This document shows positions 1-64,000 of a stretch of 64,000 bases of DNA, piece by piece (positions within the stretch are counted from its first letter, which is position 1; each line of letters begins with the position of its first letter). Origin of the DNA: Dehalococcoidia bacterium. GTDB lineage: Bacteria; Chloroflexota; Dehalococcoidia; Lucifugimonadales; Australimonadaceae. The stretch spans positions 1,094,153 to 1,158,152 of the forward strand of contig OY764542.1 in assembly GCA_963668465.1 (NCBI GenBank), given 5' to 3'. The position numbers were made by a program, and so were the translations under genes. The notes beneath the pieces are model-generated. The model had not been told where the DNA came from. It did no database searches and was given only the letters and a program-made list of their open reading frames with translations.

Positions 1-360
1 TTCGGGGCGGCGCTCGCCGACCCCGCTCTCGAACTCGGCAGGGTCAGGGAACGCGAGGACGGCCACAGCCGCAACCAGTGGGAGGCGGCGCTGACTGCGT
101 GGGCCGCCTTCCTGACCGAAGCAGAATGGAATGAAACGCTGACGGTCGTCTACACCGAAGAGATTGCCAATACCCTGCACATCCACGCACTCTACCTGCG
201 CCGGGTTCTCGCCAGGGCGCAGAATATGAAACCGCGGACAGCCGAGGCGGCCAAAGCACTGGCCGTGCTGGAACGGCATCGCCACGAACTGGAAGACGTG
301 GTGACCAGTATCGGCGTCCCACTGCCGGGAGAAGAGTGGCACCCGATGCCGAGCAGATAG
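1..360 (+). CDS. 3' end of a gene running off the left edge; hypothetical protein
   Basis: Frame 1 is open from nt 1 to TAG at 358-360 and gives a non-repetitive, protein-like peptide (..LTAWAAFLTEAEWNETLTVVYTEEIANTLHIHALYLRRVLARAQ..). It is missing from the ORF track only because it has no start codon inside the window. Confidence 0.4.
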   Translation, partial: FGAALADPALELGRVREREDGHSRNQWEAALTAWAAFLTEAEWNETLTVVYTEEIANTLHIHALYLRRVLARAQNMKPRTAEAAKALAVLERHRHELEDVVTSIGVPLPGEEWHPMPSR

Positions 361-734
361 TTCTCCAAGACATCGCACGCACGATGTACAAAGATTAGCC
401 ACTTACCGTATGGGCTTGCTCACCGCGGTGTTCGCGTTGACGGCACGGGCAACGCCATTTCACGCGGTACCACCACCACGGATAGGGGCAGGGTGTGCAG
501 GAGCACGCTCCAACCACCCGCTAGGGTGCCAATCGAATGGCACCTACGACGTGAACTCTGTAGGGGTTCCCACTGTAGGCCGATACCGATTTGCCTGACG
601 GCGCGGGAGACCTCCCCGCCACTGCGCAGATGCTCAGGGGATGACTTCGGGCTGCACCGGCCTACAAGCGGGGGTTATCGTGCGGGATACTCCGCAGCGA
701 AGCGTCGCTAGGGCCAAACTGAATAGAGGACAAT

Positions 735-770
735 GCATTGAGGGGCGCGGATTTCCGCGCCCCTCAATGC
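735..770. other. Perfect 16-bp inverted repeat (hairpin) with a 4-nt loop
   Basis: gcattgaggggcgcgg-attt-ccgcgcccctcaatgc read directly; no T-run follows on either strand. Confidence 0.7.
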
Positions 771-1325
771 TGTATAGACCGGAGACATGGTTTACGGGTG
801 TTCAGAGACATACTTTACACATCCGGGCACCTTGTGACCTCCGGTTCAGGGCCACGCAGGTCCCCGTCGGCGATGGGGTGTGTCATGAACCAGACGCTTT
901 GTGGGCGCGACCTGATGACGCTCCGCACTCCCGTTCGCTTCCGTTCCTCGTGGGACTGCGGGGCATCACTCGCACACTGCGCCATCGCCGTTGGCTCCGT
1001 TCGCCAGGGACGGAACCGGCTTGCCGTCCCTGAGGGTGCGCCAGTCGGCGTGCAGTTGGACGGGATGCTCTCCGGTACTCCCCCTGGTACCGCATCGCTG
1101 GAGGTCGTAACCGCCCCCACTCCCTGGCGAGATTGCGATACAGGTTTCGATCACGGCACATTCGCACCTGAGCCGGACACCCATGGCGAGGTGCTCGATC
1201 CGCTTCCAACCGACACTCCTATCGGGGTGACTCTGGAGTCTTCCGCGAGTCAACATAGATGCACATCCATAGCTCTCCGATGCGGATCATTCCGCCCGGC
1301 ACCTTGAGGAAATCGATGAGACGTA

Positions 1326-1344
1326 CCCCCCCCCCCCCCCCCCC
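1326..1344 (+). repeat. Homopolymeric C19 tract
   Basis: Counted directly: 5+10+4 C. It lies 7 nt after ATG 1316-1318, and that ATG is preceded by GAGGA (1306-1310). Confidence 0.95.
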
Positions 1345-1362
1345 GTCGTCGGAACACCCCTC

Positions 1363-4300
1363 TTGCCCGCACTCGCGGTGCTTGTATCTGTGGCCTTTGG
1401 CTTGTGGCTGCTTCCCGTCGGGTTTCTCCATGCCCAGACGCCCGAGATCATCGAGTACGCGGAGCACACGCCGGTAGCCAGTCCGGTGGCGACGTTCACG
1501 GCGACGGACGACGAGGACGACAAGGCGGGGAAAGCGCTTACCTGGTCGGTTGAGGGCACCGACGCTGGGTATTTCGACATCTCTCAGAGAGGAGTCCTCA
1601 CCTTCAAGGAGTCTCCCGACTATGAGAATGCGAAGGGCAGAGGCTCTGGCGAGTCTGCGAATACGTACACCGTAGACGTGGTGGCTACCGACAGTGCTAG
1701 TGGTAAGGGTACCCATTCCGTCGTCGTGAAGGTCACGAACGAGGACGAGCCCGGGACGTTGACGCTGTCGAATCGCCAGCCGGTGGTGGGGGTGGCGCTC
1801 ACGGCGACGCTCACCGATGTTGACGGTGGGGTTTCAAATGAGCAATGGCAGTGGGCACGGAGCTCCAATCGGGGAGGCCCCTTCGTGACCATAGAGGCGA
1901 CCGAAACCAACGGTGCCGGGACGGTTGCGTATGTTCCCGATTCGACGGACACGGGGCGCTACCTGCGCGTGACAGTGACCTATACCGACGCCGAGGGCCC
2001 GGGAAAGCAGGAGTCCGTGGTCTCGGACAGAAGCGTGCTGGCACGCCGGGCCGCGAATGCGGCTCCTGTGATCATAGATAGTGATGGAAGTCCAATCACG
2101 GCTACCTCGATCGATAGGGATGTTGCGGAGAATTCGCCTGCGGGCACACCGGTGGGTGACTCCATCGGCGTCAGCAACCCCGAACGTGACGTGCTGACCT
2201 ATACGCTGAGCGGCGATGACGCCGGGAAGTTCACCATCGACTCAAGTGGTCAGATCCGGGTAGGTCCCGGCACGGAGCTGGACACCGAGGGAACAGCTAC
2301 CTTCAGCGTCACCGTTACGGTCTCGGATGGCAACCTGGCCGGTTTGGCAAACTTGGCGACCTACTCAGACTCCGTTGGTGTGGCTATCGGAGTGACGGAC
2401 GTTCCGGAGCCGCCCGAGTTGAGCGGGAAGACATCCGTTTCACACCCGGAGAACACCTCGATAGAGACTCCCGTGGCCGCGTACAAAGTGACCGATGATG
2501 AAGACGATTTTGCCGAAACAGCTGTTGGAGTGACGTTGTCGGGTGCAGACGCGAGTGCCTTCACGTTGACCGACAGCAGCTCAGCTGGTGGAACAGCCGA
2601 TGACGGCACGTGGGAGCTAGCCTTCAAGTCGATGCCTGATTTCGAGTCTCCGGTGGATGCGGGCAGGAACAACACGTACAACGTGACGGTGAGGGCGACT
2701 GACAGTGCTGGACGCACCGACGTTCTGAACATAGCGGTGGTGGTGACGAACGTGGACGAGGAGGGGACGGTGAGCCTGTCGACGCTGGCGCCGAAGGTAG
2801 GGGTTGAGCTGACGGCCACGCTCACGGGCGACCTGGATGGGAGGCCATCCCGTGTCACCTGGAAGTGGGAGAGGGCTGACAGCGGTGCGTTTGGCGATAG
2901 CGACAGCGTCACAGTCATCAGCGGGGCGACGTCGGCTTCCTACACTCCGGTTCACGCGGATGCGGGAAAGTACCTTCGGGCGACGGCGCTGTACGCGGAC
3001 CCCCAGGGGCCGGGCAAGAGTGCGGGTGTGGTTTCGGCGGGCGCTGTGGCGGCGTCGAACAAGCCGCCGTGGTTCGACGACCCTAGCACTGGTGATAAGG
3101 ACGAGAGCATCAAGGAGATAGCTCAGGAGGAAGGCGAGTTCCAGGCGGAAACCGATCTGGGAGATTCGGTCAGCGCCACCGATCCTGAGAATGCGCAACT
3201 GACGTACGAGTTGAGCGGTGATGCGGCCCTGTTCATTATCGACCGTTCGACGGGTCAGATAAAGGTGAGGGCGGGGACGACGCTGGACTACGAGACGAAG
3301 AGCAGCTACGTGGTGCGGGTGAAGGCGACGGACCCTGATGGAGCGAGCGCGACTGCCACGGTGACCATCAACATCACCGATGTCCCCGAACCCCCAGTGA
3401 TTTCCGGGACTGGTTCCTTTAGCTTCTTGGAGCACACGCCGATAAACCGTCCGGTGGCGACGTTCAGGGCGACGGACGATGAGGACGACAAGGCAAGGAA
3501 GGCACTGACTTGGTCGGTTGAGGGCACCGACGCTGGGTATTTCGTCATATCCCAGAGAGGAGTTCTCACCTTCAAGGAGTCCCCCGATTATGAGAATGCA
3601 AAGGGCGAAGGCTCTGACGAGTCTGCGAATACGTACGACGTAGACGTGGTGGCCACCGACAGTGCTAGTGGTGAGGGTACCCATTCCGTCGTCGTGAAGG
3701 TGACCAACGATGACGAGCCCGGGACGTTGACGCTGTCGAATCGCCAGCCGGTGGTGGGGGTTGGGCTCACGGCGACGCTCATCGACGTTGACGGTAGGAT
3801 TTCAAATCAGCAGTGGAAGTGGGCGTGGGGCACCAGCCGTGCCGGTCGCTTCACAGACATGGATTCAACCGATCTCCCCACCTACGCCCCCGTTGAGGTT
3901 GATGGACGGCGCTACCTGCGTGTGACGGTGACCTACACCGACGGTCAGGGATCCGGGAAGACGAAGTCGGCGGTTTCGGAGCGGCCGGTGCGGGCAGCCA
4001 AGGATTCGGATACCACCCCCGTATTTGTAGATGACAGAGGGACCGAGATCACTGATGGCTCAATCACTCGGGAAGTGCGAGAGAACTCGCGCGCGGGCAC
4101 GCTAGTGGGTGGGCGCGTCAGGGCCAGGGACCCTGAGGGAGACGTGCTGACCTTCGCGCTGGACGGCGATGACGCCGGGAAGTTCACCATCGACTCGAAC
4201 GGTCAGATCAAGGTGGGTCCCGGCACGGAGTTGGACGCCGAGGAAGACTCCCTCGATGTCACGGTCACGGTCACGGACGGGGTTAAGAATACTACTTCCA

Positions 4301-5814
4301 TCAATGTGACCATCACGGTGACGGACGTTCCGGAGTCGCCCGAGTTGAGCGGGAAGACATCCGTTTCACACCCGGAGAACACCTCGATAGAGACTCCCGT
4401 GGCCGCGTACAAAGTGACCGATGATGAAGACGATTTTGCCGAAACAGCTGTTGGAGTGACGTTGTCGGGTGCAGACGCGAGTGCCTTCACGTTGACCGAC
4501 AGCAGCTCAGCTGGTGGAACAGCCGATGACGGCACGTGGGAGCTAGCCTTCAAGTCGATGCCTGATTTCGAGTCTCCGGTGGATGCGGGCAGGAACAACA
4601 CGTACAACGTGACGGTGAGGGCGACTGACAGTGCTGGACGCACCGACGTTCTGAACATAGCGGTGGTGGTGACGAACGTGGACGAGGAGGGGACGGTGAG
4701 CCTGTCGACGCTGGCGCCGAAGGTAGGGGTTGAGCTGACGGCCACGCTCACGGGCGACCTGGATGGGAGGCCATCCCGTGTCACCTGGAAGTGGGAGAGG
4801 GCTGACAGCGGTGCGTTTGGCGATAGCGACAGCGTCACAGTCATCAGCGGGGCGACGTCGGCTTCCTACACTCCGGTTCACGCGGATGCGGGAAAGTACC
4901 TTCGGGCGACGGCGCTGTACGCGGACCCCCAGGGGCCGGGCAAGAGTGCGGGTGTGGTTTCGGCGGGCGCTGTGGCGGCGTCGAACAAGCCGCCGTGGTT
5001 CGACGACCCTAGCACTGGTGATAAGGACGAGAGCATCAAGGAGATAGCTCAGGAGGAAGGCGAGTTCCAGGCGGAAACCGATCTGGGAGATTCGGTCAGC
5101 GCCACCGATCCTGAGAATGCGCAACTGACGTACGAGTTGAGCGGTGATGCGGCCCTGTTCGATATCGACCGTTCGACGGGTCAGATAAAGGTGAGGGCGG
5201 GCACAACGCTGGACTACGAGACGAAGAGCAGCTACGTGGTGCGTGTGAAGGCGACGGACCCTGACGGAGCGAGTGCGACTGCCACGGTGACCATCAACAT
5301 CACCGATGTCCCCGAACCCCCAGTCATTAGACGAGGAGGCTTGGCCGTGGTGGGGCCGGGCAGCCTGCGGTACGCCGAGAACGGATCGGGTCCGGTCGCA
5401 ACCTACAGGCCTGCGGGGCCGAAGGCGGCCACGGCGCGATGGGGTTCGCTATCAGGTGCTGACGCGGGGAAGTTCAGTATCTCCACGGGAGGAGTACTCA
5501 CATTCAAGGCGCCTCCCGACTACGAGGCCCAGGGAAGTGCCGATGGAGACAACGTCTACCATGTCGTGGTGACGGCGAATGACGGAGAGAACGACCCAGC
5601 CGTGCGCCATGTGACCGTCACCGTCACCGATGTTGACGAAACGTCCACCGGAGACCCCCTGCTGGATAGGTGGGACGCCAATCGGAATGGCAAGATCGAC
5701 AGGTCTGAGGTCACCCGCGCCATCAATGCGTACTTCGATGGAGGGCTGCAAGCGGGCGATAGGGCGGTGGTGATACAGCTCATGGAGCGCTACTTCCAGG
5801 ACGCGCAGAGCTAA
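1363..5814 (+). CDS. Giant secreted cadherin-like repeat protein with a C-terminal dockerin/EF-hand-like Ca-binding loop
   Basis: 1483-aa ORF. N-terminal hydrophobic stretch (LPALAVLVSVAFGLWLLPVGFLHAQ). Repeated cadherin-type modules (V.EN.P.GT.VG.., LTY.LSGDDAGKFTID..GQI.V, TV.ATD). Alternating beta-sandwich modules (L.ATL.D.DG....W.W......YLR.TV.YTD..G.GK). C-terminal DANRNGKIDRSEV loop. The track start is TTG 1363; the likely true start, ATG 1316, is one frame off across the C19 tract. Confidence 0.85.
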   Translation: MPALAVLVSVAFGLWLLPVGFLHAQTPEIIEYAEHTPVASPVATFTATDDEDDKAGKALTWSVEGTDAGYFDISQRGVLTFKESPDYENAKGRGSGESANTYTVDVVATDSASGKGTHSVVVKVTNEDEPGTLTLSNRQPVVGVALTATLTDVDGGVSNEQWQWARSSNRGGPFVTIEATETNGAGTVAYVPDSTDTGRYLRVTVTYTDAEGPGKQESVVSDRSVLARRAANAAPVIIDSDGSPITATSIDRDVAENSPAGTPVGDSIGVSNPERDVLTYTLSGDDAGKFTIDSSGQIRVGPGTELDTEGTATFSVTVTVSDGNLAGLANLATYSDSVGVAIGVTDVPEPPELSGKTSVSHPENTSIETPVAAYKVTDDEDDFAETAVGVTLSGADASAFTLTDSSSAGGTADDGTWELAFKSMPDFESPVDAGRNNTYNVTVRATDSAGRTDVLNIAVVVTNVDEEGTVSLSTLAPKVGVELTATLTGDLDGRPSRVTWKWERADSGAFGDSDSVTVISGATSASYTPVHADAGKYLRATALYADPQGPGKSAGVVSAGAVAASNKPPWFDDPSTGDKDESIKEIAQEEGEFQAETDLGDSVSATDPENAQLTYELSGDAALFIIDRSTGQIKVRAGTTLDYETKSSYVVRVKATDPDGASATATVTINITDVPEPPVISGTGSFSFLEHTPINRPVATFRATDDEDDKARKALTWSVEGTDAGYFVISQRGVLTFKESPDYENAKGEGSDESANTYDVDVVATDSASGEGTHSVVVKVTNDDEPGTLTLSNRQPVVGVGLTATLIDVDGRISNQQWKWAWGTSRAGRFTDMDSTDLPTYAPVEVDGRRYLRVTVTYTDGQGSGKTKSAVSERPVRAAKDSDTTPVFVDDRGTEITDGSITREVRENSRAGTLVGGRVRARDPEGDVLTFALDGDDAGKFTIDSNGQIKVGPGTELDAEEDSLDVTVTVTDGVKNTTSINVTITVTDVPESPELSGKTSVSHPENTSIETPVAAYKVTDDEDDFAETAVGVTLSGADASAFTLTDSSSAGGTADDGTWELAFKSMPDFESPVDAGRNNTYNVTVRATDSAGRTDVLNIAVVVTNVDEEGTVSLSTLAPKVGVELTATLTGDLDGRPSRVTWKWERADSGAFGDSDSVTVISGATSASYTPVHADAGKYLRATALYADPQGPGKSAGVVSAGAVAASNKPPWFDDPSTGDKDESIKEIAQEEGEFQAETDLGDSVSATDPENAQLTYELSGDAALFDIDRSTGQIKVRAGTTLDYETKSSYVVRVKATDPDGASATATVTINITDVPEPPVIRRGGLAVVGPGSLRYAENGSGPVATYRPAGPKAATARWGSLSGADAGKFSISTGGVLTFKAPPDYEAQGSADGDNVYHVVVTANDGENDPAVRHVTVTVTDVDETSTGDPLLDRWDANRNGKIDRSEVTRAINAYFDGGLQAGDRAVVIQLMERYFQDAQS
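2411..3243 (+). repeat. Copy 1 of an 833-bp perfectly identical intragenic direct repeat, part of a 1926-bp super-repeat
   Basis: Identical by direct comparison to 4337-5169 (offset 1926 nt = 642 codons). Flanking parts of the super-repeat are visibly more diverged. Confidence 0.85.
4337..5169 (+). repeat. Copy 2 of the 833-bp perfectly identical intragenic direct repeat
   Basis: See 2411-3243. The first mismatch after the block is at 3244 (a) versus 5170 (g). Confidence 0.85.
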
Positions 5815-5817
5815 TCG

Positions 5818-6831
5818 ATGGGGGGGGGGGGAACCCGCGCGATGACAAAGGCGATGGAGACAAGGGCATTGTTCAGAAGGATACTCGCGTTCGCGGCAGT
5901 AGCAGCATGCGTGGCTGCCGTGGGGATGCTGAGCCTCAGTGCGTTGTCAGTACAAGCGCAGCAAACCCCAAGCGCCACGAGGCAGATCTCGCCTGCAACG
6001 GTAGCACCTGGAGGCACACTGACGGTTACCATCACTGCTTCGGGTTTTACCTTCGCACAGCTGATAGAGACGCTGCCCCCTGGATTCGAGTACGTGTCGA
6101 GTTCCTCGGAGGAGGTGCTGCGGGGCGAGGACAAGCTCACATTCGTATTGCTGAGCGGAGACCCCCCGATCAGATACACGCTCAAGGCTCCGGCTCCTCA
6201 ACTGGCGACGGTGTACACGTTTGTCGGAGAACTGAAGACTGCTGCCGGGAACAATGTTCCGGTTCATGGTGATCTAAGTGTGACCGTTCGCGCTACTCCT
6301 GCGCCGACCGCGGAGCCCACGGCAGAACCGACCGCGGAGCCCACGGCAGAACCGACCGCGGAGCCCACGGCAGAACCAACAGCGGAGCCCACGGCAGAAC
6401 CAACAGCGGAGCCCACGGCGGAACCGACTGCAGAGCCCACGGCGGAACCGACCGCAGAGCCCACGGCGGAGCCGACAGCAGAGCCCACGGCGGAGCCAAC
6501 AGCACGACCCACTCCGGAGCCCACCGCAGAGCCCACGGCGGAGCCAACAGCACAACCCACTCCGGAGCCCACCGCAGAGCCCACGGCAGAGCCAACAGCA
6601 CAACCCACTCCGGAGCCCACCGCAGAGCCCACGGCAGAACCAACGCCTACGCCGATCCCCATCGTCCCGCCGGTCGTTCTAGAAGAGGGAGGTACCCCTG
6701 GCTGGGTAAGCATCCTGGTCGTTCTCGGCCTGATAGGCGCAGTGGTGGCTGGGGGCTTCGCCATCGGGATGCGACAACGGAGCGGGCGACCGCTCTTCGG
6801 GCACCGTAGGGGGGAAGGGACCGGGAGCTAG
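5818..6831 (+). CDS. Surface protein: signal peptide, about 130-aa beta-rich domain, long (PTAE)n linker, C-terminal TM helix plus basic tail
   Basis: 337-aa ORF. Signal-like RILAFAAVAACVAAVGMLSLSALSVQA. About 28 PTAE/PTAQ units. C-terminus GTPGW-VSILVVLGLIGAVVAGGFAIGM-RQRSGR. The start is ambiguous (ATG 5818, 5842 or 5854). Confidence 0.75.
   Translation: MGGGGTRAMTKAMETRALFRRILAFAAVAACVAAVGMLSLSALSVQAQQTPSATRQISPATVAPGGTLTVTITASGFTFAQLIETLPPGFEYVSSSSEEVLRGEDKLTFVLLSGDPPIRYTLKAPAPQLATVYTFVGELKTAAGNNVPVHGDLSVTVRATPAPTAEPTAEPTAEPTAEPTAEPTAEPTAEPTAEPTAEPTAEPTAEPTAEPTAEPTAEPTAEPTAEPTARPTPEPTAEPTAEPTAQPTPEPTAEPTAEPTAQPTPEPTAEPTAEPTPTPIPIVPPVVLEEGGTPGWVSILVVLGLIGAVVAGGFAIGMRQRSGRPLFGHRRGEGTGS
5820..5831 (+). 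repeat. Homopolymeric G12 tract
   Basis: Counted directly. It starts with the G of ATG 5818-5820, 4 nt after the TAA stop of the cadherin gene. Confidence 0.95.
6298..6642 (+). repeat. Tandem 12/24-nt coding repeat encoding (PTAE)n
   Basis: ccgaccgcggagcccacggcagaa units read directly, with synonymous and PTAQ/PTAR variants toward the 3' end. Confidence 0.9.
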
Positions 6832-6842
6832 CTGTAGTTCCT

Positions 6843-9800
6843 ATGGACATTGCTTACGGCTGGAAGGCGAGAGTGGCTCCTATGAATCCCCGGGGGACCT
6901 TGTTGCTCGCGCTGGCGGCAGTTGCAGTGCTCATGCCCTTCTCCTTGCTCTCACCACGGATCGCCGCCGCCCATTCGGTTGCCGCCTCACCAGAACTGCC
7001 GGTGGTTACCGTTGAGGCCGGTGACGACACCTGTGGCGACAAGGGCGCCCATTTCACCCTTCACCTGGACGCCGATACCGGAACCGATGGCCGCCAAGCC
7101 CTTGACCGTAGTCTCCAGGTTCGGTTCTTGGTTGGCACCAATCGAAGGTCGATTGGCGAGCGTCAGCCTACCGAACCGGACAACGGATACGTCAGGGTCG
7201 GTGCGTGGGGAGACGACGAGATCCGCAATCATGTTGGCCGCACCGAGTTCGCCGCTGGCCAGACTTCAAAGCGCATCTCGATCAATACCCAGGATCCAGT
7301 GCCAACTGCCACTGATGAGGAGTTAGGCATCAATGGACAGGATGGCGATGTGCAGGTGAATTTGAATGGCTTTGACAGCCCGCCTACCGGACATAGGGTT
7401 GGCAAACCGGGGGTTGCCAGTGTCGATGTGCACCACTCCGACGGTCGCACTTGCCCCACCCCTCGAACCACTGGTGCGGGGGTGACGATTGTGGAATCAG
7501 ATGGTTCCACGTCGGTTGCGGAGGACGGGGGGGCGGACAGCTACACGGTGGTGCTGGACACGCAGCCGACGAACCCCGTGACCATCGCCGTCACGTCGGA
7601 GACGCCAGGGTCCGCCACGGTGAACAAGAGCGGCGGCACCGCAGGGGAGAGCCAGACGCTGACCTTCACGACCAGCGACTGGAACCAGAGGCAGACAGTG
7701 ACGGTGACCGGGGTCAACGACGCCATCGACAACCCCACCAGCCGCACCTCGACGATCACCCACACAGCGACATCGACGGACACCACCTACAAGGGCATCA
7801 CCATCGCATCGGTGACGGCTACCGTGATCGACGACGATGGTGCGGGAGTGACGATCGTGGAATCAGACGGTTCCACGTCGGTTGCGGAGGACGGAGGGAC
7901 GGACAGCTACACGGTGGTGCTGGACACGCAGCCGACGCACTCCGTAGACATCACCGTCACATCGGGCACGCCAGGGTCCGCCACGGTGAACAAGAGCGGA
8001 GGCGTTGCAGGGGCGAGCCAGACCCTGACGTTCACGACCGCCAACTGGAACCAGCCTCAGACGGTGACGGTGACCGGGGTCAACGATGACGTCGACAACC
8101 CCACCAGCCGCACCTCGACGATCACCCACACAGCGACATCGACGGACACCACCTACAAGGGCATCACCATCGCATCGGTGACGGCTACCGTGATCGACGA
8201 CGATGGTGCGGGGGTGACGATCGTGGAATCAGACGGTTCCACGTCGGTTTCGGAGGACGGAGGGACGGACAGCTACACGGTGGTGCTGGACACGCAGCCG
8301 ACGCACTCCGTAGACATCACCGTCACATCGGGCACGCCAGGTGCCGCCACGGTGAACAAGAGCGGAGGCGTTGCAGGGGCGAGCCAGACCCTGACGTTCA
8401 CGACCAGCGACTGGAACCAGCCTCAGACGGTGACGGTGGCCGGGGTCAACGATGACGTCGACAACCCCACCAGCCGCACCTCGACCATCACCCACACAGC
8501 GACATCGACGGACGCCACCTACAAGGGCATCACCATCGTGTCGGTGACGGCTACGGTGATCGACGACGATGGTGCGGGGGTGACGATCGTGGAATCAGAC
8601 GGTTCCACGTCGGTTTCGGAGGACGGAGGGACGGACAGCTACACGGTGGTGCTGGACACGCAGCCGACGAACCCCGTGACCATCACCGTCACTTCGGGCA
8701 CGCCAGGTGCCGCCACGGTGAACAAGAGCGGAGGCGTTGCAGGGGCGAGCCAGACCCTGACGTTCACGACCAGCGACTGGAACCAGCCTCAGACGGTGAC
8801 GGTGGCCGGGGTCAACGATGACGTCGACAACCCCACCAGCCGCACCTCGACCATCACCCACGCAGCGACATCGACGGACGCCGAGTACAACGAGATCAAT
8901 ATCGTGTCGGTGACGGCTACCGCCACTGATGACGATGCGCCCGCGGTCGCATTCGGTGCGTCGGCGTACACGGCAGGCGAGGCATCGGGGAGCCGCAACG
9001 TCAACGTGGCGGTGAACGTCTCACCTGCGCCGGCCTCGGACATCGCTGTGGCGTACGCGGTGCAGGGCTCGGCGACCCCGGGCGACGACTACACTGCCCT
9101 CTCGGGCAGTTTGACAGTACCCGCTGGCGCGACTTCGGCGAGTATCGCCGTGGCGGTGGTCGACGACAACATCGACGACGATAACGAGACGATCATCCTC
9201 ACCCTCACCAACGCCTCCGCCTACAATCTCGGCACAACGACATCCACCACGGTGACGATCACCGACGATGACCTCAGAGCGTTGGGATTGCAGCAGCAGA
9301 GTCCGATCCACAAACCCGTCGTCACCGTAAGCGCGTCACGATCTTCCGTCATCGAGGGTTCTCCTGCCTTGTTCACGATCAAGGCGAACCCCGCACCGGC
9401 CGGCCCGCTGCCGGTCATGCTGACGATTGCGCAGACGGGGAACGTCGTGGACCCGAACGATTTGGGAACGAAGACGGTCATCATTCGTACCCTGGCAGGG
9501 ACCTACACCCTGGTGGTGGAGACGGTTGGCGACAGCGTCGACGAATCGCATGGGTTAGTGCGCGTCCAGGTCGCCGTGGCAGATGGCTATGACATCGGGA
9601 GGCAATCGGCAGCATCCGTCATAGTCGAAGACGACGAGGACCCCCGCGTCGTCATCAGCCGGTCCAGCATGGGTCTCACGGAGGGGAGCACCGGGACATA
9701 CACGGTGCGGTTGAACACCGATCCCGGCGGGACGGTAACGGTTCGGCCCGCCTCCGAAGACGCGGGTGCGGTACGGGTCTCCCTCGCGTCGCTCACCTTC

Positions 9801-10697
9801 AACAGCGCAAACTGGCGGACGCCGAAGACCGTCACGGTTAGGGCGATGAGCGACAGCGATGCACGGCATGAACGGACCACCCTCACTCACCGGGTGAGCG
9901 GCTACGGCAGCGTTTCCTCGGGCCCATCGATCATCGTGCGCGTGAGCGACGACGACGTGGCGACTCCAACACCCACGCCTGTAACCTCCGCCGCACTCGC
10001 GCTGGCCAGAACACCGACTCCTACCCCATTCCCGACACCAATGCCAACCCATCCCCTGACAGCGATTCCAACCCAAGCTCCAACGCCGACGGCGCTCCCC
10101 TTACTGGCTGTCGATCCCACGTCAACGCCCACGCCTACTCCAACGCCAACCGCAATTCCTCTGCCGGCCCCAGATTCGGTTCAGCAGAACACGGTCGAGC
10201 CTTCGGCCACTCCTACACCTACCCCCACGGCGATTCCGGCGCCTGTGCCAGTCATCACGATACCCGGTGGTGATAACAGCCTAGGGGGGGTGCTGCTGGT
10301 GGGTGGACTGCTCATCGGCACGGGTGCGCTCGGCTATCTGGGTTCCTGCCGCTATCGGCGGCTGGAGCGGAAGCCGTCAGCGGCAGACCTGAAGTACGCC
10401 GCAGTCTCGCTAGGCGCACGCCTCCATGGAACGTGTATTCATCTGAGGAGAATGGGCAAGGGAGCGGTTTTCACCCTTCGAAGTCTGCCAGGCCGGTTAA
10501 TGGTGGCTGGACTGATGACAGCGGCAGATATCAGCAACTCCATCGAGAGTCTCCGCAGCAATCCTGGAGGTGACCGGCGTTCCGCGCAATCACGGCGCAG
10601 TGCGTCCTCGGAAGCTGCTACACCTAGCACCCGATGCGAGAGACTCTTCCTTCTGCTGCGAAACAAGTTGTTCTGGGGAGAGAGACAGGCCCGGTAG
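6843..10697 (+). CDS. Giant surface protein with tandem beta-sandwich repeats, Calx-beta-like domains, a Pro/Thr linker and a C-terminal TM anchor
   Basis: 1284-aa ORF. Signal-like LLLALAAVAVLMPFSLLSPRIAAA. Four near-identical 122-aa modules (..LTFTT.NWNQPQTVTV.GVNDD..) plus a fifth, diverged one. Calx-beta-like segment (GDDYTALSGSLTVPAGATSASIAVAVVDDNIDDDNETIILTL). PT-rich linker, then GGVLLVGGLLIGTGALGYLG-CRYRRLERK. The last roughly 100 codons look non-native. An alternative start is ATG 6882. Confidence 0.8.
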   Translation: MDIAYGWKARVAPMNPRGTLLLALAAVAVLMPFSLLSPRIAAAHSVAASPELPVVTVEAGDDTCGDKGAHFTLHLDADTGTDGRQALDRSLQVRFLVGTNRRSIGERQPTEPDNGYVRVGAWGDDEIRNHVGRTEFAAGQTSKRISINTQDPVPTATDEELGINGQDGDVQVNLNGFDSPPTGHRVGKPGVASVDVHHSDGRTCPTPRTTGAGVTIVESDGSTSVAEDGGADSYTVVLDTQPTNPVTIAVTSETPGSATVNKSGGTAGESQTLTFTTSDWNQRQTVTVTGVNDAIDNPTSRTSTITHTATSTDTTYKGITIASVTATVIDDDGAGVTIVESDGSTSVAEDGGTDSYTVVLDTQPTHSVDITVTSGTPGSATVNKSGGVAGASQTLTFTTANWNQPQTVTVTGVNDDVDNPTSRTSTITHTATSTDTTYKGITIASVTATVIDDDGAGVTIVESDGSTSVSEDGGTDSYTVVLDTQPTHSVDITVTSGTPGAATVNKSGGVAGASQTLTFTTSDWNQPQTVTVAGVNDDVDNPTSRTSTITHTATSTDATYKGITIVSVTATVIDDDGAGVTIVESDGSTSVSEDGGTDSYTVVLDTQPTNPVTITVTSGTPGAATVNKSGGVAGASQTLTFTTSDWNQPQTVTVAGVNDDVDNPTSRTSTITHAATSTDAEYNEINIVSVTATATDDDAPAVAFGASAYTAGEASGSRNVNVAVNVSPAPASDIAVAYAVQGSATPGDDYTALSGSLTVPAGATSASIAVAVVDDNIDDDNETIILTLTNASAYNLGTTTSTTVTITDDDLRALGLQQQSPIHKPVVTVSASRSSVIEGSPALFTIKANPAPAGPLPVMLTIAQTGNVVDPNDLGTKTVIIRTLAGTYTLVVETVGDSVDESHGLVRVQVAVADGYDIGRQSAASVIVEDDEDPRVVISRSSMGLTEGSTGTYTVRLNTDPGGTVTVRPASEDAGAVRVSLASLTFNSANWRTPKTVTVRAMSDSDARHERTTLTHRVSGYGSVSSGPSIIVRVSDDDVATPTPTPVTSAALALARTPTPTPFPTPMPTHPLTAIPTQAPTPTALPLLAVDPTSTPTPTPTPTAIPLPAPDSVQQNTVEPSATPTPTPTAIPAPVPVITIPGGDNSLGGVLLVGGLLIGTGALGYLGSCRYRRLERKPSAADLKYAAVSLGARLHGTCIHLRRMGKGAVFTLRSLPGRLMVAGLMTAADISNSIESLRSNPGGDRRSAQSRRSASSEAATPSTRCERLFLLLRNKLFWGERQAR
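7473..8936 (+). repeat. 4 x 366-bp tandem intragenic repeat
   Basis: ggtgcggg(g/a)gtgacgat.gtggaatcaga.ggttccacg recurs at 7473, 7839, 8205 and 8571 (period 366 nt = 122 codons). Confidence 0.9.
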
Positions 10698-10741
10698 AGA
10701 GTGCTGGGGTGTCGGTACTCGTCAATCAGAGTGAGGCGGGT

Positions 10742-10918
10742 CCACGCGGCCTCCAGCCCTGCGATCACATCCTCCAGCTTCTGGCCGTAGATCGGCCAGC
10801 CGCCGCACCGCTTGCGGTTCACCCGCTTGCCCAGCGACCGGAGCCACACTGTCATCCGCCGCGAACCGTAGTACGGCGTCTTCAGATACTGGCGGTCCAT
10901 CAGTCCCATCAATTCCTC
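10742..10918 (-). mobile_element. Juxtaposed transposase fragments: IS3-family OrfB N-terminal piece (about 10808-10918) and a roughly 57-nt IS21 istA piece (10742-10798)
   Basis: The minus-strand translation contains LMDRQYLKTPYYGSRRMTVWLRSLGKRVNRKR (IS3-type OrfB motif). It is followed by WPIYGQKLEDVIAGLEAAW, which matches WPTYGQKLEDVIAGLEAAW of the intact IstA at 13081-13140. The DNA similarity is visible directly. Confidence 0.55.
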
Positions 10919-11338
10919 ACTCCCTCTGCACTCGATGCCGCCGCCAACGAGGCGAGGCAGTGAACGGGCGCGAGTCCATCTTGGGATGCGAGTCCTATGG
11001 GGCGTCCTACCGCAGCAGGAAGTGATGTTCCTGGGTCCTACGCTCCCTTTGGTCAACTAGAAGTCGACGTGACTCCTGAGTTGAACAGGTGGTCAAACTG
11101 CGCCGGGTTCCCAGAGGCGTCAGACAGGGCCACTACGAAATCCGCCTCCGCGCCATCCAGAAAGTCAACGAACCACGGCGCAGCTACGAGTTCATCGAAT
11201 CGTTCGGACGTGCGGCTGCCTGTCGCCAAGAGGGACAGAGCAGACAGCAAAGCCTCCCCCTGTCAATCGCCAAGGTCATTAGGCCAGTCGTCGCCACAGT
11301 CATTAGGCCACCCTGAGCACGGCTGACTAGGACTTGTA

Positions 11339-12124
11339 TCAGGTCGCGGTTGGCGGGTCAAACACCCCCTTCGGCGCCGAGATGGCACGGTGCGGCGAGA
11401 GCCGTTCGCGGTAGCTCTGGCCTTCGATGACGATCTGGTAGCTGGCGTTGGCGAGGCGGTCGAGGGCGCTGTTGCCGAGGATGGGGTCCTCGAAGAGGCT
11501 GAGCCATTCCTCGACGGCGCGGTTGGAGGTGATGATGAAGCTGGAGACGCGGTGTCTGCTGATGATCAACTGGTAGAGGTCGGCGGACTGCTGCGCGGTG
11601 AGGCGGTGGAGCCCGAGGTCGTCGAGGATGAGCAGGTCGGGGGAGAGGAAGGAGCGGAATGCCCGGTCGAGGGAGTTGTCGACCCTTGCCTGGGTCATGG
11701 TGCGGAAGAAGTCGTCGGCGTGGATGAAGCGCACGGTGTAGCCGGAGCGGATGGCGGCATAGCCGAGGGCCTGTGCGAGGAAGCTCTTGCCGACGCCAGC
11801 AGGGCCGAGCAGCAGGACGTGCTCGTGCTTGATGAGGAACTCCAGGGAGAACACGGCGTCCAGCAGACGGCGGTCCAGAGTGACGGACGCTGTCCAGTCG
11901 AAGTCTTCGAGCCTGCAGGTCTCCTCGAAGCCGGCGCTGCGGAGCCGGAGGTCGATGCGCCGGTGCTCGCGGCGGTTGACCTCGTCAGCGAGGATGATCT
12001 CGAGGAACGATGCGTAGTCGAGCTGCTCCCTGCGGGCGAGGGCGATGCGTTCAGGCAGGGTGTCCAGCATCGCGCTGAGCTTGAGCCGCTTGAGCAGCGG
12101 AGAGAGTTCGGCATTGCGGGTCAT
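11339..12124 (-). CDS. istB: IS21-family helper ATPase IstB
   Basis: Walker A GPAGVGKS, Walker B LLILDDLG, length about 261 aa. ATG 12124 overlaps the istA stop (ATGA). The longer track ORF (to 12382) is an upstream extension into istA. Confidence 0.9.
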   Translation of the reverse strand: MTRNAELSPLLKRLKLSAMLDTLPERIALARREQLDYASFLEIILADEVNRREHRRIDLRLRSAGFEETCRLEDFDWTASVTLDRRLLDAVFSLEFLIKHEHVLLLGPAGVGKSFLAQALGYAAIRSGYTVRFIHADDFFRTMTQARVDNSLDRAFRSFLSPDLLILDDLGLHRLTAQQSADLYQLIISRHRVSSFIITSNRAVEEWLSLFEDPILGNSALDRLANASYQIVIEGQSYRERLSPHRAISAPKGVFDPPTAT

Positions 12125-13698
12125 GATTGACCTCCCGTTGTTGAGTGATTGCTGAAGGCGAAGACGCTGCCGGGGCGGGTGAAGCGCCCCGGAGGCAACG
12201 GCTGTGGGTGCTCCTGCACCTCGGCCTGCTCCAGGGCCTCCACCAGGATGCGCTCGACGCGGCGCACGTCGATGAGGTCGACGGCCAGGGCCTTGCGGCA
12301 GGCGTCGTCGAGGCGCTGGGACGTGTAGCGCTGGCCGAGGCGCAGCAGCTTGTGGCCCTGGCGTATCTTCGCCCACGGCCATGGGCCGTCGAAGAGACGC
12401 TCGGCGAGTTCAGCCACTGCGGAACCGTGCTCGGCCGCGCCGCGTTTGATCCAGTCCGGAGCTCGGAGCGTGTAGGGAGTCAGTTCGGCGGGATAGTCGG
12501 CGTGGTCGGTGGCACGACCACCGCGGGGCTGCCGCGGATGGACCTTGATCAGCCTGCCCCGGTGATAGATACGCACCAGCTTGGCGCCCAGCCCTATCTC
12601 CACCTGCTGGCCCGGGGGGCAGAGGGTCGTCGGCACCGAATAGAGGGCATACTGGCAGGACACGTGGTGGTCGGGATGCACCTTGGCTGTGCGCCAATCG
12701 GTAATCTCGTAGGGCACACCGTCCCACGCGAGCAGGGCATCGCGCTCCTCCGCCTTGAAGACCGCCAGCGGCTGCCGTCGGGTGGTGCCGTGCACCCGAT
12801 GTCCGGCGACGTCACGACACCAGCGCGCAGCCTCATCCCGCACGTGGGTCAGGTCCCTGAAACTGCCGCCCTTGAAGAACCGCTCCCGCACGTATTGGAC
12901 CCCGCGTTCCACTCGGGGCTTGTCCTTGGGGTGGCGCACTCGCGCCGGGTCGCAGATGAAACCCCGGTGCTGGGCATACTCCAGGAATCCGCGCGTCAGC
13001 CGGGGATTGAGCGCGTCGGCACCCGCCACCGCGGCAGGAAAGTTGTCGATGACCAGGTAGCGGGGAACGCCGTCGAAGAAGGCCCACGCCGCTTCCAGCC
13101 CCGCGATCACGTCCTCCAGCTTCTGACCGTAGGTCGGCCAGACGAAGCTGTGCCGAGAGTGGGACAGCACCACGATCAGCGCCCACACCGTCCGGTTGCG
13201 GCCGGTCTCCGGATCGGGCAGCCGTCCCAACCGTCCGAAGTCCAGTTCTGCCACTTCTCCCGGCGCGGTGGACTCCATGCGAACGGTCGCCCGACTGCGT
13301 CGCTGCCAGTTGCGCCGTTGGATGAAGCGCCTCAGCGTCGTGTAGGAGACTCGGCAGCCCCGTTCCTCCAGCAACTCGAGGATACGCGTCAGCTGAAGAC
13401 GGTCCACCGTGAGCCACTGGTATATCTGCTCAGCCCAGGGAACCAGTTGGCCGTCGACCGGTCGCGGCGAACTCCGAGGGCCGGAACGCCCCATCGCCGC
13501 CAGACGGCTGAGCTGCTCCTCCGTGGGGGCTGGACCGCTCTCGCATACGCCAGCCTCCAGGGCCGCGTCCACATACTTGCGAACCGTCTCTCGCGACAGC
13601 CCGGTCCCCGACGCTATGTGCCGCTGGCTGTTCCCCCTCTGCCACCGCCGGATAACTTCCTCTATGTCCACTCTGGACACCTCCCTGTAAGCCATCAC
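12121..13698 (-). CDS. istA: IS21-family transposase IstA
   Basis: 525-aa ORF with an N-terminal HTH region and a DDE-type core, placed immediately upstream of istB in the canonical IS21 arrangement. Confidence 0.85.
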   Translation of the reverse strand: MMAYREVSRVDIEEVIRRWQRGNSQRHIASGTGLSRETVRKYVDAALEAGVCESGPAPTEEQLSRLAAMGRSGPRSSPRPVDGQLVPWAEQIYQWLTVDRLQLTRILELLEERGCRVSYTTLRRFIQRRNWQRRSRATVRMESTAPGEVAELDFGRLGRLPDPETGRNRTVWALIVVLSHSRHSFVWPTYGQKLEDVIAGLEAAWAFFDGVPRYLVIDNFPAAVAGADALNPRLTRGFLEYAQHRGFICDPARVRHPKDKPRVERGVQYVRERFFKGGSFRDLTHVRDEAARWCRDVAGHRVHGTTRRQPLAVFKAEERDALLAWDGVPYEITDWRTAKVHPDHHVSCQYALYSVPTTLCPPGQQVEIGLGAKLVRIYHRGRLIKVHPRQPRGGRATDHADYPAELTPYTLRAPDWIKRGAAEHGSAVAELAERLFDGPWPWAKIRQGHKLLRLGQRYTSQRLDDACRKALAVDLIDVRRVERILVEALEQAEVQEHPQPLPPGRFTRPGSVFAFSNHSTTGGQS

Positions 13699-14114
13699 CG
13701 CTCCTCGCTATGAAGTGCGGCTATGCTCTCGGATTCGGTGCCCAGGGGTGGCCTAAAGACCTTGGCGATTCCTCCGTTTACTGGCCTAATGTTCGTGGCG
13801 TTTGACACGAGTTGCGATTCCTCACCGAAGAGCAGAATCCCGGTAGGAAGACATCGGATAAGCATGTCTCCTGGGCTGACGTGGTGGTCATATGGGCTTC
13901 GACACCGATACCCCACAAGATGACCCAAGCGATCCGCGGACCGCACGTAATCACCTGCGGGCAGCGTGGGATAGGGGCACTAGCAAGAGAAGTCACGCGC
14001 TATCTCAGTGGTTGAGGTCACTGACCTCTTCCTACTGGCGAACGGCAGGGTTGTAGCGGGGGTGCACTACGCTAGGGACACCACCCACTTGAAAGTTCGT
14101 AGTACAGTACCGCT

Positions 14115-14147
14115 TGGCCCACCTAAGGGGGCTTGAACCCCTAGGCC
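14115..14147 (-). other. tRNA 3'-end fragment (T-arm, acceptor 3' strand and encoded CCA) with no 5' half; possible att remnant
   Basis: Minus strand reads AGGGG-TTCAAGC-CCCCT-TAGGTGG-G-CCA, a 5-bp T-stem with a canonical TTCRANY loop. No matching CCACCTA 5' acceptor strand or D/anticodon arms were found upstream. Confidence 0.4.
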
Positions 14148-14171
14148 TATGCCAGACCTGTTCTTGGTCGG

Positions 14172-15504
14172 CTAACGATGGGATGTCTGTAGTTCCCGCA
14201 CCATGTTGATACTCATTCTGCCCCGGCTGCTTCCAAATCGACTGCCCACGAGAACCGCACCTCTTTCTGTCGATTGGAAGACAGAGAACACGGGTTTGCG
14301 CCAGGCGACGGTGAAATCGTCCGCAGGCGGGAGGGCGAAGGGGATGGCGGGAGCGTCGTCGCTCATGGGGGGACGGAGGGGGACGAGGAAGCGCCGCTCG
14401 CCGGGTCCGACGACGGCGGTGGTGAAGACGACGGAGGCCTGGGCGAGGCGGCGCTGCATTGCGGTGACGGCGCGGCGGTAGTCGGGCGCAGGGTTGAGGG
14501 TGAGGGCTATGACGGCTGCACCGGAGCGGGCGGCGAGCGCCTTGAGCATGCCGAGGACCGTTGCCACCTGGGCGCGGTGCATGGCGGCGAGGTCTTCCAC
14601 CTGATCGACGACAACAAGGGCGGCGCTGCCCATGGTAATCATGTTGGCGAGGCGCGCCATGGTGTGGTTGAGCCCGGGCCACGGGGCGCCGAGCCTGAGC
14701 GTGGGGAAGGGGGTTGGAATCGTTGTGCGGGGCGGCGCGGTGAGCTCAGCGATGTTGGGTGGCCTGCGGAAGCTTGTTGAGCCAGACGTAGAACTGGCGG
14801 TCCTTCTCCTGCTTCCGTGCCGCCTCGACGTCTTGTTCAGTCGGGGGGTCGTCCGGGTAGTAGTCGGCGGGGTGGGTCTGGGAGAGGAGGTCGGCGAAGT
14901 AGACGCGGTCCAGATTCGCTCCGAAGGCGCGGAGGATGGGGAGGACGCTGGCCTTGGGGTTGCCGTTGAAGGTGGCCAGCAGAACGGGAGCGTTGGGGAA
15001 GGCGGCACCGTGCTGGTCAGGCGCGGGCGCTCCACGGGAGACGCGGGCGGCGATGTCGAGGGCGATGGAGGTCTTGCCAGATGAGGGGTAGCCGGCGATG
15101 AGGGTGAGCTGGCCCAAGGGTATGCGGTTGGGCCAGAGCCAGTCCGGCGGTTGGGGGATGAAGAGGGAGAAGGGGTCCAGCCCGGCTTCCTGGGCGCCAG
15201 CGGAGGTGAACAACTCCGATTCGGGGGCCAGGCCCCGCTTTGCAAGGGCTTCGAAGATCTTGTTGAGGGGGCAGCGCGTGCAGTGGAAGGAGTAGCCGTA
15301 GCCCCGTGTGAAGCCGACGGTGAGGGTCGCTATCTCAGGGTTGGGATGCGCCGGGCAGTGGAACTTGTTGCCGGAGGCGCACGAGCAGCCGGGGACGCCG
15401 CAGCGGAGCGCCGTGGAGAGGCGATCGACGTACGCCCTTTCCTCGGGCCGGAGGGTGTCTACGTCTATGCGGTTGTCAGGTGCGGAGGCGGGATGGGTAG
15501 TCAT
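14172..15504 (-). pseudogene. Frameshifted replication-type protein: CHC2-like primase zinc finger plus RecA/RepA-like (AAA_25-type) ATPase
   Basis: The N-terminal ORF (14746-15504) has FHCPAHPNPE..FHCTRCP and Walker A GYPSSGKTS, and stops at 14746. The continuation (..SAALVVVDQVEDLAAMH.., Walker-B-like) is in another frame in ORF 14172-15245. Confidence 0.6.
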
Positions 15505-15693
15505 GGGGACATGGTAGGGAGGGGTGTGGCGGGCGCGCTACGGGCGCGTGTCACAATCCGGATAATGAGCATAGATGGGGAGGATGGGCAGGAGCGGGGG
15601 AAGCCTCTCTCCCACTCCTACGGCTCCATATGGTATGGTCAGGTTAAGTGCTTCGCCACGAATACTGGCGAACGTTGTGGGAGTCTGCCACGG

Positions 15694-16215
15694 ATGGTTC
15701 TGGCCTTGGACAGCACTACGCAAGCCCTAGACGACTTTCGGGGGCGTTATACCCCTCGCCACCCGGATACCACCTTTAGGGACCGACCAGCACAGGAGAT
15801 GGTTTTGCTCACGGAGCAGGAGGGACTTCGACTCCTTCAGCCTGCCCCCGCAACCGATGTGTGCTTCGGGCCTCCGCCGCATTCGTTGGAAGAACGCGGT
15901 AACCACACATATCTCTGGGTAATCGATGAGAGAGGCATTCCTTATATAATCGACAGGCCAATATCTGCAGCTGGGGTTGCAGTGCCTAAACACACGAATC
16001 TAACTGGAGGAGGAAGGGCGTATCTGGGAGGTGAGATGTGGTTCGAATCAGCAGATTCCATGTATATTTCCGGAGCATCAGGCCGTTACCCACCAGCGAG
16101 TAGTCACCAACTTGAAGAAGCAAGCCAAGTATTTGAGTCCTTCGATTTTGCAGTAACCTCATTAGGTTGGAATAGGGTCACTGGGCGCGCCAAGCGCATC
16201 TTGGAGGCCACATGA
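15694..16215 (+). CDS. Hypothetical small protein, first gene of the low-G+C pair; no family recognised
   Basis: The C-terminal 173 codons of track ORF 15151-16215; the upstream part of that ORF is antisense to the ATPase gene. Its stop overlaps the next start (ATGA at 16212-16215). An alternative start is ATG 15565. Confidence 0.5.
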   Translation: MVLALDSTTQALDDFRGRYTPRHPDTTFRDRPAQEMVLLTEQEGLRLLQPAPATDVCFGPPPHSLEERGNHTYLWVIDERGIPYIIDRPISAAGVAVPKHTNLTGGGRAYLGGEMWFESADSMYISGASGRYPPASSHQLEEASQVFESFDFAVTSLGWNRVTGRAKRILEAT

Positions 16216-17645
16216 CGAGAGAATTGACCTTCATCTTCGGCCCGGGTCCGGAAGAGGTTTCTCCTCAAGAGGCAGCGAGAACGTCACTGAGACGCTTCGT
16301 TCGCAGTGAAGGCGAGCTGGGCGTGTATGAAGCCTCCAACAACCCCACTGGGCACGTACTTACGGCATGGGAAGCATATACTGCTTACGGTATTGAGATC
16401 TTGGAAGAGGCCGTTGAATATGGTTCTGCAATCTTAAGACAGACTAGGGACTCCACTAGCAAAGCGCTTAAGGACCGTAGAATAGCTCTCGGCCTGTCTT
16501 ACTCATCAGTTGGGCAGGCAGCAGATCTAGAGGCAGCAGAGATTGAAATTGCAGAATCGTCATCAGCGAAGATGTCTATAGCCGATCTCGAACGCTTGGC
16601 CTTCTTGCTGGGCTTGGATGAGCGGCTGCTGGCATTTGACAAGGAGGCGGGAGGAGATTCCAGTTTGGCGTACCGGCTGCGAACTCTCCAAACTGAAGAA
16701 ATCGACCCCGTTACTAAGTTGTCCGCTCGAACGGCGATTCGGTTTGCAGAGGCCGCATCAATCATCCGAGTACAACTTAGGATGCAAAAGTGGCTTGGCC
16801 TTCCAATGGAGAGCCACAAGGTTCAACCTGATTCCAACTACGGCTCAAGTTGGAGCCCAGCTTGGAAGGTGGGGTATGGCCTTGCAGAACGTGCCAGACA
16901 GGCCTTGAACCTTGATTACACACCAATCAACTCAATGCGTGAATTAGTTGAGAATCGATTAGGGATACCGGTCATTCAGGCAATACTGCCAGAGCGAATC
17001 GCAGGTGCAACTATCACGACGACAGACGAAGATGGTGTAGAAGCACGTGGCGTTATCCTGAATATGATTGGTCATAACGAAAACGTCTGGATACGTCGAG
17101 CAACGCTAGCCCATGAATTGGGCCACTTGCTCTATGACCCGCGTGGGAATCTGGAAAACGTAAGGGTTGACTCATATTGGGATAACCAAAGAGATGCTGA
17201 GACGGATGCATTAGATCCAGTGGAGCAGAGGGCCAACGCATTCGCTATCGCGTTTCTTGCTCCTAATGATGCAATCCGTACACTTGTGCCAGCTCCAGTA
17301 TCAGAACAGTCGGTGTCTGATGTAATGCACCTGTTTGGTATCAGCCTGACCGCAGCGCGATACCACATTGCTAACGTGCATTATCGCAATTATGATGTAC
17401 CATCTCCCGTGGGCGATGCTTCCCCTTCTGATGAGCAGAAGGCCGCGGAAAATTTTGCGGTAGACTTCTTTCCCCTGCAGAGCACTCCGGATCAACGCAG
17501 AGGCAGATTTGCAGGGTTGGTTGCAGCATGCTGCGAGCAGGGATTCATATCTGAGGACACTGCGTCCCTCTATTTGCAGTGTACTGTCGAAGACCTGAGA
17601 AGAAACTTGGGCACCCTACGAGAGCTCTTCGATATACACACTTAA
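16212..17645 (+). CDS. XRE-type HTH plus ImmA/IrrE-family (M78, HEXXH) metallopeptidase fusion protein
   Basis: HTH-like segment KALKDRRIALGLSYSSVGQAADLEAAEIEIAES. Zinc motif ATLAHELGHLLYD and downstream EQRANAFAIAFLAP, typical of ImmA/IrrE (COG2856). GGAGG lies upstream of the ATG. Confidence 0.75.
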   Translation: MTRELTFIFGPGPEEVSPQEAARTSLRRFVRSEGELGVYEASNNPTGHVLTAWEAYTAYGIEILEEAVEYGSAILRQTRDSTSKALKDRRIALGLSYSSVGQAADLEAAEIEIAESSSAKMSIADLERLAFLLGLDERLLAFDKEAGGDSSLAYRLRTLQTEEIDPVTKLSARTAIRFAEAASIIRVQLRMQKWLGLPMESHKVQPDSNYGSSWSPAWKVGYGLAERARQALNLDYTPINSMRELVENRLGIPVIQAILPERIAGATITTTDEDGVEARGVILNMIGHNENVWIRRATLAHELGHLLYDPRGNLENVRVDSYWDNQRDAETDALDPVEQRANAFAIAFLAPNDAIRTLVPAPVSEQSVSDVMHLFGISLTAARYHIANVHYRNYDVPSPVGDASPSDEQKAAENFAVDFFPLQSTPDQRRGRFAGLVAACCEQGFISEDTASLYLQCTVEDLRRNLGTLRELFDIHT

Positions 17646-17869
17646 GTCCATCAGAAGGCCGATTTTACTCCGCTATAGCACGAGAATTCCAGGAGTGTAC
17701 GCTGGGCTGATGTGCTCTCGCGCACTTCTGATTTCTCGCCCATCGTGGGAATCACAATTGATTCGACAGGCTCACGATGAGCGGGCACTCGAGAGGATGT
17801 TGCGCGCTAAAGCGCAGACTGCGACCCCGGCTTCACTCAACATGACAAGCGCTCCCCCACGCCTCCAGC

Positions 17870-17912
17870 CCGGTCCCTTCCCTCTTGATGGGGGAAGGTT
17901 AGGATGCGGGTG
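17870..17912 (-). repeat. REP-like 43-nt palindromic element, copy a
   Basis: Reverse complement cacccgcatcctaaccttcccccatcaagagggaagggaccgg. It shares the core ccttccccc-atcNa-gggggaagg with 24624-24666 and 57468-57510, and overlaps the ATG of the SDR gene. Confidence 0.8.
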
Positions 17913-18818
17913 AGCGCATACAATGCACCGGCTACGTGGGAGGTGCTGAACGTGGGCAAGCTGGATGGGCAGACGGTGATCGTGACGGGGGCGAGCCGGG
18001 GCATCGGGGCGGAGATCGCGCGGGTGCTGGCGGCGGAGGGCGGGCGCGTGGTGTGCGCGGCGCGCACGCTGCACGAGGGCGACCATCCGCTGGAAGGCTC
18101 GCTGGAGCACACGGTCGCGGGCATCCGCGACGCGGGGCACGAGGCGTCGGCGGTCGCGGTCAACATCTCGGAGGCGGAGGAGTGCGAGCGTCTCGTGCAG
18201 GAGGCGCGGTCGCTCTACGGGCCGGTCGACGTGCTGGTGAACAACGCGGCGCTCTCCTACTTCCTGCCGGTGACGGACTACGCGGTGAACCGGTGGATGC
18301 GCTCGTGGGCGGTGAACGTCCACGCGCCGTTCATCCTGAGCCAACTGGCGTTGCAGGACATGGTCCCGCGCCGGAGCGGGCGCATCGTCAACATCTCGTC
18401 GGTCGCGGCGATCGGGCCGGGGCATGGGCCGTACGATGGGGAGGGCGCGGAGGAGTTCCGGCTGAAGGGCGGCACGGGGTACGGCGCGCAGAAGGCGGCG
18501 TTGGAGCGCTTCTCGCAGGGGCTGGCGTCGGAGGTGTACGCGGACGGCGTCGGCGTCGCGGCGGTCGCGCCGTCGCTCATCGTGCCGACGCCGGGCACGG
18601 TGTTCCACCACCTCGTGACCGGCTACGACGACCCGCGCGGCGAGCACCCGAACGTCCTCGCGCAGGCCGTGTTGCTGCTGTCGACGGAGGCGCTCGACGC
18701 GGTGAGCGGCCGGGTCTGCTACAGCCAGCAGTTGCTGCGGGAATTCGGATGGATCGAGGGCGGCAGCGGCCCCGGCATCGACGTCGACTGGCCGGTGAGC
18801 GGGTTCACGCTGCGGTAG
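17904..18818 (+). CDS. Short-chain dehydrogenase/reductase family oxidoreductase
   Basis: TGASRGIG Rossmann motif, NNAA, and an SDR-type length of 304 aa. Confidence 0.8.
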   Translation: MRVSAYNAPATWEVLNVGKLDGQTVIVTGASRGIGAEIARVLAAEGGRVVCAARTLHEGDHPLEGSLEHTVAGIRDAGHEASAVAVNISEAEECERLVQEARSLYGPVDVLVNNAALSYFLPVTDYAVNRWMRSWAVNVHAPFILSQLALQDMVPRRSGRIVNISSVAAIGPGHGPYDGEGAEEFRLKGGTGYGAQKAALERFSQGLASEVYADGVGVAAVAPSLIVPTPGTVFHHLVTGYDDPRGEHPNVLAQAVLLLSTEALDAVSGRVCYSQQLLREFGWIEGGSGPGIDVDWPVSGFTLR

Positions 18819-18824
18819 GGGGTG

Positions 18825-18990
18825 TTGTCATTCCGAGCGCCGCGCCCATTGTCATTCCGAGCGGAGCGTTCCTTGTCATTCCGAGCGGAGTGCAGCGGAG
18901 CCGAGGAATCTCTCGGGAGGGGTCTCGTTGTAAGCGAACGTTCCCCGAGAGATGTTTCGACTCCGCCTTCGGCTACGCTCAACATGACAA
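18825..18990. repeat. MITE-like palindromic element (118 bp, 18873-18990) preceded by two extra 24-nt tandem copies of its left terminus
   Basis: ttgtcattccgagcg recurs at 18825, 18849 and 18873. Imperfect terminal inverted repeats ttgtcattccgagcggag ... ctacgctcaacatgacaa. Near-identical to 20345-20462. Confidence 0.8.
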
Positions 18991-18996
18991 TGCCCC

Positions 18997-19024
18997 CGTC
19001 ATTTCCGCGAAGGCGGGAATCCAG
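18997..19024. repeat. Short hairpin repeat (gtcatttccgcgaaggcgggaatccag type)
   Basis: An inverted copy is present at 21069-21097 (ctggattcccgccggtgcgggaatgacgg). Confidence 0.7.
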
Positions 19025-19030
19025 ACTGAT

Positions 19031-19100
19031 GTAGGGGCATCCCTTGTGGGTGCCCTGCCCGGCCGACAGGGACACGGGCGCCCACCAGGGACGCCCCTAC
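19031..19100. repeat. 70-nt long imperfect palindrome
   Basis: gtaggggcatcccttgtgggtgccc ... gggcgcccaccagggacgcccctac; the arms pair when G-U pairs are allowed. Confidence 0.65.
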
Positions 19101-19177
19101 ACCAAACAGGGCTGCGGGCTTGCGCGCTAAAGCGCGGGCCTTCGCAGGAACGACGGAAGGTTAGAGGAGGACAAGCG

Positions 19178-20329
19178 ATGACAACCCGGTTCCGTGCAGA
19201 CCACGTTGGGAGTTTCCTGCGGCCGCCGGAGGTGAAGGAGGCGCGGGAGGCGTTCGAGGACGGGCGCATCTCCGAGGAGGCGCTGCGGGAGGTGGAGAAC
19301 GAGCACATCCTGCGCGTGATCGACCTCCAACGGCAGGCCGGCATCGGCGTCTATACAGACGGCGAGCTGCGGCGCAGTGGCTGGGCGGGCGACTTCGGCG
19401 AGGCGGTCGAGGGGTTCATCCTCGGCGAGCCGCCCGTCCGCATGCCGTTCCAGGGCGGCAAGGGCGACTGGGAGGGGCCGGGCATCACGCCGGAGAACCC
19501 GATGGGCATGCCGGGCACGGCGGGCGGGCGCATCATCGGCGAGCGTCTGCGGCAGGTGCGGCGTCTCACGGGTCACGAGTCGGCGTTCATCCGGGAGCAC
19601 GCGCCGGGGCCGTACAAGGTGACGATGCCCGCGGCCAGCTACGTCGTCGCTCGCGGCTACAAGCCCGGCGTCACGGACACGGTGTACGAGTCGCGCGCCG
19701 CCGTGCTCGCCGACGCCGCGTCCATCATCCGAGACGAGGTCGTGGCGCTCGTCGGCGAAGGCTGCCCGTACGTGCAGCTGGACAATCCGCACTACCCGGA
19801 CTACATCCCGGAGGAGCGCCGCGCGCAGTGGGCCTCGCAGGGCGTCGACCAGGACCAGGCGCTCCAGGACGACATCGACGCCGACAACGCGTGCCTGCGC
19901 GGCTTCGACCGCAGCGCCACCATCCTGGCGATGCACCTCTGCCGGGGCAACGGGGCCTACGGCGCATGGCACACGTCCGGCGGCTACGACCGCATCGCGG
20001 AGCAGCTCTTCAGCCAGCTGGAGGTCGACTCCTTCCTGCTGGAGTACGACAGCGAGCGGGCCGGAACGTTCGCGCCGCTGCGCTTCATGCCGAAGGGCAA
20101 GACGGTCGTGCTGGGCCTCGTGACGACGAAGGCGGGCGAGCTCGAATCGCAGGACACGCTGCTGCGCCGTATCGACGAGGCGTCGCAATTCGTGGACGGC
20201 GACGACCTCGCGCTCAGCCCGCAGTGCGGCTTCTCGTCGACGCTGCAGGGCAACCCCATCACCTGGGACGACCAGCTGCGCAAGCTCGAACTCGTGGTGG
20301 ACACGGCGCGCCGGGCGTGGGGGACGTAG
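19178..20329 (+). CDS. Cobalamin-independent methionine synthase (MetE C-terminal domain)-like protein
   Basis: 383 aa starting MTTRFRADHVGSFLRPPEVKEA.., a typical COG0620/Meth_synt_2 N-terminus. AGGAGG lies upstream. The 797-aa track ORF (17936-20329) is a read-through artefact. Confidence 0.7.
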   Translation: MTTRFRADHVGSFLRPPEVKEAREAFEDGRISEEALREVENEHILRVIDLQRQAGIGVYTDGELRRSGWAGDFGEAVEGFILGEPPVRMPFQGGKGDWEGPGITPENPMGMPGTAGGRIIGERLRQVRRLTGHESAFIREHAPGPYKVTMPAASYVVARGYKPGVTDTVYESRAAVLADAASIIRDEVVALVGEGCPYVQLDNPHYPDYIPEERRAQWASQGVDQDQALQDDIDADNACLRGFDRSATILAMHLCRGNGAYGAWHTSGGYDRIAEQLFSQLEVDSFLLEYDSERAGTFAPLRFMPKGKTVVLGLVTTKAGELESQDTLLRRIDEASQFVDGDDLALSPQCGFSSTLQGNPITWDDQLRKLELVVDTARRAWGT

Positions 20330-20344
20330 GGGGAATGGGGATTA

Positions 20345-20462
20345 TTGTCATTCCGAGCGGAGTGCAACGGAGCCGAGGAATCTCTCGGGAGACGCCCCGT
20401 TGTGCGCGAACGCTCCCCGAGAGATGTTTCGACTCCGCCTCCGGCTCCGCTCAACATGACAA
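20345..20462. repeat. MITE-like palindromic element, copy 2 (118 bp)
   Basis: Same termini and internal ggaatctctcggga..tccccgagagatgtttcgac as 18873-18990. It begins 16 nt after the stop of the preceding gene. Confidence 0.8.
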
Positions 20463-20502
20463 GGCCAACGGGACAGGCAACGTAACAGCGGAGGAATGAC
20501 CG

Positions 20503-21009
20503 ATGACGATGTGGGGAGCAGGATTCTATGGAGACCCGTGCCGGGAGTGCGGGTACTCGTGGTCGATATCGCCGGAGGAAGGGACGGCGCTGATCCTCGA
20601 CGCGCCGCGCCGGTACGCGGAGCTGCTCGACGGCGCGGACGGCAACGTGCGGCACCCCGGCCTGACGTGGTCGGTCACGGCGTACGTCGAGCACGTCTCC
20701 GACAACCTTCGGAACTGGGCCGAGCGCATCGTGAGCGCGGTCGCGGCGGGGCAGACGGCGCTGCGCCCAACGGACCAGGATGTCGTCGCGGCGGCTCGGG
20801 GCTACGAGAGCATCCCGCTGGCGACTGCGCTCTGGTCGATGGGGCATTCGGCCGACATCTGGGCGGACGCGATGGCGGCGTCAGCGGGGCAGGACATCGT
20901 CTTCGCCCACCCGACGCGCGGGCAGCAGTCGCTGGCCGAGCTCGTGCTGACTGTCGCGCACGACACGGCGCATCACGAGTGGGACATCCGGCGGTCGTTG
21001 GGGACGTAG
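20503..21009 (+). CDS. DinB/maleylpyruvate-isomerase-N-terminal-like metal-binding protein
   Basis: 168 aa with His-rich helices (YVEHVSDNL.., TVAHDTAHHEWDI) resembling DinB-superfamily four-helix bundles. Confidence 0.45.
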   Translation: MTMWGAGFYGDPCRECGYSWSISPEEGTALILDAPRRYAELLDGADGNVRHPGLTWSVTAYVEHVSDNLRNWAERIVSAVAAGQTALRPTDQDVVAAARGYESIPLATALWSMGHSADIWADAMAASAGQDIVFAHPTRGQQSLAELVLTVAHDTAHHEWDIRRSLGT

Positions 21010-21068
21010 GGGCGGCCCTGTCATGCTGAGCGGACCGTCAGTCCCCCTGCGTGCGCTGCCCGCGCACC

Positions 21069-21097
21069 CTGGATTCCCGCCGGTGCGGGAATGACGG
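21069..21097. repeat. Short hairpin repeat, inverted copy of 18997-19024, followed by T5
   Basis: ctggattcccgccggtgcgggaatgacggggttttt read directly. Confidence 0.65.
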
Positions 21098-21120
21098 GGT
21101 TTTTCGCGCACCCGGATCGG

Positions 21121-21450
21121 CTACTTCGGGGGGAGGCTGAGGGCGTAGGCGGCGCCGGTGGCGACCCAGTCTTCGAGCGTCGCGTCGTCGTCAGTGCCGT
21201 CGGGGCCGACGACGATCCAGCCGCGCATGGGCCTGCCGGTGAAGTCCATCTCGCGGACGTGGGGTTTCGTGAGCGCGGCCTCGTACTCGTCCTTCGGGAC
21301 GCGGACCATCAGGTCGCTCCCCAGGACGCCGCAGGCCATGTTGCCCTGCAGCATGACGGCGACGCCGCCGAACATCTTCTTCTCCACGAGCGACGGCTCC
21401 GCGCCGAGGATGTCGAGCACGCGCTCGGTCAGTCGTTCGTCGTAGGGCAC
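21121..21450 (-). CDS. TfoX N-terminal domain protein
   Basis: 109 aa; ..EKKMFGGVAVMLQGNMACGV..LMVRV.. is the characteristic TfoX_N pattern. Confidence 0.7.
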   Translation of the reverse strand: MPYDERLTERVLDILGAEPSLVEKKMFGGVAVMLQGNMACGVLGSDLMVRVPKDEYEAALTKPHVREMDFTGRPMRGWIVVGPDGTDDDATLEDWVATGAAYALSLPPK

Positions 21451-21461
21451 CAGCCGCCTCC

Positions 21462-23105
21462 TTACTCCTGCCGCGCTCTGTCCTGCTCGATGAGGACGCG
21501 CCGCAACAGTTTACCGGAGGCGTTCTTGGGAATGGCGTCGATGAATTCGACCTCGCGCAGCTGCTTGAACGTCGCGACGCGCTCCGCAACGAACGCCATG
21601 AGTTCATCGGCAGAAGGCGCGTGGTCCGCTTTGCAGACCACGTACGCCTTCGGCACCTCGCCTGCTTCGTCGTCGGGCATCGGGATGACGGCGGCGTCGG
21701 CGACGCCGGGGTGTTCGAGCAGCAGGCCCTCCAACTCGGCGGGCGCGACCTGGAAGCCCTTGTACTTGATGAGCTCCTTTTTGCGGTCGACGATGCTCAC
21801 GTAGCCGTCCTCGTCCATGCTGGCGATGTCGCCGGTGTGGAACCAGCCGTCCGGCGTGATGGCCTCCGCAGTCGCCTCCGGCTGGCGGTAGTAGCCCTTC
21901 ATCACCTGCGGGCCGCGTACCAGCAGCTCGCCGAGTTCACCAGGCGGGAGATCGCAATCGCCGGACTCGAGGTCGACGATGCGCTCCTCGGTGTCCGGCA
22001 GCGCGGGGCCTATCGTGCCGGGCCTGCCGCGCTCGTCGGTGAAGTCGGTGTTGGTCATGGGGGATGTCTCGGTGAGGCCGTAGCCCTGGATGACGGCGCA
22101 GCCGAGCCGCTCCGCGAGGCGGGTCTGCAACTCGCCGGAGAGCGGGGCCGCTCCGGTGAGCAGGAATCGCAACGATGAGACGTCGTACTCGTCGAGCAGC
22201 GGCGTCAGCGTGAGGCCGAGGCAGACGGGCGGCACGGTGTAGAGCACCGTCATGCGGTGCTCCGCGATGAGCGCCAGCATCTCGCGCATGTCGAAGCGCC
22301 CCATCATCACCTGCGTCGCTCCGGCGGCGATGGCGCTCAACTGGAGCACGGTCATGCCGTAGATGTGGAAGAGCGGCAGGTGCACGAGCATCACGTCGCC
22401 GCGCCGGACGACGCCGTCCTCGCCGGGGCGTCCGAGGTTCTGCCGGACGTTGGTATGGAGGTTGGAGTGCGTGAGCATGACGCCCTTCTGCAGGCCGGTG
22501 GTGCCGGAGGAGAAGGGCAGCGCGGCGATGTCCTCGTAGGGGTCGAGCGCGGGCTCGGGCGGCGGGCCGCTCTGCGCCTCGATGAGCGACCAGAACGAGG
22601 GCGCCGTATCGGCGTCTTCCGTGATGAGGACGCGTCCTATGGCCTCCTCCGAGCCGGACAGCGCGAGGTCGGCGGCGTCCGCCAGCGTGTGATGGACGAT
22701 GAGCGCCTGTGCGCCGGAGGCCTCCAGCTGGTACGCGATCTCGCGTTCTCGGTATCCGGAGTTGATGGTGGTGACGGTGGCGCCAGCCTTGAGTATGCCG
22801 AAGAAGGCAATCTCGAACTCGGCGCAGTTGGGCGAGAGGATGCCCACGATGTCACCCTTGCCGAGGCCCATCGCGGCGAGGGCGGACGCGAACCTGCCGG
22901 AGTGCGCGTCCAGCTCCGCGAAGGTGAACCGGCGGTCGCCGTCGATGATGGCGGTCTCGTCGGGCCATCGCTCGGCGGCCTGCTGCAGCAGTCGCTGGAC
23001 GGGCTCCGGGTTGTATGGGGCGAGTGATGAGCGGCTCATGGGCTTCGGCTGACCTGTGCGTCCGTGATTCGGCGTGAAACTATCCGACGCGCCGGTAGCA
23101 GTCAA
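21462..23105 (-). CDS. AMP-dependent acyl-CoA synthetase/ligase (4-coumarate/long-chain fatty-acid CoA-ligase-like)
   Basis: FSSGTTGLQKGVMLTH (AMP-binding core), GYGLTETS, GWFHTGDI, KYKGFQVAPAELE, and a C-terminal KNASGKLLRR. Confidence 0.85.
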   Translation of the reverse strand: MTATGASDSFTPNHGRTGQPKPMSRSSLAPYNPEPVQRLLQQAAERWPDETAIIDGDRRFTFAELDAHSGRFASALAAMGLGKGDIVGILSPNCAEFEIAFFGILKAGATVTTINSGYREREIAYQLEASGAQALIVHHTLADAADLALSGSEEAIGRVLITEDADTAPSFWSLIEAQSGPPPEPALDPYEDIAALPFSSGTTGLQKGVMLTHSNLHTNVRQNLGRPGEDGVVRRGDVMLVHLPLFHIYGMTVLQLSAIAAGATQVMMGRFDMREMLALIAEHRMTVLYTVPPVCLGLTLTPLLDEYDVSSLRFLLTGAAPLSGELQTRLAERLGCAVIQGYGLTETSPMTNTDFTDERGRPGTIGPALPDTEERIVDLESGDCDLPPGELGELLVRGPQVMKGYYRQPEATAEAITPDGWFHTGDIASMDEDGYVSIVDRKKELIKYKGFQVAPAELEGLLLEHPGVADAAVIPMPDDEAGEVPKAYVVCKADHAPSADELMAFVAERVATFKQLREVEFIDAIPKNASGKLLRRVLIEQDRARQE

Positions 23106-23149
23106 CGCGGCGGCAGTATGCGCGGACTCCTATAATGCGCTTGTCTGTC

Positions 23150-23181
23150 GATGACACGTCCGAGTGATGACACGTCCGAGT
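23150..23181 (+). promoter_or_regulatory. Perfect 2 x 16-bp tandem direct repeat in the PKS leader; candidate operator
   Basis: gatgacacgtccgagt occurs twice back to back, ending 11 nt before the PKS ATG. TATAAT at 23131-23136 lies just upstream. Confidence 0.5.
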
Positions 23182-23192
23182 GAGAGGAAGTG

Positions 23193-26100
23193 ATGGCATC
23201 CGAGGGGAAGGTCGACTCCAGCAGACTCCCCAGCGAGTCCGTGGGCGGAGAGCCCATCGCGGTGGTAGGGATGGCGTGCCGGTTCCCCAGCGCCACGGGG
23301 CTTCCGGCGTTCTGGCGTCAGTTGGAGGCCGGTGAGAGCGCGGTCATCGAGGGCGTTCCAGGTTCCGGCGTCGGGCGCGTGGGCTACCTCTTCCCGGACG
23401 CAGCGGTACAAGCCGAGGCGTGCCGTTTCGGGGCGTACATCGACGAGATCGACCAGTTCGACGCGGGGTTCTTCCGCATCTCCCCGGTGGAGGCGCAACT
23501 GCTGGACCCGCAGCAGCGGCTGATGCTGGAGACGAGCTGGCGAGCGCTCGAAGACGCGGGGATCGACCCGGACACGCTGAAGGGCAGCCGCACCGGGGTC
23601 TACGCGGGCATCAGCAACAACGAGTACCGGGGGCTGATCCTTGGCGTCAGCGACACCGCCGACCCCGCCACGAGCCTCTACACGGTCACCGGCACGTCGT
23701 TCAACACGGCCATCGGGCGCGTGGCGTTCGCACTGGGGCTGCAAGGGCCGGCGATAGCGGTGGACACGGCGTGCTCGTCGTCGCTCGTGGCGGTGCACCA
23801 GGCAATCGTCGGTTTGCAGCGCGGCGAGGCCGACCTTGCGCTCGCGGGAGGCGTGCACGCGATCCTGTCGGGGCGGTTGCTCGAGCTGCGAGCGAACGCC
23901 GGGATGCTGGCGCCTGACGGCCAATGTAAGACGTTCGACGCCGCAGCGAACGGGTACGTGCGGGGCGAGGGCTGCGGCCTCCTCGTGCTGAAGCGGCTGA
24001 GCGAGGCGGAGGCGGACGGCGACCGGATCTGGGGCGTGATACGCGGCTCGGCGCTGAACCAGGACGGGGCGAGCCAGGGGCTGACGGTGCCGAGCGAGAG
24101 CGCCCAGGAGCAGGTGATCGAGGCGGCGTTGCTCCGGGCAGGGCTGGAGCCGTGGGAAGTGGACTACGTGGAGGCGCACGGGACGGGGACGCCGGTGGGC
24201 GACCCGATCGAGATGCAGGCCACGGGAACGGTGTACAGCAGGGGCCGCGAGGCAGACCGTCCGCTCCTCGTCGGGTCGGTGAAGACGAACATCGGCCACC
24301 TGGAGTCCGCGGCGGGCGCCGCCAGCCTCATCAAGGTGATGCTGGCGATGAAGCACCGGGTCATCCCGAAGCACCTGAACTTCCGCAACCCGAACCCGGA
24401 GATCGACTGGGAGCGGATGACGGTGCGGGTGGCGTCGGAGACGATGGAGTGGCCGGTCGTTCCCAACCGTCCACCCCGAGCAGGAGTGAGTGGATTCGGA
24501 TGGTCGGGCACGAACGCGCACGTCATCGTGGAGGGGTACGGGGAGCCTATAGCCGCTGACGCGGGGAACGGTCTGCCGGCGGGGCCTTCGGTGGCTATCG
24601 CGGTTGCGCAGGCGGAGGCTGGACACCCCCATCCTAGCCTTCCCCCATCGAGGGGGAAGGGACCGGAAGTCTCGACAGCGGAGGAATGGGAGTTGGCGGC
24701 GCGGGGGACGCGACTGCTGCCGCTGTCGGGGAAGTCGAGGCAGGCGCTCAGGGAGCAGGCGGAACGGTATATCGCGTGGCTCGACGAGCATCCCGAGCAG
24801 TTCCCACACGACGGCGCGGCCAGCGGCGAAGCGCTGTCAGACATGGCGTGGACAGCGAGCGTCGGGCGGAGTCACTTCCCGCACCGCTCGGGCGTTGTCT
24901 TTCGCAATGCGGCGTCGCTGCGCGAGCGGCTGCGGGAGGTCGTGGAGGGGGACGACACGCCCGACGGGCCAGAGCCGAAGCCTGCGTCCAAGGTGGCGTT
25001 CGTCTACACCGGCCAGGGCAGCCAGTGGGTGGGGATGGGAGAGGCGCTGTACGAGAGTGAGCCGGTGTTCCGCGCGGTGCTCGACCGGTGCGAGCGATGG
25101 GTGCAGGAGCACCGGGGAGCGTCGCTGCTGGACGTGCTGTTCGGACGGCCCGGCGCGACGGGCAGCCTCGACGACCCGATGTGGACGCAGCCCGCGACCT
25201 ACGCGCTCCAGTGCGGGCTGACTGCGCTCTGGTCGAGCCTGGGCGTGCATCCGGACGTCGTGATGGGCCATAGCCTCGGTGAGATTGCGGCTTCGCAGAC
25301 TGCAGGCGTGTTCAGCCTCGAGGACGGGCTACGGTTCGCGGCGACGCGCGGCGAGCTGATGGCGTCGCTGCCGGTGTCGGGCGCGATGGCGGCGGTGTTC
25401 GCGCCTGAGGCCCACGTGGGGGCTGCTCTAGAGGAGTGGAACGCTGCGACAGAGGGGCTGGGGTTGAGCGTCGCGGCAGACAACGGAGCGCACCAGGTGG
25501 TGAGCGGCGAGGCGGGGGAGGTAGAGCAGATCGTGCAGCGGTTCGAGGCAGAGGGGCTTCGCGTGAACCGGCTGCGGAGCAGCCCCGGCTACCACAGCGT
25601 GCTCGTGGAACCGGCGCTGGACGATCTGGCTGCTGTGGTTGGCGACCTTGCGGTCGCGCCGCCGTCCATCCCACTGGTGAGCAACGTGACTGGCCGGTTG
25701 ATCGCGCAGGGCGGCGTGCAGGACCCGGCGTACTGGCGGCGGCACGCGCGGCAGCCGGTGGCGTTCCGGGGGTGCGTCGAGACGCTGGCCGAGATGGGCG
25801 TCGACGCAGTCGTGGAACTGGGGCCGCACACGGTGCTGGGGCCGATGGCGAGCCTCGCGTGGCCGGAGACGAGCGCCGCCCCGGCGGTGCTATCGAGCCT
25901 GCACCGACCGCCGCGGGACCCGGCAGAGCCCATCGTGGACTCGACGGGTGGGTTCATCGAAGGAGTCGCCGCGGCGTACGAGGCGGACATCCCGTTCTCG
26001 TTCGCAGGGCTGTTCGCCGGGGAATCGCGGCGGCGGGTCGCGCTGCCGGGGTATCCATTCCAGCGGCAGTCGTACTGGGTCGACGAGGTGCGGCGGCGGC

Positions 26101-29100
26101 GCGCGGCCGCGGGGCATCCGTTGCTGGGGACCCGGCACGAGTCACCTCGCGGCGAGACGTCGTTCGAGTCGGAGCTATTCCCGGCGGACCCGGTCTGGCT
26201 AAACGATCACCGGGTGTTCGGGCGGGTAATCGCACCGGGCGCGCTGTACGGGGCGATGGCGGCGTCGGCGCTGGCGAACGCACAAGGGTCGGTGGCAGTG
26301 GAGGAGATGCAATTGCTCACCCCGCTGGTCCTGCCCGAACAGGACGGAGAGCAGGGTTCAAGGCAGGCGGGGCGGAGCGTGCAGATGGTGCTGGACGCTC
26401 CGGAAGGGACGTCGCCCCGGGGGTTCGAGATATTCAGCCGTGGCGATGGGGAAGAAGCGTGGACGCTGCACGCTCAGGGACGAGTGTCGTCGGCTGCGGA
26501 ACGGCAGGCACGCGAGCGGATCGACGTCGACCAACTCAAGGCCGGTCTGTCCGCAGTGGAACTGCCGGCGTTTTACCGGGCGCGCGCCGAAACGAACATC
26601 AACCTCGGTCCGTCGTTCCGAACGCTCCAGGGGCTCTGGCGCGGAGAGGGCAAGGCGATCGGCGAGATAGTGCTGCCCGAAGCGGTGGACGGCGCAGGGC
26701 TGCCCGTGCACCCGGTGCTGCTGGACGGCTGCTTCCAGGTGATGGCGGCGGCGCGCAACCGGGAGGGGAGCGAAGACGGAGCGACCTACCTGCCCTTCGG
26801 ATGGGAGCGGCTCTGGCTGGCGGAGCGATTGCCGGAACGGGTGGTCTGTCACGCCCGCATGCGGGAGAGCGTCCGCGAAGCGGGTAGCGATGGTGAAGCC
26901 GCCGAGCCGAGGGAGGTATTCGCTGGCGACCTGCGGTTCTACTCCGTGGACGGGGTCGAACTCGGCGGACTGAGCGGGTACACGGTGAAGCGGGCGACGC
27001 GAGCAGCCGTGCTGTCGGGGACCGAGGGAGTGAACGACCTTCTCTACGAGGTCATCTGGCGCGACAAGCCGCTTCCGCAAGGGATGCCATCCGCCGACTT
27101 CCTTCCGAGGCCGTCTGCCATCGCGGCGGGTTCCAATCCATTCTCAGGGTATCTGGTCGCGGAGGGTGTCGGAGCCGACGAACGAACAGCGCTGCTGACG
27201 GACCTCGAGCGGCTGTCGTGGCGGTACGCGCTCGCGGCGCTCGAACAGTTGGGCTGGAAGCGGCAGGCCGGAGAAGCGGTTGAGCCCGAACCCCTGCGGG
27301 AGCGGTTCGGGGTTTCGGCAGAGCACACACGACTGTTCCGTCGGCTGTTCGAACTGCAGGCGAGGGCCGGCGTCGTGGAGGCAGCAGGCGATGGCTTCGT
27401 CGTGCTGGCCGGGGGCGACGACCCACTCCCGGAAGCGGTGCCGAGCGATCCTGAGGCGTTCGCGGACGGGATGGCGTCGCGCTACGCGCATGGTTCGGTT
27501 GAAGTGGGACTGTTCCGGCGGTCCGCCGCAGCACTGGCGGAGGTGCTCGTCGGGAAGGCGGACCCGCTGACGCTGCTATTCAGCAGCGGGGAGCCGACCG
27601 CAGCCGACCTGTACATGCGGGCGCCGGTGGCGCGAGCGGCGAACCGGATGCTGGGCGACGCCGTCGCTGCGCTGCTGGAAGCGTTCCCGGATGGGCGTCG
27701 GTTGCGCGTGTTGGAGGTCGGCGCGGGCACGGGTTCGGCGACGGAACTGGTGTTGCCGGAGCTTCCAGCAGGCCGGTTCGACTACGTCTACACGGACATA
27801 TCGGCGGGCTTCTTCGCGGAGGCGGAGGGACGCTTCGGCGGGAGTGAAGCGTCGATCGAATACCGGGTGCTGGACGTCGAGAAGGACCCGGTGGCGCAGG
27901 GGTTCGACTCGCACGGGTACGACCTCGTCATCGCATCGAACGTGTTGCACGCGACACGCTACCTGGAGGAGACGCTCGCACACTGCCGTGACCTCCTCGC
28001 GCCGTCGGGGCAGTTGCTGGCGCTCGAGAACCTCCGCGGCCAAGGGTGGCTCGACCTCACATTCGGGCAGCTGGACGGCTGGTGGCGGTTCGCCGACTCC
28101 TACCGTCCGCATCATGCGCTGGCGAGCCCCGCGGTGTGGCGGCAGGCGCTCGGCGACGCGGGGTTCGTGGAGGCGGAGGTGCTGGGGGTGGAGGCGTCCG
28201 CATCGGCGGAGCCGGACAGGGGCGTCATCATGGCGCAGGGGCCGTCGGAAGTCATGGAACCGGCAGGCGTCTGGGTGCTCGCGGGCGACAAGGGCGGCGT
28301 GGGGGAGCAACTCGCGACGGAATTAGCGGGGCGCAACCAGACCGTGGTGCTGGCGGGCGCGGGGGTGGAAGGGGAGGACCGCGAGTCGTGGCGTTCGTTG
28401 CTGGAAGGGCTGCCTGTGGACCTGCCATTGAACGGCGTCGTCCATCTCATGGCGTTGGACGGGCATGGCCCGGATGCCACCACCGATGAGTTCGCACAAG
28501 ATGTAAGACATGCGGCGGCGAGCGCGCTTGCGCTCGTGCAGGGCATGACCGACGCCGACGTGACTCCCGTCAAGGGATTGTGGTTGGTCACGCGCGGCGG
28601 ACAGGTGCTGGAGAAGGAGCACGGCGGAGAGATCGCCGGCGCGACGCTGTGGGGGTTCGGGAAGGTGGTGGCGCGGGAGGCGGCGCACCTGCAACCGAGG
28701 ATGATCGACCTCGATCCGGGAGCGCCAGCGTCGATGTCGGATCTCGTCAACGAACTGCTGTACCCGGACTCGGAGACGCATATCGCCCATCGCCGGGGGT
28801 ACCGTCAGGTAGCAAGACTGGTTCGGGCCGGAAGCGCAACCGAGCGGTTGGCGCTGTCAGAAGACTCGGCCTGGCTGCTGGAGCCGGACGCAGGCGGTGC
28901 GCTCGAAGGGCTGCAGATAGGCCCCTTCCCTGCCCGTCCGCTGGAGCCGCGAGACGTCCGGATCGCGGTCGAGGCTGCGGGGCTCAACTTCTGGGACCTG
29001 TTCCGCGCGCTCGGCCTCATCGACGAAGGGTTGCTGGGCGGCGAGTTCTGTGGGCGGGTGCTCGGAGTGGGTAGCGATGTGACCAGCGTCTCGGTGGGAG

Positions 29101-32100
29101 AGCGGGTTGTTGGGCTGGCGTTCGGGACGTTCGGGTCCGAGGCCATCACGCGGGAGGAGATGGTTGCGCCTGCGCCGCCAGGGTTCCCGGTAGCGGACCT
29201 CGCCACGATCCCGACGGCGTTCGTGTCGGCGGCGCTCTCGTTCGACCTTTCGGGGCTGAACCCCGGCGACCGGGTGCTCATCCATTCCGGCGCGGGAGGC
29301 GTGGGGCTGGCCGCCATACAACTGGCGCAGGCGGCGGGGGCCGAGGTGTTCGCGACCGCGAGCGCGCCGAAGCAGGCGTATCTCCGCGAGTTGGGCGTAC
29401 AGCACGTATTCGACAGCCGCTCGACGAAGTTCGGGCAGGAGATACTCGACGCTACGGGCGGCGAGGGCGTTCACGTCGTGGTGAACAGCCTGACGGGAGA
29501 GGGCTTCATCGATGCGAGCTTGTCGTGTCTCGCGCAGGGCGGGCGGTTCATCGAACTGGCCCGGTTGGACATCCTGTCCGAGGAGGAGATGGCGGCGGTA
29601 CGGCCTGACGTCTCCTACTCGATCCTGATGCTGGACGTGCTGAAGGAGCATGACCCTGCGACGCCCGGGAACGCCCTGAGGCGCGTCATGCGGCAGCTGG
29701 CAGCGGGCGAGGTGACGCCGCTCGTCCATACCCGGTGGTCGATGACCGAAACCGGGCCTGCGATGAAGTTCATGCGGGCGGCACGGCACATCGGAAAGAT
29801 CGTCCTGGCGAACTCGCCCGTCGAGAGCGGGAGGCTGCGTGAGGACAGGACGTACCTCGTGACCGGCGGACTCGGTGGCATCGGGTGTGCGCTGGCGGAG
29901 TGGCTGGCAGAGCGGGGCGCAGGCGCTATCGTGCTGAATGGGCGTCGTCCTCCAGACCCCGAGGTGGCCGAGGCCATCGATGCCTTGCGCGAGCGCGGTG
30001 TGACCGTGCAGGTGGAGACCGCGGACGTGACGGACGCGGCGGCGGTCGACGGGATGCTGGAGCGCATCGATGCGACGCTGCCGCCGCTGGCGGGCGTCAT
30101 CCACAGCGTGGGTGTGCTGTCGGACGCGGCGCTGACGAACCAGAGCTGGGAGCGATTCGAGGACGTGCTTTGGCCAAAGGTGCTGGGGGCCTGGCACTTG
30201 CACCGCGCGACCATCGGACGCGACCTCGACATGTTCGTTCTGTTCTCGAGCGTGGCGGGGGTGCTGGGCAACCCGGGGCAGGCGAACCACGCCGCGGCCA
30301 ACGCATTCCTCGACCAGCTCGCCGGTCACCGGCGGGCGCTGGGGCTTCCCGGCCAGACCATCGCGTGGGGCGCGTGGTCGGGGCTGGGCGAGGCGGAGGA
30401 ACAGCGAGAGCGCATCGCGAGGCAGTTGGAGGCAGCGGGAACGGGCTGGATCACGCCGGAGCAGGGGCTCAAGGCGTTCGACGAGGTGCTGCGGCAGGAC
30501 ATGACCACCGGGATGGTGGCGTCGGTGGACTGGCAGGTCTTTTCGGAGGGGCACGAGCAACGTCCGCCATTGTTGAAGGAGCTGCTGGCCACGACCGAGG
30601 ACAGCGCCGCCGAGGCGGCTACGTCGCCGGGCGACATGCTGTCCGGCCTCTTGGACGCGTCGCTGGCGGAGCGTGAGCAGATGCTGGCATCGTTCCTGCA
30701 GCGGGAACTGCAGGCGGTGATGCGTCTGCCGACTCCTCCGGCCGCATCGGTGGAGTTCTCCGAGCTGGGGATGGACTCGCTGATGGCGGTGGAGTTACGC
30801 AACCGTGTGAACCGCGCATTCGCCGGAGAGTACGTGGCGCCGAACACTGTGGTGTTCGATTACCCGAGCGTCACGGCGCTCGCGCGTCACCTGGCCGGAG
30901 AGCTCGGTGAGCCTGCCGAAGCGGCGCTCCCGGAGCGGCGCGCGCCGGAAGTGCAAGTGCGGTCCGTCGTGGGAGACGGCATCGCCATCGTTGGGATGGC
31001 GTGCCGGTTCCCCGGCGCGGAGGACCTCTCGGCTTTCTGGCGCCAATTGGAAGCAGGCGAGAGCGCAATAGCAGACGGGCGCGAGGGGTCCGGCGACTGG
31101 AATGGCGCCGTAGGAGACCCTGCGGTGACAGACGCTTCCTACGTGCGGGGAGGGTTCGTCAAGGACATCGATCTGTTCGACTCCCGGTTCTTCCGTATCG
31201 CCCCGATCGAGGCCCGGATGATGGACCCGCAGCAGCGGATGATGCTGGAGACGAGCTGGCAGGCGCTGGAGGATGCGGGCATAGACCCTGACCGGTTGCG
31301 GGGCAGCCGCACGGGGGTCTACGCGGGCGTCGGGGGCAGCGAATACCGGGACCTCATCCAGACCAGCGGCAGGTTCAACAGCTACCTCGGCACCACAGGG
31401 AGCGTGACCGTTGGCCGCGTTGCGTTCGCGCTGGGCCTGGAGGGGCCCGCGATGCCGATGGACATGGCGTGCGCGTCGTCGCTGGCCGCCGTGCACCAGG
31501 CGGTTGCCGGCCTGCAGCGGGGCGAGGTGGACCTCGCGCTTGCGGGCGGCGTGAACGCTGTGCTGTCCGCGTCGGTCACGAGGTTCATGGCGGACCTCGG
31601 CATGTTGTCGGCCAACGGCGAGTGCAGGACGTTCGACGCAGCCGCGGATGGTTACGTGCGGGGCGAGGGCTGCGGTATCGTGGTGCTGAAGCGCCTTAGC
31701 GACGCGGAGGCAGACGGCGACCGGATATGGGGCGTCATCCGCGGCTCCGCGGTGAACCAGAACGGCGCGAGCATGGGGCTGACCGTCCCCAAGGGGCCGG
31801 CGCAGGAACGCGTTATCGAGGAAGCACTCGCACGGGCGGGCGTCGAACCCTCGGAAGTGGACTACCTGGAAGCGCACGGGGTCGGGTCGAACCTGGGCGA
31901 CCCCGTCGAGGTGCGCGCGGCGGCGGCGGTGTACGGCAGGGGGCGCGAAGCAGACCGCCCGCTCCTCGTGGGGTCCGTGAAGACGAACATCGGCCACCTG
32001 GAGTCCGCAGCGGGCATCGCCGCCTTCATCAAGGCTGTGCTCGCGATGGAGCACGGCGTAATCCCGAAGCACCTGCACCTCGACAACCCGAACCCCAACC

Positions 32101-33266
32101 TGGATTGGGAGCAACTCCCCGTACAGGTGACCACGGCCATGACCGACTGGCCGCCCGTCTCCGGCCGTCCGCCACGAGCAGGTGTGAGCGCGTTCGGACT
32201 CTCGGGCACCAACTCGCACGTCATAGTCGAGGGCTACGGAGAGCCGGACGCTGGCGGTGGGAACGGCTGGCCTGCGGGGCCTGCGGTACCGATCGCCGTT
32301 CCTGCGCCGGAGTCCGCAATCGATGGAACGCTCACGGTGCGAGGAACCCGGTTGCTGCCCCTCTCAGGGAAGACGGACCGCGCCCTGCGAGAGCTTGCCG
32401 GGCGCTATCTGTCGTGGCTGGACGAACATCCTGAGCTGTTCCCGCCCGGGTGTACCGGGAGCGATGAAGCGCTGTCTGACTTGACCTGGACGGCGAGCGT
32501 TGGACGCAGCCACTTCCCGTACCGCGCGGGCGTGGTGTTCCGGGATGTGGCATCGCTGCGCGCCCGGCTGCGGGCCGTGAGCGAAGAGGACGAGATGCCT
32601 GACGGGCAGGAGCCGCGAGTCGCGTCGAGGGTCGCTTTCGTCTACAACGGCGAAATTGGCCAGTGGGCAGAGGTGGGACAGGCGCTATACGAGAGCGAAC
32701 CGGTGTTCCGTGCGGTGCTGGACCGGTGCGATGCAGCGCTACGTGAGGTGCGCGGCGCTTCGCTGCTGGACGTGATGTTCGGTCGGTCTGGCGCTGCGGG
32801 TGGCCTCGACGATCCGGCATGGACGCAGCCTGCGATCTACGCCTTGGAATGCGCGCTGACGGCCCTCTGGTCAAGCGTGGGTGTGCGTCCGGACGTGGTT
32901 GTGGGCCACGACCGAGGCGAGACAGCAGCGTCGCAGGCGGCAGGCGTATTCAGCCTCGAGGATGGCCTGCGATTTGCAGCAACGCGCGGCGAGTTGATGG
33001 CATCAGGTGCGGAGACCAGCCTCGGAGCGGCCCTCGACGGAGTGGTTGTTGCTTCGCCGTCCATACCTCTGGTTCGTAGCCTCACGGAAGAGCCTGGGAT
33101 CGACTTCTCGGTCGAGTTGAACCCGAACGGCGGGTTCCTGGACGCGGTAGCCGAGGCATACGAGGCCGGCCTCCCGCTCTCGTTCCCGGGGCTGTTCGCT
33201 GGGGAGTCCAGGCGGCGTGTCTCACTACCGGGGTATCCGTTCCAGCGCAGACGTCACTGGGTCTAG
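23193..33266 (+). CDS. Type I polyketide synthase: KS-AT-DH-cMT-ER-KR-ACP-KS-AT(degenerate), with no terminal ACP or TE
   Basis: KS1 DTACSSS (about 23770) with EAHGTGT and KTNIGH. AT1 GHSLGE (25266-25283). DH HPLLG..P and LLDGCFQ. Methyltransferase LEVGAGTGS. MDR-type ER HSGAGGVGLAAIQ. KR TGGLGGIG. ACP GMDSL (Ser codon 30777-30779). KS2 DMACASS (Cys codon 31470-31472). AT2 GHDRGE (32904-32921) with large internal deletions. The ORF ends at YPFQRRRHWV. Confidence 0.9.
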   Translation: MASEGKVDSSRLPSESVGGEPIAVVGMACRFPSATGLPAFWRQLEAGESAVIEGVPGSGVGRVGYLFPDAAVQAEACRFGAYIDEIDQFDAGFFRISPVEAQLLDPQQRLMLETSWRALEDAGIDPDTLKGSRTGVYAGISNNEYRGLILGVSDTADPATSLYTVTGTSFNTAIGRVAFALGLQGPAIAVDTACSSSLVAVHQAIVGLQRGEADLALAGGVHAILSGRLLELRANAGMLAPDGQCKTFDAAANGYVRGEGCGLLVLKRLSEAEADGDRIWGVIRGSALNQDGASQGLTVPSESAQEQVIEAALLRAGLEPWEVDYVEAHGTGTPVGDPIEMQATGTVYSRGREADRPLLVGSVKTNIGHLESAAGAASLIKVMLAMKHRVIPKHLNFRNPNPEIDWERMTVRVASETMEWPVVPNRPPRAGVSGFGWSGTNAHVIVEGYGEPIAADAGNGLPAGPSVAIAVAQAEAGHPHPSLPPSRGKGPEVSTAEEWELAARGTRLLPLSGKSRQALREQAERYIAWLDEHPEQFPHDGAASGEALSDMAWTASVGRSHFPHRSGVVFRNAASLRERLREVVEGDDTPDGPEPKPASKVAFVYTGQGSQWVGMGEALYESEPVFRAVLDRCERWVQEHRGASLLDVLFGRPGATGSLDDPMWTQPATYALQCGLTALWSSLGVHPDVVMGHSLGEIAASQTAGVFSLEDGLRFAATRGELMASLPVSGAMAAVFAPEAHVGAALEEWNAATEGLGLSVAADNGAHQVVSGEAGEVEQIVQRFEAEGLRVNRLRSSPGYHSVLVEPALDDLAAVVGDLAVAPPSIPLVSNVTGRLIAQGGVQDPAYWRRHARQPVAFRGCVETLAEMGVDAVVELGPHTVLGPMASLAWPETSAAPAVLSSLHRPPRDPAEPIVDSTGGFIEGVAAAYEADIPFSFAGLFAGESRRRVALPGYPFQRQSYWVDEVRRRRAAAGHPLLGTRHESPRGETSFESELFPADPVWLNDHRVFGRVIAPGALYGAMAASALANAQGSVAVEEMQLLTPLVLPEQDGEQGSRQAGRSVQMVLDAPEGTSPRGFEIFSRGDGEEAWTLHAQGRVSSAAERQARERIDVDQLKAGLSAVELPAFYRARAETNINLGPSFRTLQGLWRGEGKAIGEIVLPEAVDGAGLPVHPVLLDGCFQVMAAARNREGSEDGATYLPFGWERLWLAERLPERVVCHARMRESVREAGSDGEAAEPREVFAGDLRFYSVDGVELGGLSGYTVKRATRAAVLSGTEGVNDLLYEVIWRDKPLPQGMPSADFLPRPSAIAAGSNPFSGYLVAEGVGADERTALLTDLERLSWRYALAALEQLGWKRQAGEAVEPEPLRERFGVSAEHTRLFRRLFELQARAGVVEAAGDGFVVLAGGDDPLPEAVPSDPEAFADGMASRYAHGSVEVGLFRRSAAALAEVLVGKADPLTLLFSSGEPTAADLYMRAPVARAANRMLGDAVAALLEAFPDGRRLRVLEVGAGTGSATELVLPELPAGRFDYVYTDISAGFFAEAEGRFGGSEASIEYRVLDVEKDPVAQGFDSHGYDLVIASNVLHATRYLEETLAHCRDLLAPSGQLLALENLRGQGWLDLTFGQLDGWWRFADSYRPHHALASPAVWRQALGDAGFVEAEVLGVEASASAEPDRGVIMAQGPSEVMEPAGVWVLAGDKGGVGEQLATELAGRNQTVVLAGAGVEGEDRESWRSLLEGLPVDLPLNGVVHLMALDGHGPDATTDEFAQDVRHAAASALALVQGMTDADVTPVKGLWLVTRGGQVLEKEHGGEIAGATLWGFGKVVAREAAHLQPRMIDLDPGAPASMSDLVNELLYPDSETHIAHRRGYRQVARLVRAGSATERLALSEDSAWLLEPDAGGALEGLQIGPFPARPLEPRDVRIAVEAAGLNFWDLFRALGLIDEGLLGGEFCGRVLGVGSDVTSVSVGERVVGLAFGTFGSEAITREEMVAPAPPGFPVADLATIPTAFVSAALSFDLSGLNPGDRVLIHSGAGGVGLAAIQLAQAAGAEVFATASAPKQAYLRELGVQHVFDSRSTKFGQEILDATGGEGVHVVVNSLTGEGFIDASLSCLAQGGRFIELARLDILSEEEMAAVRPDVSYSILMLDVLKEHDPATPGNALRRVMRQLAAGEVTPLVHTRWSMTETGPAMKFMRAARHIGKIVLANSPVESGRLREDRTYLVTGGLGGIGCALAEWLAERGAGAIVLNGRRPPDPEVAEAIDALRERGVTVQVETADVTDAAAVDGMLERIDATLPPLAGVIHSVGVLSDAALTNQSWERFEDVLWPKVLGAWHLHRATIGRDLDMFVLFSSVAGVLGNPGQANHAAANAFLDQLAGHRRALGLPGQTIAWGAWSGLGEAEEQRERIARQLEAAGTGWITPEQGLKAFDEVLRQDMTTGMVASVDWQVFSEGHEQRPPLLKELLATTEDSAAEAATSPGDMLSGLLDASLAEREQMLASFLQRELQAVMRLPTPPAASVEFSELGMDSLMAVELRNRVNRAFAGEYVAPNTVVFDYPSVTALARHLAGELGEPAEAALPERRAPEVQVRSVVGDGIAIVGMACRFPGAEDLSAFWRQLEAGESAIADGREGSGDWNGAVGDPAVTDASYVRGGFVKDIDLFDSRFFRIAPIEARMMDPQQRMMLETSWQALEDAGIDPDRLRGSRTGVYAGVGGSEYRDLIQTSGRFNSYLGTTGSVTVGRVAFALGLEGPAMPMDMACASSLAAVHQAVAGLQRGEVDLALAGGVNAVLSASVTRFMADLGMLSANGECRTFDAAADGYVRGEGCGIVVLKRLSDAEADGDRIWGVIRGSAVNQNGASMGLTVPKGPAQERVIEEALARAGVEPSEVDYLEAHGVGSNLGDPVEVRAAAAVYGRGREADRPLLVGSVKTNIGHLESAAGIAAFIKAVLAMEHGVIPKHLHLDNPNPNLDWEQLPVQVTTAMTDWPPVSGRPPRAGVSAFGLSGTNSHVIVEGYGEPDAGGGNGWPAGPAVPIAVPAPESAIDGTLTVRGTRLLPLSGKTDRALRELAGRYLSWLDEHPELFPPGCTGSDEALSDLTWTASVGRSHFPYRAGVVFRDVASLRARLRAVSEEDEMPDGQEPRVASRVAFVYNGEIGQWAEVGQALYESEPVFRAVLDRCDAALREVRGASLLDVMFGRSGAAGGLDDPAWTQPAIYALECALTALWSSVGVRPDVVVGHDRGETAASQAAGVFSLEDGLRFAATRGELMASGAETSLGAALDGVVVASPSIPLVRSLTEEPGIDFSVELNPNGGFLDAVAEAYEAGLPLSFPGLFAGESRRRVSLPGYPFQRRRHWV
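24624..24666 (+). repeat. REP-like 43-nt palindromic element, copy b, inside the PKS coding sequence (KS1-AT1 linker)
   Basis: cacccccatcctagccttcccccatcgagggggaagggaccgg; translated in-frame as HPHPSLPPSRGKGP. The paralogous KS2-AT2 linker lacks this stretch. Confidence 0.8.
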
Positions 33267-33294
33267 GGCGCCACACGAACGTTTAGCTCTGAAG

Positions 33295-34203
33295 TCAGAT
33301 AGCCCTGACCTCATCCAGGAATGCAAGCATCGTTTCAACGCATTCGCGAGGCTCTTCCAGTTGCAGGAAATGTGTCGTATCCGGCAAAAAGTCGTAGCCG
33401 ACGCTTTCGATGTCGCTGAGATCAAGAGTAGGGAGATAAGAGTATGGAAGGGTAGGATCGGCTCCGATGACCTTCACGGGGCAAAGGAAGGAATCGAAGT
33501 CGACTCCCATGGCGTAGACGCCGGCATACTCGATCATCCGGGCTTCGTATTCACGAGGGCATCGCAGCTGATAACCATCCCCGTCGTCGCTCCTGCGCAG
33601 TGTCGTCCGAGCAACCAAGTCGTGGACTCCCGGAACGACCTTTCTGTACAGGGGCGCCAGAGGAAGAACCTCCATGAGCTGCTCCAGCGAATGGAATCGC
33701 TCAGTACGGTGGCGGGCTATGTATGCGGTGCGGATCGCCACGGCATCGAATTCTTCGTAGCTTCGACCAGGCTTGCATAGAGGCGGGTCGAACAGGACAA
33801 GCGCCGAGTAGTCCTTTCCCCTGGCCTGGGACAGGAGCGATACCAGCGCTGAAACGGAGTGGAAGACCCCAATCGTGGGTTTGGCTCCGAAGTGCAGGTT
33901 GACGGCTTCGAGGATGCGGTCATGGTCGGCGACGTGAGTTGGGATGTGGTGCTTCTCGATCGGGCTGAGGCGATTCCAGCCGTGGTTACGCAAGTCATAC
34001 ACGATGACGTCGAAGTCGTTGGTGAGGAGAGACCAGAACGGATAGTAGAGGTCGATGGCGAGACCGTTGCCGTGACTCAGGAGAAGCCGGGGTCCATCCG
34101 GATTGCCGTGACGCCGCAGCGTAATGACCGTGTCGGCATCCACTCGCACGTCGAGTGTGGAGAGAGGTTCTGGCACCTGCCAGACCGCTTCCGCAGGTGG
34201 CAT
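33295..34203 (-). CDS. Alpha/beta-hydrolase fold protein; candidate chain-releasing or editing hydrolase
   Basis: About 302 aa. HGNG oxyanion-like motif, nucleophile-elbow-like GVFHSVSA, and a C-terminal ..DTTHF.. His. The ATG overlaps the PPTase stop (TGATG). Confidence 0.65.
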   Translation of the reverse strand: MPPAEAVWQVPEPLSTLDVRVDADTVITLRRHGNPDGPRLLLSHGNGLAIDLYYPFWSLLTNDFDVIVYDLRNHGWNRLSPIEKHHIPTHVADHDRILEAVNLHFGAKPTIGVFHSVSALVSLLSQARGKDYSALVLFDPPLCKPGRSYEEFDAVAIRTAYIARHRTERFHSLEQLMEVLPLAPLYRKVVPGVHDLVARTTLRRSDDGDGYQLRCPREYEARMIEYAGVYAMGVDFDSFLCPVKVIGADPTLPYSYLPTLDLSDIESVGYDFLPDTTHFLQLEEPRECVETMLAFLDEVRAI

Positions 34204-34970
34204 CAACGTGCAAGGCCTGTAAGGGGATGGGCGTTCAGATCGGATCCGGCCAGGGAGGTGGCTGGGCTTAGTTCGTGGGCGATGGCCGCAACGAAGTCCT
34301 TGTTCTCGAAACCATGCACAAACCAGCGGTCCGACGGCGCCTGGGGAAACGTGAAGATAGCGGAGTTGGCGCCACGGCGCATCGCCGGCGGGACTTCGAA
34401 TGAGGATGCGTCCAGGGACAGACCCGTTCCCAGGGCTTTGACGAGGGCTTCCTTGACCGTCCAGAGCTTGAAGAAAGCACGATGTCTGTCACTGCCTGTG
34501 GTTGAAGCGAGATCCGCTTGCTCAGCAGGCGTGAATACGGCATCGATGAGAATGTCCACATTGCGGTGGGGAGTGCACTCCTCCACGTCGACGCCCAACC
34601 GACCCTCAGGGGCAAGCGCAACGAGTCCGTGTTCCCCGCTGTGGCTGACGTTGAAGCTGATGCAAGCGGGAAGCCCCTGCACGATGGCGAATGGCTTCTC
34701 GTGCTCTGAGGCCCCGAAAGCAAGTTGCTCGTTGCAGCAGCCGAGGTCGTGACTCAGCAGCGCACGGAGAGCAGCGCGGCAGAGTGTGAAACGGCGTCGC
34801 GGCCCAGGGTTGGTGAATCTGGAGGCACGCGCCCGCTCTTGCTCATCCAGCCAGGAGAACGCTTCGGCTTCTCTGGCTGGATGAGGGCTCAGATCGACAT
34901 GCGAGACGACAGCGCTTCCGACCTGTCCGATAGAACTCCACCAGTGTCCGGTGACGGAAGAGGTCGCCAT
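34203..34970 (-). CDS. Sfp-type 4'-phosphopantetheinyl transferase
   Basis: FNVSHSG, LGVDVE and FKLWTVKEALVKALG motifs. Confidence 0.85.
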   Translation of the reverse strand: MATSSVTGHWWSSIGQVGSAVVSHVDLSPHPAREAEAFSWLDEQERARASRFTNPGPRRRFTLCRAALRALLSHDLGCCNEQLAFGASEHEKPFAIVQGLPACISFNVSHSGEHGLVALAPEGRLGVDVEECTPHRNVDILIDAVFTPAEQADLASTTGSDRHRAFFKLWTVKEALVKALGTGLSLDASSFEVPPAMRRGANSAIFTFPQAPSDRWFVHGFENKDFVAAIAHELSPATSLAGSDLNAHPLTGLAR

Positions 34971-34991
34971 TGCACGTCTGTCTAAACCGGA

Positions 34992-35237
34992 CTAGGCGGA
35001 TTTGCTGTCGAGGAAGGCAACAACCTTCGGGAGGTCCGTCAGGGCAGCGCAGTCGTCAGGAGTGAAGGTGACGTTGAAGTCCTGGGCTATCAGCTTCGCC
35101 AGTGCAACGATGTCTGTGGAAGACACTCCGGCGTCCACCAGGCTGAGGTTCAAGTCCTCCGGGACGTCCAAGGCCTTGCCATCCACTTCGATGTTCTCAC
35201 TGACCAGCTGCCTGATCCGTTCCGCGCTTGAGGCCAT
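34992..35237 (-). CDS. Discrete acyl/peptidyl carrier protein
   Basis: 81 aa; LVDAGVSSTDIVALAKLI resembles the carrier-protein Ser-attachment helix. AAGGAG lies upstream of ATG 35237. The track ORF extends further upstream. Confidence 0.65.
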   Translation of the reverse strand: MASSAERIRQLVSENIEVDGKALDVPEDLNLSLVDAGVSSTDIVALAKLIAQDFNVTFTPDDCAALTDLPKVVAFLDSKSA

Positions 35238-35412
35238 CAGGGTAACTCCTTTCGGGGGTCCGCATGGGTGCGGGAGGCGTTGGCACGAGGATAGCGACAC
35301 ACTCCCGACGGGGTCAAGTTCGAGTGCCGAAACTCCGGCCTCGTGACGCCGTCAGGCGAGGACTACCGCGGGGCTAAGAGTAGCCAGGTTTTGAGCCTCC
35401 AGGACACCGTGT

Positions 35413-35569
35413 GACATCTGCCCTTTTCGCGGTTGGGCATGCAATTCCTAACCTCTTCCGCACACCCGTGGCAGTCAACACGGGCACCAGGAGAGGTGAC
35501 AGGAATGCTGACCAAAGTGAATACGTGTGCGCTTACCGGACACGACGGGCAGATCATCGAGGTGGAAGT
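35413..35569 (+). pseudogene. Truncated duplicate of the comM/yifB 5' end plus its upstream leader (left direct repeat)
   Basis: About 93% identical by eye (10 substitutions and 1 indel) to 38145-38302. It includes ATG 35505 and about 21 conserved codons (MLTKVNTCALTG.DGQIIEVEV), after which similarity stops. Confidence 0.8.
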
Positions 35570-35754
35570 AGTGCATCGTGTCCTCCTTACGGTCTGCACG
35601 GGCCAGCCCCGGCCGTTCGCGGTTGCTCTGGTCAACGTTCCAAGGCCCACTTCGACGCCTGCCTGGTTCGCTGAGGGCATGCCGGTTGAGGGAGATCAGG
35701 AACCGTATGTCCCATCGCGAAGGGGCACAGGCGTCAGGCCGTGCAAGCGTGTCG

Positions 35755-36420
35755 CTAGTCCTCCTTAGCCAAGGCATCTACCAGGCCGTTCTGCACGGCC
35801 CAGAGCACCAACTGCTGCATCGACCCGATCCCGAGTTTGTGCTGGATGCCGTAGACGGCATTGCGAACGGTCACCGGCTGGACACCCCTCGCCTCCGCTA
35901 TCCGGGCGTAGGACATGCCGGTCGCGAAGGAGGTGAGTATCTCGCGCTCCCTTGGGGTGAGCCCGTCGATGTCCCTCGCCCTCGCACTGTAGCGTCTCCT
36001 TATGAACACTTTCCGTACAACCTCAGCCGGCAGGCGGAGTTCCCCCATGATTACGTCCCGCACGGCTGCGAGCAGTCGTTCCCGGCCCACTTCTTTCGGT
36101 ACGTACCCCGACGCGCCTGCAGCCACGGCTTCCACCACAGCGTCCTCGTCCGGCGAGGCCGTCAGCATGACCACGAGGGTCTCAGGGGCGGATTCCATGA
36201 TCTCCCTGCAGGCCTCAACCCCATCCTTCTCCGGCATCATCACATCCATCATGATCAGGTCCGGCGACACGTCGGCGGCCATCCTGACCGCCTCGACGCC
36301 ATCCACGGCCTGTCCCACCACCTCGTACTCGCCGGTCTGCTCCAGGAGCTGACTGAGGCCAAACCTCACGACCTCATGGTCGTCGACGATCATCACCCTC
36401 GTGCGCTTGCCTGGTGCCAT
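35755..36420 (-). CDS. NarL/FixJ-family response regulator (REC plus LuxR-type HTH)
   Basis: VMIVDDHEVVR..DLIMMDVMMPEKDG receiver motifs; C-terminal LTPREREILTSFATGMSYARIAEARGVQPVTVRN. Confidence 0.9.
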   Translation of the reverse strand: MAPGKRTRVMIVDDHEVVRFGLSQLLEQTGEYEVVGQAVDGVEAVRMAADVSPDLIMMDVMMPEKDGVEACREIMESAPETLVVMLTASPDEDAVVEAVAAGASGYVPKEVGRERLLAAVRDVIMGELRLPAEVVRKVFIRRRYSARARDIDGLTPREREILTSFATGMSYARIAEARGVQPVTVRNAVYGIQHKLGIGSMQQLVLWAVQNGLVDALAKED

Positions 36421-36432
36421 AGCAGTCTCCCT

Positions 36433-37680
36433 TCAGCCGATATCCAACGGCATAACGCAGGTTACGGTCGCCCCGCCCATGGCCCCTCTCTCCTCCACGA
36501 CGAGACGCCCGCCCAGGCGCTCGGCGTCCCTGCTCATGTTCGTGAAACCATGGCCGCGTTCCGCGTAGTCATGGGGGAGCCCGGCGCCGTCGTCCGACAC
36601 TGACAGCCGGAGGCTCCCCTCACCGAAGTTCAGCTCGACGGACACCCTGCTGGCCTCTGCATGGCGATAGGCGTTGGTGAGCGCGTTGTGCGCTATCGAG
36701 AACAGGAGGCCCCTGGTCTCTATCGAGAGCGGCGGCTCGACCCCCGTCTGGACGAGTTCTGCAGGCACGGAGGTGATGTTGGTGAAGCTGCTCGCGTGGG
36801 ATCTGAGCGCCCGGTTCAACTCCCTGCCCTCGTAGATGCCACCCATGTTGATGGGATGCCTCAACTCCCATATGGCAGAGCGGGAGAACCGGGACATCTC
36901 ATCGAGCATGGCGGTCAGCTCCGGGTTCGCGTTTCCGGCGAGCGACCTGGCCGTGTCGATACCCAACCCGATCATGTATGCGGACTGGGCTGCAGTGTCG
37001 TGGATGGTCTGCGACAGCTCGATGCGCTCACGTTCGAGCGCGCGCTCGCGCTCCACCGCCTGGCCGAACCTCATCCGCTCGAACCTGGAGGCCGCGTTGA
37101 CCACTCCGACGACCGCGTACATCATCGCTACCCTGGCCAGCAGCGCTTTCTCGTCCCGTGCCTCGTAGTCCAGGCCATCCCCCACGGTCAGGCTTATCGT
37201 GACATAGACGAGGGACACCGCCGTCACCCAGGCGAGATTGAGCCTGAGCGAGGTGAACACCACCGCGAACCCGGCCAGGGCCGGGTAGTAGAACAGGTGC
37301 ATGAAATAGTGACTGAAACCGGCGCCCAGAGTGATGGCGATGGAGAGGGCCACGGCATCCATCACATAGAGGGCCAGGAGCGAGGTCCCGGTTATGCTCC
37401 CCTTCGTGCGGATGCGGTAGTGGAGGTACCCGTTGTATCCGGCCAACAGCAGCGGGAACAGGAGGTAAACGGCGACCCTGAGCATCCCGTAGTACGGGCG
37501 ATAGACGACCTCGAAGAGAACCAGGGCGAGTATCACCCAGTGCCCCCAGACGGTGAGGGTCCCAACGTATCGCAGCCCGACAGCGTCGATCTGGTTGAGC
37601 GTCCAATCGCTCAGCCCGAGAAGCCTGGCGATCTTCGCGGCAGGCCGGAGACTCTGGTCGTACTGGGGCGCGTGAGACAT
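36433..37680 (-). CDS. Membrane sensor histidine kinase, HisKA_3/NarX-type
   Basis: Multiple N-terminal TM helices, H-box LSQTIHDTAAQSAY, N-box HNALTNAYRHA, G-box DDGAGL. Start taken at ATG 37680; the track ORF extends to TTG 37761 through a G12 tract. Confidence 0.85.
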   Translation of the reverse strand: MSHAPQYDQSLRPAAKIARLLGLSDWTLNQIDAVGLRYVGTLTVWGHWVILALVLFEVVYRPYYGMLRVAVYLLFPLLLAGYNGYLHYRIRTKGSITGTSLLALYVMDAVALSIAITLGAGFSHYFMHLFYYPALAGFAVVFTSLRLNLAWVTAVSLVYVTISLTVGDGLDYEARDEKALLARVAMMYAVVGVVNAASRFERMRFGQAVERERALERERIELSQTIHDTAAQSAYMIGLGIDTARSLAGNANPELTAMLDEMSRFSRSAIWELRHPINMGGIYEGRELNRALRSHASSFTNITSVPAELVQTGVEPPLSIETRGLLFSIAHNALTNAYRHAEASRVSVELNFGEGSLRLSVSDDGAGLPHDYAERGHGFTNMSRDAERLGGRLVVEERGAMGGATVTCVMPLDIG

Positions 37681-37744
37681 CTCTTTTCCCGGCGGTCGTT
37701 GGTTCTGAGGGGCGCCCCAGGTCATGCAGGGAGTCTCAAGGCGT

Positions 37745-37756
37745 CCCCCCCCCCCC
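37745..37756 (-). repeat. Homopolymeric G12 tract (C12 on the + strand) at the 5' end of the histidine-kinase ORF
   Basis: Counted directly. On the minus strand: TTG-GC-G12-ACG. Confidence 0.95.
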
Positions 37757-38144
37757 GCCAATCTAGTCAGCCTGGCCTATGCCCGCAAGAAGCAGATGCC
37801 CCTGACGACGTAGCAATAGTACCTATGGCGCATCGTTACATCGCACGCCCGCGCTGAAGGACGCGCCTGTAAGGGCGCCTGTTCCGGGTATGGCCTGAGG
37901 CTGGTGCCAGGGATGTGAGGCGCATCTGGTACCAGCGAATGTGACGTCTTCGAGTGGTCTCATGGGAGCAGATGCCCGTTCCAAGGCAGGCGCTCCCGCT
38001 GTGGGTGTGGATATTACCCTTCGTTGTGCTCGCACTGATCGGTGGCAGCATCGCGTACGCGCGCAGTCGGTCCTAGGTACAGATTCCCAACTAACCGGAC
38101 GCGTGGGCTAGCCGTGCTGCCGCGAGGGCCTCGTACGACAATGC

Positions 38145-38302
38145 GACATCTGCCCCTTTCGCGGTTGGGCATGCAGTTCCTAACCTCTTCCGACACACCC
38201 GTGGCAGTCAACACGGGCACCAGAAGAGGTGACAGGAATGCTGACCAAAGTGAACACGTGCGCACTGACCGGACTCGACGGGCAGATTATCGAGGTGGAG
38301 GT
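38145..38302 (+). repeat. Right direct repeat: leader and first about 24 codons of the intact comM/yifB
   Basis: See 35413-35569. Confidence 0.8.
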
Positions 38303-39758
38303 GGATGTCGCGCCCGGCCTGCCACACTTCGTCGTGGTGGGGTTGCCTGACGCGGCGGTGCAGGAGTCTCGTGAACGGGTGCGCTCGGCGATACGCAACT
38401 CGGGGTTCGAGTTCCCGATGCGGCGCATCACGGTGAGCCTCGCCCCCGCTGACATCCGCAAGGAAGGCCCGTCCTACGATCTGCCCATCGCAGTCGGCAT
38501 CCTCGCCAGTAGCGGGCAGATCGACATCATGCTCGGCGAGACAGTGCTCATCGGCGAGCTGTCGCTGGAGGGCAACCTTCGGCACACCGACGGCATCCTC
38601 CCAATGGTGGGTGTCGCGCGAGACCGGGGGATGCGGACCGCGGTCGTGCCGCAGGCGAATGCCGACGAGGCCGCACTGGTTGAGGGAGTGGACGTGCTCG
38701 GCGCGCGCACGCTTCGCGAACTGGTGGAGCACATCAGGGGCGATGCGCCCATCCTCACGCACACGCCCACCGTGGAACTTTCACGCATCGCACCTGAGGA
38801 CTACGCCATCGACATGGCCGACATCAGGGGGCAGGACCAGGCGAAGCGCGCGATCGAGATAGCTGCTGCGGGCGGGCACAATCTGCTGATGACCGGCCCA
38901 CCCGGCAGTGGGAAGACGCTCCTCGCCCGTGCGATGGCCTCCATCCTGCCGCCGCTCACCCCAACCGAGGCGCTCGAGACGACGAAGGTCTACAGCATCG
39001 CCGGGATGCTGCGCGACGACACCCCACTAGTCTCGACGCGTCCCTTTCGCTCACCGCACCACACCATCTCACACGCAGGGCTCGTCGGCGGCGGAAGGAT
39101 CCCCAAGCCGGGAGAGGTGTCGCTCAGCCACCGGGGCGTGCTCTTCCTCGACGAACTACCCGAGTTCGGGCACAGCGTCCTGGAAGTGCTGCGACAGCCG
39201 ATAGAGGACAAGGTCGTCACGATAAGCCGGGCGAACGGCACCGTCACCTACCCGGCAAGCTTCATGCTGGTCGGCGCCATGAACCCGTGCTTCTGCGGCA
39301 ACTACGGCGACCCGAGAAAGGCATGCACCTGCTCGTCGCAACTCCTCAGCCGCTACCAGAAGCGCATATCCGGCCCGTTGCTGGACAGGATGGACATCTT
39401 CATCGATGTACCGAGAGTGGAGTACGAGAAGCTCACGGGCGACGTGACAGGCGAGCCCTCAGCGCGCATAAGGGAACGCGTCTGCCACGCGCGGCAGGTG
39501 CAGCAGGCGCGGTTCCGCGAGTCGTGCGGACAGTGCAACGCGGACATGGGACCGTCGGACGTGTGGAAGTTCTGCCGTATGGACGACGAGGCCGAAGGGC
39601 TGGCGCGAGCCGTGATGGAGCGCATGCACTTCTCCGCACGGGCGTTCCATCGCACGCTCAAACTCGCGCGCACCATCGCGGACCTAAGCGGCGAGGACAT
39701 CATCGGCATGCCGCACCTCGCGGAAGCGGTGCAGTACCGACAGCGTGGGGCCGAGTAG
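38229..39758 (+). CDS. comM: YifB/ComM-family Mg-chelatase-like AAA+ ATPase
   Basis: 509 aa. N-terminal Lon-protease-like ChlI domain (ITVSLAPADIRKEGPSYDLPIAVGILAS). Walker A GPPGSGKT, GVLFLDELPEF, and a C-terminal Mg_chelatase_C-like region. Confidence 0.9.
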   Translation: MTGMLTKVNTCALTGLDGQIIEVEVDVAPGLPHFVVVGLPDAAVQESRERVRSAIRNSGFEFPMRRITVSLAPADIRKEGPSYDLPIAVGILASSGQIDIMLGETVLIGELSLEGNLRHTDGILPMVGVARDRGMRTAVVPQANADEAALVEGVDVLGARTLRELVEHIRGDAPILTHTPTVELSRIAPEDYAIDMADIRGQDQAKRAIEIAAAGGHNLLMTGPPGSGKTLLARAMASILPPLTPTEALETTKVYSIAGMLRDDTPLVSTRPFRSPHHTISHAGLVGGGRIPKPGEVSLSHRGVLFLDELPEFGHSVLEVLRQPIEDKVVTISRANGTVTYPASFMLVGAMNPCFCGNYGDPRKACTCSSQLLSRYQKRISGPLLDRMDIFIDVPRVEYEKLTGDVTGEPSARIRERVCHARQVQQARFRESCGQCNADMGPSDVWKFCRMDDEAEGLARAVMERMHFSARAFHRTLKLARTIADLSGEDIIGMPHLAEAVQYRQRGAE

Positions 39759-39827
39759 GAACGTACGTCAGACGTGGTGCGAGGCTAAACTGTGAGGCAG
39801 TCCGCCTTAGGGCCGCCAGGAGGAAGC

Positions 39828-41666
39828 GTGAGGATAGCCGTCTGCGTAAAGTGGGTGCCCGCCATATCCCGTATCCGCCTCGACCCGGAGACGAAGCGAC
39901 TCGTCCGGGAGGGCGTGCCGAGCGAACTGAACGCCTACGACGTGCTCGCGGTCAATCGTGCGGTCGAGTTGAAGCAAGCCCTTGGCGGCAGCGTCGCGGT
40001 CTACACGATGGGGCCACCGGAAGCGCGACGGGGTCTCGTGCGCTGCCTGGCGATGGGAGCGGACGAGGCATTCCATCTGAACGACATCGCATTCGCGGGG
40101 GCGGACACGCTCGCCACTTCCCGCGCACTTGCGCTCGCACTCTCCCGCGAGGGGTACGATCTGGTCCTGTTCGGCAACAACAGCGTTGACGCGGAGACCG
40201 GACAGGTCGGGCCGGAGGTCGCGGAGATGCTGGGCGTCCCTCAGATTACGGCGGTCAGCAGGCTGGATGTCACGGAGAACGGCGCAGTGCGAGCAGAGCG
40301 CGCGCTGGAAAACGGCACGGAGGTTCTGGAGGGCACGCTGCCGTTGCTGGTGTCGGTCGTGGAGGGTATCGCGCATGATGCACAAGCCCCGCGCGATGCG
40401 GTACGCGCCGCTGAGGAGCGCGAGATAACCGAACTGACCGCTGCTATGCTCGCCGACGACGTTTCGCAGTTCGGAGCATCAGGCTCACCGACATGGGTGG
40501 CGGAGGTGCGGCAGATCGAGCCGTCGCGAGAGGGCAGGCTCATCAACGAAGGCAGCGCGGCGGAGATGGCGCGAGAGGCTGTCGCGGCACTCGTTGACCG
40601 AGGTGCACTCGACGCAGACGCCGATACAACAGACACTTCGGACACGGCAGCCGACGCTCCCCGCGCCGCTGGCGGACCGGAACTGTGGGTGGTCGCTGAG
40701 GCGGACGAGAGCGGACTGCGGTCCGTCACGCTCGAAATGCTCGCTGCGGCGCAGCCTGTTGCGGACGTGCTGCGCGGCAGGGTCGCAGCGTTCGTCATCG
40801 GGGGAGGGGATGCAGCAGATTACGCGAGCGCGCTGGGAGAGGCAGGAGCGGATGCGGTCATGATCGCTTCCGATAGCGGGCTATCGGCATACTCGACCGC
40901 TGCATACACAGCGGTGCTGGCGGAGGCCATCGCTGAGCGGCAGCCGTTCGCCGTGCTGCTGCCTTCGACTCCGAACGGGCGCGACCTCGCAGCACGGGCA
41001 TCTGCACGGCTGAACCTCGGCCTGACCGGCGACTGCATCGGGCTGGACGTAGACGAATCCGGGCTCGCGCAGCTCAAGCCGGCGTTCGGCGGCAACATCG
41101 TTGCGCCCATCTACTCGCGTACGCTTCCGAACATGGCGACGGTGCGCCCGGGTGTGTTCAGTGCACTGCGTCCCAATCCGGCCAGGAGCATTCCGGTGGA
41201 GACCCTAAAGTCAGCAGCTATGCCGAGTGACAGCCTGACGCGGGTGGAGTTCCACGCCGCGCCGGACGACGATGCGGCCACACTGGACAAAGCGCGTGCG
41301 GTCGTGTGCATCGGCATGGGCATCGGTGGCCCGGAACACATCCACGAGCTGGAGGACCTGCGGGCGCTGCTCAGTGCGGACCTCATCTGCACGCGGGACG
41401 TTGTGGAGGCTGGGTGGATGCCACGGCAGCGGCAGGTCGGGTTGACCGGTCGCTCCATCGCTCCACGCTTGTACGTGGGTATCGGAGTTCGGGGTGACTT
41501 CAACCACGCGGTGGGGATACAGCGCGCGGGCACGGTGCTTGCCGTCAACAACGACCGCCGCGCCGCGTTCTTCCGGGGCCAGTCGGACATAGGCGTGATA
41601 GCAGACTGGCAGGAGTTCGTGCCCGCGCTTGTTGAGGAGCTGCGCCGCCATCGCAACGGCGGGTGA
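39828..41666 (+). CDS. Fused electron-transfer flavoprotein, beta-subunit-like N-half and alpha-subunit-like C-half
   Basis: The N-half (IAVCVKWVP..NAYDV.AV..A..L.., LFGNNSVDAETGQVGPEVAEMLG) is EtfB-like. The C-half (..PNGRDLAARASARLNLGLTGDC.., YVGIGVRGDFNHAVGI) is EtfA-like. AGGAGGA lies upstream of GTG 39828. Confidence 0.8.
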   Translation: MRIAVCVKWVPAISRIRLDPETKRLVREGVPSELNAYDVLAVNRAVELKQALGGSVAVYTMGPPEARRGLVRCLAMGADEAFHLNDIAFAGADTLATSRALALALSREGYDLVLFGNNSVDAETGQVGPEVAEMLGVPQITAVSRLDVTENGAVRAERALENGTEVLEGTLPLLVSVVEGIAHDAQAPRDAVRAAEEREITELTAAMLADDVSQFGASGSPTWVAEVRQIEPSREGRLINEGSAAEMAREAVAALVDRGALDADADTTDTSDTAADAPRAAGGPELWVVAEADESGLRSVTLEMLAAAQPVADVLRGRVAAFVIGGGDAADYASALGEAGADAVMIASDSGLSAYSTAAYTAVLAEAIAERQPFAVLLPSTPNGRDLAARASARLNLGLTGDCIGLDVDESGLAQLKPAFGGNIVAPIYSRTLPNMATVRPGVFSALRPNPARSIPVETLKSAAMPSDSLTRVEFHAAPDDDAATLDKARAVVCIGMGIGGPEHIHELEDLRALLSADLICTRDVVEAGWMPRQRQVGLTGRSIAPRLYVGIGVRGDFNHAVGIQRAGTVLAVNNDRRAAFFRGQSDIGVIADWQEFVPALVEELRRHRNGG

Positions 41667-43762
41667 TGAAGAGGCGCACGCTCGCATCCGCCTTCCTCGC
41701 CGCGGTGGTGCTGGGCCTCATCGTGGCGTTGGATGCGGCACTGGACGAACCGCAGGCAGAGCGACTCCCCATCGTGCCGTCCGAGGAGTCACCTCTCGCC
41801 TCTGCCGAACTTCTGCGCGAGTTCGCCGGGTTCGCATATGCGGACCTCTCCGAGGAGGACTGGGAAGGACTCGCGCTCTCGTTGCTTCCGGGTAGTGAGG
41901 CAACGTGCGGCATCGAGTCGCTCGCCGTTAACGCAGCTGCAGCGCAGCGCGACGCGGCGGAGACGATAGAGGCTGCCATTGCTCGTGACGACCCAGCGCG
42001 CGCTCAGTTCGTCCGTCTACCCGCCGTCGAATGGCGCATCGCTGGCATGGACGTGGAGGGTGGGCAGGCCACAGTCCAGCGCCGCGCGCGAGCACTAGGA
42101 CGGGACGCAGTTCCAACACTTGTGCGCGAGGACCTCTGGCGGGTCGCGAATGGCGCGTGGTGGCTGGAGCCGGAAAGCGTCGCGCCCGATTGCAGCGAGC
42201 AGATTCGAGAAGAAGAGGATGCTCTCCCCGAGTACGCTGCCGAAGAAGGAGGCTCCTTCGAACGTCCACTCGCGATTAGGAGGCCAGTTAGTGCAGTCTC
42301 GCCAGAAGGGCGCGCACTCAGCGTAACGCTCACGAAAGCGGAGCGCGGTGTGAGCCCCGCGCCCCCACAGGACGGCTACGAGCACGCTTACGTAGAGGTA
42401 CGCGTGGAGTCAGCCGACGGTGAGCAACTCGGCCTGCCGCCCGGGTTCCACTCCGCATCGTTCGACGGCTGGTACCTCCATGGGTCGGGTCCAGTGAGCG
42501 CTGACATCTGCCCCGGCACAGAGCACACCGGCGTAACGTGCCATCTGATAACCGGCCACTTCCTCGTTGCAACGGACGATCCTTCGCCCCGGTTCGCCTG
42601 GACGGTTACCCGACCTGGCGAGCGCATCGAAGCTCTGGCATGGTGGCGGCTGCCCACGGCAGAGCGTGGCGGTGAACCGCTCGTGCGCGACCTCAAGCCT
42701 GAGGAGGCGGCACGCGCCTTGGGCGAGGCATCAATCTCACCGGACGTATGGCGCACCGATTTCTCTCGCGTGACGGCGGACCTGAGTGATTCGGTTGTGG
42801 TTGCGAACGGGCGCGGAGGAGTCCCCGTTGTCACCGAACCTCGCTACGAGGCGACAGAGCAAGCTGACTCGTGGATCAGTAACAACGAGCCGGTGCTGGC
42901 AGCGTTCGCTGGGGGCGAGGCACGGGTTTATCCGTTGCGGCTATTGCTCTGGCACGAGGCAGTGAACGACTGGCTGGGTGGTTCGCCGCTGCTGGTCACG
43001 TACTGCCCGCGCTGCAACAGCGCAGCAGTCTTCGAGCGCAACGCCGGGACGCTCACGCTGGAGTTCGGAGCGGCCAGTGTGCTGCGCTCCGAGAACCGCG
43101 TGCTCTTCGATCAGACTACCGAGTCATGGTGGCAGCAGGCGACCGGGGAAGCCATCGCAGGGGAGCTCGCAGGCTTCCGGTTGCAGCCAGCCAAGAGTGC
43201 CCTCATCTCGTGGAAGGACTTCAAGGACGCCTACCCGGACGGGACCGTCCTTTCCCGATCGTCGGGCTTCGACCTCGATTATGACTTCAACCCCTACTTC
43301 AACGTCGATTTCAGTCAGCCCTCCTCGTCAGCCGAGGTTGACCCGCGTCTGCCATCCCGGGCACGAGTGCTCGGACTGCTGAACGACAGCTATGCGCTAG
43401 CGGTTCCATTCTCGGAACTCTTCTTCTCCGGAGCGGTCAACACAACGGTGGGTGGTATTCCGGTTGCCGCGTTCTGGCAGCGGGGCACCTCGTCACCGCT
43501 CAGCAGCGCCGACATCGCTCAGGGGCGGGACGTGGGCGCCGCGGTTGCATTCGACGCCAAGCTCGACAATCGAACGCTCACATTCCAGACAGAGCGCGGC
43601 GCATTCGTTGACGAGCAGAGCGGCTCAACGTGGAGCATCACTGGGGAGGCGTTGAGCGGGCCGCTCGCAGGCCGCCGTTTGAACGTCTTCCCGCACGTCA
43701 ACAGCTTCTGGTCGTGCTGGTCGGCATTCCGACCGGAGGCGGCGCTATACGGGCCTAGCTGA
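41666..43762 (+). CDS. Membrane-anchored or secreted protein with a C-terminal DUF3179 domain
   Basis: N-terminal TM/signal segment LASAFLAAVVLGLIVAL. C-terminal ..PLLVTYCPRCNSAAVFER..LEFGAASVLRSENRVLFDQTTESWWQQATGEAIAGELAG matches the DUF3179 pattern (YCPLC...). The start overlaps the etf stop (TGATG). Confidence 0.7.
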   Translation: MKRRTLASAFLAAVVLGLIVALDAALDEPQAERLPIVPSEESPLASAELLREFAGFAYADLSEEDWEGLALSLLPGSEATCGIESLAVNAAAAQRDAAETIEAAIARDDPARAQFVRLPAVEWRIAGMDVEGGQATVQRRARALGRDAVPTLVREDLWRVANGAWWLEPESVAPDCSEQIREEEDALPEYAAEEGGSFERPLAIRRPVSAVSPEGRALSVTLTKAERGVSPAPPQDGYEHAYVEVRVESADGEQLGLPPGFHSASFDGWYLHGSGPVSADICPGTEHTGVTCHLITGHFLVATDDPSPRFAWTVTRPGERIEALAWWRLPTAERGGEPLVRDLKPEEAARALGEASISPDVWRTDFSRVTADLSDSVVVANGRGGVPVVTEPRYEATEQADSWISNNEPVLAAFAGGEARVYPLRLLLWHEAVNDWLGGSPLLVTYCPRCNSAAVFERNAGTLTLEFGAASVLRSENRVLFDQTTESWWQQATGEAIAGELAGFRLQPAKSALISWKDFKDAYPDGTVLSRSSGFDLDYDFNPYFNVDFSQPSSSAEVDPRLPSRARVLGLLNDSYALAVPFSELFFSGAVNTTVGGIPVAAFWQRGTSSPLSSADIAQGRDVGAAVAFDAKLDNRTLTFQTERGAFVDEQSGSTWSITGEALSGPLAGRRLNVFPHVNSFWSCWSAFRPEAALYGPS

Positions 43763-44522
43763 CGCTCCAGCCTGCGTCCACCAGCAGGTGGTGGCCGTTG
43801 ACCGCACCTGCTTCCCGGCTGGCGAGGAAGACAACCGCTCCTGCAATTTCCTCCGGCTGGAGGCGCCTGCCGATGGGCGAGTGGCGCAAGAAGTCAGTGT
43901 CGCTGCGGGCGGAGTCGGGGTTGCGCGTCATGGGCGTATCGGTGGGGCCAGGACCCACTGCGTTGACGGTGATGCCCTGCATGGCCCACTCCGTAGCAAG
44001 CGATTTGGTCAGCGCCACAACGCCTCCCTTCGCCGAGACGTAGACGGCGCGGTTCGGGCCAGAAGTGACGACCAGTTGTGACGCGACGTTGACGATCCGC
44101 CCGTAGCCCGCGTTCAGCATGTGGCGCGCCGCGGCCTGCGCCGAGAAGAAGACACCCTTGAGGTTCACCCCATGTACCGCGTCCCAGTGCTCCTCCGATA
44201 CCTCCAGGGCGCTCATGCGGGAACTGACGCCCGAGTTGTTCACGAGGATGTGCAGCCCGCCCAGGTCAGCAGCTATGGCATCGAAGACCGGCGCGATGTT
44301 GGAGGTAGCGGTTACGTCGAGGTCGTAGGCGCGCGCCTTCCCACCCGAAGCCTCGATGTCACGCACAAACGCGTCCACGTCAGCACGCTTTGTGGGAAGG
44401 TTGGTCACGGCTACGGTGGCGCCTGCCTGGGCGAGCGCAGTGCTGACGGCTCCGCCGATACCCTGGCTGCCGCCGGTGACGACGGCGACCATGCCATCCA
44501 GTCTGAAAGGCCCATCTGTCAT
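43755..44522 (-). CDS. SDR-family oxidoreductase (FabG-like)
   Basis: VTGGSQGIGGA, NNSG, and S..YVSAKGG catalytic motifs. Confidence 0.85.
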   Translation of the reverse strand: MTDGPFRLDGMVAVVTGGSQGIGGAVSTALAQAGATVAVTNLPTKRADVDAFVRDIEASGGKARAYDLDVTATSNIAPVFDAIAADLGGLHILVNNSGVSSRMSALEVSEEHWDAVHGVNLKGVFFSAQAAARHMLNAGYGRIVNVASQLVVTSGPNRAVYVSAKGGVVALTKSLATEWAMQGITVNAVGPGPTDTPMTRNPDSARSDTDFLRHSPIGRRLQPEEIAGAVVFLASREAGAVNGHHLLVDAGWSVS

Positions 44523-44554
44523 GTGGGGATTATAGGCGCTGGGCAGGCCCAGTC

Positions 44555-44848
44555 CTACAGGTAGGTGAACCCGGCCGGAAGCGAGGCGTGACCGCCAGCG
44601 TAGTCGCTCTCCTTGGGAATCGGGTTTCGGAGTTCGTCGCGGGTCAGGTAGTTGTAGGAGATAACGCCGATGGTGGTCGCGGCCACGATGGCGGCCAAGA
44701 CTCCGAGAAGGATAAGCGAGAGATAGACGAGGCGAGCGTTGCGAGGCGCGGCGCTTGCTACGGACATGAGTGGTTGGGCCTCCGGCGGAGCATCGGTATC
44801 GAATCGAACCGTCCCAGTAACGCTACTATAGGCGGCGGCACGCCGCAA
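44555..44848 (-). CDS. Small hypothetical membrane protein
   Basis: One clear TM helix (LVYLSLILLGVLAAIVAATTIGVI). No family recognised and the start is uncertain. Confidence 0.35.
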   Translation of the reverse strand: MRRAAAYSSVTGTVRFDTDAPPEAQPLMSVASAAPRNARLVYLSLILLGVLAAIVAATTIGVISYNYLTRDELRNPIPKESDYAGGHASLPAGFTYL

Positions 44849-44964
44849 GGAGTTGTGGACCGCTCGGCACCGCGGGTTCCGTAGAAGGGCGCATCGTTAC
44901 CATCTGCACGCGGCGTGACCAGCAAGTTATCGTTTACAGGAGCAGACTCTTATCCGGGTGAGAC

Positions 44965-46068
44965 GTGCCTCTCGATCCACTGACAACAGACCTCCATCTG
45001 CAACGATTGATCGCCGGCAGCATTCTGGTCGGTTCTTTGATCGTGGCGTTCATCTTCTACCTGGTGACGCGATTCATCACCCGCAAGTACCTGACCAGCG
45101 GGAGCGGCCGCACCTACCGCCTGGCGCATTCCATCATGCGCGCCACTGCCAGACCAGGAGCCCTCTTCCTGCTGATCCTTGGCACCATGATTGCGCTGCT
45201 CGTCTGGCCGGATGCGGAGCCCTGGCGCGACCAGATCACTAACGTCGGCGGAGCCGCGCTCGTGCTCGTCGGCGCGTTCGGCGTGTCCAACGTCTTCCTG
45301 GCCGTTGCAAACTGGTACAGCCTGACTGTAGCGATATCCACCAAGACCGACCTGGACGACCGGATACTCCCGGTAGCCAAGCGCGTTATCCCGATTTCCG
45401 TCTACGCCATCGGCGGGCTCATCGTTCTAGACATGCTAGGCGTCAGCATCAGCCCGCTGCTCGGCGGTCTCGGCATCACCGGCCTGGCCGTAGCGCTGGG
45501 GTTACAGCCAACGCTTAGTAACTTCTTCGCGGGAACGAACATCCTCTCTGAGGGGATGTTCTCGGACGGGGACTACATCGAGATACAGGGTGGCCCCGCG
45601 GGTTATGTGGAGGCGGTCGGGATGCGGAGCACGAAGATACGCACCTGGCTGAACAACTTCGTAGTGATTCCCAATTCCGTGCTCGCCAGTTCAATCATGG
45701 TGAACTACAGCCGGCCCGACCCACGGATGAACGTCCTCGTTTCGTGCGGCGTGAGCTACGACAGCGACCTGCCCCGCGTGAATGAGGTTGCGCTGGAGGT
45801 GGCGCACGAGACTATCGCAGCGAACCCAGAAGCTGAGAAGGAAGACCCGTGGTTCGGGTTCGAGCGGTTCGGGGACTCCAACATAGATTTCTGGGTATTC
45901 CTGCAGGCGCAAGACCGGATCGGGTCGTTCATCGTGACGAACGATCTGATCAAGCGGCTGCACGCGCGCTTCCAGCAGGAAGGGATAGAGATCAACTACC
46001 CGGTGCGAAAGGTAGTGTTCGACTCCCCTGCCCCACCTGTTGCACCTCCGGCGCGGGCGGGCTCGTGA
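44965..46068 (+). CDS. MscS-family mechanosensitive channel
   Basis: TM helices followed by GLGITGLAVALGLQPTLSNFFAG and the beta-domain ..GDYIEI..GYVE.VG.RSTKIRT. Confidence 0.85.
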   Translation: MPLDPLTTDLHLQRLIAGSILVGSLIVAFIFYLVTRFITRKYLTSGSGRTYRLAHSIMRATARPGALFLLILGTMIALLVWPDAEPWRDQITNVGGAALVLVGAFGVSNVFLAVANWYSLTVAISTKTDLDDRILPVAKRVIPISVYAIGGLIVLDMLGVSISPLLGGLGITGLAVALGLQPTLSNFFAGTNILSEGMFSDGDYIEIQGGPAGYVEAVGMRSTKIRTWLNNFVVIPNSVLASSIMVNYSRPDPRMNVLVSCGVSYDSDLPRVNEVALEVAHETIAANPEAEKEDPWFGFERFGDSNIDFWVFLQAQDRIGSFIVTNDLIKRLHARFQQEGIEINYPVRKVVFDSPAPPVAPPARAGS

Positions 46069-46886
46069 GTAATCTGCCGGACCTGCTCGCGCATCGCGAC
46101 GAGGTGATAACGCTCTTGGCGCACCGCCCCACCTGCATCTTCACCGATATAGACGGCACGCTTTCCCCCATCGTTTCCGATCCAAGCTCCGCGACAGTGC
46201 CCCTCTCCACACGCGCTGCACTACAGGCACTTGCGGAACGCATCGCTGTGGTCGCACTCACCGGACGAAGCGTCGCACACGCACGGAGGATGGTGGGGCT
46301 CGACACGCTGGTCTACTCCGGCAACCACGGGGCCGAATGGTGGGAGAACGGAGTTGCCAGCGTTGAGCCCACAGCAAAGCCGTACCTCGACCGGATACGG
46401 AAGGTCGCGGCGGCCGTGGAACGAGGCATCACCACGCCCGGTACCCTCCTGGAGGACAAGGGGGTGAGCCTCTCCGTGCACTATCGGAATACAGTGGAGC
46501 CCGAAGTCGCCCGGTCGGCCATCCTTGGCCTCCTCGACACGCACGCCAAAGGGATGAGCATCCGCGAAGGGAAGATGGTAGTGGAGGTGCGCCCGCCGGT
46601 TGCGCTTTCCAAGGGAGAGGCGGTGCGCTCGTTCACGCGGCGCAAGGGGCTGGCATCGACGCTCGTGCTCGGGGACGACTGGACAGACGCGGAAGCGTTC
46701 GCGGTCGTCCGGGAGATGCGCGAAGCAGGAGCGGTCCACGGGCTGTGTGCAGCAGTGACAACAGCAGACGCACCGGCGGAACTGCTGGCTCTAGCGGACC
46801 ATGCGCTGGCAGATACGAGGGCCGTAGGACAGTTCCTTTCCTGGCTGGCAGCACAGTTGTGGCGAGCGCCGAATAGTGATAGGTAA
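46065..46886 (+). CDS. otsB: Trehalose-6-phosphate phosphatase (HAD family)
   Basis: FTDIDGTLSPI (DxDGT), LTGRS, GNHG, KG.AV, LGDDWTDE-like motifs. GTG 46065 overlaps the mscS stop. Confidence 0.75.
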   Translation: MSNLPDLLAHRDEVITLLAHRPTCIFTDIDGTLSPIVSDPSSATVPLSTRAALQALAERIAVVALTGRSVAHARRMVGLDTLVYSGNHGAEWWENGVASVEPTAKPYLDRIRKVAAAVERGITTPGTLLEDKGVSLSVHYRNTVEPEVARSAILGLLDTHAKGMSIREGKMVVEVRPPVALSKGEAVRSFTRRKGLASTLVLGDDWTDAEAFAVVREMREAGAVHGLCAAVTTADAPAELLALADHALADTRAVGQFLSWLAAQLWRAPNSDR

Positions 46887-46905
46887 GATGGCATCAGCGA
46901 AAGCT

Positions 46906-47517
46906 ATGAAATACCTCCCTCTCCTACTCATCCTCGCCACCCTAGCCGCGTGCTCGGGAGGCGACGAACCTGATGCCGACGCCACTGCAGCCGCTGCCGT
47001 TTCTGCATCTGAGGCAACTGCAGAAGCGAGGCAGGAGCGCGTAGAAATAGCGGCCACACTAACCGCGGCTGCCCCTACCCCGCGTCCCTCACCCACTCCC
47101 ACGGGAACACCTACTCCGAAGCCACCTCCCACGGCCACGGCGACCGCCACAGCAACCCCGACGCCAACCCCAACGGCCACACCGACTCCTATCCCCTTGC
47201 GGGTGGGCCCTTTCCCAACTCCTACGCCTGCCCCACCGCGCCTTGTCTTCGCTGACCCATCGAGGCCGCACACAGTCAGGTTGGCAGAACTCCTCAACGA
47301 GAGGAACCGGTTGCAGTTCGAGATGCCAGACTTCAATGCCCAGCCATCGTCCGAAGAAGTGAACGTCTGGAGCAGGGCTCTCCGCGATTGGCTGGAGGCG
47401 CAGGAAGGCTACTGCGGCATCGTAAGTAACTTTGAACTTGAGCGGACGAACTGCAACCAGATGGCGGTGGACGCACTGGAGATGCAGCGCGCACTGCAGG
47501 GTTGGCAACGCCGCTAG
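46906..47517 (+). CDS. Lipoprotein with a Pro/Thr-rich linker, hypothetical
   Basis: MKYLPLLLILATLAAC-SGG lipobox and a PT-rich low-complexity region. The track ORF starts 30 nt earlier. Confidence 0.6.
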   Translation: MKYLPLLLILATLAACSGGDEPDADATAAAAVSASEATAEARQERVEIAATLTAAAPTPRPSPTPTGTPTPKPPPTATATATATPTPTPTATPTPIPLRVGPFPTPTPAPPRLVFADPSRPHTVRLAELLNERNRLQFEMPDFNAQPSSEEVNVWSRALRDWLEAQEGYCGIVSNFELERTNCNQMAVDALEMQRALQGWQRR

Positions 47518-47550
47518 CAGGCGTGCGCAACCGAGGACCGCGCAAGCTCG

Positions 47551-48564
47551 CTACAGGCTGAGCACGCTCGGCGCGAAGAGGTCCTCGACCTTCGGTTTCT
47601 CCTCGATGAGATGCTGCTCGTGGAGAAAGTCAATCACGGTTTCAAGCATGGGCCGGTTGGCCTCCACTCCGTAGACGAAGGGGTCGCCGTCCAGCATCCT
47701 GCGGGTCTGAGCCATGTACTCCCGGCCGAACACCATGAAGGAAGGGATGCGTTCGTTGAGGGTCTGCTCAGAGTGCCGCTTGGCCCGCACGAAGGCGTCG
47801 TACAGATTGAACGCAGCCCACGGATACTTGTCGTAGGTCGATCTCCTGATGGTGTACATCTGCGTTGCCGGGATGAAGCCATACTTTGCGTAGAACCGCG
47901 ATCCTTCCTCGATGAGGCTGGGGAAGAGGGGCTTGACCTTGCTCCAGTCGCCGCTCCCTCGTATCCGGGAGGAGCGGTCTATCACGTTGCCCTGAGTGCC
48001 GGCGCCAGCCCCCAGGCCGGAGACAGCGTCGATCTGGTTGCTGAGGATCATCGAGGCGAGACTCTCCGTCTCCGGAATGCGCTCGAACGATATGCCCTCC
48101 GGTGGCTCGAAGCCGGTCACACCGCCGTGGCTGAACCCCTCGCTCCGCTCCATGAACCAGTGGATGTCGTATGGCGAGACGTCGAAGTCGTGTTCGAGCA
48201 CGCCGCGCAGCCAGATAGATGCAGTCATCTGGTACTCGGGGACTCCCACGCGCTTGCCCTTCAGGTCGGCAGGGACACTTATGCCGGAGTCCGCGTGGTG
48301 GCGGAGCTCAGCGTGCATGAAACGGCGCGACGCAAATACCGGCAACGCCACGGCGTCATACGCCTTGCTCTTGGCGATGATGTACGACGCCACAGACAGG
48401 GAGGAGACATCGAACTCGTTGAAGGTGAACTGACGCCAGTAGCCGGTTGAACCGTCGGCGCGTGTGGCCGCGAGCTCTATCCCTTCCGGCTTGACCTCGC
48501 CTTCGAACAGCGGATTGACGATGTCGGCGGGGCTCCCTATCAGGCTCATCTGGACGTCCGGCAT
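47551..48564 (-). CDS. 4,5-dihydroxyphthalate-decarboxylase-like (PhtD/periplasmic-binding-fold) protein
   Basis: 337 aa from ATG 48564 with AGGAGG upstream. The pattern ..FDVSSLSVASYI.., PVFASRRFMH, DLKGKRVGVPEYQMTASIWLRGVL resembles the PhtD family. The track ORF's N-terminal extension is antisense noise. Confidence 0.5.
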   Translation of the reverse strand: MPDVQMSLIGSPADIVNPLFEGEVKPEGIELAATRADGSTGYWRQFTFNEFDVSSLSVASYIIAKSKAYDAVALPVFASRRFMHAELRHHADSGISVPADLKGKRVGVPEYQMTASIWLRGVLEHDFDVSPYDIHWFMERSEGFSHGGVTGFEPPEGISFERIPETESLASMILSNQIDAVSGLGAGAGTQGNVIDRSSRIRGSGDWSKVKPLFPSLIEEGSRFYAKYGFIPATQMYTIRRSTYDKYPWAAFNLYDAFVRAKRHSEQTLNERIPSFMVFGREYMAQTRRMLDGDPFVYGVEANRPMLETVIDFLHEQHLIEEKPKVEDLFAPSVLSL

Positions 48565-48584
48565 GGAAGCACCTCCTGTCTGTG

Positions 48585-49829
48585 CTAGTGAGCGAGGTCC
48601 GGTGGCACTGGAACCTGGTGCTCGAGCAGTACCTCGCGTCGCTCTCGGGCTGACTGCATCAGACCTAGTTGAACCTCCAACGTGGCCATACCCCATCGTC
48701 CGTCGTGGAATATGGGCTTGCCGAGCACGATGCCGTTGTAGGCCTCCTCGATCGTCGGGTCGCCGCCGCCCTCGTTCACCTCGATAGCCTCCTCTCGGAG
48801 GCCGTCGTCGTTGTAGACGTAGATGCCGTTGGGCGACTGGCGCAGCAGGCCGCGCTCGCAGGTGACGAGGAGCAGGCCGAGGTCGCTCTGAAAGCGCTGC
48901 CGCGGAGGGCCCGAGGGGGCTCCCCCACCCTCCAACGCGTTGCGTTGCCCCTGCATGCTGGCTATCCGCATCGCATCCTTGGCCTGAGCCTGGTCCCACG
49001 TGCCGGTGTTGATGCCATTCCTGACGCGGGCGCGTTCTCCCGCCTGCGCGCCCGCGTCCATCTCCCACGGCAGCAGTTCAGACGCCATGAAGTAGCCGTA
49101 GGCGTTGTAAACGATGGTGGCGGGTGTGCCATCCTCGAACTCCAGGTAGGCCGAGTAGTACCCCGGGGCCCCGGAACGCCCCTCCATCCAGATACCCGTT
49201 GTGCCCCGCACGCTTCGGATGAGTCCGCCGCCGAGGAACCGGAGCGAGTCGATCTGATGCGGGGCCTGGCGGAAGGCGACACCACCGCCGCGTTCGACAT
49301 CGACCTCCTCCGGCATGCGGGGGCGGAGCATCCAGTCCGTGAACGACATGACGTTCATCGCCCTGATCGCGCCGACCTCGCCGGAGCGGACGATGCGCCA
49401 CATCGTCTGGACGGGCGGGTCGAACGCACGGGTGTGGCCGGAGAGTAGTTTGACGCCGTGCTTCTCAGCCGTTTCGACCATCAGGGAGGCCTCATCCAGC
49501 GACAGGGCCATCGGCTTTTCGAGGACGATGTGCTTTCCGTGCTCGGCAGCCATCACCGTGTGGGGGCAGTGGAAGTGGTTCGGGGTCGCAATCCAGACCA
49601 CGTCGACATCAGGGTCCTGGCAAATCCCCTCGACGCTGTCGTATGTCTTTCCGCCGAAGTCGCGTTGGAAGGCTTCGAGGGCCTGCGGGCGCAGGTCGGC
49701 TGCGGCCACGACCTCGACGTTGGGTTCGTCACGCATCATGTTAAGCACGCCGCCGCCCGCGTTGCCGACGCCGATGATGCCGAACCGCAGGACGGGGTTC
49801 CCATTCGAGGAAGAGTTGGACGTGGTCAC
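48585..49829 (-). CDS. Gfo/Idh/MocA-family NAD(P)-dependent oxidoreductase
   Basis: LRFGIIGVGNAGGG Rossmann start and the EKP motif (VLEKPMAL). GGAGG lies upstream of GTG 49829. Confidence 0.8.
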   Translation of the reverse strand: MTTSNSSSNGNPVLRFGIIGVGNAGGGVLNMMRDEPNVEVVAAADLRPQALEAFQRDFGGKTYDSVEGICQDPDVDVVWIATPNHFHCPHTVMAAEHGKHIVLEKPMALSLDEASLMVETAEKHGVKLLSGHTRAFDPPVQTMWRIVRSGEVGAIRAMNVMSFTDWMLRPRMPEEVDVERGGGVAFRQAPHQIDSLRFLGGGLIRSVRGTTGIWMEGRSGAPGYYSAYLEFEDGTPATIVYNAYGYFMASELLPWEMDAGAQAGERARVRNGINTGTWDQAQAKDAMRIASMQGQRNALEGGGAPSGPPRQRFQSDLGLLLVTCERGLLRQSPNGIYVYNDDGLREEAIEVNEGGGDPTIEEAYNGIVLGKPIFHDGRWGMATLEVQLGLMQSARERREVLLEHQVPVPPDLAH

Positions 49830-49950
49830 GATGGCGCCTCCGTTGGTGGGTCGCGCCGCGCCGCAGCGGATACCCGTGGTCAGACAAGGCACAGGTTAGG
49901 CCGCTGCTCGCTCGCTCACAAGCCTACCTCTACCCAACCGGCGCGGGGGT

Positions 49951-51465
49951 TCAGTTGTTGAGGGCGTCGAGGTCGAGGAGTTGGCGGCGGAGCCAGTCGG
50001 TGATGTCCTCGCGCTCGATGCAATCCCGCATCAGGTCAGCCCTTCGCTTGCGTTCCTCAGGCGGCATCGAGAGCGCCTCGTCGAGCGCGCGCGCCGCGCC
50101 TTCAATGTCGGCAGGAGCGACGGGGAGCGCGCCCACACGGAGCTGTTCGTAGGCTCCGGCAGACTCTGAGAGGATGAGGACGCCGTCCCTGCGGTTGACG
50201 ATAGGGCCCTCCTTGGCAACGAGGTTCATGCCGTCGATGACGGCATTGACGAGCAGCACGTCATAGAGGCGCATCCCGGCCATGGCCTGGGTGTAGTTGT
50301 TCTCGTAGAAGACCTCGATGGGCGTCCAGTCTTCCGTGCCGAACCGTTCGTTGATACGCCTGATGGCTGTGTCCACTTCCTCCACGTAGCGCTGGTACTG
50401 ACGGATGTGCGTTCGGGAAGGGACGAGGAACGCGAGGAAGCGCACGTTGCCGCGCAGGTCGGGTCGCCTGTCCAGCAGCGTCTCGTAGGCCGCGAAGCCT
50501 CTTACGATGTTCTTGCTGGGCTCGGCGCGGTCCACCCGGACGATGGTCTGCTTGCCGAGGAGTGGCGTGAGCCGCTCTTCGTACTCGTCGGCACGCGAGG
50601 AGTTTGCGATGTCGCGCACCTCGTCCACGTCTATCGAGATGGGGTAACAGCGAACGAGGGTGGTGCGTCCCTTGTAGTAGACGCGGGATTCGTTACGGTC
50701 AACGACAGCTCCGTCCAGGAAGGCGTCGCAACTGCCGAGGAAGGAGCGCACGTCCCGGGGAGCCTGGAAGCCGACGATGTCGGCCTGGCAGAGACTGTCG
50801 CAGATGGCGGTGCGAATCATGGCCGGGAGGAGTTCCCAGTAACTCGCGGTGGGCCACGGGATGTGGACGAACTCGTGGATGCGGGCGTGCGGCAATTGCT
50901 CCCGCACCATGCCGGGGACGAGGTAGAGCTGGTAGTCGTGCACCATCACCAACGGACGGGCGTCGGTCTGAGCCGCCTCGTCCACGACGGCGTCGGCGAA
51001 CTCGCGGTTGACGTGGACGTAGCCGTTCTCCCAGGCGTCGTATACGGCGGCGTCCACGCGGGGCGTGTACGGAGAGCTCCACATGTAGTGCTGGATGAAC
51101 CAGAGGAGGGGGTTGCAGATGATGTTGTAGTGCTTGTGGTAGGCGCGGCGGGGAGTGTTGATGAACCTGACGGAGACGCGCTGGCCGGGCAACGGCGACG
51201 GGACCGCCCTGCCCTCGTTCGCCCGCGCGGAGCGGCGGTCGCCCTCGCTCATGGCGGAAGCGATCCAGGTGAAGTCGACGTGGTTGGTAAGCCCGCTGAG
51301 CGCGGTCACGACGCCGCCACTGCCGCGTCGCGCCTGCAATTCACCGCCGGAGGCGACGTGGTACTCCATGGGGCCACGATTGGAGACGAGGATTAGGCGT
51401 TGGTCCCGGAGCAGATCGTCTGCAAGGTCCTTCAGGGAGTCGTGGGCGTTCGTGGGAGTCTGCAT
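49951..51465 (-). CDS. otsA: Trehalose-6-phosphate synthase (GT20)
   Basis: LILVSNRGP.., HDYQL.L.P, NLVAKE motifs. GGAGGAG lies upstream of ATG 51465. Confidence 0.85.
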   Translation of the reverse strand: MQTPTNAHDSLKDLADDLLRDQRLILVSNRGPMEYHVASGGELQARRGSGGVVTALSGLTNHVDFTWIASAMSEGDRRSARANEGRAVPSPLPGQRVSVRFINTPRRAYHKHYNIICNPLLWFIQHYMWSSPYTPRVDAAVYDAWENGYVHVNREFADAVVDEAAQTDARPLVMVHDYQLYLVPGMVREQLPHARIHEFVHIPWPTASYWELLPAMIRTAICDSLCQADIVGFQAPRDVRSFLGSCDAFLDGAVVDRNESRVYYKGRTTLVRCYPISIDVDEVRDIANSSRADEYEERLTPLLGKQTIVRVDRAEPSKNIVRGFAAYETLLDRRPDLRGNVRFLAFLVPSRTHIRQYQRYVEEVDTAIRRINERFGTEDWTPIEVFYENNYTQAMAGMRLYDVLLVNAVIDGMNLVAKEGPIVNRRDGVLILSESAGAYEQLRVGALPVAPADIEGAARALDEALSMPPEERKRRADLMRDCIEREDITDWLRRQLLDLDALNN

Positions 51466-51747
51466 AGTGGCCTCTCCTCCTTGCTCCACACGCACCCGAA
51501 ATCCCCGCCCGTTACGCTCCGGAGGAAGGGCCGCGAAACACGCTTCGTCGGCACGCTAACATACGGTTGGAGGAGGGTCAAACGAACGGAGGGCCTATCG
51601 GTGTCTCAGTTTTCCTCCCGGTGGAGTCTCAATCTACCCCTGTCCAACACGCCCTGTGCCGGCTGCGAGGCTCCCGCCTCCGGCGCGCCAATCCGCAGGA
51701 ACGACTGGGGAGAGACAGAACGACTCGGCTGGGCGTGCGAGTGATGC

Positions 51748-51776
51748 TTGACTCGCCTGCGCACGTATACGATAAT
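51748..51776 (+). promoter_or_regulatory. Sigma-70-type promoter for the tRNA-tuf cluster
   Basis: TTGACT (51748-51753), a 17-nt spacer, then GATAAT (51771-51776), located 57 nt upstream of tRNA-Thr. Confidence 0.6.
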
Positions 51777-51785
51777 CAGCTATTG

Positions 51786-51810
51786 GACGGGCCTGCGGGC
51801 CGTCTTTTTT
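51786..51810 (+). terminator. GC-rich hairpin followed by T6, between the promoter and the first tRNA
   Basis: gacgggcc-tgc-gggccgtc (7 of 8 positions pair) followed by tttttt. It has the form of an intrinsic terminator, but its position is odd. Confidence 0.45.
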
Positions 51811-51832
51811 GGTTGAGGCGGATGCCGTCCTG

Positions 51833-51907
51833 GCCCGAGTGGCGCAACGGCAGCGCAGCCGATTTGTAATCGGCAGGTTGTGGGTTCGACTCCCTCCTCG
51901 GGCTCCA
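51833..51907 (+). tRNA. tRNA-Thr (anticodon TGT)
   Basis: Acceptor gcccgag/ctcgggc, anticodon arm gccga-tttgtaa-tcggc, T-loop ttcgact (one T-T mismatch in the T-stem), encoded CCA. Confidence 0.8.
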
Positions 51908-52007
51908 AGTCTCACAGGGGAGAGAGCCTTCCGCAGGGAGAGAGCCCGCCGTAGCAGGGGGGCCAGGAGTGTTAGGATACGTTCACCGGACGGGCGCAAG
52001 CCTCCGT

Positions 52008-52094
52008 GGAGGGATGGGAGAGCGGCTAAATCCATCAGACTGTAAATCTGACGCCCTCAGGGCTACGCAGGTTCGAATCCTGCTCCCTCCACCA
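52008..52094 (+). tRNA. tRNA-Tyr (anticodon GTA) with a long variable arm
   Basis: Acceptor ggaggga/tccctcc, anticodon arm tcaga-ctgtaaa-tctga, T-arm gcagg-ttcgaat-cctgc, encoded CCA. Confidence 0.9.
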
Positions 52095-52113
52095 CGCCGC
52101 GCCACAGCAACAA

Positions 52114-52189
52114 AGTACGACACGCCCACATAGCTCAGGCGGTAGAGCACGTTCTTGGTAAGAACGAGGTCATCGGTTCAAGTCCGATT
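52114..52189 (+). tRNA. tRNA-Thr (anticodon GGT)
   Basis: Acceptor gcccaca/tgtgggc, D-arm tagctcaggcggtagagc, anticodon arm cgttc-ttggtaa-gaacg, T-arm atcgg-ttcaagt-ccgat, encoded CCA. Confidence 0.9.
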
Positions 52190-52301
52190 GTGGGCTCCAG
52201 GCAACCACAAGGGCCGGGAACACTCCGACAGGACTCCAGGCCGATGACAGCGAACGCGAAAGAAAACAGAAACAGGACAACAGCAGGAGGCAGAGGGTTA
52301 G

Positions 52302-53498
52302 ATGGCAAAGCAGAAGTTCGAGCGCACCAAGCCCCACGTTAACGTAGGCACGATCGGGCACGTTGACCACGGCAAGACCACGCTAACAGCGGCGATCACC
52401 AAGGTCCTCGCGCTGGGCGGCGGCAGCCAGTTCCGCGCTTTCGATTCAATCGATAGCGCTCCGGAAGAGAAGGCTCGCGGCGTCACCATCAACATCGCCC
52501 ACGTCGAATACGAGTCGCCGAACCGGCACTACGCACACGTCGACTGCCCCGGCCACGCCGACTACATCAAGAACATGATCACCGGCGCGGCGCAGATGGA
52601 CGGCGCAGTGCTCGTCGTCTCGGCGCCGGACGGCCCGATGCCCCAGACGCGGGAGCACATCCTGCTCGCGCGCCAGGTGGAGGTCCCCCGCATCGTCGTC
52701 GCCCTCAACAAGGTCGACATGATGGACGACGAGGAGTTGCTGGAGCTCGTGGAACTGGAAGTTCGCGAGTTGCTGAGCAAGTACAACTTCCCCGGTGACG
52801 ACACCCCCATCGTGCGGCTGAGCGCGCTACAGGCGCTCGAATCCAGCAGCACGGACCCGGATGCCCCCGAGTACGCCAGCATCCGAGAACTGGTGAAGCA
52901 GCTGGACGAGTACATCCCCGTCCCCGATCGCCCGCGCGACGGCACCTTCCTGATGCCCGTGGAGGACGTGTTCTCCATCAAGGGCCGCGGCACCGTGGTC
53001 ACGGGCCGTGTGGAGCGCGGCGTCGTCCACCCGGGCGATGAGGTGGAGATCGTCGGCATCAAGGAGACACACAAGACCACGGTCACGGGTGTTGAGATGT
53101 TCCACAAGCTGCTGGACGAAGCAGAGCCCGGCGACGCAGTCGGCACACTGCTCCGCGGTGTGGAACGCGCCGAGATCGAGCGGGGGCAAGTGCTAGCGAA
53201 GCCCGGCTCCATCAAGCCGGTCAAGGAAGCGGAAGCCGAGGTGTACGTGCTGGCGAAGGACGAGGGCGGCAGGCACACGCCGTTCTTCAGCGGTTACAAG
53301 CCGCAGTTCTACATCCGCACGAGCGACGTCACCGGCGAGATTGGTCTGCCCGATGGGGTGGAGATGGTGATGCCGGGAGACAACACCCAGATGCACATCA
53401 AGCTCATCAACCCGATGGCGATGGAACCGGGACTGCGGTTCGCCATCCGCGAGGGCGGCAGGACCGTCGGCGCAGGCGTCATCACGAGCGTCACTTAA
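52302..53498 (+). CDS. tuf: Elongation factor Tu
   Basis: [28 protein letters not shown].., [12 protein letters not shown]; 398 aa. Confidence 0.98.
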
Positions 53499-53508
53499 GG
53501 AGCCGGCT

Positions 53509-53679
53509 GTGGCTAAGAAGCGAGGAGACGTCCGACAACTGATCAACCTCGCGTGCACCGAGTGCCGCGAGCGGACGTACCACACTCAGAAGAACCGGCG
53601 GAACGATCCGAACCGGATGGAAATGAACAAGTTCTGCCCGCGCTGCAGGACACATCGCCTCCACCGCGAGGTACGGTAG
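53509..53679 (+). CDS. rpmG: 50S ribosomal protein L33 (Cys-containing zinc-ribbon form)
   Basis: Hand translation from GTG 53509: [55 protein letters not shown], with stop TAG at 53677-53679. At 56 aa it is too short for the ORF track. Confidence 0.85.
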
Positions 53680-53680
53680 C

Positions 53681-53923
53681 GTGGCACAGGCTCGAGGCCG
53701 GAACCCGCTCCGCTCGATGATGGACGAGGGCCAGGTCCGCCGCAGAGGCAGGCTGGCGTTCATCGGCGAGGTCTACAGCGAGCTGACGAAGGTAACGTGG
53801 CCTTCGCGAGAGGACGCTGCACGCCTGACAGTGCTGGTGCTGGGCGTGTCCGCCGTCGTGGGGGTGTTCCTGGCTCTGTGGGACCTCGGCTTCAGCGAGT
53901 TGGTAGAACGGGTGTTCCTGTAG
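53681..53923 (+). CDS. secE: Preprotein translocase subunit SecE
   Basis: 80 aa; ..FIGEVYSELTKVTWPSREDAARLTVLVLGVSAVVGVFL.. is the SecE signature, and it sits in the conserved position before nusG. Confidence 0.85.
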   Translation: MAQARGRNPLRSMMDEGQVRRRGRLAFIGEVYSELTKVTWPSREDAARLTVLVLGVSAVVGVFLALWDLGFSELVERVFL

Positions 53924-53972
53924 GCACGGCGCATCCCCGCACCGTTCAGTTGACTAAGAAAGACAGAGGCTC

Positions 53973-54542
53973 ATGACGCAACAATCCGTCATACCGGAGA
54001 TCGAGTCTCACTGGTATATCGTGCACACGTACTCCGGTCAGGAGGACCGTGTGAAGCGGAACCTCGAACTGAGGATTGAGTCCATGGACGTCAAGGACAA
54101 GATCTTCAGGGTCGTGGTCCCGACCGAAGAAGAGATCGAGATGAAGGAGGGGAAGCGCAAGTCAGTACAGCGCAAGATATTCCCTGGCTACATCCTGATC
54201 CTGATGCGGATGGACGACGAGAGCTGGTACGTGGTGCGGAACACTCCGGGCGTCACCGGTTTCGTCTCGTCCGAGGACGAACGCGAACGCCGTCCGAAGC
54301 CGGTCCCTCTGGAGGACCGGGAGGTGGAGCACATCCTGAACCGGATGGAAGAGCCCACGCCGCGCATCAAGGTGGGGCTCGCCCCCGGGCAGATGGTCCG
54401 CATCACGAGCGGACCGTTCGCCGAGTTCATGGGCTCCGTGGACACCGTGGACGAGGACAAAGGCAAGGTACGCGTGCTCGTGTCGTTCTTCGGACGCGAG
54501 ACGCCCGTGGAACTGGATTTCCTGCAGGTAGAGAGGGCTTAA
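53973..54542 (+). CDS. nusG: Transcription termination/antitermination factor NusG
   Basis: WYIVHTYSGQEDRVK.. NGN domain and a C-terminal KOW (G..VRITSGPFAEF.G.V). Confidence 0.95.
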   Translation: MTQQSVIPEIESHWYIVHTYSGQEDRVKRNLELRIESMDVKDKIFRVVVPTEEEIEMKEGKRKSVQRKIFPGYILILMRMDDESWYVVRNTPGVTGFVSSEDERERRPKPVPLEDREVEHILNRMEEPTPRIKVGLAPGQMVRITSGPFAEFMGSVDTVDEDKGKVRVLVSFFGRETPVELDFLQVERA

Positions 54543-54971
54543 GTGGCGAAGCGAGTTCGGGCGGTTCTGAAGCTACAACTCCCAGCCGGGAGCGCGACAC
54601 CCGCGCCTCCGGTGGGGCCGGCGCTGGGTCAGCACGGCATAAACATCATGGGGTTCGTGAAAGAGTACAACGCTCGCACGGCGAACCAGGCAGGGACCAT
54701 CATCCCCGCCGAGATAACGGTGTTCGAGGACGCCTCGTTCACCTTCGTCACCAAGACGCCTCCCGCGTCGGAACTCATCCGCAAGTCCATGGGTGTGGAC
54801 AAAGGCTCCAGCAACCCGCGTCACGAACGCGCCGGCTCGCTGTCCCGCTCAGCCATCCGGGAGATAGCGGAGACGAAGCAGAAGGACCTGAACGCGGCCG
54901 ATCTGGACGCCGCCATGAAGATCATCGAGGGTACGGCTCGCAGCATGGGCGTTGCGGTAGAGGGAGAGTAG
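54543..54971 (+). CDS. rplK: 50S ribosomal protein L11
   Basis: [34 protein letters not shown].. Confidence 0.97.
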
Positions 54972-54973
54972 GC

Positions 54974-55687
54974 ATGGTGAAGCACGGCAAGCGCTACCGC
55001 GCCGCGGCAGAGACGGTAGACCGGCAGCAGCGGTACGAACCCGCAGCGGCGATCGGCCTGCTGCGACAGACCGCTACGACCAAGTTCGACGAGACGGTGG
55101 AACTGCACCTGCGCACGAACGCCGACCCGCGCCACGCCGACCAGCAGCTGCGCGGCGTCGCCTCGCTCCCCCACGGTTTGGGAAAGCCCGTGCGCGTGGC
55201 GGTGTTCGTCGCCGGCGAGCGGGCACTCGCGGCCCAGGAAGCCGGAGCGGAGGTCGTCGGGGCCGACGACCTCATCGAGCGCATCGAGGGCGGATTCCTG
55301 GACTTCGACGTTGCCATCGCCACGCCGGACATGATGGGCAAGATCGGGCGCCTGGGCAGGCTGCTGGGCCGCCGAGGCCTCATGCCGAACCCGCGCACGA
55401 ACACCGTCGTCCAGCCGCAGGACATCCCGGACGCCGTCCGGGAGGCAAAGAAGGGACGAGTCGAGCTGCGGATGGACCGCACCGCCATCATCCACTCGCC
55501 GGTGGGCAAGACGAGTTTCCCTGACGAGCAGCTGCTCGAGAACGTGGCCTCCATCATGGACACGGTGAACCGGCTCCGCCCGGCAGCCGTGAAGGGCCAG
55601 TTCATCAAGACAGCGCACCTCACGACCACGATGGGCCCCAGCGTCCCCTTGGACGTGGGCTCGACGGCGGCGATGAGAGTCGAGTAG
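54974..55687 (+). CDS. rplA: 50S ribosomal protein L1
   Basis: ..FDETVELHLRTNADPRHADQQLRG...LPHG.GK..RV.VF.. Confidence 0.95.
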   Translation: MVKHGKRYRAAAETVDRQQRYEPAAAIGLLRQTATTKFDETVELHLRTNADPRHADQQLRGVASLPHGLGKPVRVAVFVAGERALAAQEAGAEVVGADDLIERIEGGFLDFDVAIATPDMMGKIGRLGRLLGRRGLMPNPRTNTVVQPQDIPDAVREAKKGRVELRMDRTAIIHSPVGKTSFPDEQLLENVASIMDTVNRLRPAAVKGQFIKTAHLTTTMGPSVPLDVGSTAAMRVE

Positions 55688-55699
55688 ACTGAGTACGAC

Positions 55700-55854
55700 A
55701 AGCGAATAGCCAACGCCGAAGACCGTGGGTCCCCGCATCGCGGGGTTAAGCCGGAAGGGCCCACCGAGGCGCGCCTAACAGCCTCCCATCCAACATGAGG
55801 AGCCCAGGGCCCGCGTCTTCGGAAGCGGGTCTTTTCTTATGGAGAGGTGAAACA
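55700..55854 (+). promoter_or_regulatory. rplJ (L10) leader region with a UUCG-capped hairpin followed by a T-rich tract
   Basis: cccgcgtc-ttcg-gaagcggg then tcttttctt at 55810-55839. Its position upstream of rplJ matches the known L10-leader autoregulatory site. The fold was not verified. Confidence 0.45.
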
Positions 55855-56379
55855 GTGCCGACGGAAGCGAAACGGGAAGCAGTGACAGACCTGGCGGAGC
55901 GCGTGAGCAAAGCCGCTATCGTCATCGCCACGGACTTCTCCGGGCTCAAGGTCAACCAGATGACCGAACTGCGGCATCGCCTGCGCGAGCAGGGTGTCGA
56001 GTACAGGGTCGTCAAGAACCGCATCGCGTCCATCGCGGCCGCCGAGTCGGGGGTCGAGGCGTTCCGGGACATCCTGGAAGGCGCGACCGGCGTGGTGCTG
56101 GGCTACGAGGACCCGGTAGCAGCGGCGAAGGCCGTGAACGACTTCGTGCGACAGACTCGCGCGGAGTTGAAGGTACGCAAGGGTGTGATGGACGGAGCGC
56201 TGATCAGCGAGGCGCAGGTCGTCGCGCTGGCCGCGCTGCCAGGCAGGGACGAACTCATTGCCAGACTGCTGGGGCAAATGAACGCCCCCATCAGCGGCCT
56301 GGTGAACGTGCTGAGCGGCCCGACACGGGCGCTCGCCATCGTGCTGCAGCGCCGTGCGGAGCAGTTGGGCGCTGCCTGA
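55855..56379 (+). CDS. rplJ: 50S ribosomal protein L10
   Basis: GTG 55855 preceded by GGAGAGGTG. PTEAKREAVTDLAERVSKAAIVIATDFSGLKVNQMTELR.. The track ORF starts 60 nt earlier. Confidence 0.9.
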   Translation: MPTEAKREAVTDLAERVSKAAIVIATDFSGLKVNQMTELRHRLREQGVEYRVVKNRIASIAAAESGVEAFRDILEGATGVVLGYEDPVAAAKAVNDFVRQTRAELKVRKGVMDGALISEAQVVALAALPGRDELIARLLGQMNAPISGLVNVLSGPTRALAIVLQRRAEQLGAA

Positions 56380-56423
56380 TAAAGAAAGCAAGAACGTAAA
56401 CCGGAAAAGAGGAGGACGTACAA

Positions 56424-56804
56424 GTGGCAACCAAGGAAGAACTCATCGAGTCGATCAAGACCCTCTCCGTGCTGGAGCTCTCAGAGCTGGTGAAGGCACT
56501 GGAAGAGGAGTTCGGCGTGAGCGCAGCCGCGCCGGTGGCAGTCGCCGCCGCCCCTACCGCGGGCGGAGACGCTGCAGAAGCAGCGGAGGAACAGTTTGAG
56601 TTCACCGTGACGCTGACGGACATCGGCGCGAACAAGATCAACGTCATCAAGACCGTGCGCGAGCTGACGAACCTCGGCCTGCGCGAGGCGAAGGAGATGG
56701 TGGAGAGCGCCCCCGTCGCCGTGCGGGAGAGCGTCAGCAAGGAAGAGGCCGAGGACACGAAGAAGAAGCTGGAGGAGACTGGCGCGACCGTAACCGTCGC
56801 GTAG
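56424..56804 (+). CDS. rplL: 50S ribosomal protein L7/L12
   Basis: ..[24 protein letters not shown].. and the C-terminal [24 protein letters not shown]. Confidence 0.97.
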
Positions 56805-56829
56805 TTCCTGCAACCCATAGTGGAACCAA

Positions 56830-56857
56830 GGGGCGGTCTTGCAGAAGGCCGCCCTTT
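56830..56857 (+). terminator. Candidate intrinsic terminator after rplL
   Basis: ggggcgg-tcttgcagaagg-ccgccc followed by only three T; a weak T-tract. Confidence 0.35.
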
Positions 56858-56882
56858 CCGCATCCGGGAGAGGGAGGGTGTC

Positions 56883-57413
56883 ATGTCGTCGTTGGGACAG
56901 GTGATCAAGGACGCGCTGAACAGGAACGAGGAATATATGCTGGCCGCGGTTGACGGCCTCTCCGCCGAGGAGTTACATCAGCGCCCGGCGCCGGAGTCCA
57001 ACCCCATCGGCTGGTTGATGTGGCATCTTTCGCGGGTGCAGGACTTCGCGGTGTCCAGCATGAGCGCGCAGGAGACGGTGTGGGTGCGCGACGGCTGGTA
57101 CGAGCGCTTCAACATGGCGCCGGACCCGGCCTACCGCGGCAACGGCGACACCAACGAGCAGGTGGACGCGTTCGCTTCGCCTCCGGCAGAGACGCTGCTC
57201 GACTACTACAGGGCAGTGCGCGCCAACACGGACGCCTTCCTCGACTCGCTAAACGAGGCCGACCTCGAGCGCATGGTGCCGCCCGTGCGGGGAACGGAGC
57301 TCGTGCCGCTGCGCGAGCGGCTGCCGGGCATCATCGTGGAGTCCATCCATCACGGCGGCCAGGTCTGCTACGCGCGAGGCGCGTTGCAGGGTCGGGGCTG
57401 GCTGAACCGGTAG
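56883..57413 (+). CDS. DinB-family protein
   Basis: ..NPIGWLMWHLSRVQD.. and a C-terminal ESIHHGGQV, typical of DinB_2. ATG 56883 follows GGAGAGGGAGG. Confidence 0.65.
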   Translation: MSSLGQVIKDALNRNEEYMLAAVDGLSAEELHQRPAPESNPIGWLMWHLSRVQDFAVSSMSAQETVWVRDGWYERFNMAPDPAYRGNGDTNEQVDAFASPPAETLLDYYRAVRANTDAFLDSLNEADLERMVPPVRGTELVPLRERLPGIIVESIHHGGQVCYARGALQGRGWLNR

Positions 57414-57467
57414 CGCACACTCCAAGGACTTGCGTAACCCTGCCGCACGCCCCTCGCCCCACCAAGC

Positions 57468-57510
57468 CATCCCCATCCTAACCTTCCCCCATCAAGGGGG
57501 AAGGGACCCT
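57468..57510 (+). repeat. REP-like 43-nt palindromic element, copy c (intergenic)
   Basis: catccccatcctaaccttcccccatcaagggggaagggaccct, lying between convergent genes. Confidence 0.8.
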
Positions 57511-57515
57511 CGGCC

Positions 57516-58118
57516 CTACCCGCCCCACGACTCGTGGTGCGTTACCTCGGACACAGGCCTACGTCCTGCGCCACCGAACCGTTCGCTATCCGCCGGGTAG
57601 CCCATCGCAATCATGCAGGAGGTGGCGTAGTCGTCCGGTATGCCGAGCAGCGCCTTCACCTCCCCTTCCCTCCTCATGTGGAACGTCGTGATGACCGTGC
57701 CGATGCCCAGGGCAGTGGCGGCGAGCATGAGGTTCTGCGCCGCCGGGTAGATGGATGAGCCGGTCTGGAAGGACGGCGCTCGGCCTCCTCCCGCTGAGAT
57801 GCAGGGGAAGATGAGCACGGGCGTCTCAGCCATGTGCTCCGCGAGGTACTCGGCTGAACGGTAGACGGCGTTGCGCGGTCGGCTGGGGTCGGACGCATAC
57901 ATCCCCACCCATCCCTCGTGGTACCACTCCGCTATGCGTTTTTTCTTCGCAGGGTCAGTTACGACGACGAACGCCCAGGGCTGCCGATTGCCGCCTGACG
58001 GAGCGTGCGTCGCCGCCTCGATGATGCGTTCGATGACCTCCCTCGGAACGGAGTCCGGTTTGAATCGGCGGATGGCCCGTTGGGCGTAGAGCGTCTCGAA
58101 CAGTTCCGGTTCCGGCAT
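57516..58118 (-). CDS. Nitroreductase-family protein
   Basis: RRAIRRF.. start, APSGGNRQPW, and a nitroreductase-fold length of 200 aa. Confidence 0.8.
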   Translation of the reverse strand: MPEPELFETLYAQRAIRRFKPDSVPREVIERIIEAATHAPSGGNRQPWAFVVVTDPAKKKRIAEWYHEGWVGMYASDPSRPRNAVYRSAEYLAEHMAETPVLIFPCISAGGGRAPSFQTGSSIYPAAQNLMLAATALGIGTVITTFHMRREGEVKALLGIPDDYATSCMIAMGYPADSERFGGAGRRPVSEVTHHESWGG

Positions 58119-58176
58119 CCAATCCTCCTTGCCACGATGGAGGTTCGAGTCTACTACGGGCCCACCTTCGTCTGGC

Positions 58177-58728
58177 TCACCAGCGCTCGGTGCCGGGTTC
58201 TCCCTTGAACGGCCCCACGATATTGGACGTTACCCAGCCACCGTAGTAGCCACCCGGTTGCGGAGTAACGCGCTCGTCGCCGACGTAGCAGGCATCCGCT
58301 CGCCCCGCGTGGAAAGCGAACCATCCGGCGATGGCCTCGTAGCCCTCGAACGGCGACGAGTAGCACCACGCTGCTGCCTGGGCTTCGCGTCCGCGCACGC
58401 TGAGCGTCCAGTAGGACGCCTCCCCTTTCCATTCGCAGAGCGTCGTGTGGCTCATGGGGAGGAGGAAGACTTGCTTCACGTCTTCCGGCGGGAAGTAGTA
58501 GACAGGTGCGCCAGCCGTCTCGCAGACGCGCATCCCATGCGCGGTTTCCGCGACGGTCACGCCCGCGAATTCGACGCGCAGCAGCGCGCCTGCCTGCTCC
58601 AAACGAGGCGGGCGTGGGTAGTCCCACACCGACTCCTGGCCGGGGCCGGGCGTTTCAACGTTCACCGGGCGCTCGCGCGGAAATGCTCGCCAGTAGGCTA
58701 CCTGCTCTTCTGTTGTCCGGTCCGCCAT
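58177..58728 (-). CDS. DUF427 domain protein
   Basis: 183 aa from ATG 58728. ..YYFP.EDV......S.....C.WKG.ASYW.. occurs twice (bipartite DUF427 pattern). The upstream part of the track ORF is discarded. Confidence 0.6.
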   Translation of the reverse strand: MADRTTEEQVAYWRAFPRERPVNVETPGPGQESVWDYPRPPRLEQAGALLRVEFAGVTVAETAHGMRVCETAGAPVYYFPPEDVKQVFLLPMSHTTLCEWKGEASYWTLSVRGREAQAAAWCYSSPFEGYEAIAGWFAFHAGRADACYVGDERVTPQPGGYYGGWVTSNIVGPFKGEPGTERW

Positions 58729-58782
58729 CGTGTGACACCAGCCTGTAGCGCGTTCGCGGTTATCTTTCGGATGATATCTGCG

Positions 58783-59526
58783 ATGAGCGACCCCGAAGCA
58801 ACGACGAACGTCGAACGGATACTGCACGAGCCGCGATACCGCCCGGTGCTGATACGGGACATGCCCGGCGAACAGCGCCCCCGGGAGCGCCTGCGCGACG
58901 CAGGGCCTGACGCGCTGAGCGACGCAGAACTGCTCGCGATCCTCCTCCGCACGGGTACGAAATCGGAGAGCGTCGTAGCGCTTGCGAACCGGCTGCTGGC
59001 CGAGGCGGGTGGCCTCGAACCCCTCGCGCGGGTGTCGCACGGCGAGTTGTGCGCGTTCCACGGCTTCGGAGAGGCGAAGGCCGCACATCTGCTGGCCGCG
59101 TTGGAGCTGGGAAGGCGCATCGCCACGCTGAGCGACGACGACGGTCCGCCCGTGCTCCAGACATCGGTGGACGTAGCGCGGATGATGAAGCCGATCATGG
59201 AGTTCCTCCCGCAGGAACAGTTGCGCGTGCTGTCGCTCAACTCGCGGAACCAGCTATTGGCCTCCTCCACGGTGTTCATGGGGACAGTGAACAGCGTGAG
59301 CGTCCGCCCGGTCGAAGTGTTCCGGCAAGCTGTGCAGGTGAACGCCCCAAGCGTGGTGATGGTGCATAACCATCCGTCCGGAGACCCCGATCCGAGCGCA
59401 GCGGACGTGGCGCTGACGAAGGAGATAGCCGCCGTCGGCAAGACGCTGGACATCAAGCTGGCGGACCACGTCGTTGTGGCACGGGACGGCTACGTAAGCA
59501 TGCGCGACAGAGAGATCCTCAAGTAG
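58783..59526 (+). CDS. radC: RadC-family JAB/MPN-domain protein
   Basis: ..LSDAELLAILLRTGT.. and HNHPSGDPDPSAADVALT (JAMM motif). An alternative start is ATG 58771. The long upstream extension in the track is noise. Confidence 0.85.
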   Translation: MSDPEATTNVERILHEPRYRPVLIRDMPGEQRPRERLRDAGPDALSDAELLAILLRTGTKSESVVALANRLLAEAGGLEPLARVSHGELCAFHGFGEAKAAHLLAALELGRRIATLSDDDGPPVLQTSVDVARMMKPIMEFLPQEQLRVLSLNSRNQLLASSTVFMGTVNSVSVRPVEVFRQAVQVNAPSVVMVHNHPSGDPDPSAADVALTKEIAAVGKTLDIKLADHVVVARDGYVSMRDREILK

Positions 59527-59637
59527 CGCAGCGCACCGAAGGCGGCCATCCTCACGAGAAGAACCCGGCAGCGTTTGGCGTATCCTTGAGTACAATTCCG
59601 ATCAGCCGATGACGGCGCGCCCTAAGGAGAGACACGG

Positions 59638-60429
59638 ATGGCAGAAGTTTCCCGACACGAGCCCGGCATGTTCAACTGGGTGGACCTGATGACCACCGAC
59701 GTTGAGAGCGCGAGGGCGTTCTACACCCAACTGCTCGGGTGCGAGACCGTCGACAACCCGGTGAGCGACGACCTCGTCTACACCCTCTTCAGCCGGAACG
59801 GAAAGAACATCGCCGGGATGTCGCCGATGATGCCGGATCTGTTGGAGCAGGGCGTGCCTCCCCACTGGAATTCCTACGTTGCGGTTGTGAACGTGGAGGA
59901 GGCGGCAGCGAAGGCGGCCAGCCTTGGCGGGACGGTGATCCTGCCGCCGATGGACGTGATGGAGTTCGGGCGGATGACCAGCATCATCGACCCGACCGGC
60001 GCCGTCCTGAACCTGTGGGAGGCGAAGGCGCACATAGGCGCGGACCTCATCGGCGAGCCGGGCGCGTTCTGCTGGGCCGAGCTGTACACCCACGACACAG
60101 ACGCAGCGAGCAGATTCTACGCGGGCCTATTCGGGTGGGCAGTTGAGCAGGTGCCAGGCGCGGGCGGCATGCCGTACAACCTGTTCACGAGCGGGGGTGC
60201 ACCCGCTGCGGGGATGCTCGCCATCCAGCCGATCTGGGGCGAGGTACCGCCGAACTGGACGGCCTACTTCGCGGTGGACAACCTGGACGCGGCGCTGGAG
60301 AAGGCGCAAGCGATGGGCGGCAGCATGCAGGTGCAGCCGATGTCCATACCGGGGATAGGACGAATCAGCCTCATCACCGACCCCCAGCACGTCTACGTGA
60401 TGCTCATGGAATTGGAGGCGACAGCCTGA
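59638..60429 (+). CDS. Two-domain VOC (glyoxalase/bleomycin-resistance fold) protein
   Basis: Two tandem F.WV.L.T.D...A..FY..L.GW halves; 263 aa. Confidence 0.7.
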   Translation: MAEVSRHEPGMFNWVDLMTTDVESARAFYTQLLGCETVDNPVSDDLVYTLFSRNGKNIAGMSPMMPDLLEQGVPPHWNSYVAVVNVEEAAAKAASLGGTVILPPMDVMEFGRMTSIIDPTGAVLNLWEAKAHIGADLIGEPGAFCWAELYTHDTDAASRFYAGLFGWAVEQVPGAGGMPYNLFTSGGAPAAGMLAIQPIWGEVPPNWTAYFAVDNLDAALEKAQAMGGSMQVQPMSIPGIGRISLITDPQHVYVMLMELEATA

Positions 60430-60499
60430 CCCGTGCCCAGGGCCGGAGCAGGCGGGCGCGGCTCCCAGCCCGCCCCGAAGGTGAGGTAAGCGTAGCGCG

Positions 60500-62260
60500 A
60501 TGGAACTGAGTACCGAGCTCTTCGACGATATCGTCGTCATCCTCATTGCGGCGGGGGCCGGCGGGCTCGGCGCGCGCCTGCTGCGCCTGCCTCCCCTCAT
60601 CGGCTACCTCGTGGCAGGCGCGGTAGTGGGGCCACACGCGCTGGGCATGGTGACACAGCTGGAGGACGTCCAAACGCTGGCCGAATTCGGCGTCATCCTC
60701 CTGCTCTTTGCCGTGGGCGTGGAGATATCGCTGTCGGACCTGCGCCGACTCGGCTGGCGCGTACTGGTCGCCAGCGTGGGCCAGATCACGCTGACGATAG
60801 CCGTGGGCTACGGCATCGGCACGGCGCTCGGTTGGGACGCAGGCGCGTCGCTCACCGCGGGCCTGGCACTCTCACTCAGCAGCACGATGGTTGCGCTCAA
60901 GACGCTGAACGATCGTGGCGAACTGGGTTCGCTGCATGGACGCCTCGCAGCGGGGATGCTGCTAGTACAGGATCTTGCGTTCGTGCCGATGATGGCTGTG
61001 ATCGCGGCTCTGGGAGGAGAAGGCGAATCGCTCGCCACGGAGTTGGCTATCAGCGCCGCGAAGGCAGCGGCCATCCTCGCGGGAGTGTGGTTCGTGGGTT
61101 CGCTCGGCCTCCCGTGGCTGCTCAAGCGCGTGGCGCTGATAGGAGCGCGGGAGTCATTCGTCGTGACAGTGATGGCTGCGGCGCTCGGCGCGGCGGCGCT
61201 CACGTCCTGGGCCGGACTTTCCGCGCCGCTGGGGGCGTTCGTCGCGGGGTTGGTGCTGAGCGAATCGGACTGGGCAGGACGCCGCGCCCTGGCGGAGGTG
61301 ATACCCGTCCGTGACGTCTTCGCGGCGTTGTTCTTCGTGTCTCTGGGCATGCTTACCGATCTCAACTTCCTTGCTTCGCACGTCGGCGAGGTGGCGCTCT
61401 TCATCGGGGCGTCGATCGTGGTCAAGCTCTTCCTCATCTACACGCTTTCCCGGGCGTTGGGCTACCTGCCGGACACCGCAGCCCGTACCGGGTTCCAGAT
61501 GATCCAGATAGGGGAGTTCAGCTTCATCGTTGCGGGCACTGCGGTTGCACTGGGAGTCGCGGGAGAGGAGCTGCTGCCGCTCATCATCACGGCGGCAGTG
61601 GTCACGATGGGGATAACGCCGGGATTCGTGGCAGTGGCGTCGAAGGTGCTGACATCCCTCCGGACGCGCTCCACCTTCTTTGAGCGGCACCTTGCGGGCG
61701 CGACTGGTGCGGAGTCGGCGTTGGAGCGCGGAGCCGCACTGCAGGGGCACGTGGTCATCGCGGGTTACGGGCGCGTGGGGTCGTTCATCGTGCAGGAGGT
61801 CAGCCGCCTCGGGCTGCCCTACATCGCGATCGAGTCCGACCCGGCGATCATCTCGCGCGAGATCGCGGATAACAACTCGTCGCTCATCTACGGCGACGCA
61901 ACGAATGACGGTGTGCTGACCGCGGCGGGCGTACAACACGCGCGGCTGTTCGTCGCGGCGCTCCCGGAGCACGTGTCGGCACTCGTTACCGTGCAGCACG
62001 TGCGGCGGCTCAACCCGGAGATACGCATCGTGAGCCGCGCCGGACGGCAGGAGGAGGTGCGTGCGCTGGAAGGCATCGGCGCCGACGCAGTCGTCTGGCC
62101 GGAACTGGAAGCGGCGCTGGAGATGATGCGGGTCTCCCTGCTGGACGTGGGCGTCGCGAAGCCAGTGGTCGAAGAACTCGTCGAAGAAGCCCGCGCCGAG
62201 ATGGGCGAGTGGGCTGACGATGATCCCCTCGCCGACGAGCCCTACGGTTCGTCCGTGTAG
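60500..62260 (+). CDS. Kef-type (CPA2) cation:proton antiporter with a C-terminal TrkA-N/RCK domain
   Basis: About 12 TM helices, then VVIAGYGRVGS (Rossmann) and an RCK_C-like tail. Confidence 0.85.
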   Translation: MELSTELFDDIVVILIAAGAGGLGARLLRLPPLIGYLVAGAVVGPHALGMVTQLEDVQTLAEFGVILLLFAVGVEISLSDLRRLGWRVLVASVGQITLTIAVGYGIGTALGWDAGASLTAGLALSLSSTMVALKTLNDRGELGSLHGRLAAGMLLVQDLAFVPMMAVIAALGGEGESLATELAISAAKAAAILAGVWFVGSLGLPWLLKRVALIGARESFVVTVMAAALGAAALTSWAGLSAPLGAFVAGLVLSESDWAGRRALAEVIPVRDVFAALFFVSLGMLTDLNFLASHVGEVALFIGASIVVKLFLIYTLSRALGYLPDTAARTGFQMIQIGEFSFIVAGTAVALGVAGEELLPLIITAAVVTMGITPGFVAVASKVLTSLRTRSTFFERHLAGATGAESALERGAALQGHVVIAGYGRVGSFIVQEVSRLGLPYIAIESDPAIISREIADNNSSLIYGDATNDGVLTAAGVQHARLFVAALPEHVSALVTVQHVRRLNPEIRIVSRAGRQEEVRALEGIGADAVVWPELEAALEMMRVSLLDVGVAKPVVEELVEEARAEMGEWADDDPLADEPYGSSV

Positions 62261-63369
62261 CCCTCCATCTGGGAGGTAGCGCCGCGCTTGGCCAGTTCCT
62301 CTTCGAAGTGTGACCGTATGGCCGGGTCCTCTTCCTTGAACTGTACCTGCGGCCCGCCGGTGTTCTTGTAGCGGGCGCCTACGTACCCCGCGTATCGGGG
62401 ATTGCCGTAGCGGAGCACGAGGTAGCGGATGGGTTCCGCGCTGCAGTTGAAGTGCTGGTGGTAGCCGGTGCCGGGCGACATGAGCGTGCCACCCCTGTAG
62501 TCCAACTGCTCCCATTCGGTGCCGGGCGACGGGTAGACGCCCTCTGGCCACTGCAGGTCATAGCCCTCCCCGCTCAGGAAGAGGTACGCCACGTCCGAGA
62601 CGAGTCCTGCCTTCTTGCGGTTCGCCTCACCGGTGTGCGCCTTCTTGTAGGTGCCCGCCGGGAACTCGGATAGGTGGCAGATGAAGTGGCCGTTGGCCAT
62701 GTTGATCATCATGTTCTCGCCCGGGCCCCGGGCGGTCCACCTGTCCAGCACGACGTTGTGCACGTTCGGAATGAAGTTCGTCTCCATGAACCGGTCCTCG
62801 ATCTTGGACGACTTCCCGCTGAAGTACAGCTCGTCGGTGGGGTCGAACCGGTCGGGGAACGTCATGGGGCAGTCGAAGATGAACTCCGGGCTGCCGTAGA
62901 GGTTGAAGGCGGTCGGGGCGTTGGTCGCGCCGTACAGCCGCACCGTCTCCTCGCCGCTGGCGTTGTACAGCTCGTGCCATGCATTGAGCGGAATGGAGAA
63001 GACGCTCCCCTCCTGCCATTCGAACGTGTGCTTCGGCTGGCCCTCGTACCAGACGGCGGTCGCGCCGCGTCCCTTGAGCACGAAGAAGATCTCCTCGTAC
63101 ATGTGGCGCTCGACGTTGAAGGTGCCCCCCGGTGGTATCTCGCAGACGAAGCGAATCGTTCCCTGGTTGTTGATGAGCGCACCATCGAGCGGGTCGGCGG
63201 TGAGGTCGAGCAGCGCGGCTTTCGTGCCGGTGCGCTCCCACGGTTCGACATCGATGGTGTGGATGTCATCGACGAGCTGCTGCGTGTGCACATGCAGTCC
63301 TTCGTCGGTCACCCATTTCTCGTAGGGGGTCAGTTTCCAAGGCTCGTAGCGATCGGTGATAGAGACCAT
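62242..63369 (-). CDS. Bicupin protein (gentisate-1,2-dioxygenase-like fold)
   Basis: Two cupin-like halves. AGGAGG lies upstream of ATG 63369. Its specificity is unknown. Confidence 0.5.
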   Translation of the reverse strand: MVSITDRYEPWKLTPYEKWVTDEGLHVHTQQLVDDIHTIDVEPWERTGTKAALLDLTADPLDGALINNQGTIRFVCEIPPGGTFNVERHMYEEIFFVLKGRGATAVWYEGQPKHTFEWQEGSVFSIPLNAWHELYNASGEETVRLYGATNAPTAFNLYGSPEFIFDCPMTFPDRFDPTDELYFSGKSSKIEDRFMETNFIPNVHNVVLDRWTARGPGENMMINMANGHFICHLSEFPAGTYKKAHTGEANRKKAGLVSDVAYLFLSGEGYDLQWPEGVYPSPGTEWEQLDYRGGTLMSPGTGYHQHFNCSAEPIRYLVLRYGNPRYAGYVGARYKNTGGPQVQFKEEDPAIRSHFEEELAKRGATSQMEGYTDEP

Positions 63370-63517
63370 GCCGCGCCTCCTCTGTTGTCTCCTCGGCTGG
63401 CCGGAGTATACGCCCACGCACGCTGCTTCGCGCGGTGCGAATCGGAAGGTGCTACGCTATCGCCACCAGACGCGACTACGACGGATCCGAGGCAGAGTAC
63501 GGGCAAAGGAGGCTGAC

Positions 63518-63910
63518 ATGGTGCAGGAAGCTCAGCAGTTGAAGATCAAGACGACGGGCATCGACCACGTCGTGCTCTGGGTGAACGACCTCCCCCGCGC
63601 CAAGCGCTTCTATACGGAAGTGCTGGGCATGACCGTGGGGCACGAGAGGGACTGGCAGTGCTTCCTCAAGTGCGGCGAGCACGACCAGGTGGCCCTGTTC
63701 GATGCGGGGCGCGTCGGTGGCTCGGTCAACGGGCGCGAGCTGAACCACATGGCGCTGCGCATGGAGCCCGCGAGCTACGAGGAGACGAAAGCGAGGCTCG
63801 AGGCGGAAGGCGTCGAGGTGCGGGGCCGCGCCGGCGACCCGACGTGCATCTACTTCGACGACCCGGATGGGCACGGGCTCCAGCTGCTCTACAAGGGGCA
63901 CGACGACTGA
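63518..63910 (+). CDS. VOC-family (glyoxalase-like) protein
   Basis: IDHVVLWVNDLPRAKRFYTEVLGM..HMALR..DPDGHGLQL. AAGGAGG lies upstream of ATG 63518. Confidence 0.75.
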   Translation: MVQEAQQLKIKTTGIDHVVLWVNDLPRAKRFYTEVLGMTVGHERDWQCFLKCGEHDQVALFDAGRVGGSVNGRELNHMALRMEPASYEETKARLEAEGVEVRGRAGDPTCIYFDDPDGHGLQLLYKGHDD

Positions 63911-64000
63911 TGGCGGACACCAAAGACGCCGCGCGGTCGGCGATAGACGCTGCGCGCGACGACCTGACAGCGCTAAGTAGGCGCATCCACGCGAACCCTG
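63910..64000 (+). CDS. 5' end of a gene running off the right edge (possibly an M20-type amidohydrolase)
   Basis: ATG 63910 overlaps the preceding stop (TGATG). MADTKDAARSAIDAARDDLTALSRRIHANP resembles the N-termini of M20 amidohydrolases. Only 30 codons are visible. Confidence 0.3.
   Translation, partial: MADTKDAARSAIDAARDDLTALSRRIHANP

Follow-up and report, generated by a model that had tools for sequence, protein, structure and literature searches.

Tn7-like islands of the AbaR/Tn6022 type interrupt the comM gene of Acinetobacter baumannii, transposing by means of their tns genes and leaving a target duplication of 5 bp. In the icd gene of Escherichia coli, phage 21 and e14 restore their target with a slightly diverged duplicate of about 160 bp of the gene end, while a displaced stump remains; the end in question is the 3' end, the duplicate is foreign and borne by the element, and the element contains a tyrosine integrase. 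Segments of the chromosome are also duplicated by Campbell-type insertion-duplication of non-replicating circles and by the homology-facilitated illegitimate recombination of transformable bacteria, both of which have been described chiefly in laboratory constructs and transformation experiments.

Of the predicted site-specific large serine recombinases, 12.4% target homologues of Mg-chelatase/ComM (PMC10083194), and sr1WO of phage WO integrates into the Mg chelatase gene of Wolbachia (PMC9203015). The ssrA-specific islands of Dehalococcoides likewise use a single-copy housekeeping target and carry a displaced 20-bp direct repeat of its 3' end at the far boundary. Their serine recombinase gene overlaps attL, tandem arrays are formed, and an integration module is present in only 16 of the islands described (PMC3146451).

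Here we analysed a comM locus within a stretch of 64,000 nucleotides (the window) from a sponge symbiont of the Dehalococcoidia, the genome of which is a single-contig metagenome assembly. Like the AbaR/Tn6022-type islands, the locus has comM as insertion site for cargo, but it lacks tns genes, terminal inverted repeats of the insert, a 5-bp duplication and any interruption of comM. As with phage 21 and e14, the gene is restored by a lengthy duplicate of the target end that has diverged slightly; here, however, the duplicate is of the 5' end with the promoter, comes from the same species, and is not accompanied by an integrase. The ssrA islands belong to the same class and also display a displaced target-end repeat, and their arrays are comparable to one that we found in genome G417, but their repeat comprises 20 bp from the 3' end of an RNA gene, whereas the present one comprises 160 bp from the 5' end of a protein gene with its promoter and encloses a cargo of 2.6 kb. 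The comM elements of large serine recombinases have the same target gene, and in four relatives (G359, G467, G122 and G282) the recombinase gene is convergent with, and abuts, the broken 5' part of comM. Such elements split comM without duplicating it and bring their own recombinase, while the present locus combines an intact comM with a 160-bp duplication and lacks a recombinase. Campbell-type and homology-facilitated routes yield the same order of homologous segment, insert and homologous segment, and leave the gene intact if promoter and start codon are included, but they predict no preferred intragenic junction.

The comM repeat pair and the enclosed insert

The two direct copies (160 and 161 nt; Table 1) are approximately 93% identical, with one 1-nt indel and 13 differences between them, and are the only copies in the whole 3.24-Mb genome. 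A repeat so long and so similar is far from anything expected by chance. Each copy consists of 96 nt of comM promoter/leader followed by comM codons 1-22, whose ATG lies at 35505 (left) or 38238 (right). A direct repeat derived from the comM 5' end, as proposed in a preliminary description made from the sequence of this stretch, was thus confirmed in position and identity; only its left edge had to be moved three bases further left, and its coding part extended from about 21 to 22 codons.

Table 1. Features of the comM locus (positions in the window).
Feature	Position	Strand	Evidence
Left repeat copy: displaced comM promoter/leader (35410-35504) and codons 1-22 (35505-35570), a decaying stump	35410..35569	+	93% identity to right copy
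Frame reading through from the stump: 22 codons of ComM and 65 unrelated codons	35505..35768	+	antisense overlap with regulator 3' end
Insert left edge, 185 bp between codon-22 junction and regulator stop codon	35570..35754	.	no homologue
NarL/LuxR-family response regulator, 221 aa	35755..36420	-	Response_reg 5.9e-29, GerE 7.5e-10
Membrane sensor histidine kinase, 415 aa from ATG at 37680	36433..37680	-	HisKA_3 and HATPase_c
Kinase upstream region, homologous to G010 cassette, with C12 run at 37745-37756	37681..37827	-	G010 homology
3' stump (last ~27 codons and stop) of a ~265-aa PT-rich surface-protein gene with C-terminal membrane anchor	37993..38076	+	similarity to L118 and L119
Right repeat copy: working comM promoter/leader and codons 1-22	38142..38302	+	leader motifs conserved in relatives
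comM/yifB, intact, 506 aa	38238..39758	+	TIGR00368 614.5 bits versus cut-off of 362.4

The right copy supplies promoter, leader and the first 22 codons, leaving comM whole. It continues into an intact YifB/ComM protein in which the ChlI N-domain, the Mg_chelatase AAA+ domain and the C-terminal domain are all present, so that restoration of the target gene by the duplication, also proposed earlier, was borne out. The amino acid identity of this ComM is 94-98% to most sister species and 82-89% to four of them. The right copy has a ribosome-binding site at 38223-38229 and leader motifs at 38142-38163 and 38177-38187 (TTCCTAACCTC), which are conserved in 20 of 21 sister species. Homology to relatives starts at the right copy, irrespective of what stands upstream. 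No Rfam family matched between 35200 and 38500, and the predicted fold of the leader was no better than that of shuffled sequence. A weak similarity of 25-45 nt beyond the repeat ends was considered as an att half-site and rejected as too weak.

The insert proper spans 35570-38141 (2.57 kb). Its regulator (Response_reg and GerE) and kinase (HisKA_3 and HATPase_c) form a two-component pair in one operon. NarL was the best NCBIfam match of the regulator, though under the equivalog cut-off, as were all NCBIfam matches of the two-component system. The kinase, whose open frame continues to a TTG at 37761, is unique among 5.8 billion database proteins, the next best match being 73% identical. The closest cassette DNA was found in genome G010 (81% nucleotide identity), where homology spans 35750-37827. 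At the left edge of the insert, the only match among relatives or in the genome itself was one 20-mer shared with a 7-copy insertion sequence, which was rejected as chance.

A regulator of NarL type and a HisKA_3 kinase on the opposite strand had been described as the sole contents of the interval. Both were recovered, but the interval also contains the 3' stump of a surface-protein gene, which is 76% (nucleotides) and 81% (amino acids) identical to the C-terminus of L118:1327-2136 in G021 and similar as well to L119:2092-2883 in G012. A 34-codon frame at this place (37972-38076), considered as a small membrane-protein gene, was rejected as such, since it represents the C-terminal stump of the protein of about 265 aa. 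Given that a full surface-protein gene ending at 38076 would overlap the kinase, its 5' part must have been deleted. With this stump the insert is a decayed patchwork, in agreement with the earlier suggestion of a decayed island. Also as described before, there is no integrase inside: a domain search and the frames on both strands revealed no recombinase domain or relic within or beside the insert, and minus-strand frames over the left junction were rejected as recombinase relics.

Empty sites in sister species and decay of the left copy

Comparison of occupied and empty comM loci was possible in relatives. Genomes G015, G013 and G019 are colinear with the window from 25389 to 35569 and then from 38135 onward, with ACP gene, leader and comM contiguous and the cassette absent. 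The flanks of the empty site are identical to those in the window (PKS-hydrolase-PPTase-ACP on the left, comM-ETF-DUF3179 on the right), and independent metagenome contigs of a sister species display the order PKS-ACP-PPTase-hydrolase-comM-ETF-DUF3179. The cassette was found at comM in none of the 21 sister species. Its absence from all of them, together with empty sites having the same flanks, shows it to be a lineage-specific insertion, which by this comparison postdates the split from every sampled sister species. Exact-protein look-ups of ComM, regulator and kinase matched no same-species contigs; the members listed for the ComM cluster were at most 98.4% identical.

The divergence of 7% between the copies had been taken as the mark of a foreign incoming copy, an interpretation that our comparison of their ancestry contradicts. 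Both copies have a common lineage-specific leader sequence and are the nearest relatives of each other, even in those parts of the leader that vary between species. When the differences were polarised, approximately 7-8 of the 13 were derived on the left copy versus approximately 3 on the right copy, and the left copy changes about 2.5 times faster. Six of seven left-copy substitutions are GC-to-AT, in addition to a Leu13His exchange and a 1-nt deletion. Changes that are mostly derived and GC-to-AT are the signature of decay in place and not of foreign origin, and they identify the left copy as a displaced and decaying stump. In comparison with the seven nearest species, comM displayed dN values of 0.008-0.016 and dS values of 0.45-0.54. 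Relating the divergence of the copies (≈8%) to the comM dS of 0.45-0.51 to the nearest species dates the duplication to about one fifth of the age of the species split.

Beyond codon 22 the left copy departs from the comM frame and runs on to a stop at 35768; a longer open form of this frame extends over 35433..35768. The read-through frame had no Pfam match, and outside its ComM part it had no homologue in any locus examined or in the genome itself. The frame 35505-35768 is thus probably not a gene, and we saw no sign of the left copy being part of a functional small gene.

Recurrence at comM across Dehalococcoidia and the search for a donor

Fragments of the comM 5' end in eight different families of the class terminate at codons 19/20, 22, 29, 30, 34, 35, 37 and 39. 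The junctions scatter over approximately 60 nt and do not represent one fixed crossover; by our estimate, uniform placement would put about 0.6 of 13 junctions in codons 19-40. Judged by these fragments, comM codons ~19-40 are a recombination hotspot used independently in at least eight families, which upholds within the class the earlier view of comM as an integration hotspot. Recombinase genes are found at this junction in two genomes. In G359 a large serine recombinase of 668 aa overlaps a comM fragment truncated at codon 30, and in G467 the end of a recombinase-like gene lies 44 nt from a fragment truncated at codon 37. The window junction at codon 22 falls into the same 60-nt hotspot at a different base. 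The recombinases of G359 and G467 differ from each other, and relatives of the G359 type are rare, with two found and neither of them beside comM. In G122 and G282 a 561-aa recombinase is located at comM aa 354.

Duplicated leaders were found in further genomes. G025 carries a repeat of about 155 nt (97% identity; 72-nt leader and 29 codons) flanking one cyclase gene, which is encoded on the opposite strand, and belongs to a family that has no other sequenced member for an empty-site comparison. G417 has three leader/5' copies enclosing two cassettes in an array, and in G317 the leader and aa 1-345 are duplicated around 8.7 kb of cargo. The orientation of the cargo varies in other genomes, and most cassettes beside comM stumps are without integrase.

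A comM leader or fragment beside a homologous two-component locus was found in none of 30 named genomes and one metagenome contig, and no relatives of the kinase above 73-76% identity were detected. The cassette locus of G010 is syntenic with positions 1172.7-1182.8 kb of the genome under study, approximately 42 kb from comM. Relocation from that locus was rejected, as the cassette is absent there and the locus has neither a scar nor any resemblance to the insert edges. Nor did the genome contain the partner integrase with a matching att site for which a search had been proposed: the repeat occurs only at its two copies and no matching att site exists elsewhere, the six serine-recombinase-like open reading frames are unrelated to the comM-associated recombinases (21-26% identity), and the only two tyrosine recombinases are both located far from the insert. 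The insert-side junctions of the window, G025, G359, G122 and G282 have no common motif, and conserved element ends were rejected because the non-coding insert edges of the window and G025 lack similarity.

Origin of the insertion and its meaning

We favour, with a probability of roughly 0.55, an insertion-duplication at a recombinase-targeted hotspot in comM, of which the cassette would be a fixed, non-autonomous remnant. A circle in which a same-species comM promoter and 5' segment adjoined the cargo would have recombined with the chromosomal comM (Campbell type), codon 22 would mark an old attachment junction of a serine recombinase, and the recombinase with most of the original element would have been deleted later, or would never have been on the fragment. 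In this explanation the insert is an ordinary piece of chromosomal DNA with a regulator, a kinase and the stump of a surface-protein gene. Against it, serine recombinases normally produce no duplication, so the duplication of 160 bp would need a second step. As a by-product, the putative left promoter is probably still active and would drive transcription antisense to the two-component operon.

Host recombination alone, without any site-specific recombinase, is possible but in our view rather unlikely. Either a same-species circle would have entered via RecA over the 160 bp of homology, or a transformed linear fragment, anchored through its homology to comM, would have undergone illegitimate joining at codon 22; on the left, the repeat would end where the contexts of donor and recipient become homologous. 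Consistent with such an origin, both repeat copies are of the same species, and recombination machinery is missing from the insert, as is an integrase from most cassettes beside comM stumps. Moreover, synteny within the genus is in every case lost at the left leader edge, the upstream neighbours of comM vary (Rieske oxygenase, Amdase, aldolase, DtxR, GlmS), and the surface-protein stump with the 65 bp before the right copy resembles a foreign upstream context. The PKS-comM interval is already mosaic, its PKS being most similar to G011/G003, while its trio, inverted relative to G011, is most similar to G012 and the G015 group. However, host recombination leaves unexplained why independent distal junctions cluster at codons 19-40 in eight families and why recombinase genes lie exactly at the junction in G359 and G467, and no relative has this two-component system or the surface-protein gene upstream of comM.

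Retention of the left copy for a function, as a second promoter for antisense RNA over the regulator-kinase operon or as a small protein, is improbable. The copy retains a -10-like TAACCT and the larger part of the upstream conserved motif, no terminator-like site lies between the copy and the regulator 3' end, and the geometry of G025 is alike, with cargo on the opposite strand. Against a function speak the roughly 2.5-fold faster change with its neutral GC-to-AT spectrum, non-synonymous change and indel, the lack of conservation of the reading frame in any genome, and the inconstant orientation of cargo elsewhere. We give still less credence to an ancestral arrangement from which relatives lost the cassette: 160-bp direct repeats readily permit deletion, giving the single-copy state of the relatives, but loss would be required in 21 of 21 sister species and several metagenome populations, the copies are only about 8% apart versus about 50% neutral divergence between species, and the lineage-specific leader sequence is present in both. 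A merging of strains with different comM upstream regions is scarcely credible even for a single-contig metagenome assembly and with the contigs of G068 and G733 breaking at the same spot, since a chimeric join in a shared segment does not produce a further copy that has diverged and decayed in a pattern of its own, and the same architecture arises independently in G025, G417 and G317.

A wider reading, in which the comM 5' end in Dehalococcoidia is a gene-capture platform for small integrase-less cassettes moving as circles, is speculative and on balance unlikely. A cassette would then consist of cargo with a portable comM promoter and the first 20-40 codons. Circles would excise by recombination between the repeats, pass between cells of the same species and enter comM again by insertion-duplication, with the help of a recombinase provided in trans or of the RecA/ComM transformation machinery of the host. 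Serial insertions would build arrays like that of G417, and comM would never be inactivated.

The gene comM was known already for being preferentially targeted by large serine recombinases, with breakage of the gene as the result. The present data describe a second outcome in uncultured, sponge-associated Dehalococcoidia, in which small cargo (signalling genes, hydrolases) stands upstream of an intact comM inside a duplicated promoter/5' segment, an outcome that is repeated and independent, usually without integrase and once in the form of an array. They also caution that divergence between repeat copies is not to be taken as foreign origin. If the cassettes are immobile, the locus offers a clean, datable case of a recombinase-made scar that was repaired and then decayed. 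If they still move, they would represent an integrase-poor route of gene gain in unculturable bacteria, and may bear on why mobile DNA is drawn to competence genes.

A cassette between two copies of the comM 5' end

Each copy of the direct repeat at comM (160 and 161 nt, ~93% identity, one 1-nt indel) comprises 96 nt of leader and comM codons 1-22, and a genome-wide search of the 3.24-Mb single-contig genome revealed these two copies and no others. The preliminary description of the repeat and the enclosed two-component system was correct to within three bases, at the repeat start. The comM frame is lost after codon 22 in the left copy, and an intact 506-aa YifB/ComM continues from the right copy (TIGR00368, 614 bits; cut-off 362). 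A dN/dS of about 0.02-0.03 versus sister species shows strong purifying selection on the intact comM.

Features of the comM insertion locus (window coordinates)
Feature	Position	Strand	Basis or content
Left direct-repeat copy	35410-35569	+	comM leader + codons 1-22, ATG 35505
Response_reg+GerE regulator	35755-36420	-	domain search
HisKA_3+HATPase_c kinase	36433-37680	-	domain search
3' stump of surface-protein gene (last 27 codons + stop)	37993-38076	+	homologues in G021, G012
Right direct-repeat copy	38142-38302	+	comM leader + codons 1-22, ATG 38238

The insert is flanked on the left by genes for a 3358-aa megasynthase, an alpha/beta hydrolase, a PPTase and an ACP, and on the right by comM, a fused ETF, DUF3179 and SDR genes. 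Three sister species (G015, G013, G019) each align to the window as one block covering 25389 to 35569 and again from 38135; their gene order is megasynthase-hydrolase-PPTase-ACP-leader-comM with nothing intervening. Contigs of one sister species from NCBI, JGI, ENA and Logan samples read PKS-ACP-PPTase-hydrolase-comM-ETF-DUF3179, and the cassette is absent from comM in all the other 21 species in the genus. The comparison of empty and occupied loci proposed earlier, with the absence of empty sites as the finding that would count against an island, thus yielded cassette-free comM in relatives. The cassette at comM is an insertion.

The hydrolase-PPTase-ACP trio (33295-35300) shares just 65-70% identity with G011, G003, G020, G014 and G005, relative to which it is inverted, and 78-84% with G012 and G015/G013/G019; the PKS next to it is closest to G011/G003 (87-91%). 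These affinities suggest that two old haplotypes were joined by recombination beside comM. An insertion sequence at window 11339-12382 recurs at six other genome sites (e.g. C1:1085258, 2283927), giving seven near-identical copies.

Contents of the insert and history of the repeat copies

The two-component system belongs to a paralogous family that is very large in sponge-associated Dehalococcoidia genomes (>3400 relatives at E<=1e-50), and its nearest relative in a protein database search stands at 73%; NCBIfam profiles name no sensed signal for it. Its closest DNA relative (81%) lies in the related genome G010, with homology limited to window 35750-37827, at a locus syntenic with a region of the window's own genome ~42 kb from comM, from which the cassette is absent. 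The parent of the surface-protein stump is a roughly 265-aa PT-rich, C-terminally anchored protein, whose 5' coding part was deleted, since a full gene ending at 38076 would overlap the kinase. For the 185-bp left edge no relative was found in related loci or the own genome, and domain, frame and repeat searches of the insert detected no recombinase domains, recombinase relics or terminal inverted repeats. Given the limited homology to G010, the gene stump, the unrelated left edge and the lack of recombinase or terminal repeats, the insert is a trimmed patchwork of ordinary chromosomal DNA and not a streamlined element.

Elsewhere, a paralogous two-component cassette (74% nt) forms a 2.67-kb indel between conserved genes with no flanking repeats (L067, G015:C17 4850-7520; matching own-genome site C1:3222982-3223048); the family is often gained and lost. 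In G021 and G012 (L118, G021:C7 47-2136; L119, G012:C70 2092-3830), cadherin-domain proteins are followed by the roughly 265-aa PT-rich protein. The conserved anchor at its C-terminus, LPLWLWVLPFVVLAL..GSIAYARS, may represent a sorting signal of sponge symbionts that has so far escaped recognition.

When both window copies were aligned with 21 orthologous leaders, the species-variable leader parts proved common to both, which makes the copies each other's nearest relatives. Among their 13 differences, the left copy carries about 7-8 derived states and the right copy about 3. The left-copy substitutions are GC-to-AT in six of seven cases, accompanied by one Leu13His change and a 1-nt deletion; two right-copy changes fall in codons, both synonymous, and the third in the leader. 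The ~7% divergence, previously read as marking a foreign incoming copy, does not bear that meaning, as the copies are mutual nearest relatives and most changes lie, mainly as GC-to-AT, on the displaced left copy. By this pattern the left copy is a displaced stump in neutral decay and the right copy the working promoter and start, the duplicated DNA being of same-species origin. A left branch ~5% changed and a comM dS of 0.45-0.51 versus the nearest species place the duplication at ~1/5 of the species-split age.

The leader motifs TGTGACATCTGCCCCTTTCGCG and TTCCTAACCTC (window 38142-38187; also 35410-35455), separated by variable sequence, are kept in 20 of 21 genus species and are followed in the comM 5' UTR by a GCCCG...CGGGC hairpin able to pair with the ribosome-binding site. 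These elements are probably a promoter plus a regulator's operator. In the left copy the -10-like box survives, as does most of the upstream conserved motif, and a scan downstream of it found no terminator-like site; its promoter probably drives antisense transcription into the regulator-kinase operon, which we treat as a by-product. A C12 homopolymer (37745-37756; G12 on the kinase strand) precedes the kinase ATG by about 65 nt and could be slippage-prone.

Recurrence of comM duplications across the class

The first 100 ComM residues were searched against two sets of 401 genomes, one from the order and one from the class, followed by inspection of loci. Near-identical architecture was found in G025, of another family (L066, G025:C5 10327-10480 and 11882-12036), where ~155-nt direct repeats (97%; 72-nt leader plus 29 codons, one 1-nt indel) enclose one opposite-strand gene of 272 aa (SCO4226-like plus adenylate/guanylate cyclase) and no integrase. 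This arrangement is an independent event. In G417, three comM leader/5' copies (L131, G417:C244 864-978, 4151-4328, 8201-8378) surround two cassettes upstream of intact comM, forming a tandem array whose cargo includes a peptidase M28 gene among others of unknown kind. Leader plus aa 1-345 are duplicated (94%) around 8.7 kb of MoxR/DUF58/Ig-like genes in G317. In G617, comM aa 1-119 are duplicated.

Eight 5' copies, from eight different families, end between codons 19 and 39: at 19/20 (G259), 22 (window), 29 (G025), 30 (G359), 34 (G716), 35 (G591), 37 (G467) and 39 (G417). Five further fragments end at codons 62, 119, 228, 345 and 363, so that codons 19-40 hold 8 of 13 ends versus about 0.6 expected by our own estimate (uniform over codons 20-506), in a survey blind to fragments below about 19 codons. 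Reciprocal 3' copies start at codons 22 (G122) and about 34 (G282), and contigs of G068 break at codons 30-32. A second junction cluster lies at aa 329-363 (G024, G028, G032, G122, G282, G317, G073, G021), comM being split at about aa 350 across 36-680 kb in the first three.

Separately, a 7-kb insert in G122 (L101, G122:C13 4007-10984), between comM aa 1-228 and aa 22-354, has an odd, composite-like architecture of two inverted Terminase_2 (small terminase) genes around SDR, GMC-oxidoreductase and metallo-beta-lactamase genes. In G210 (L106, C73 about 2460-2480) and G226 (L107, C79 about 3425-3435), of family f51, to which G359 also belongs, comM is frameshifted or scrambled at codons 26-32, which may be an excision scar or sequencing error.

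Serine recombinases and a candidate mechanism

Recombinase genes lie at several of these junctions. A 668-aa ORF (Resolvase+Recombinase+Zn_ribbon_recom) converges on the comM stump cut at codon 30 in G359, a recombinase-like gene ends 44 nt from the stump cut at codon 37 in G467, and a 561-aa large serine recombinase adjoins comM at aa 354 in G122 (L101, G122:C13 1327-3012) and G282 (L109, G282:C8 135-1820). The same geometry has been described for DsiB, the serine recombinase found at attL in Dehalococcoides ssrA islands (PMC3146451). Among predicted site-specific large serine recombinases, 12.4% target Mg-chelatase/ComM homologues (PMC10083194), and the Wolbachia homologue is used by phage WO sr1WO (PMC9203015). 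In the own genome, six serine-recombinase-like ORFs and two tyrosine recombinases are unlinked and unrelated to the comM-associated ones, and no attP-like sequence was found elsewhere; no motif is common to the junction arms of the different events.

Serine recombinases do not duplicate DNA at their target, and a second step is therefore required. The end product is a homologous segment, the insert, and a homologous segment continuing into the intact gene, as Campbell-type insertion-duplication would give if the circle bears the promoter-proximal gene end. In our preferred reading, a recombinase would long ago have made the codon-22 junction; this junction, next to its cargo and a comM promoter/5' segment from the same species, would have been brought in on a circle or fragment that recombined with intact comM, and later deletions would have trimmed the rest. 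The main rival dispenses with a recombinase: a same-species circle would have integrated through RecA, or transformed DNA would have entered by homology-facilitated illegitimate recombination. It accounts well for where the repeat starts, which in four independent cases is just beyond the promoter, 62-96 nt before the ATG; between-species synteny in the genus breaks exactly at this upstream limit, and the PKS-comM interval is already a recombination mosaic. It leaves unexplained both the junction hotspot and the recombinase genes there.

comM as a target gene and its recombinase link are already known. At ssrA in Dehalococcoides, duplications that restore the target are likewise known, as are tandem arrays of islands lacking an integrase. 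Target-restoring duplication is also known for icd in E. coli. We found no account of comM kept intact by duplication of its promoter and 5' codons around small cassettes that lack an integrase, or of such duplications recurring class-wide. The observation itself is confirmed, and its interpretation as an island is partly supported, namely as an insertion, at a site empty in relatives, that kept comM intact.
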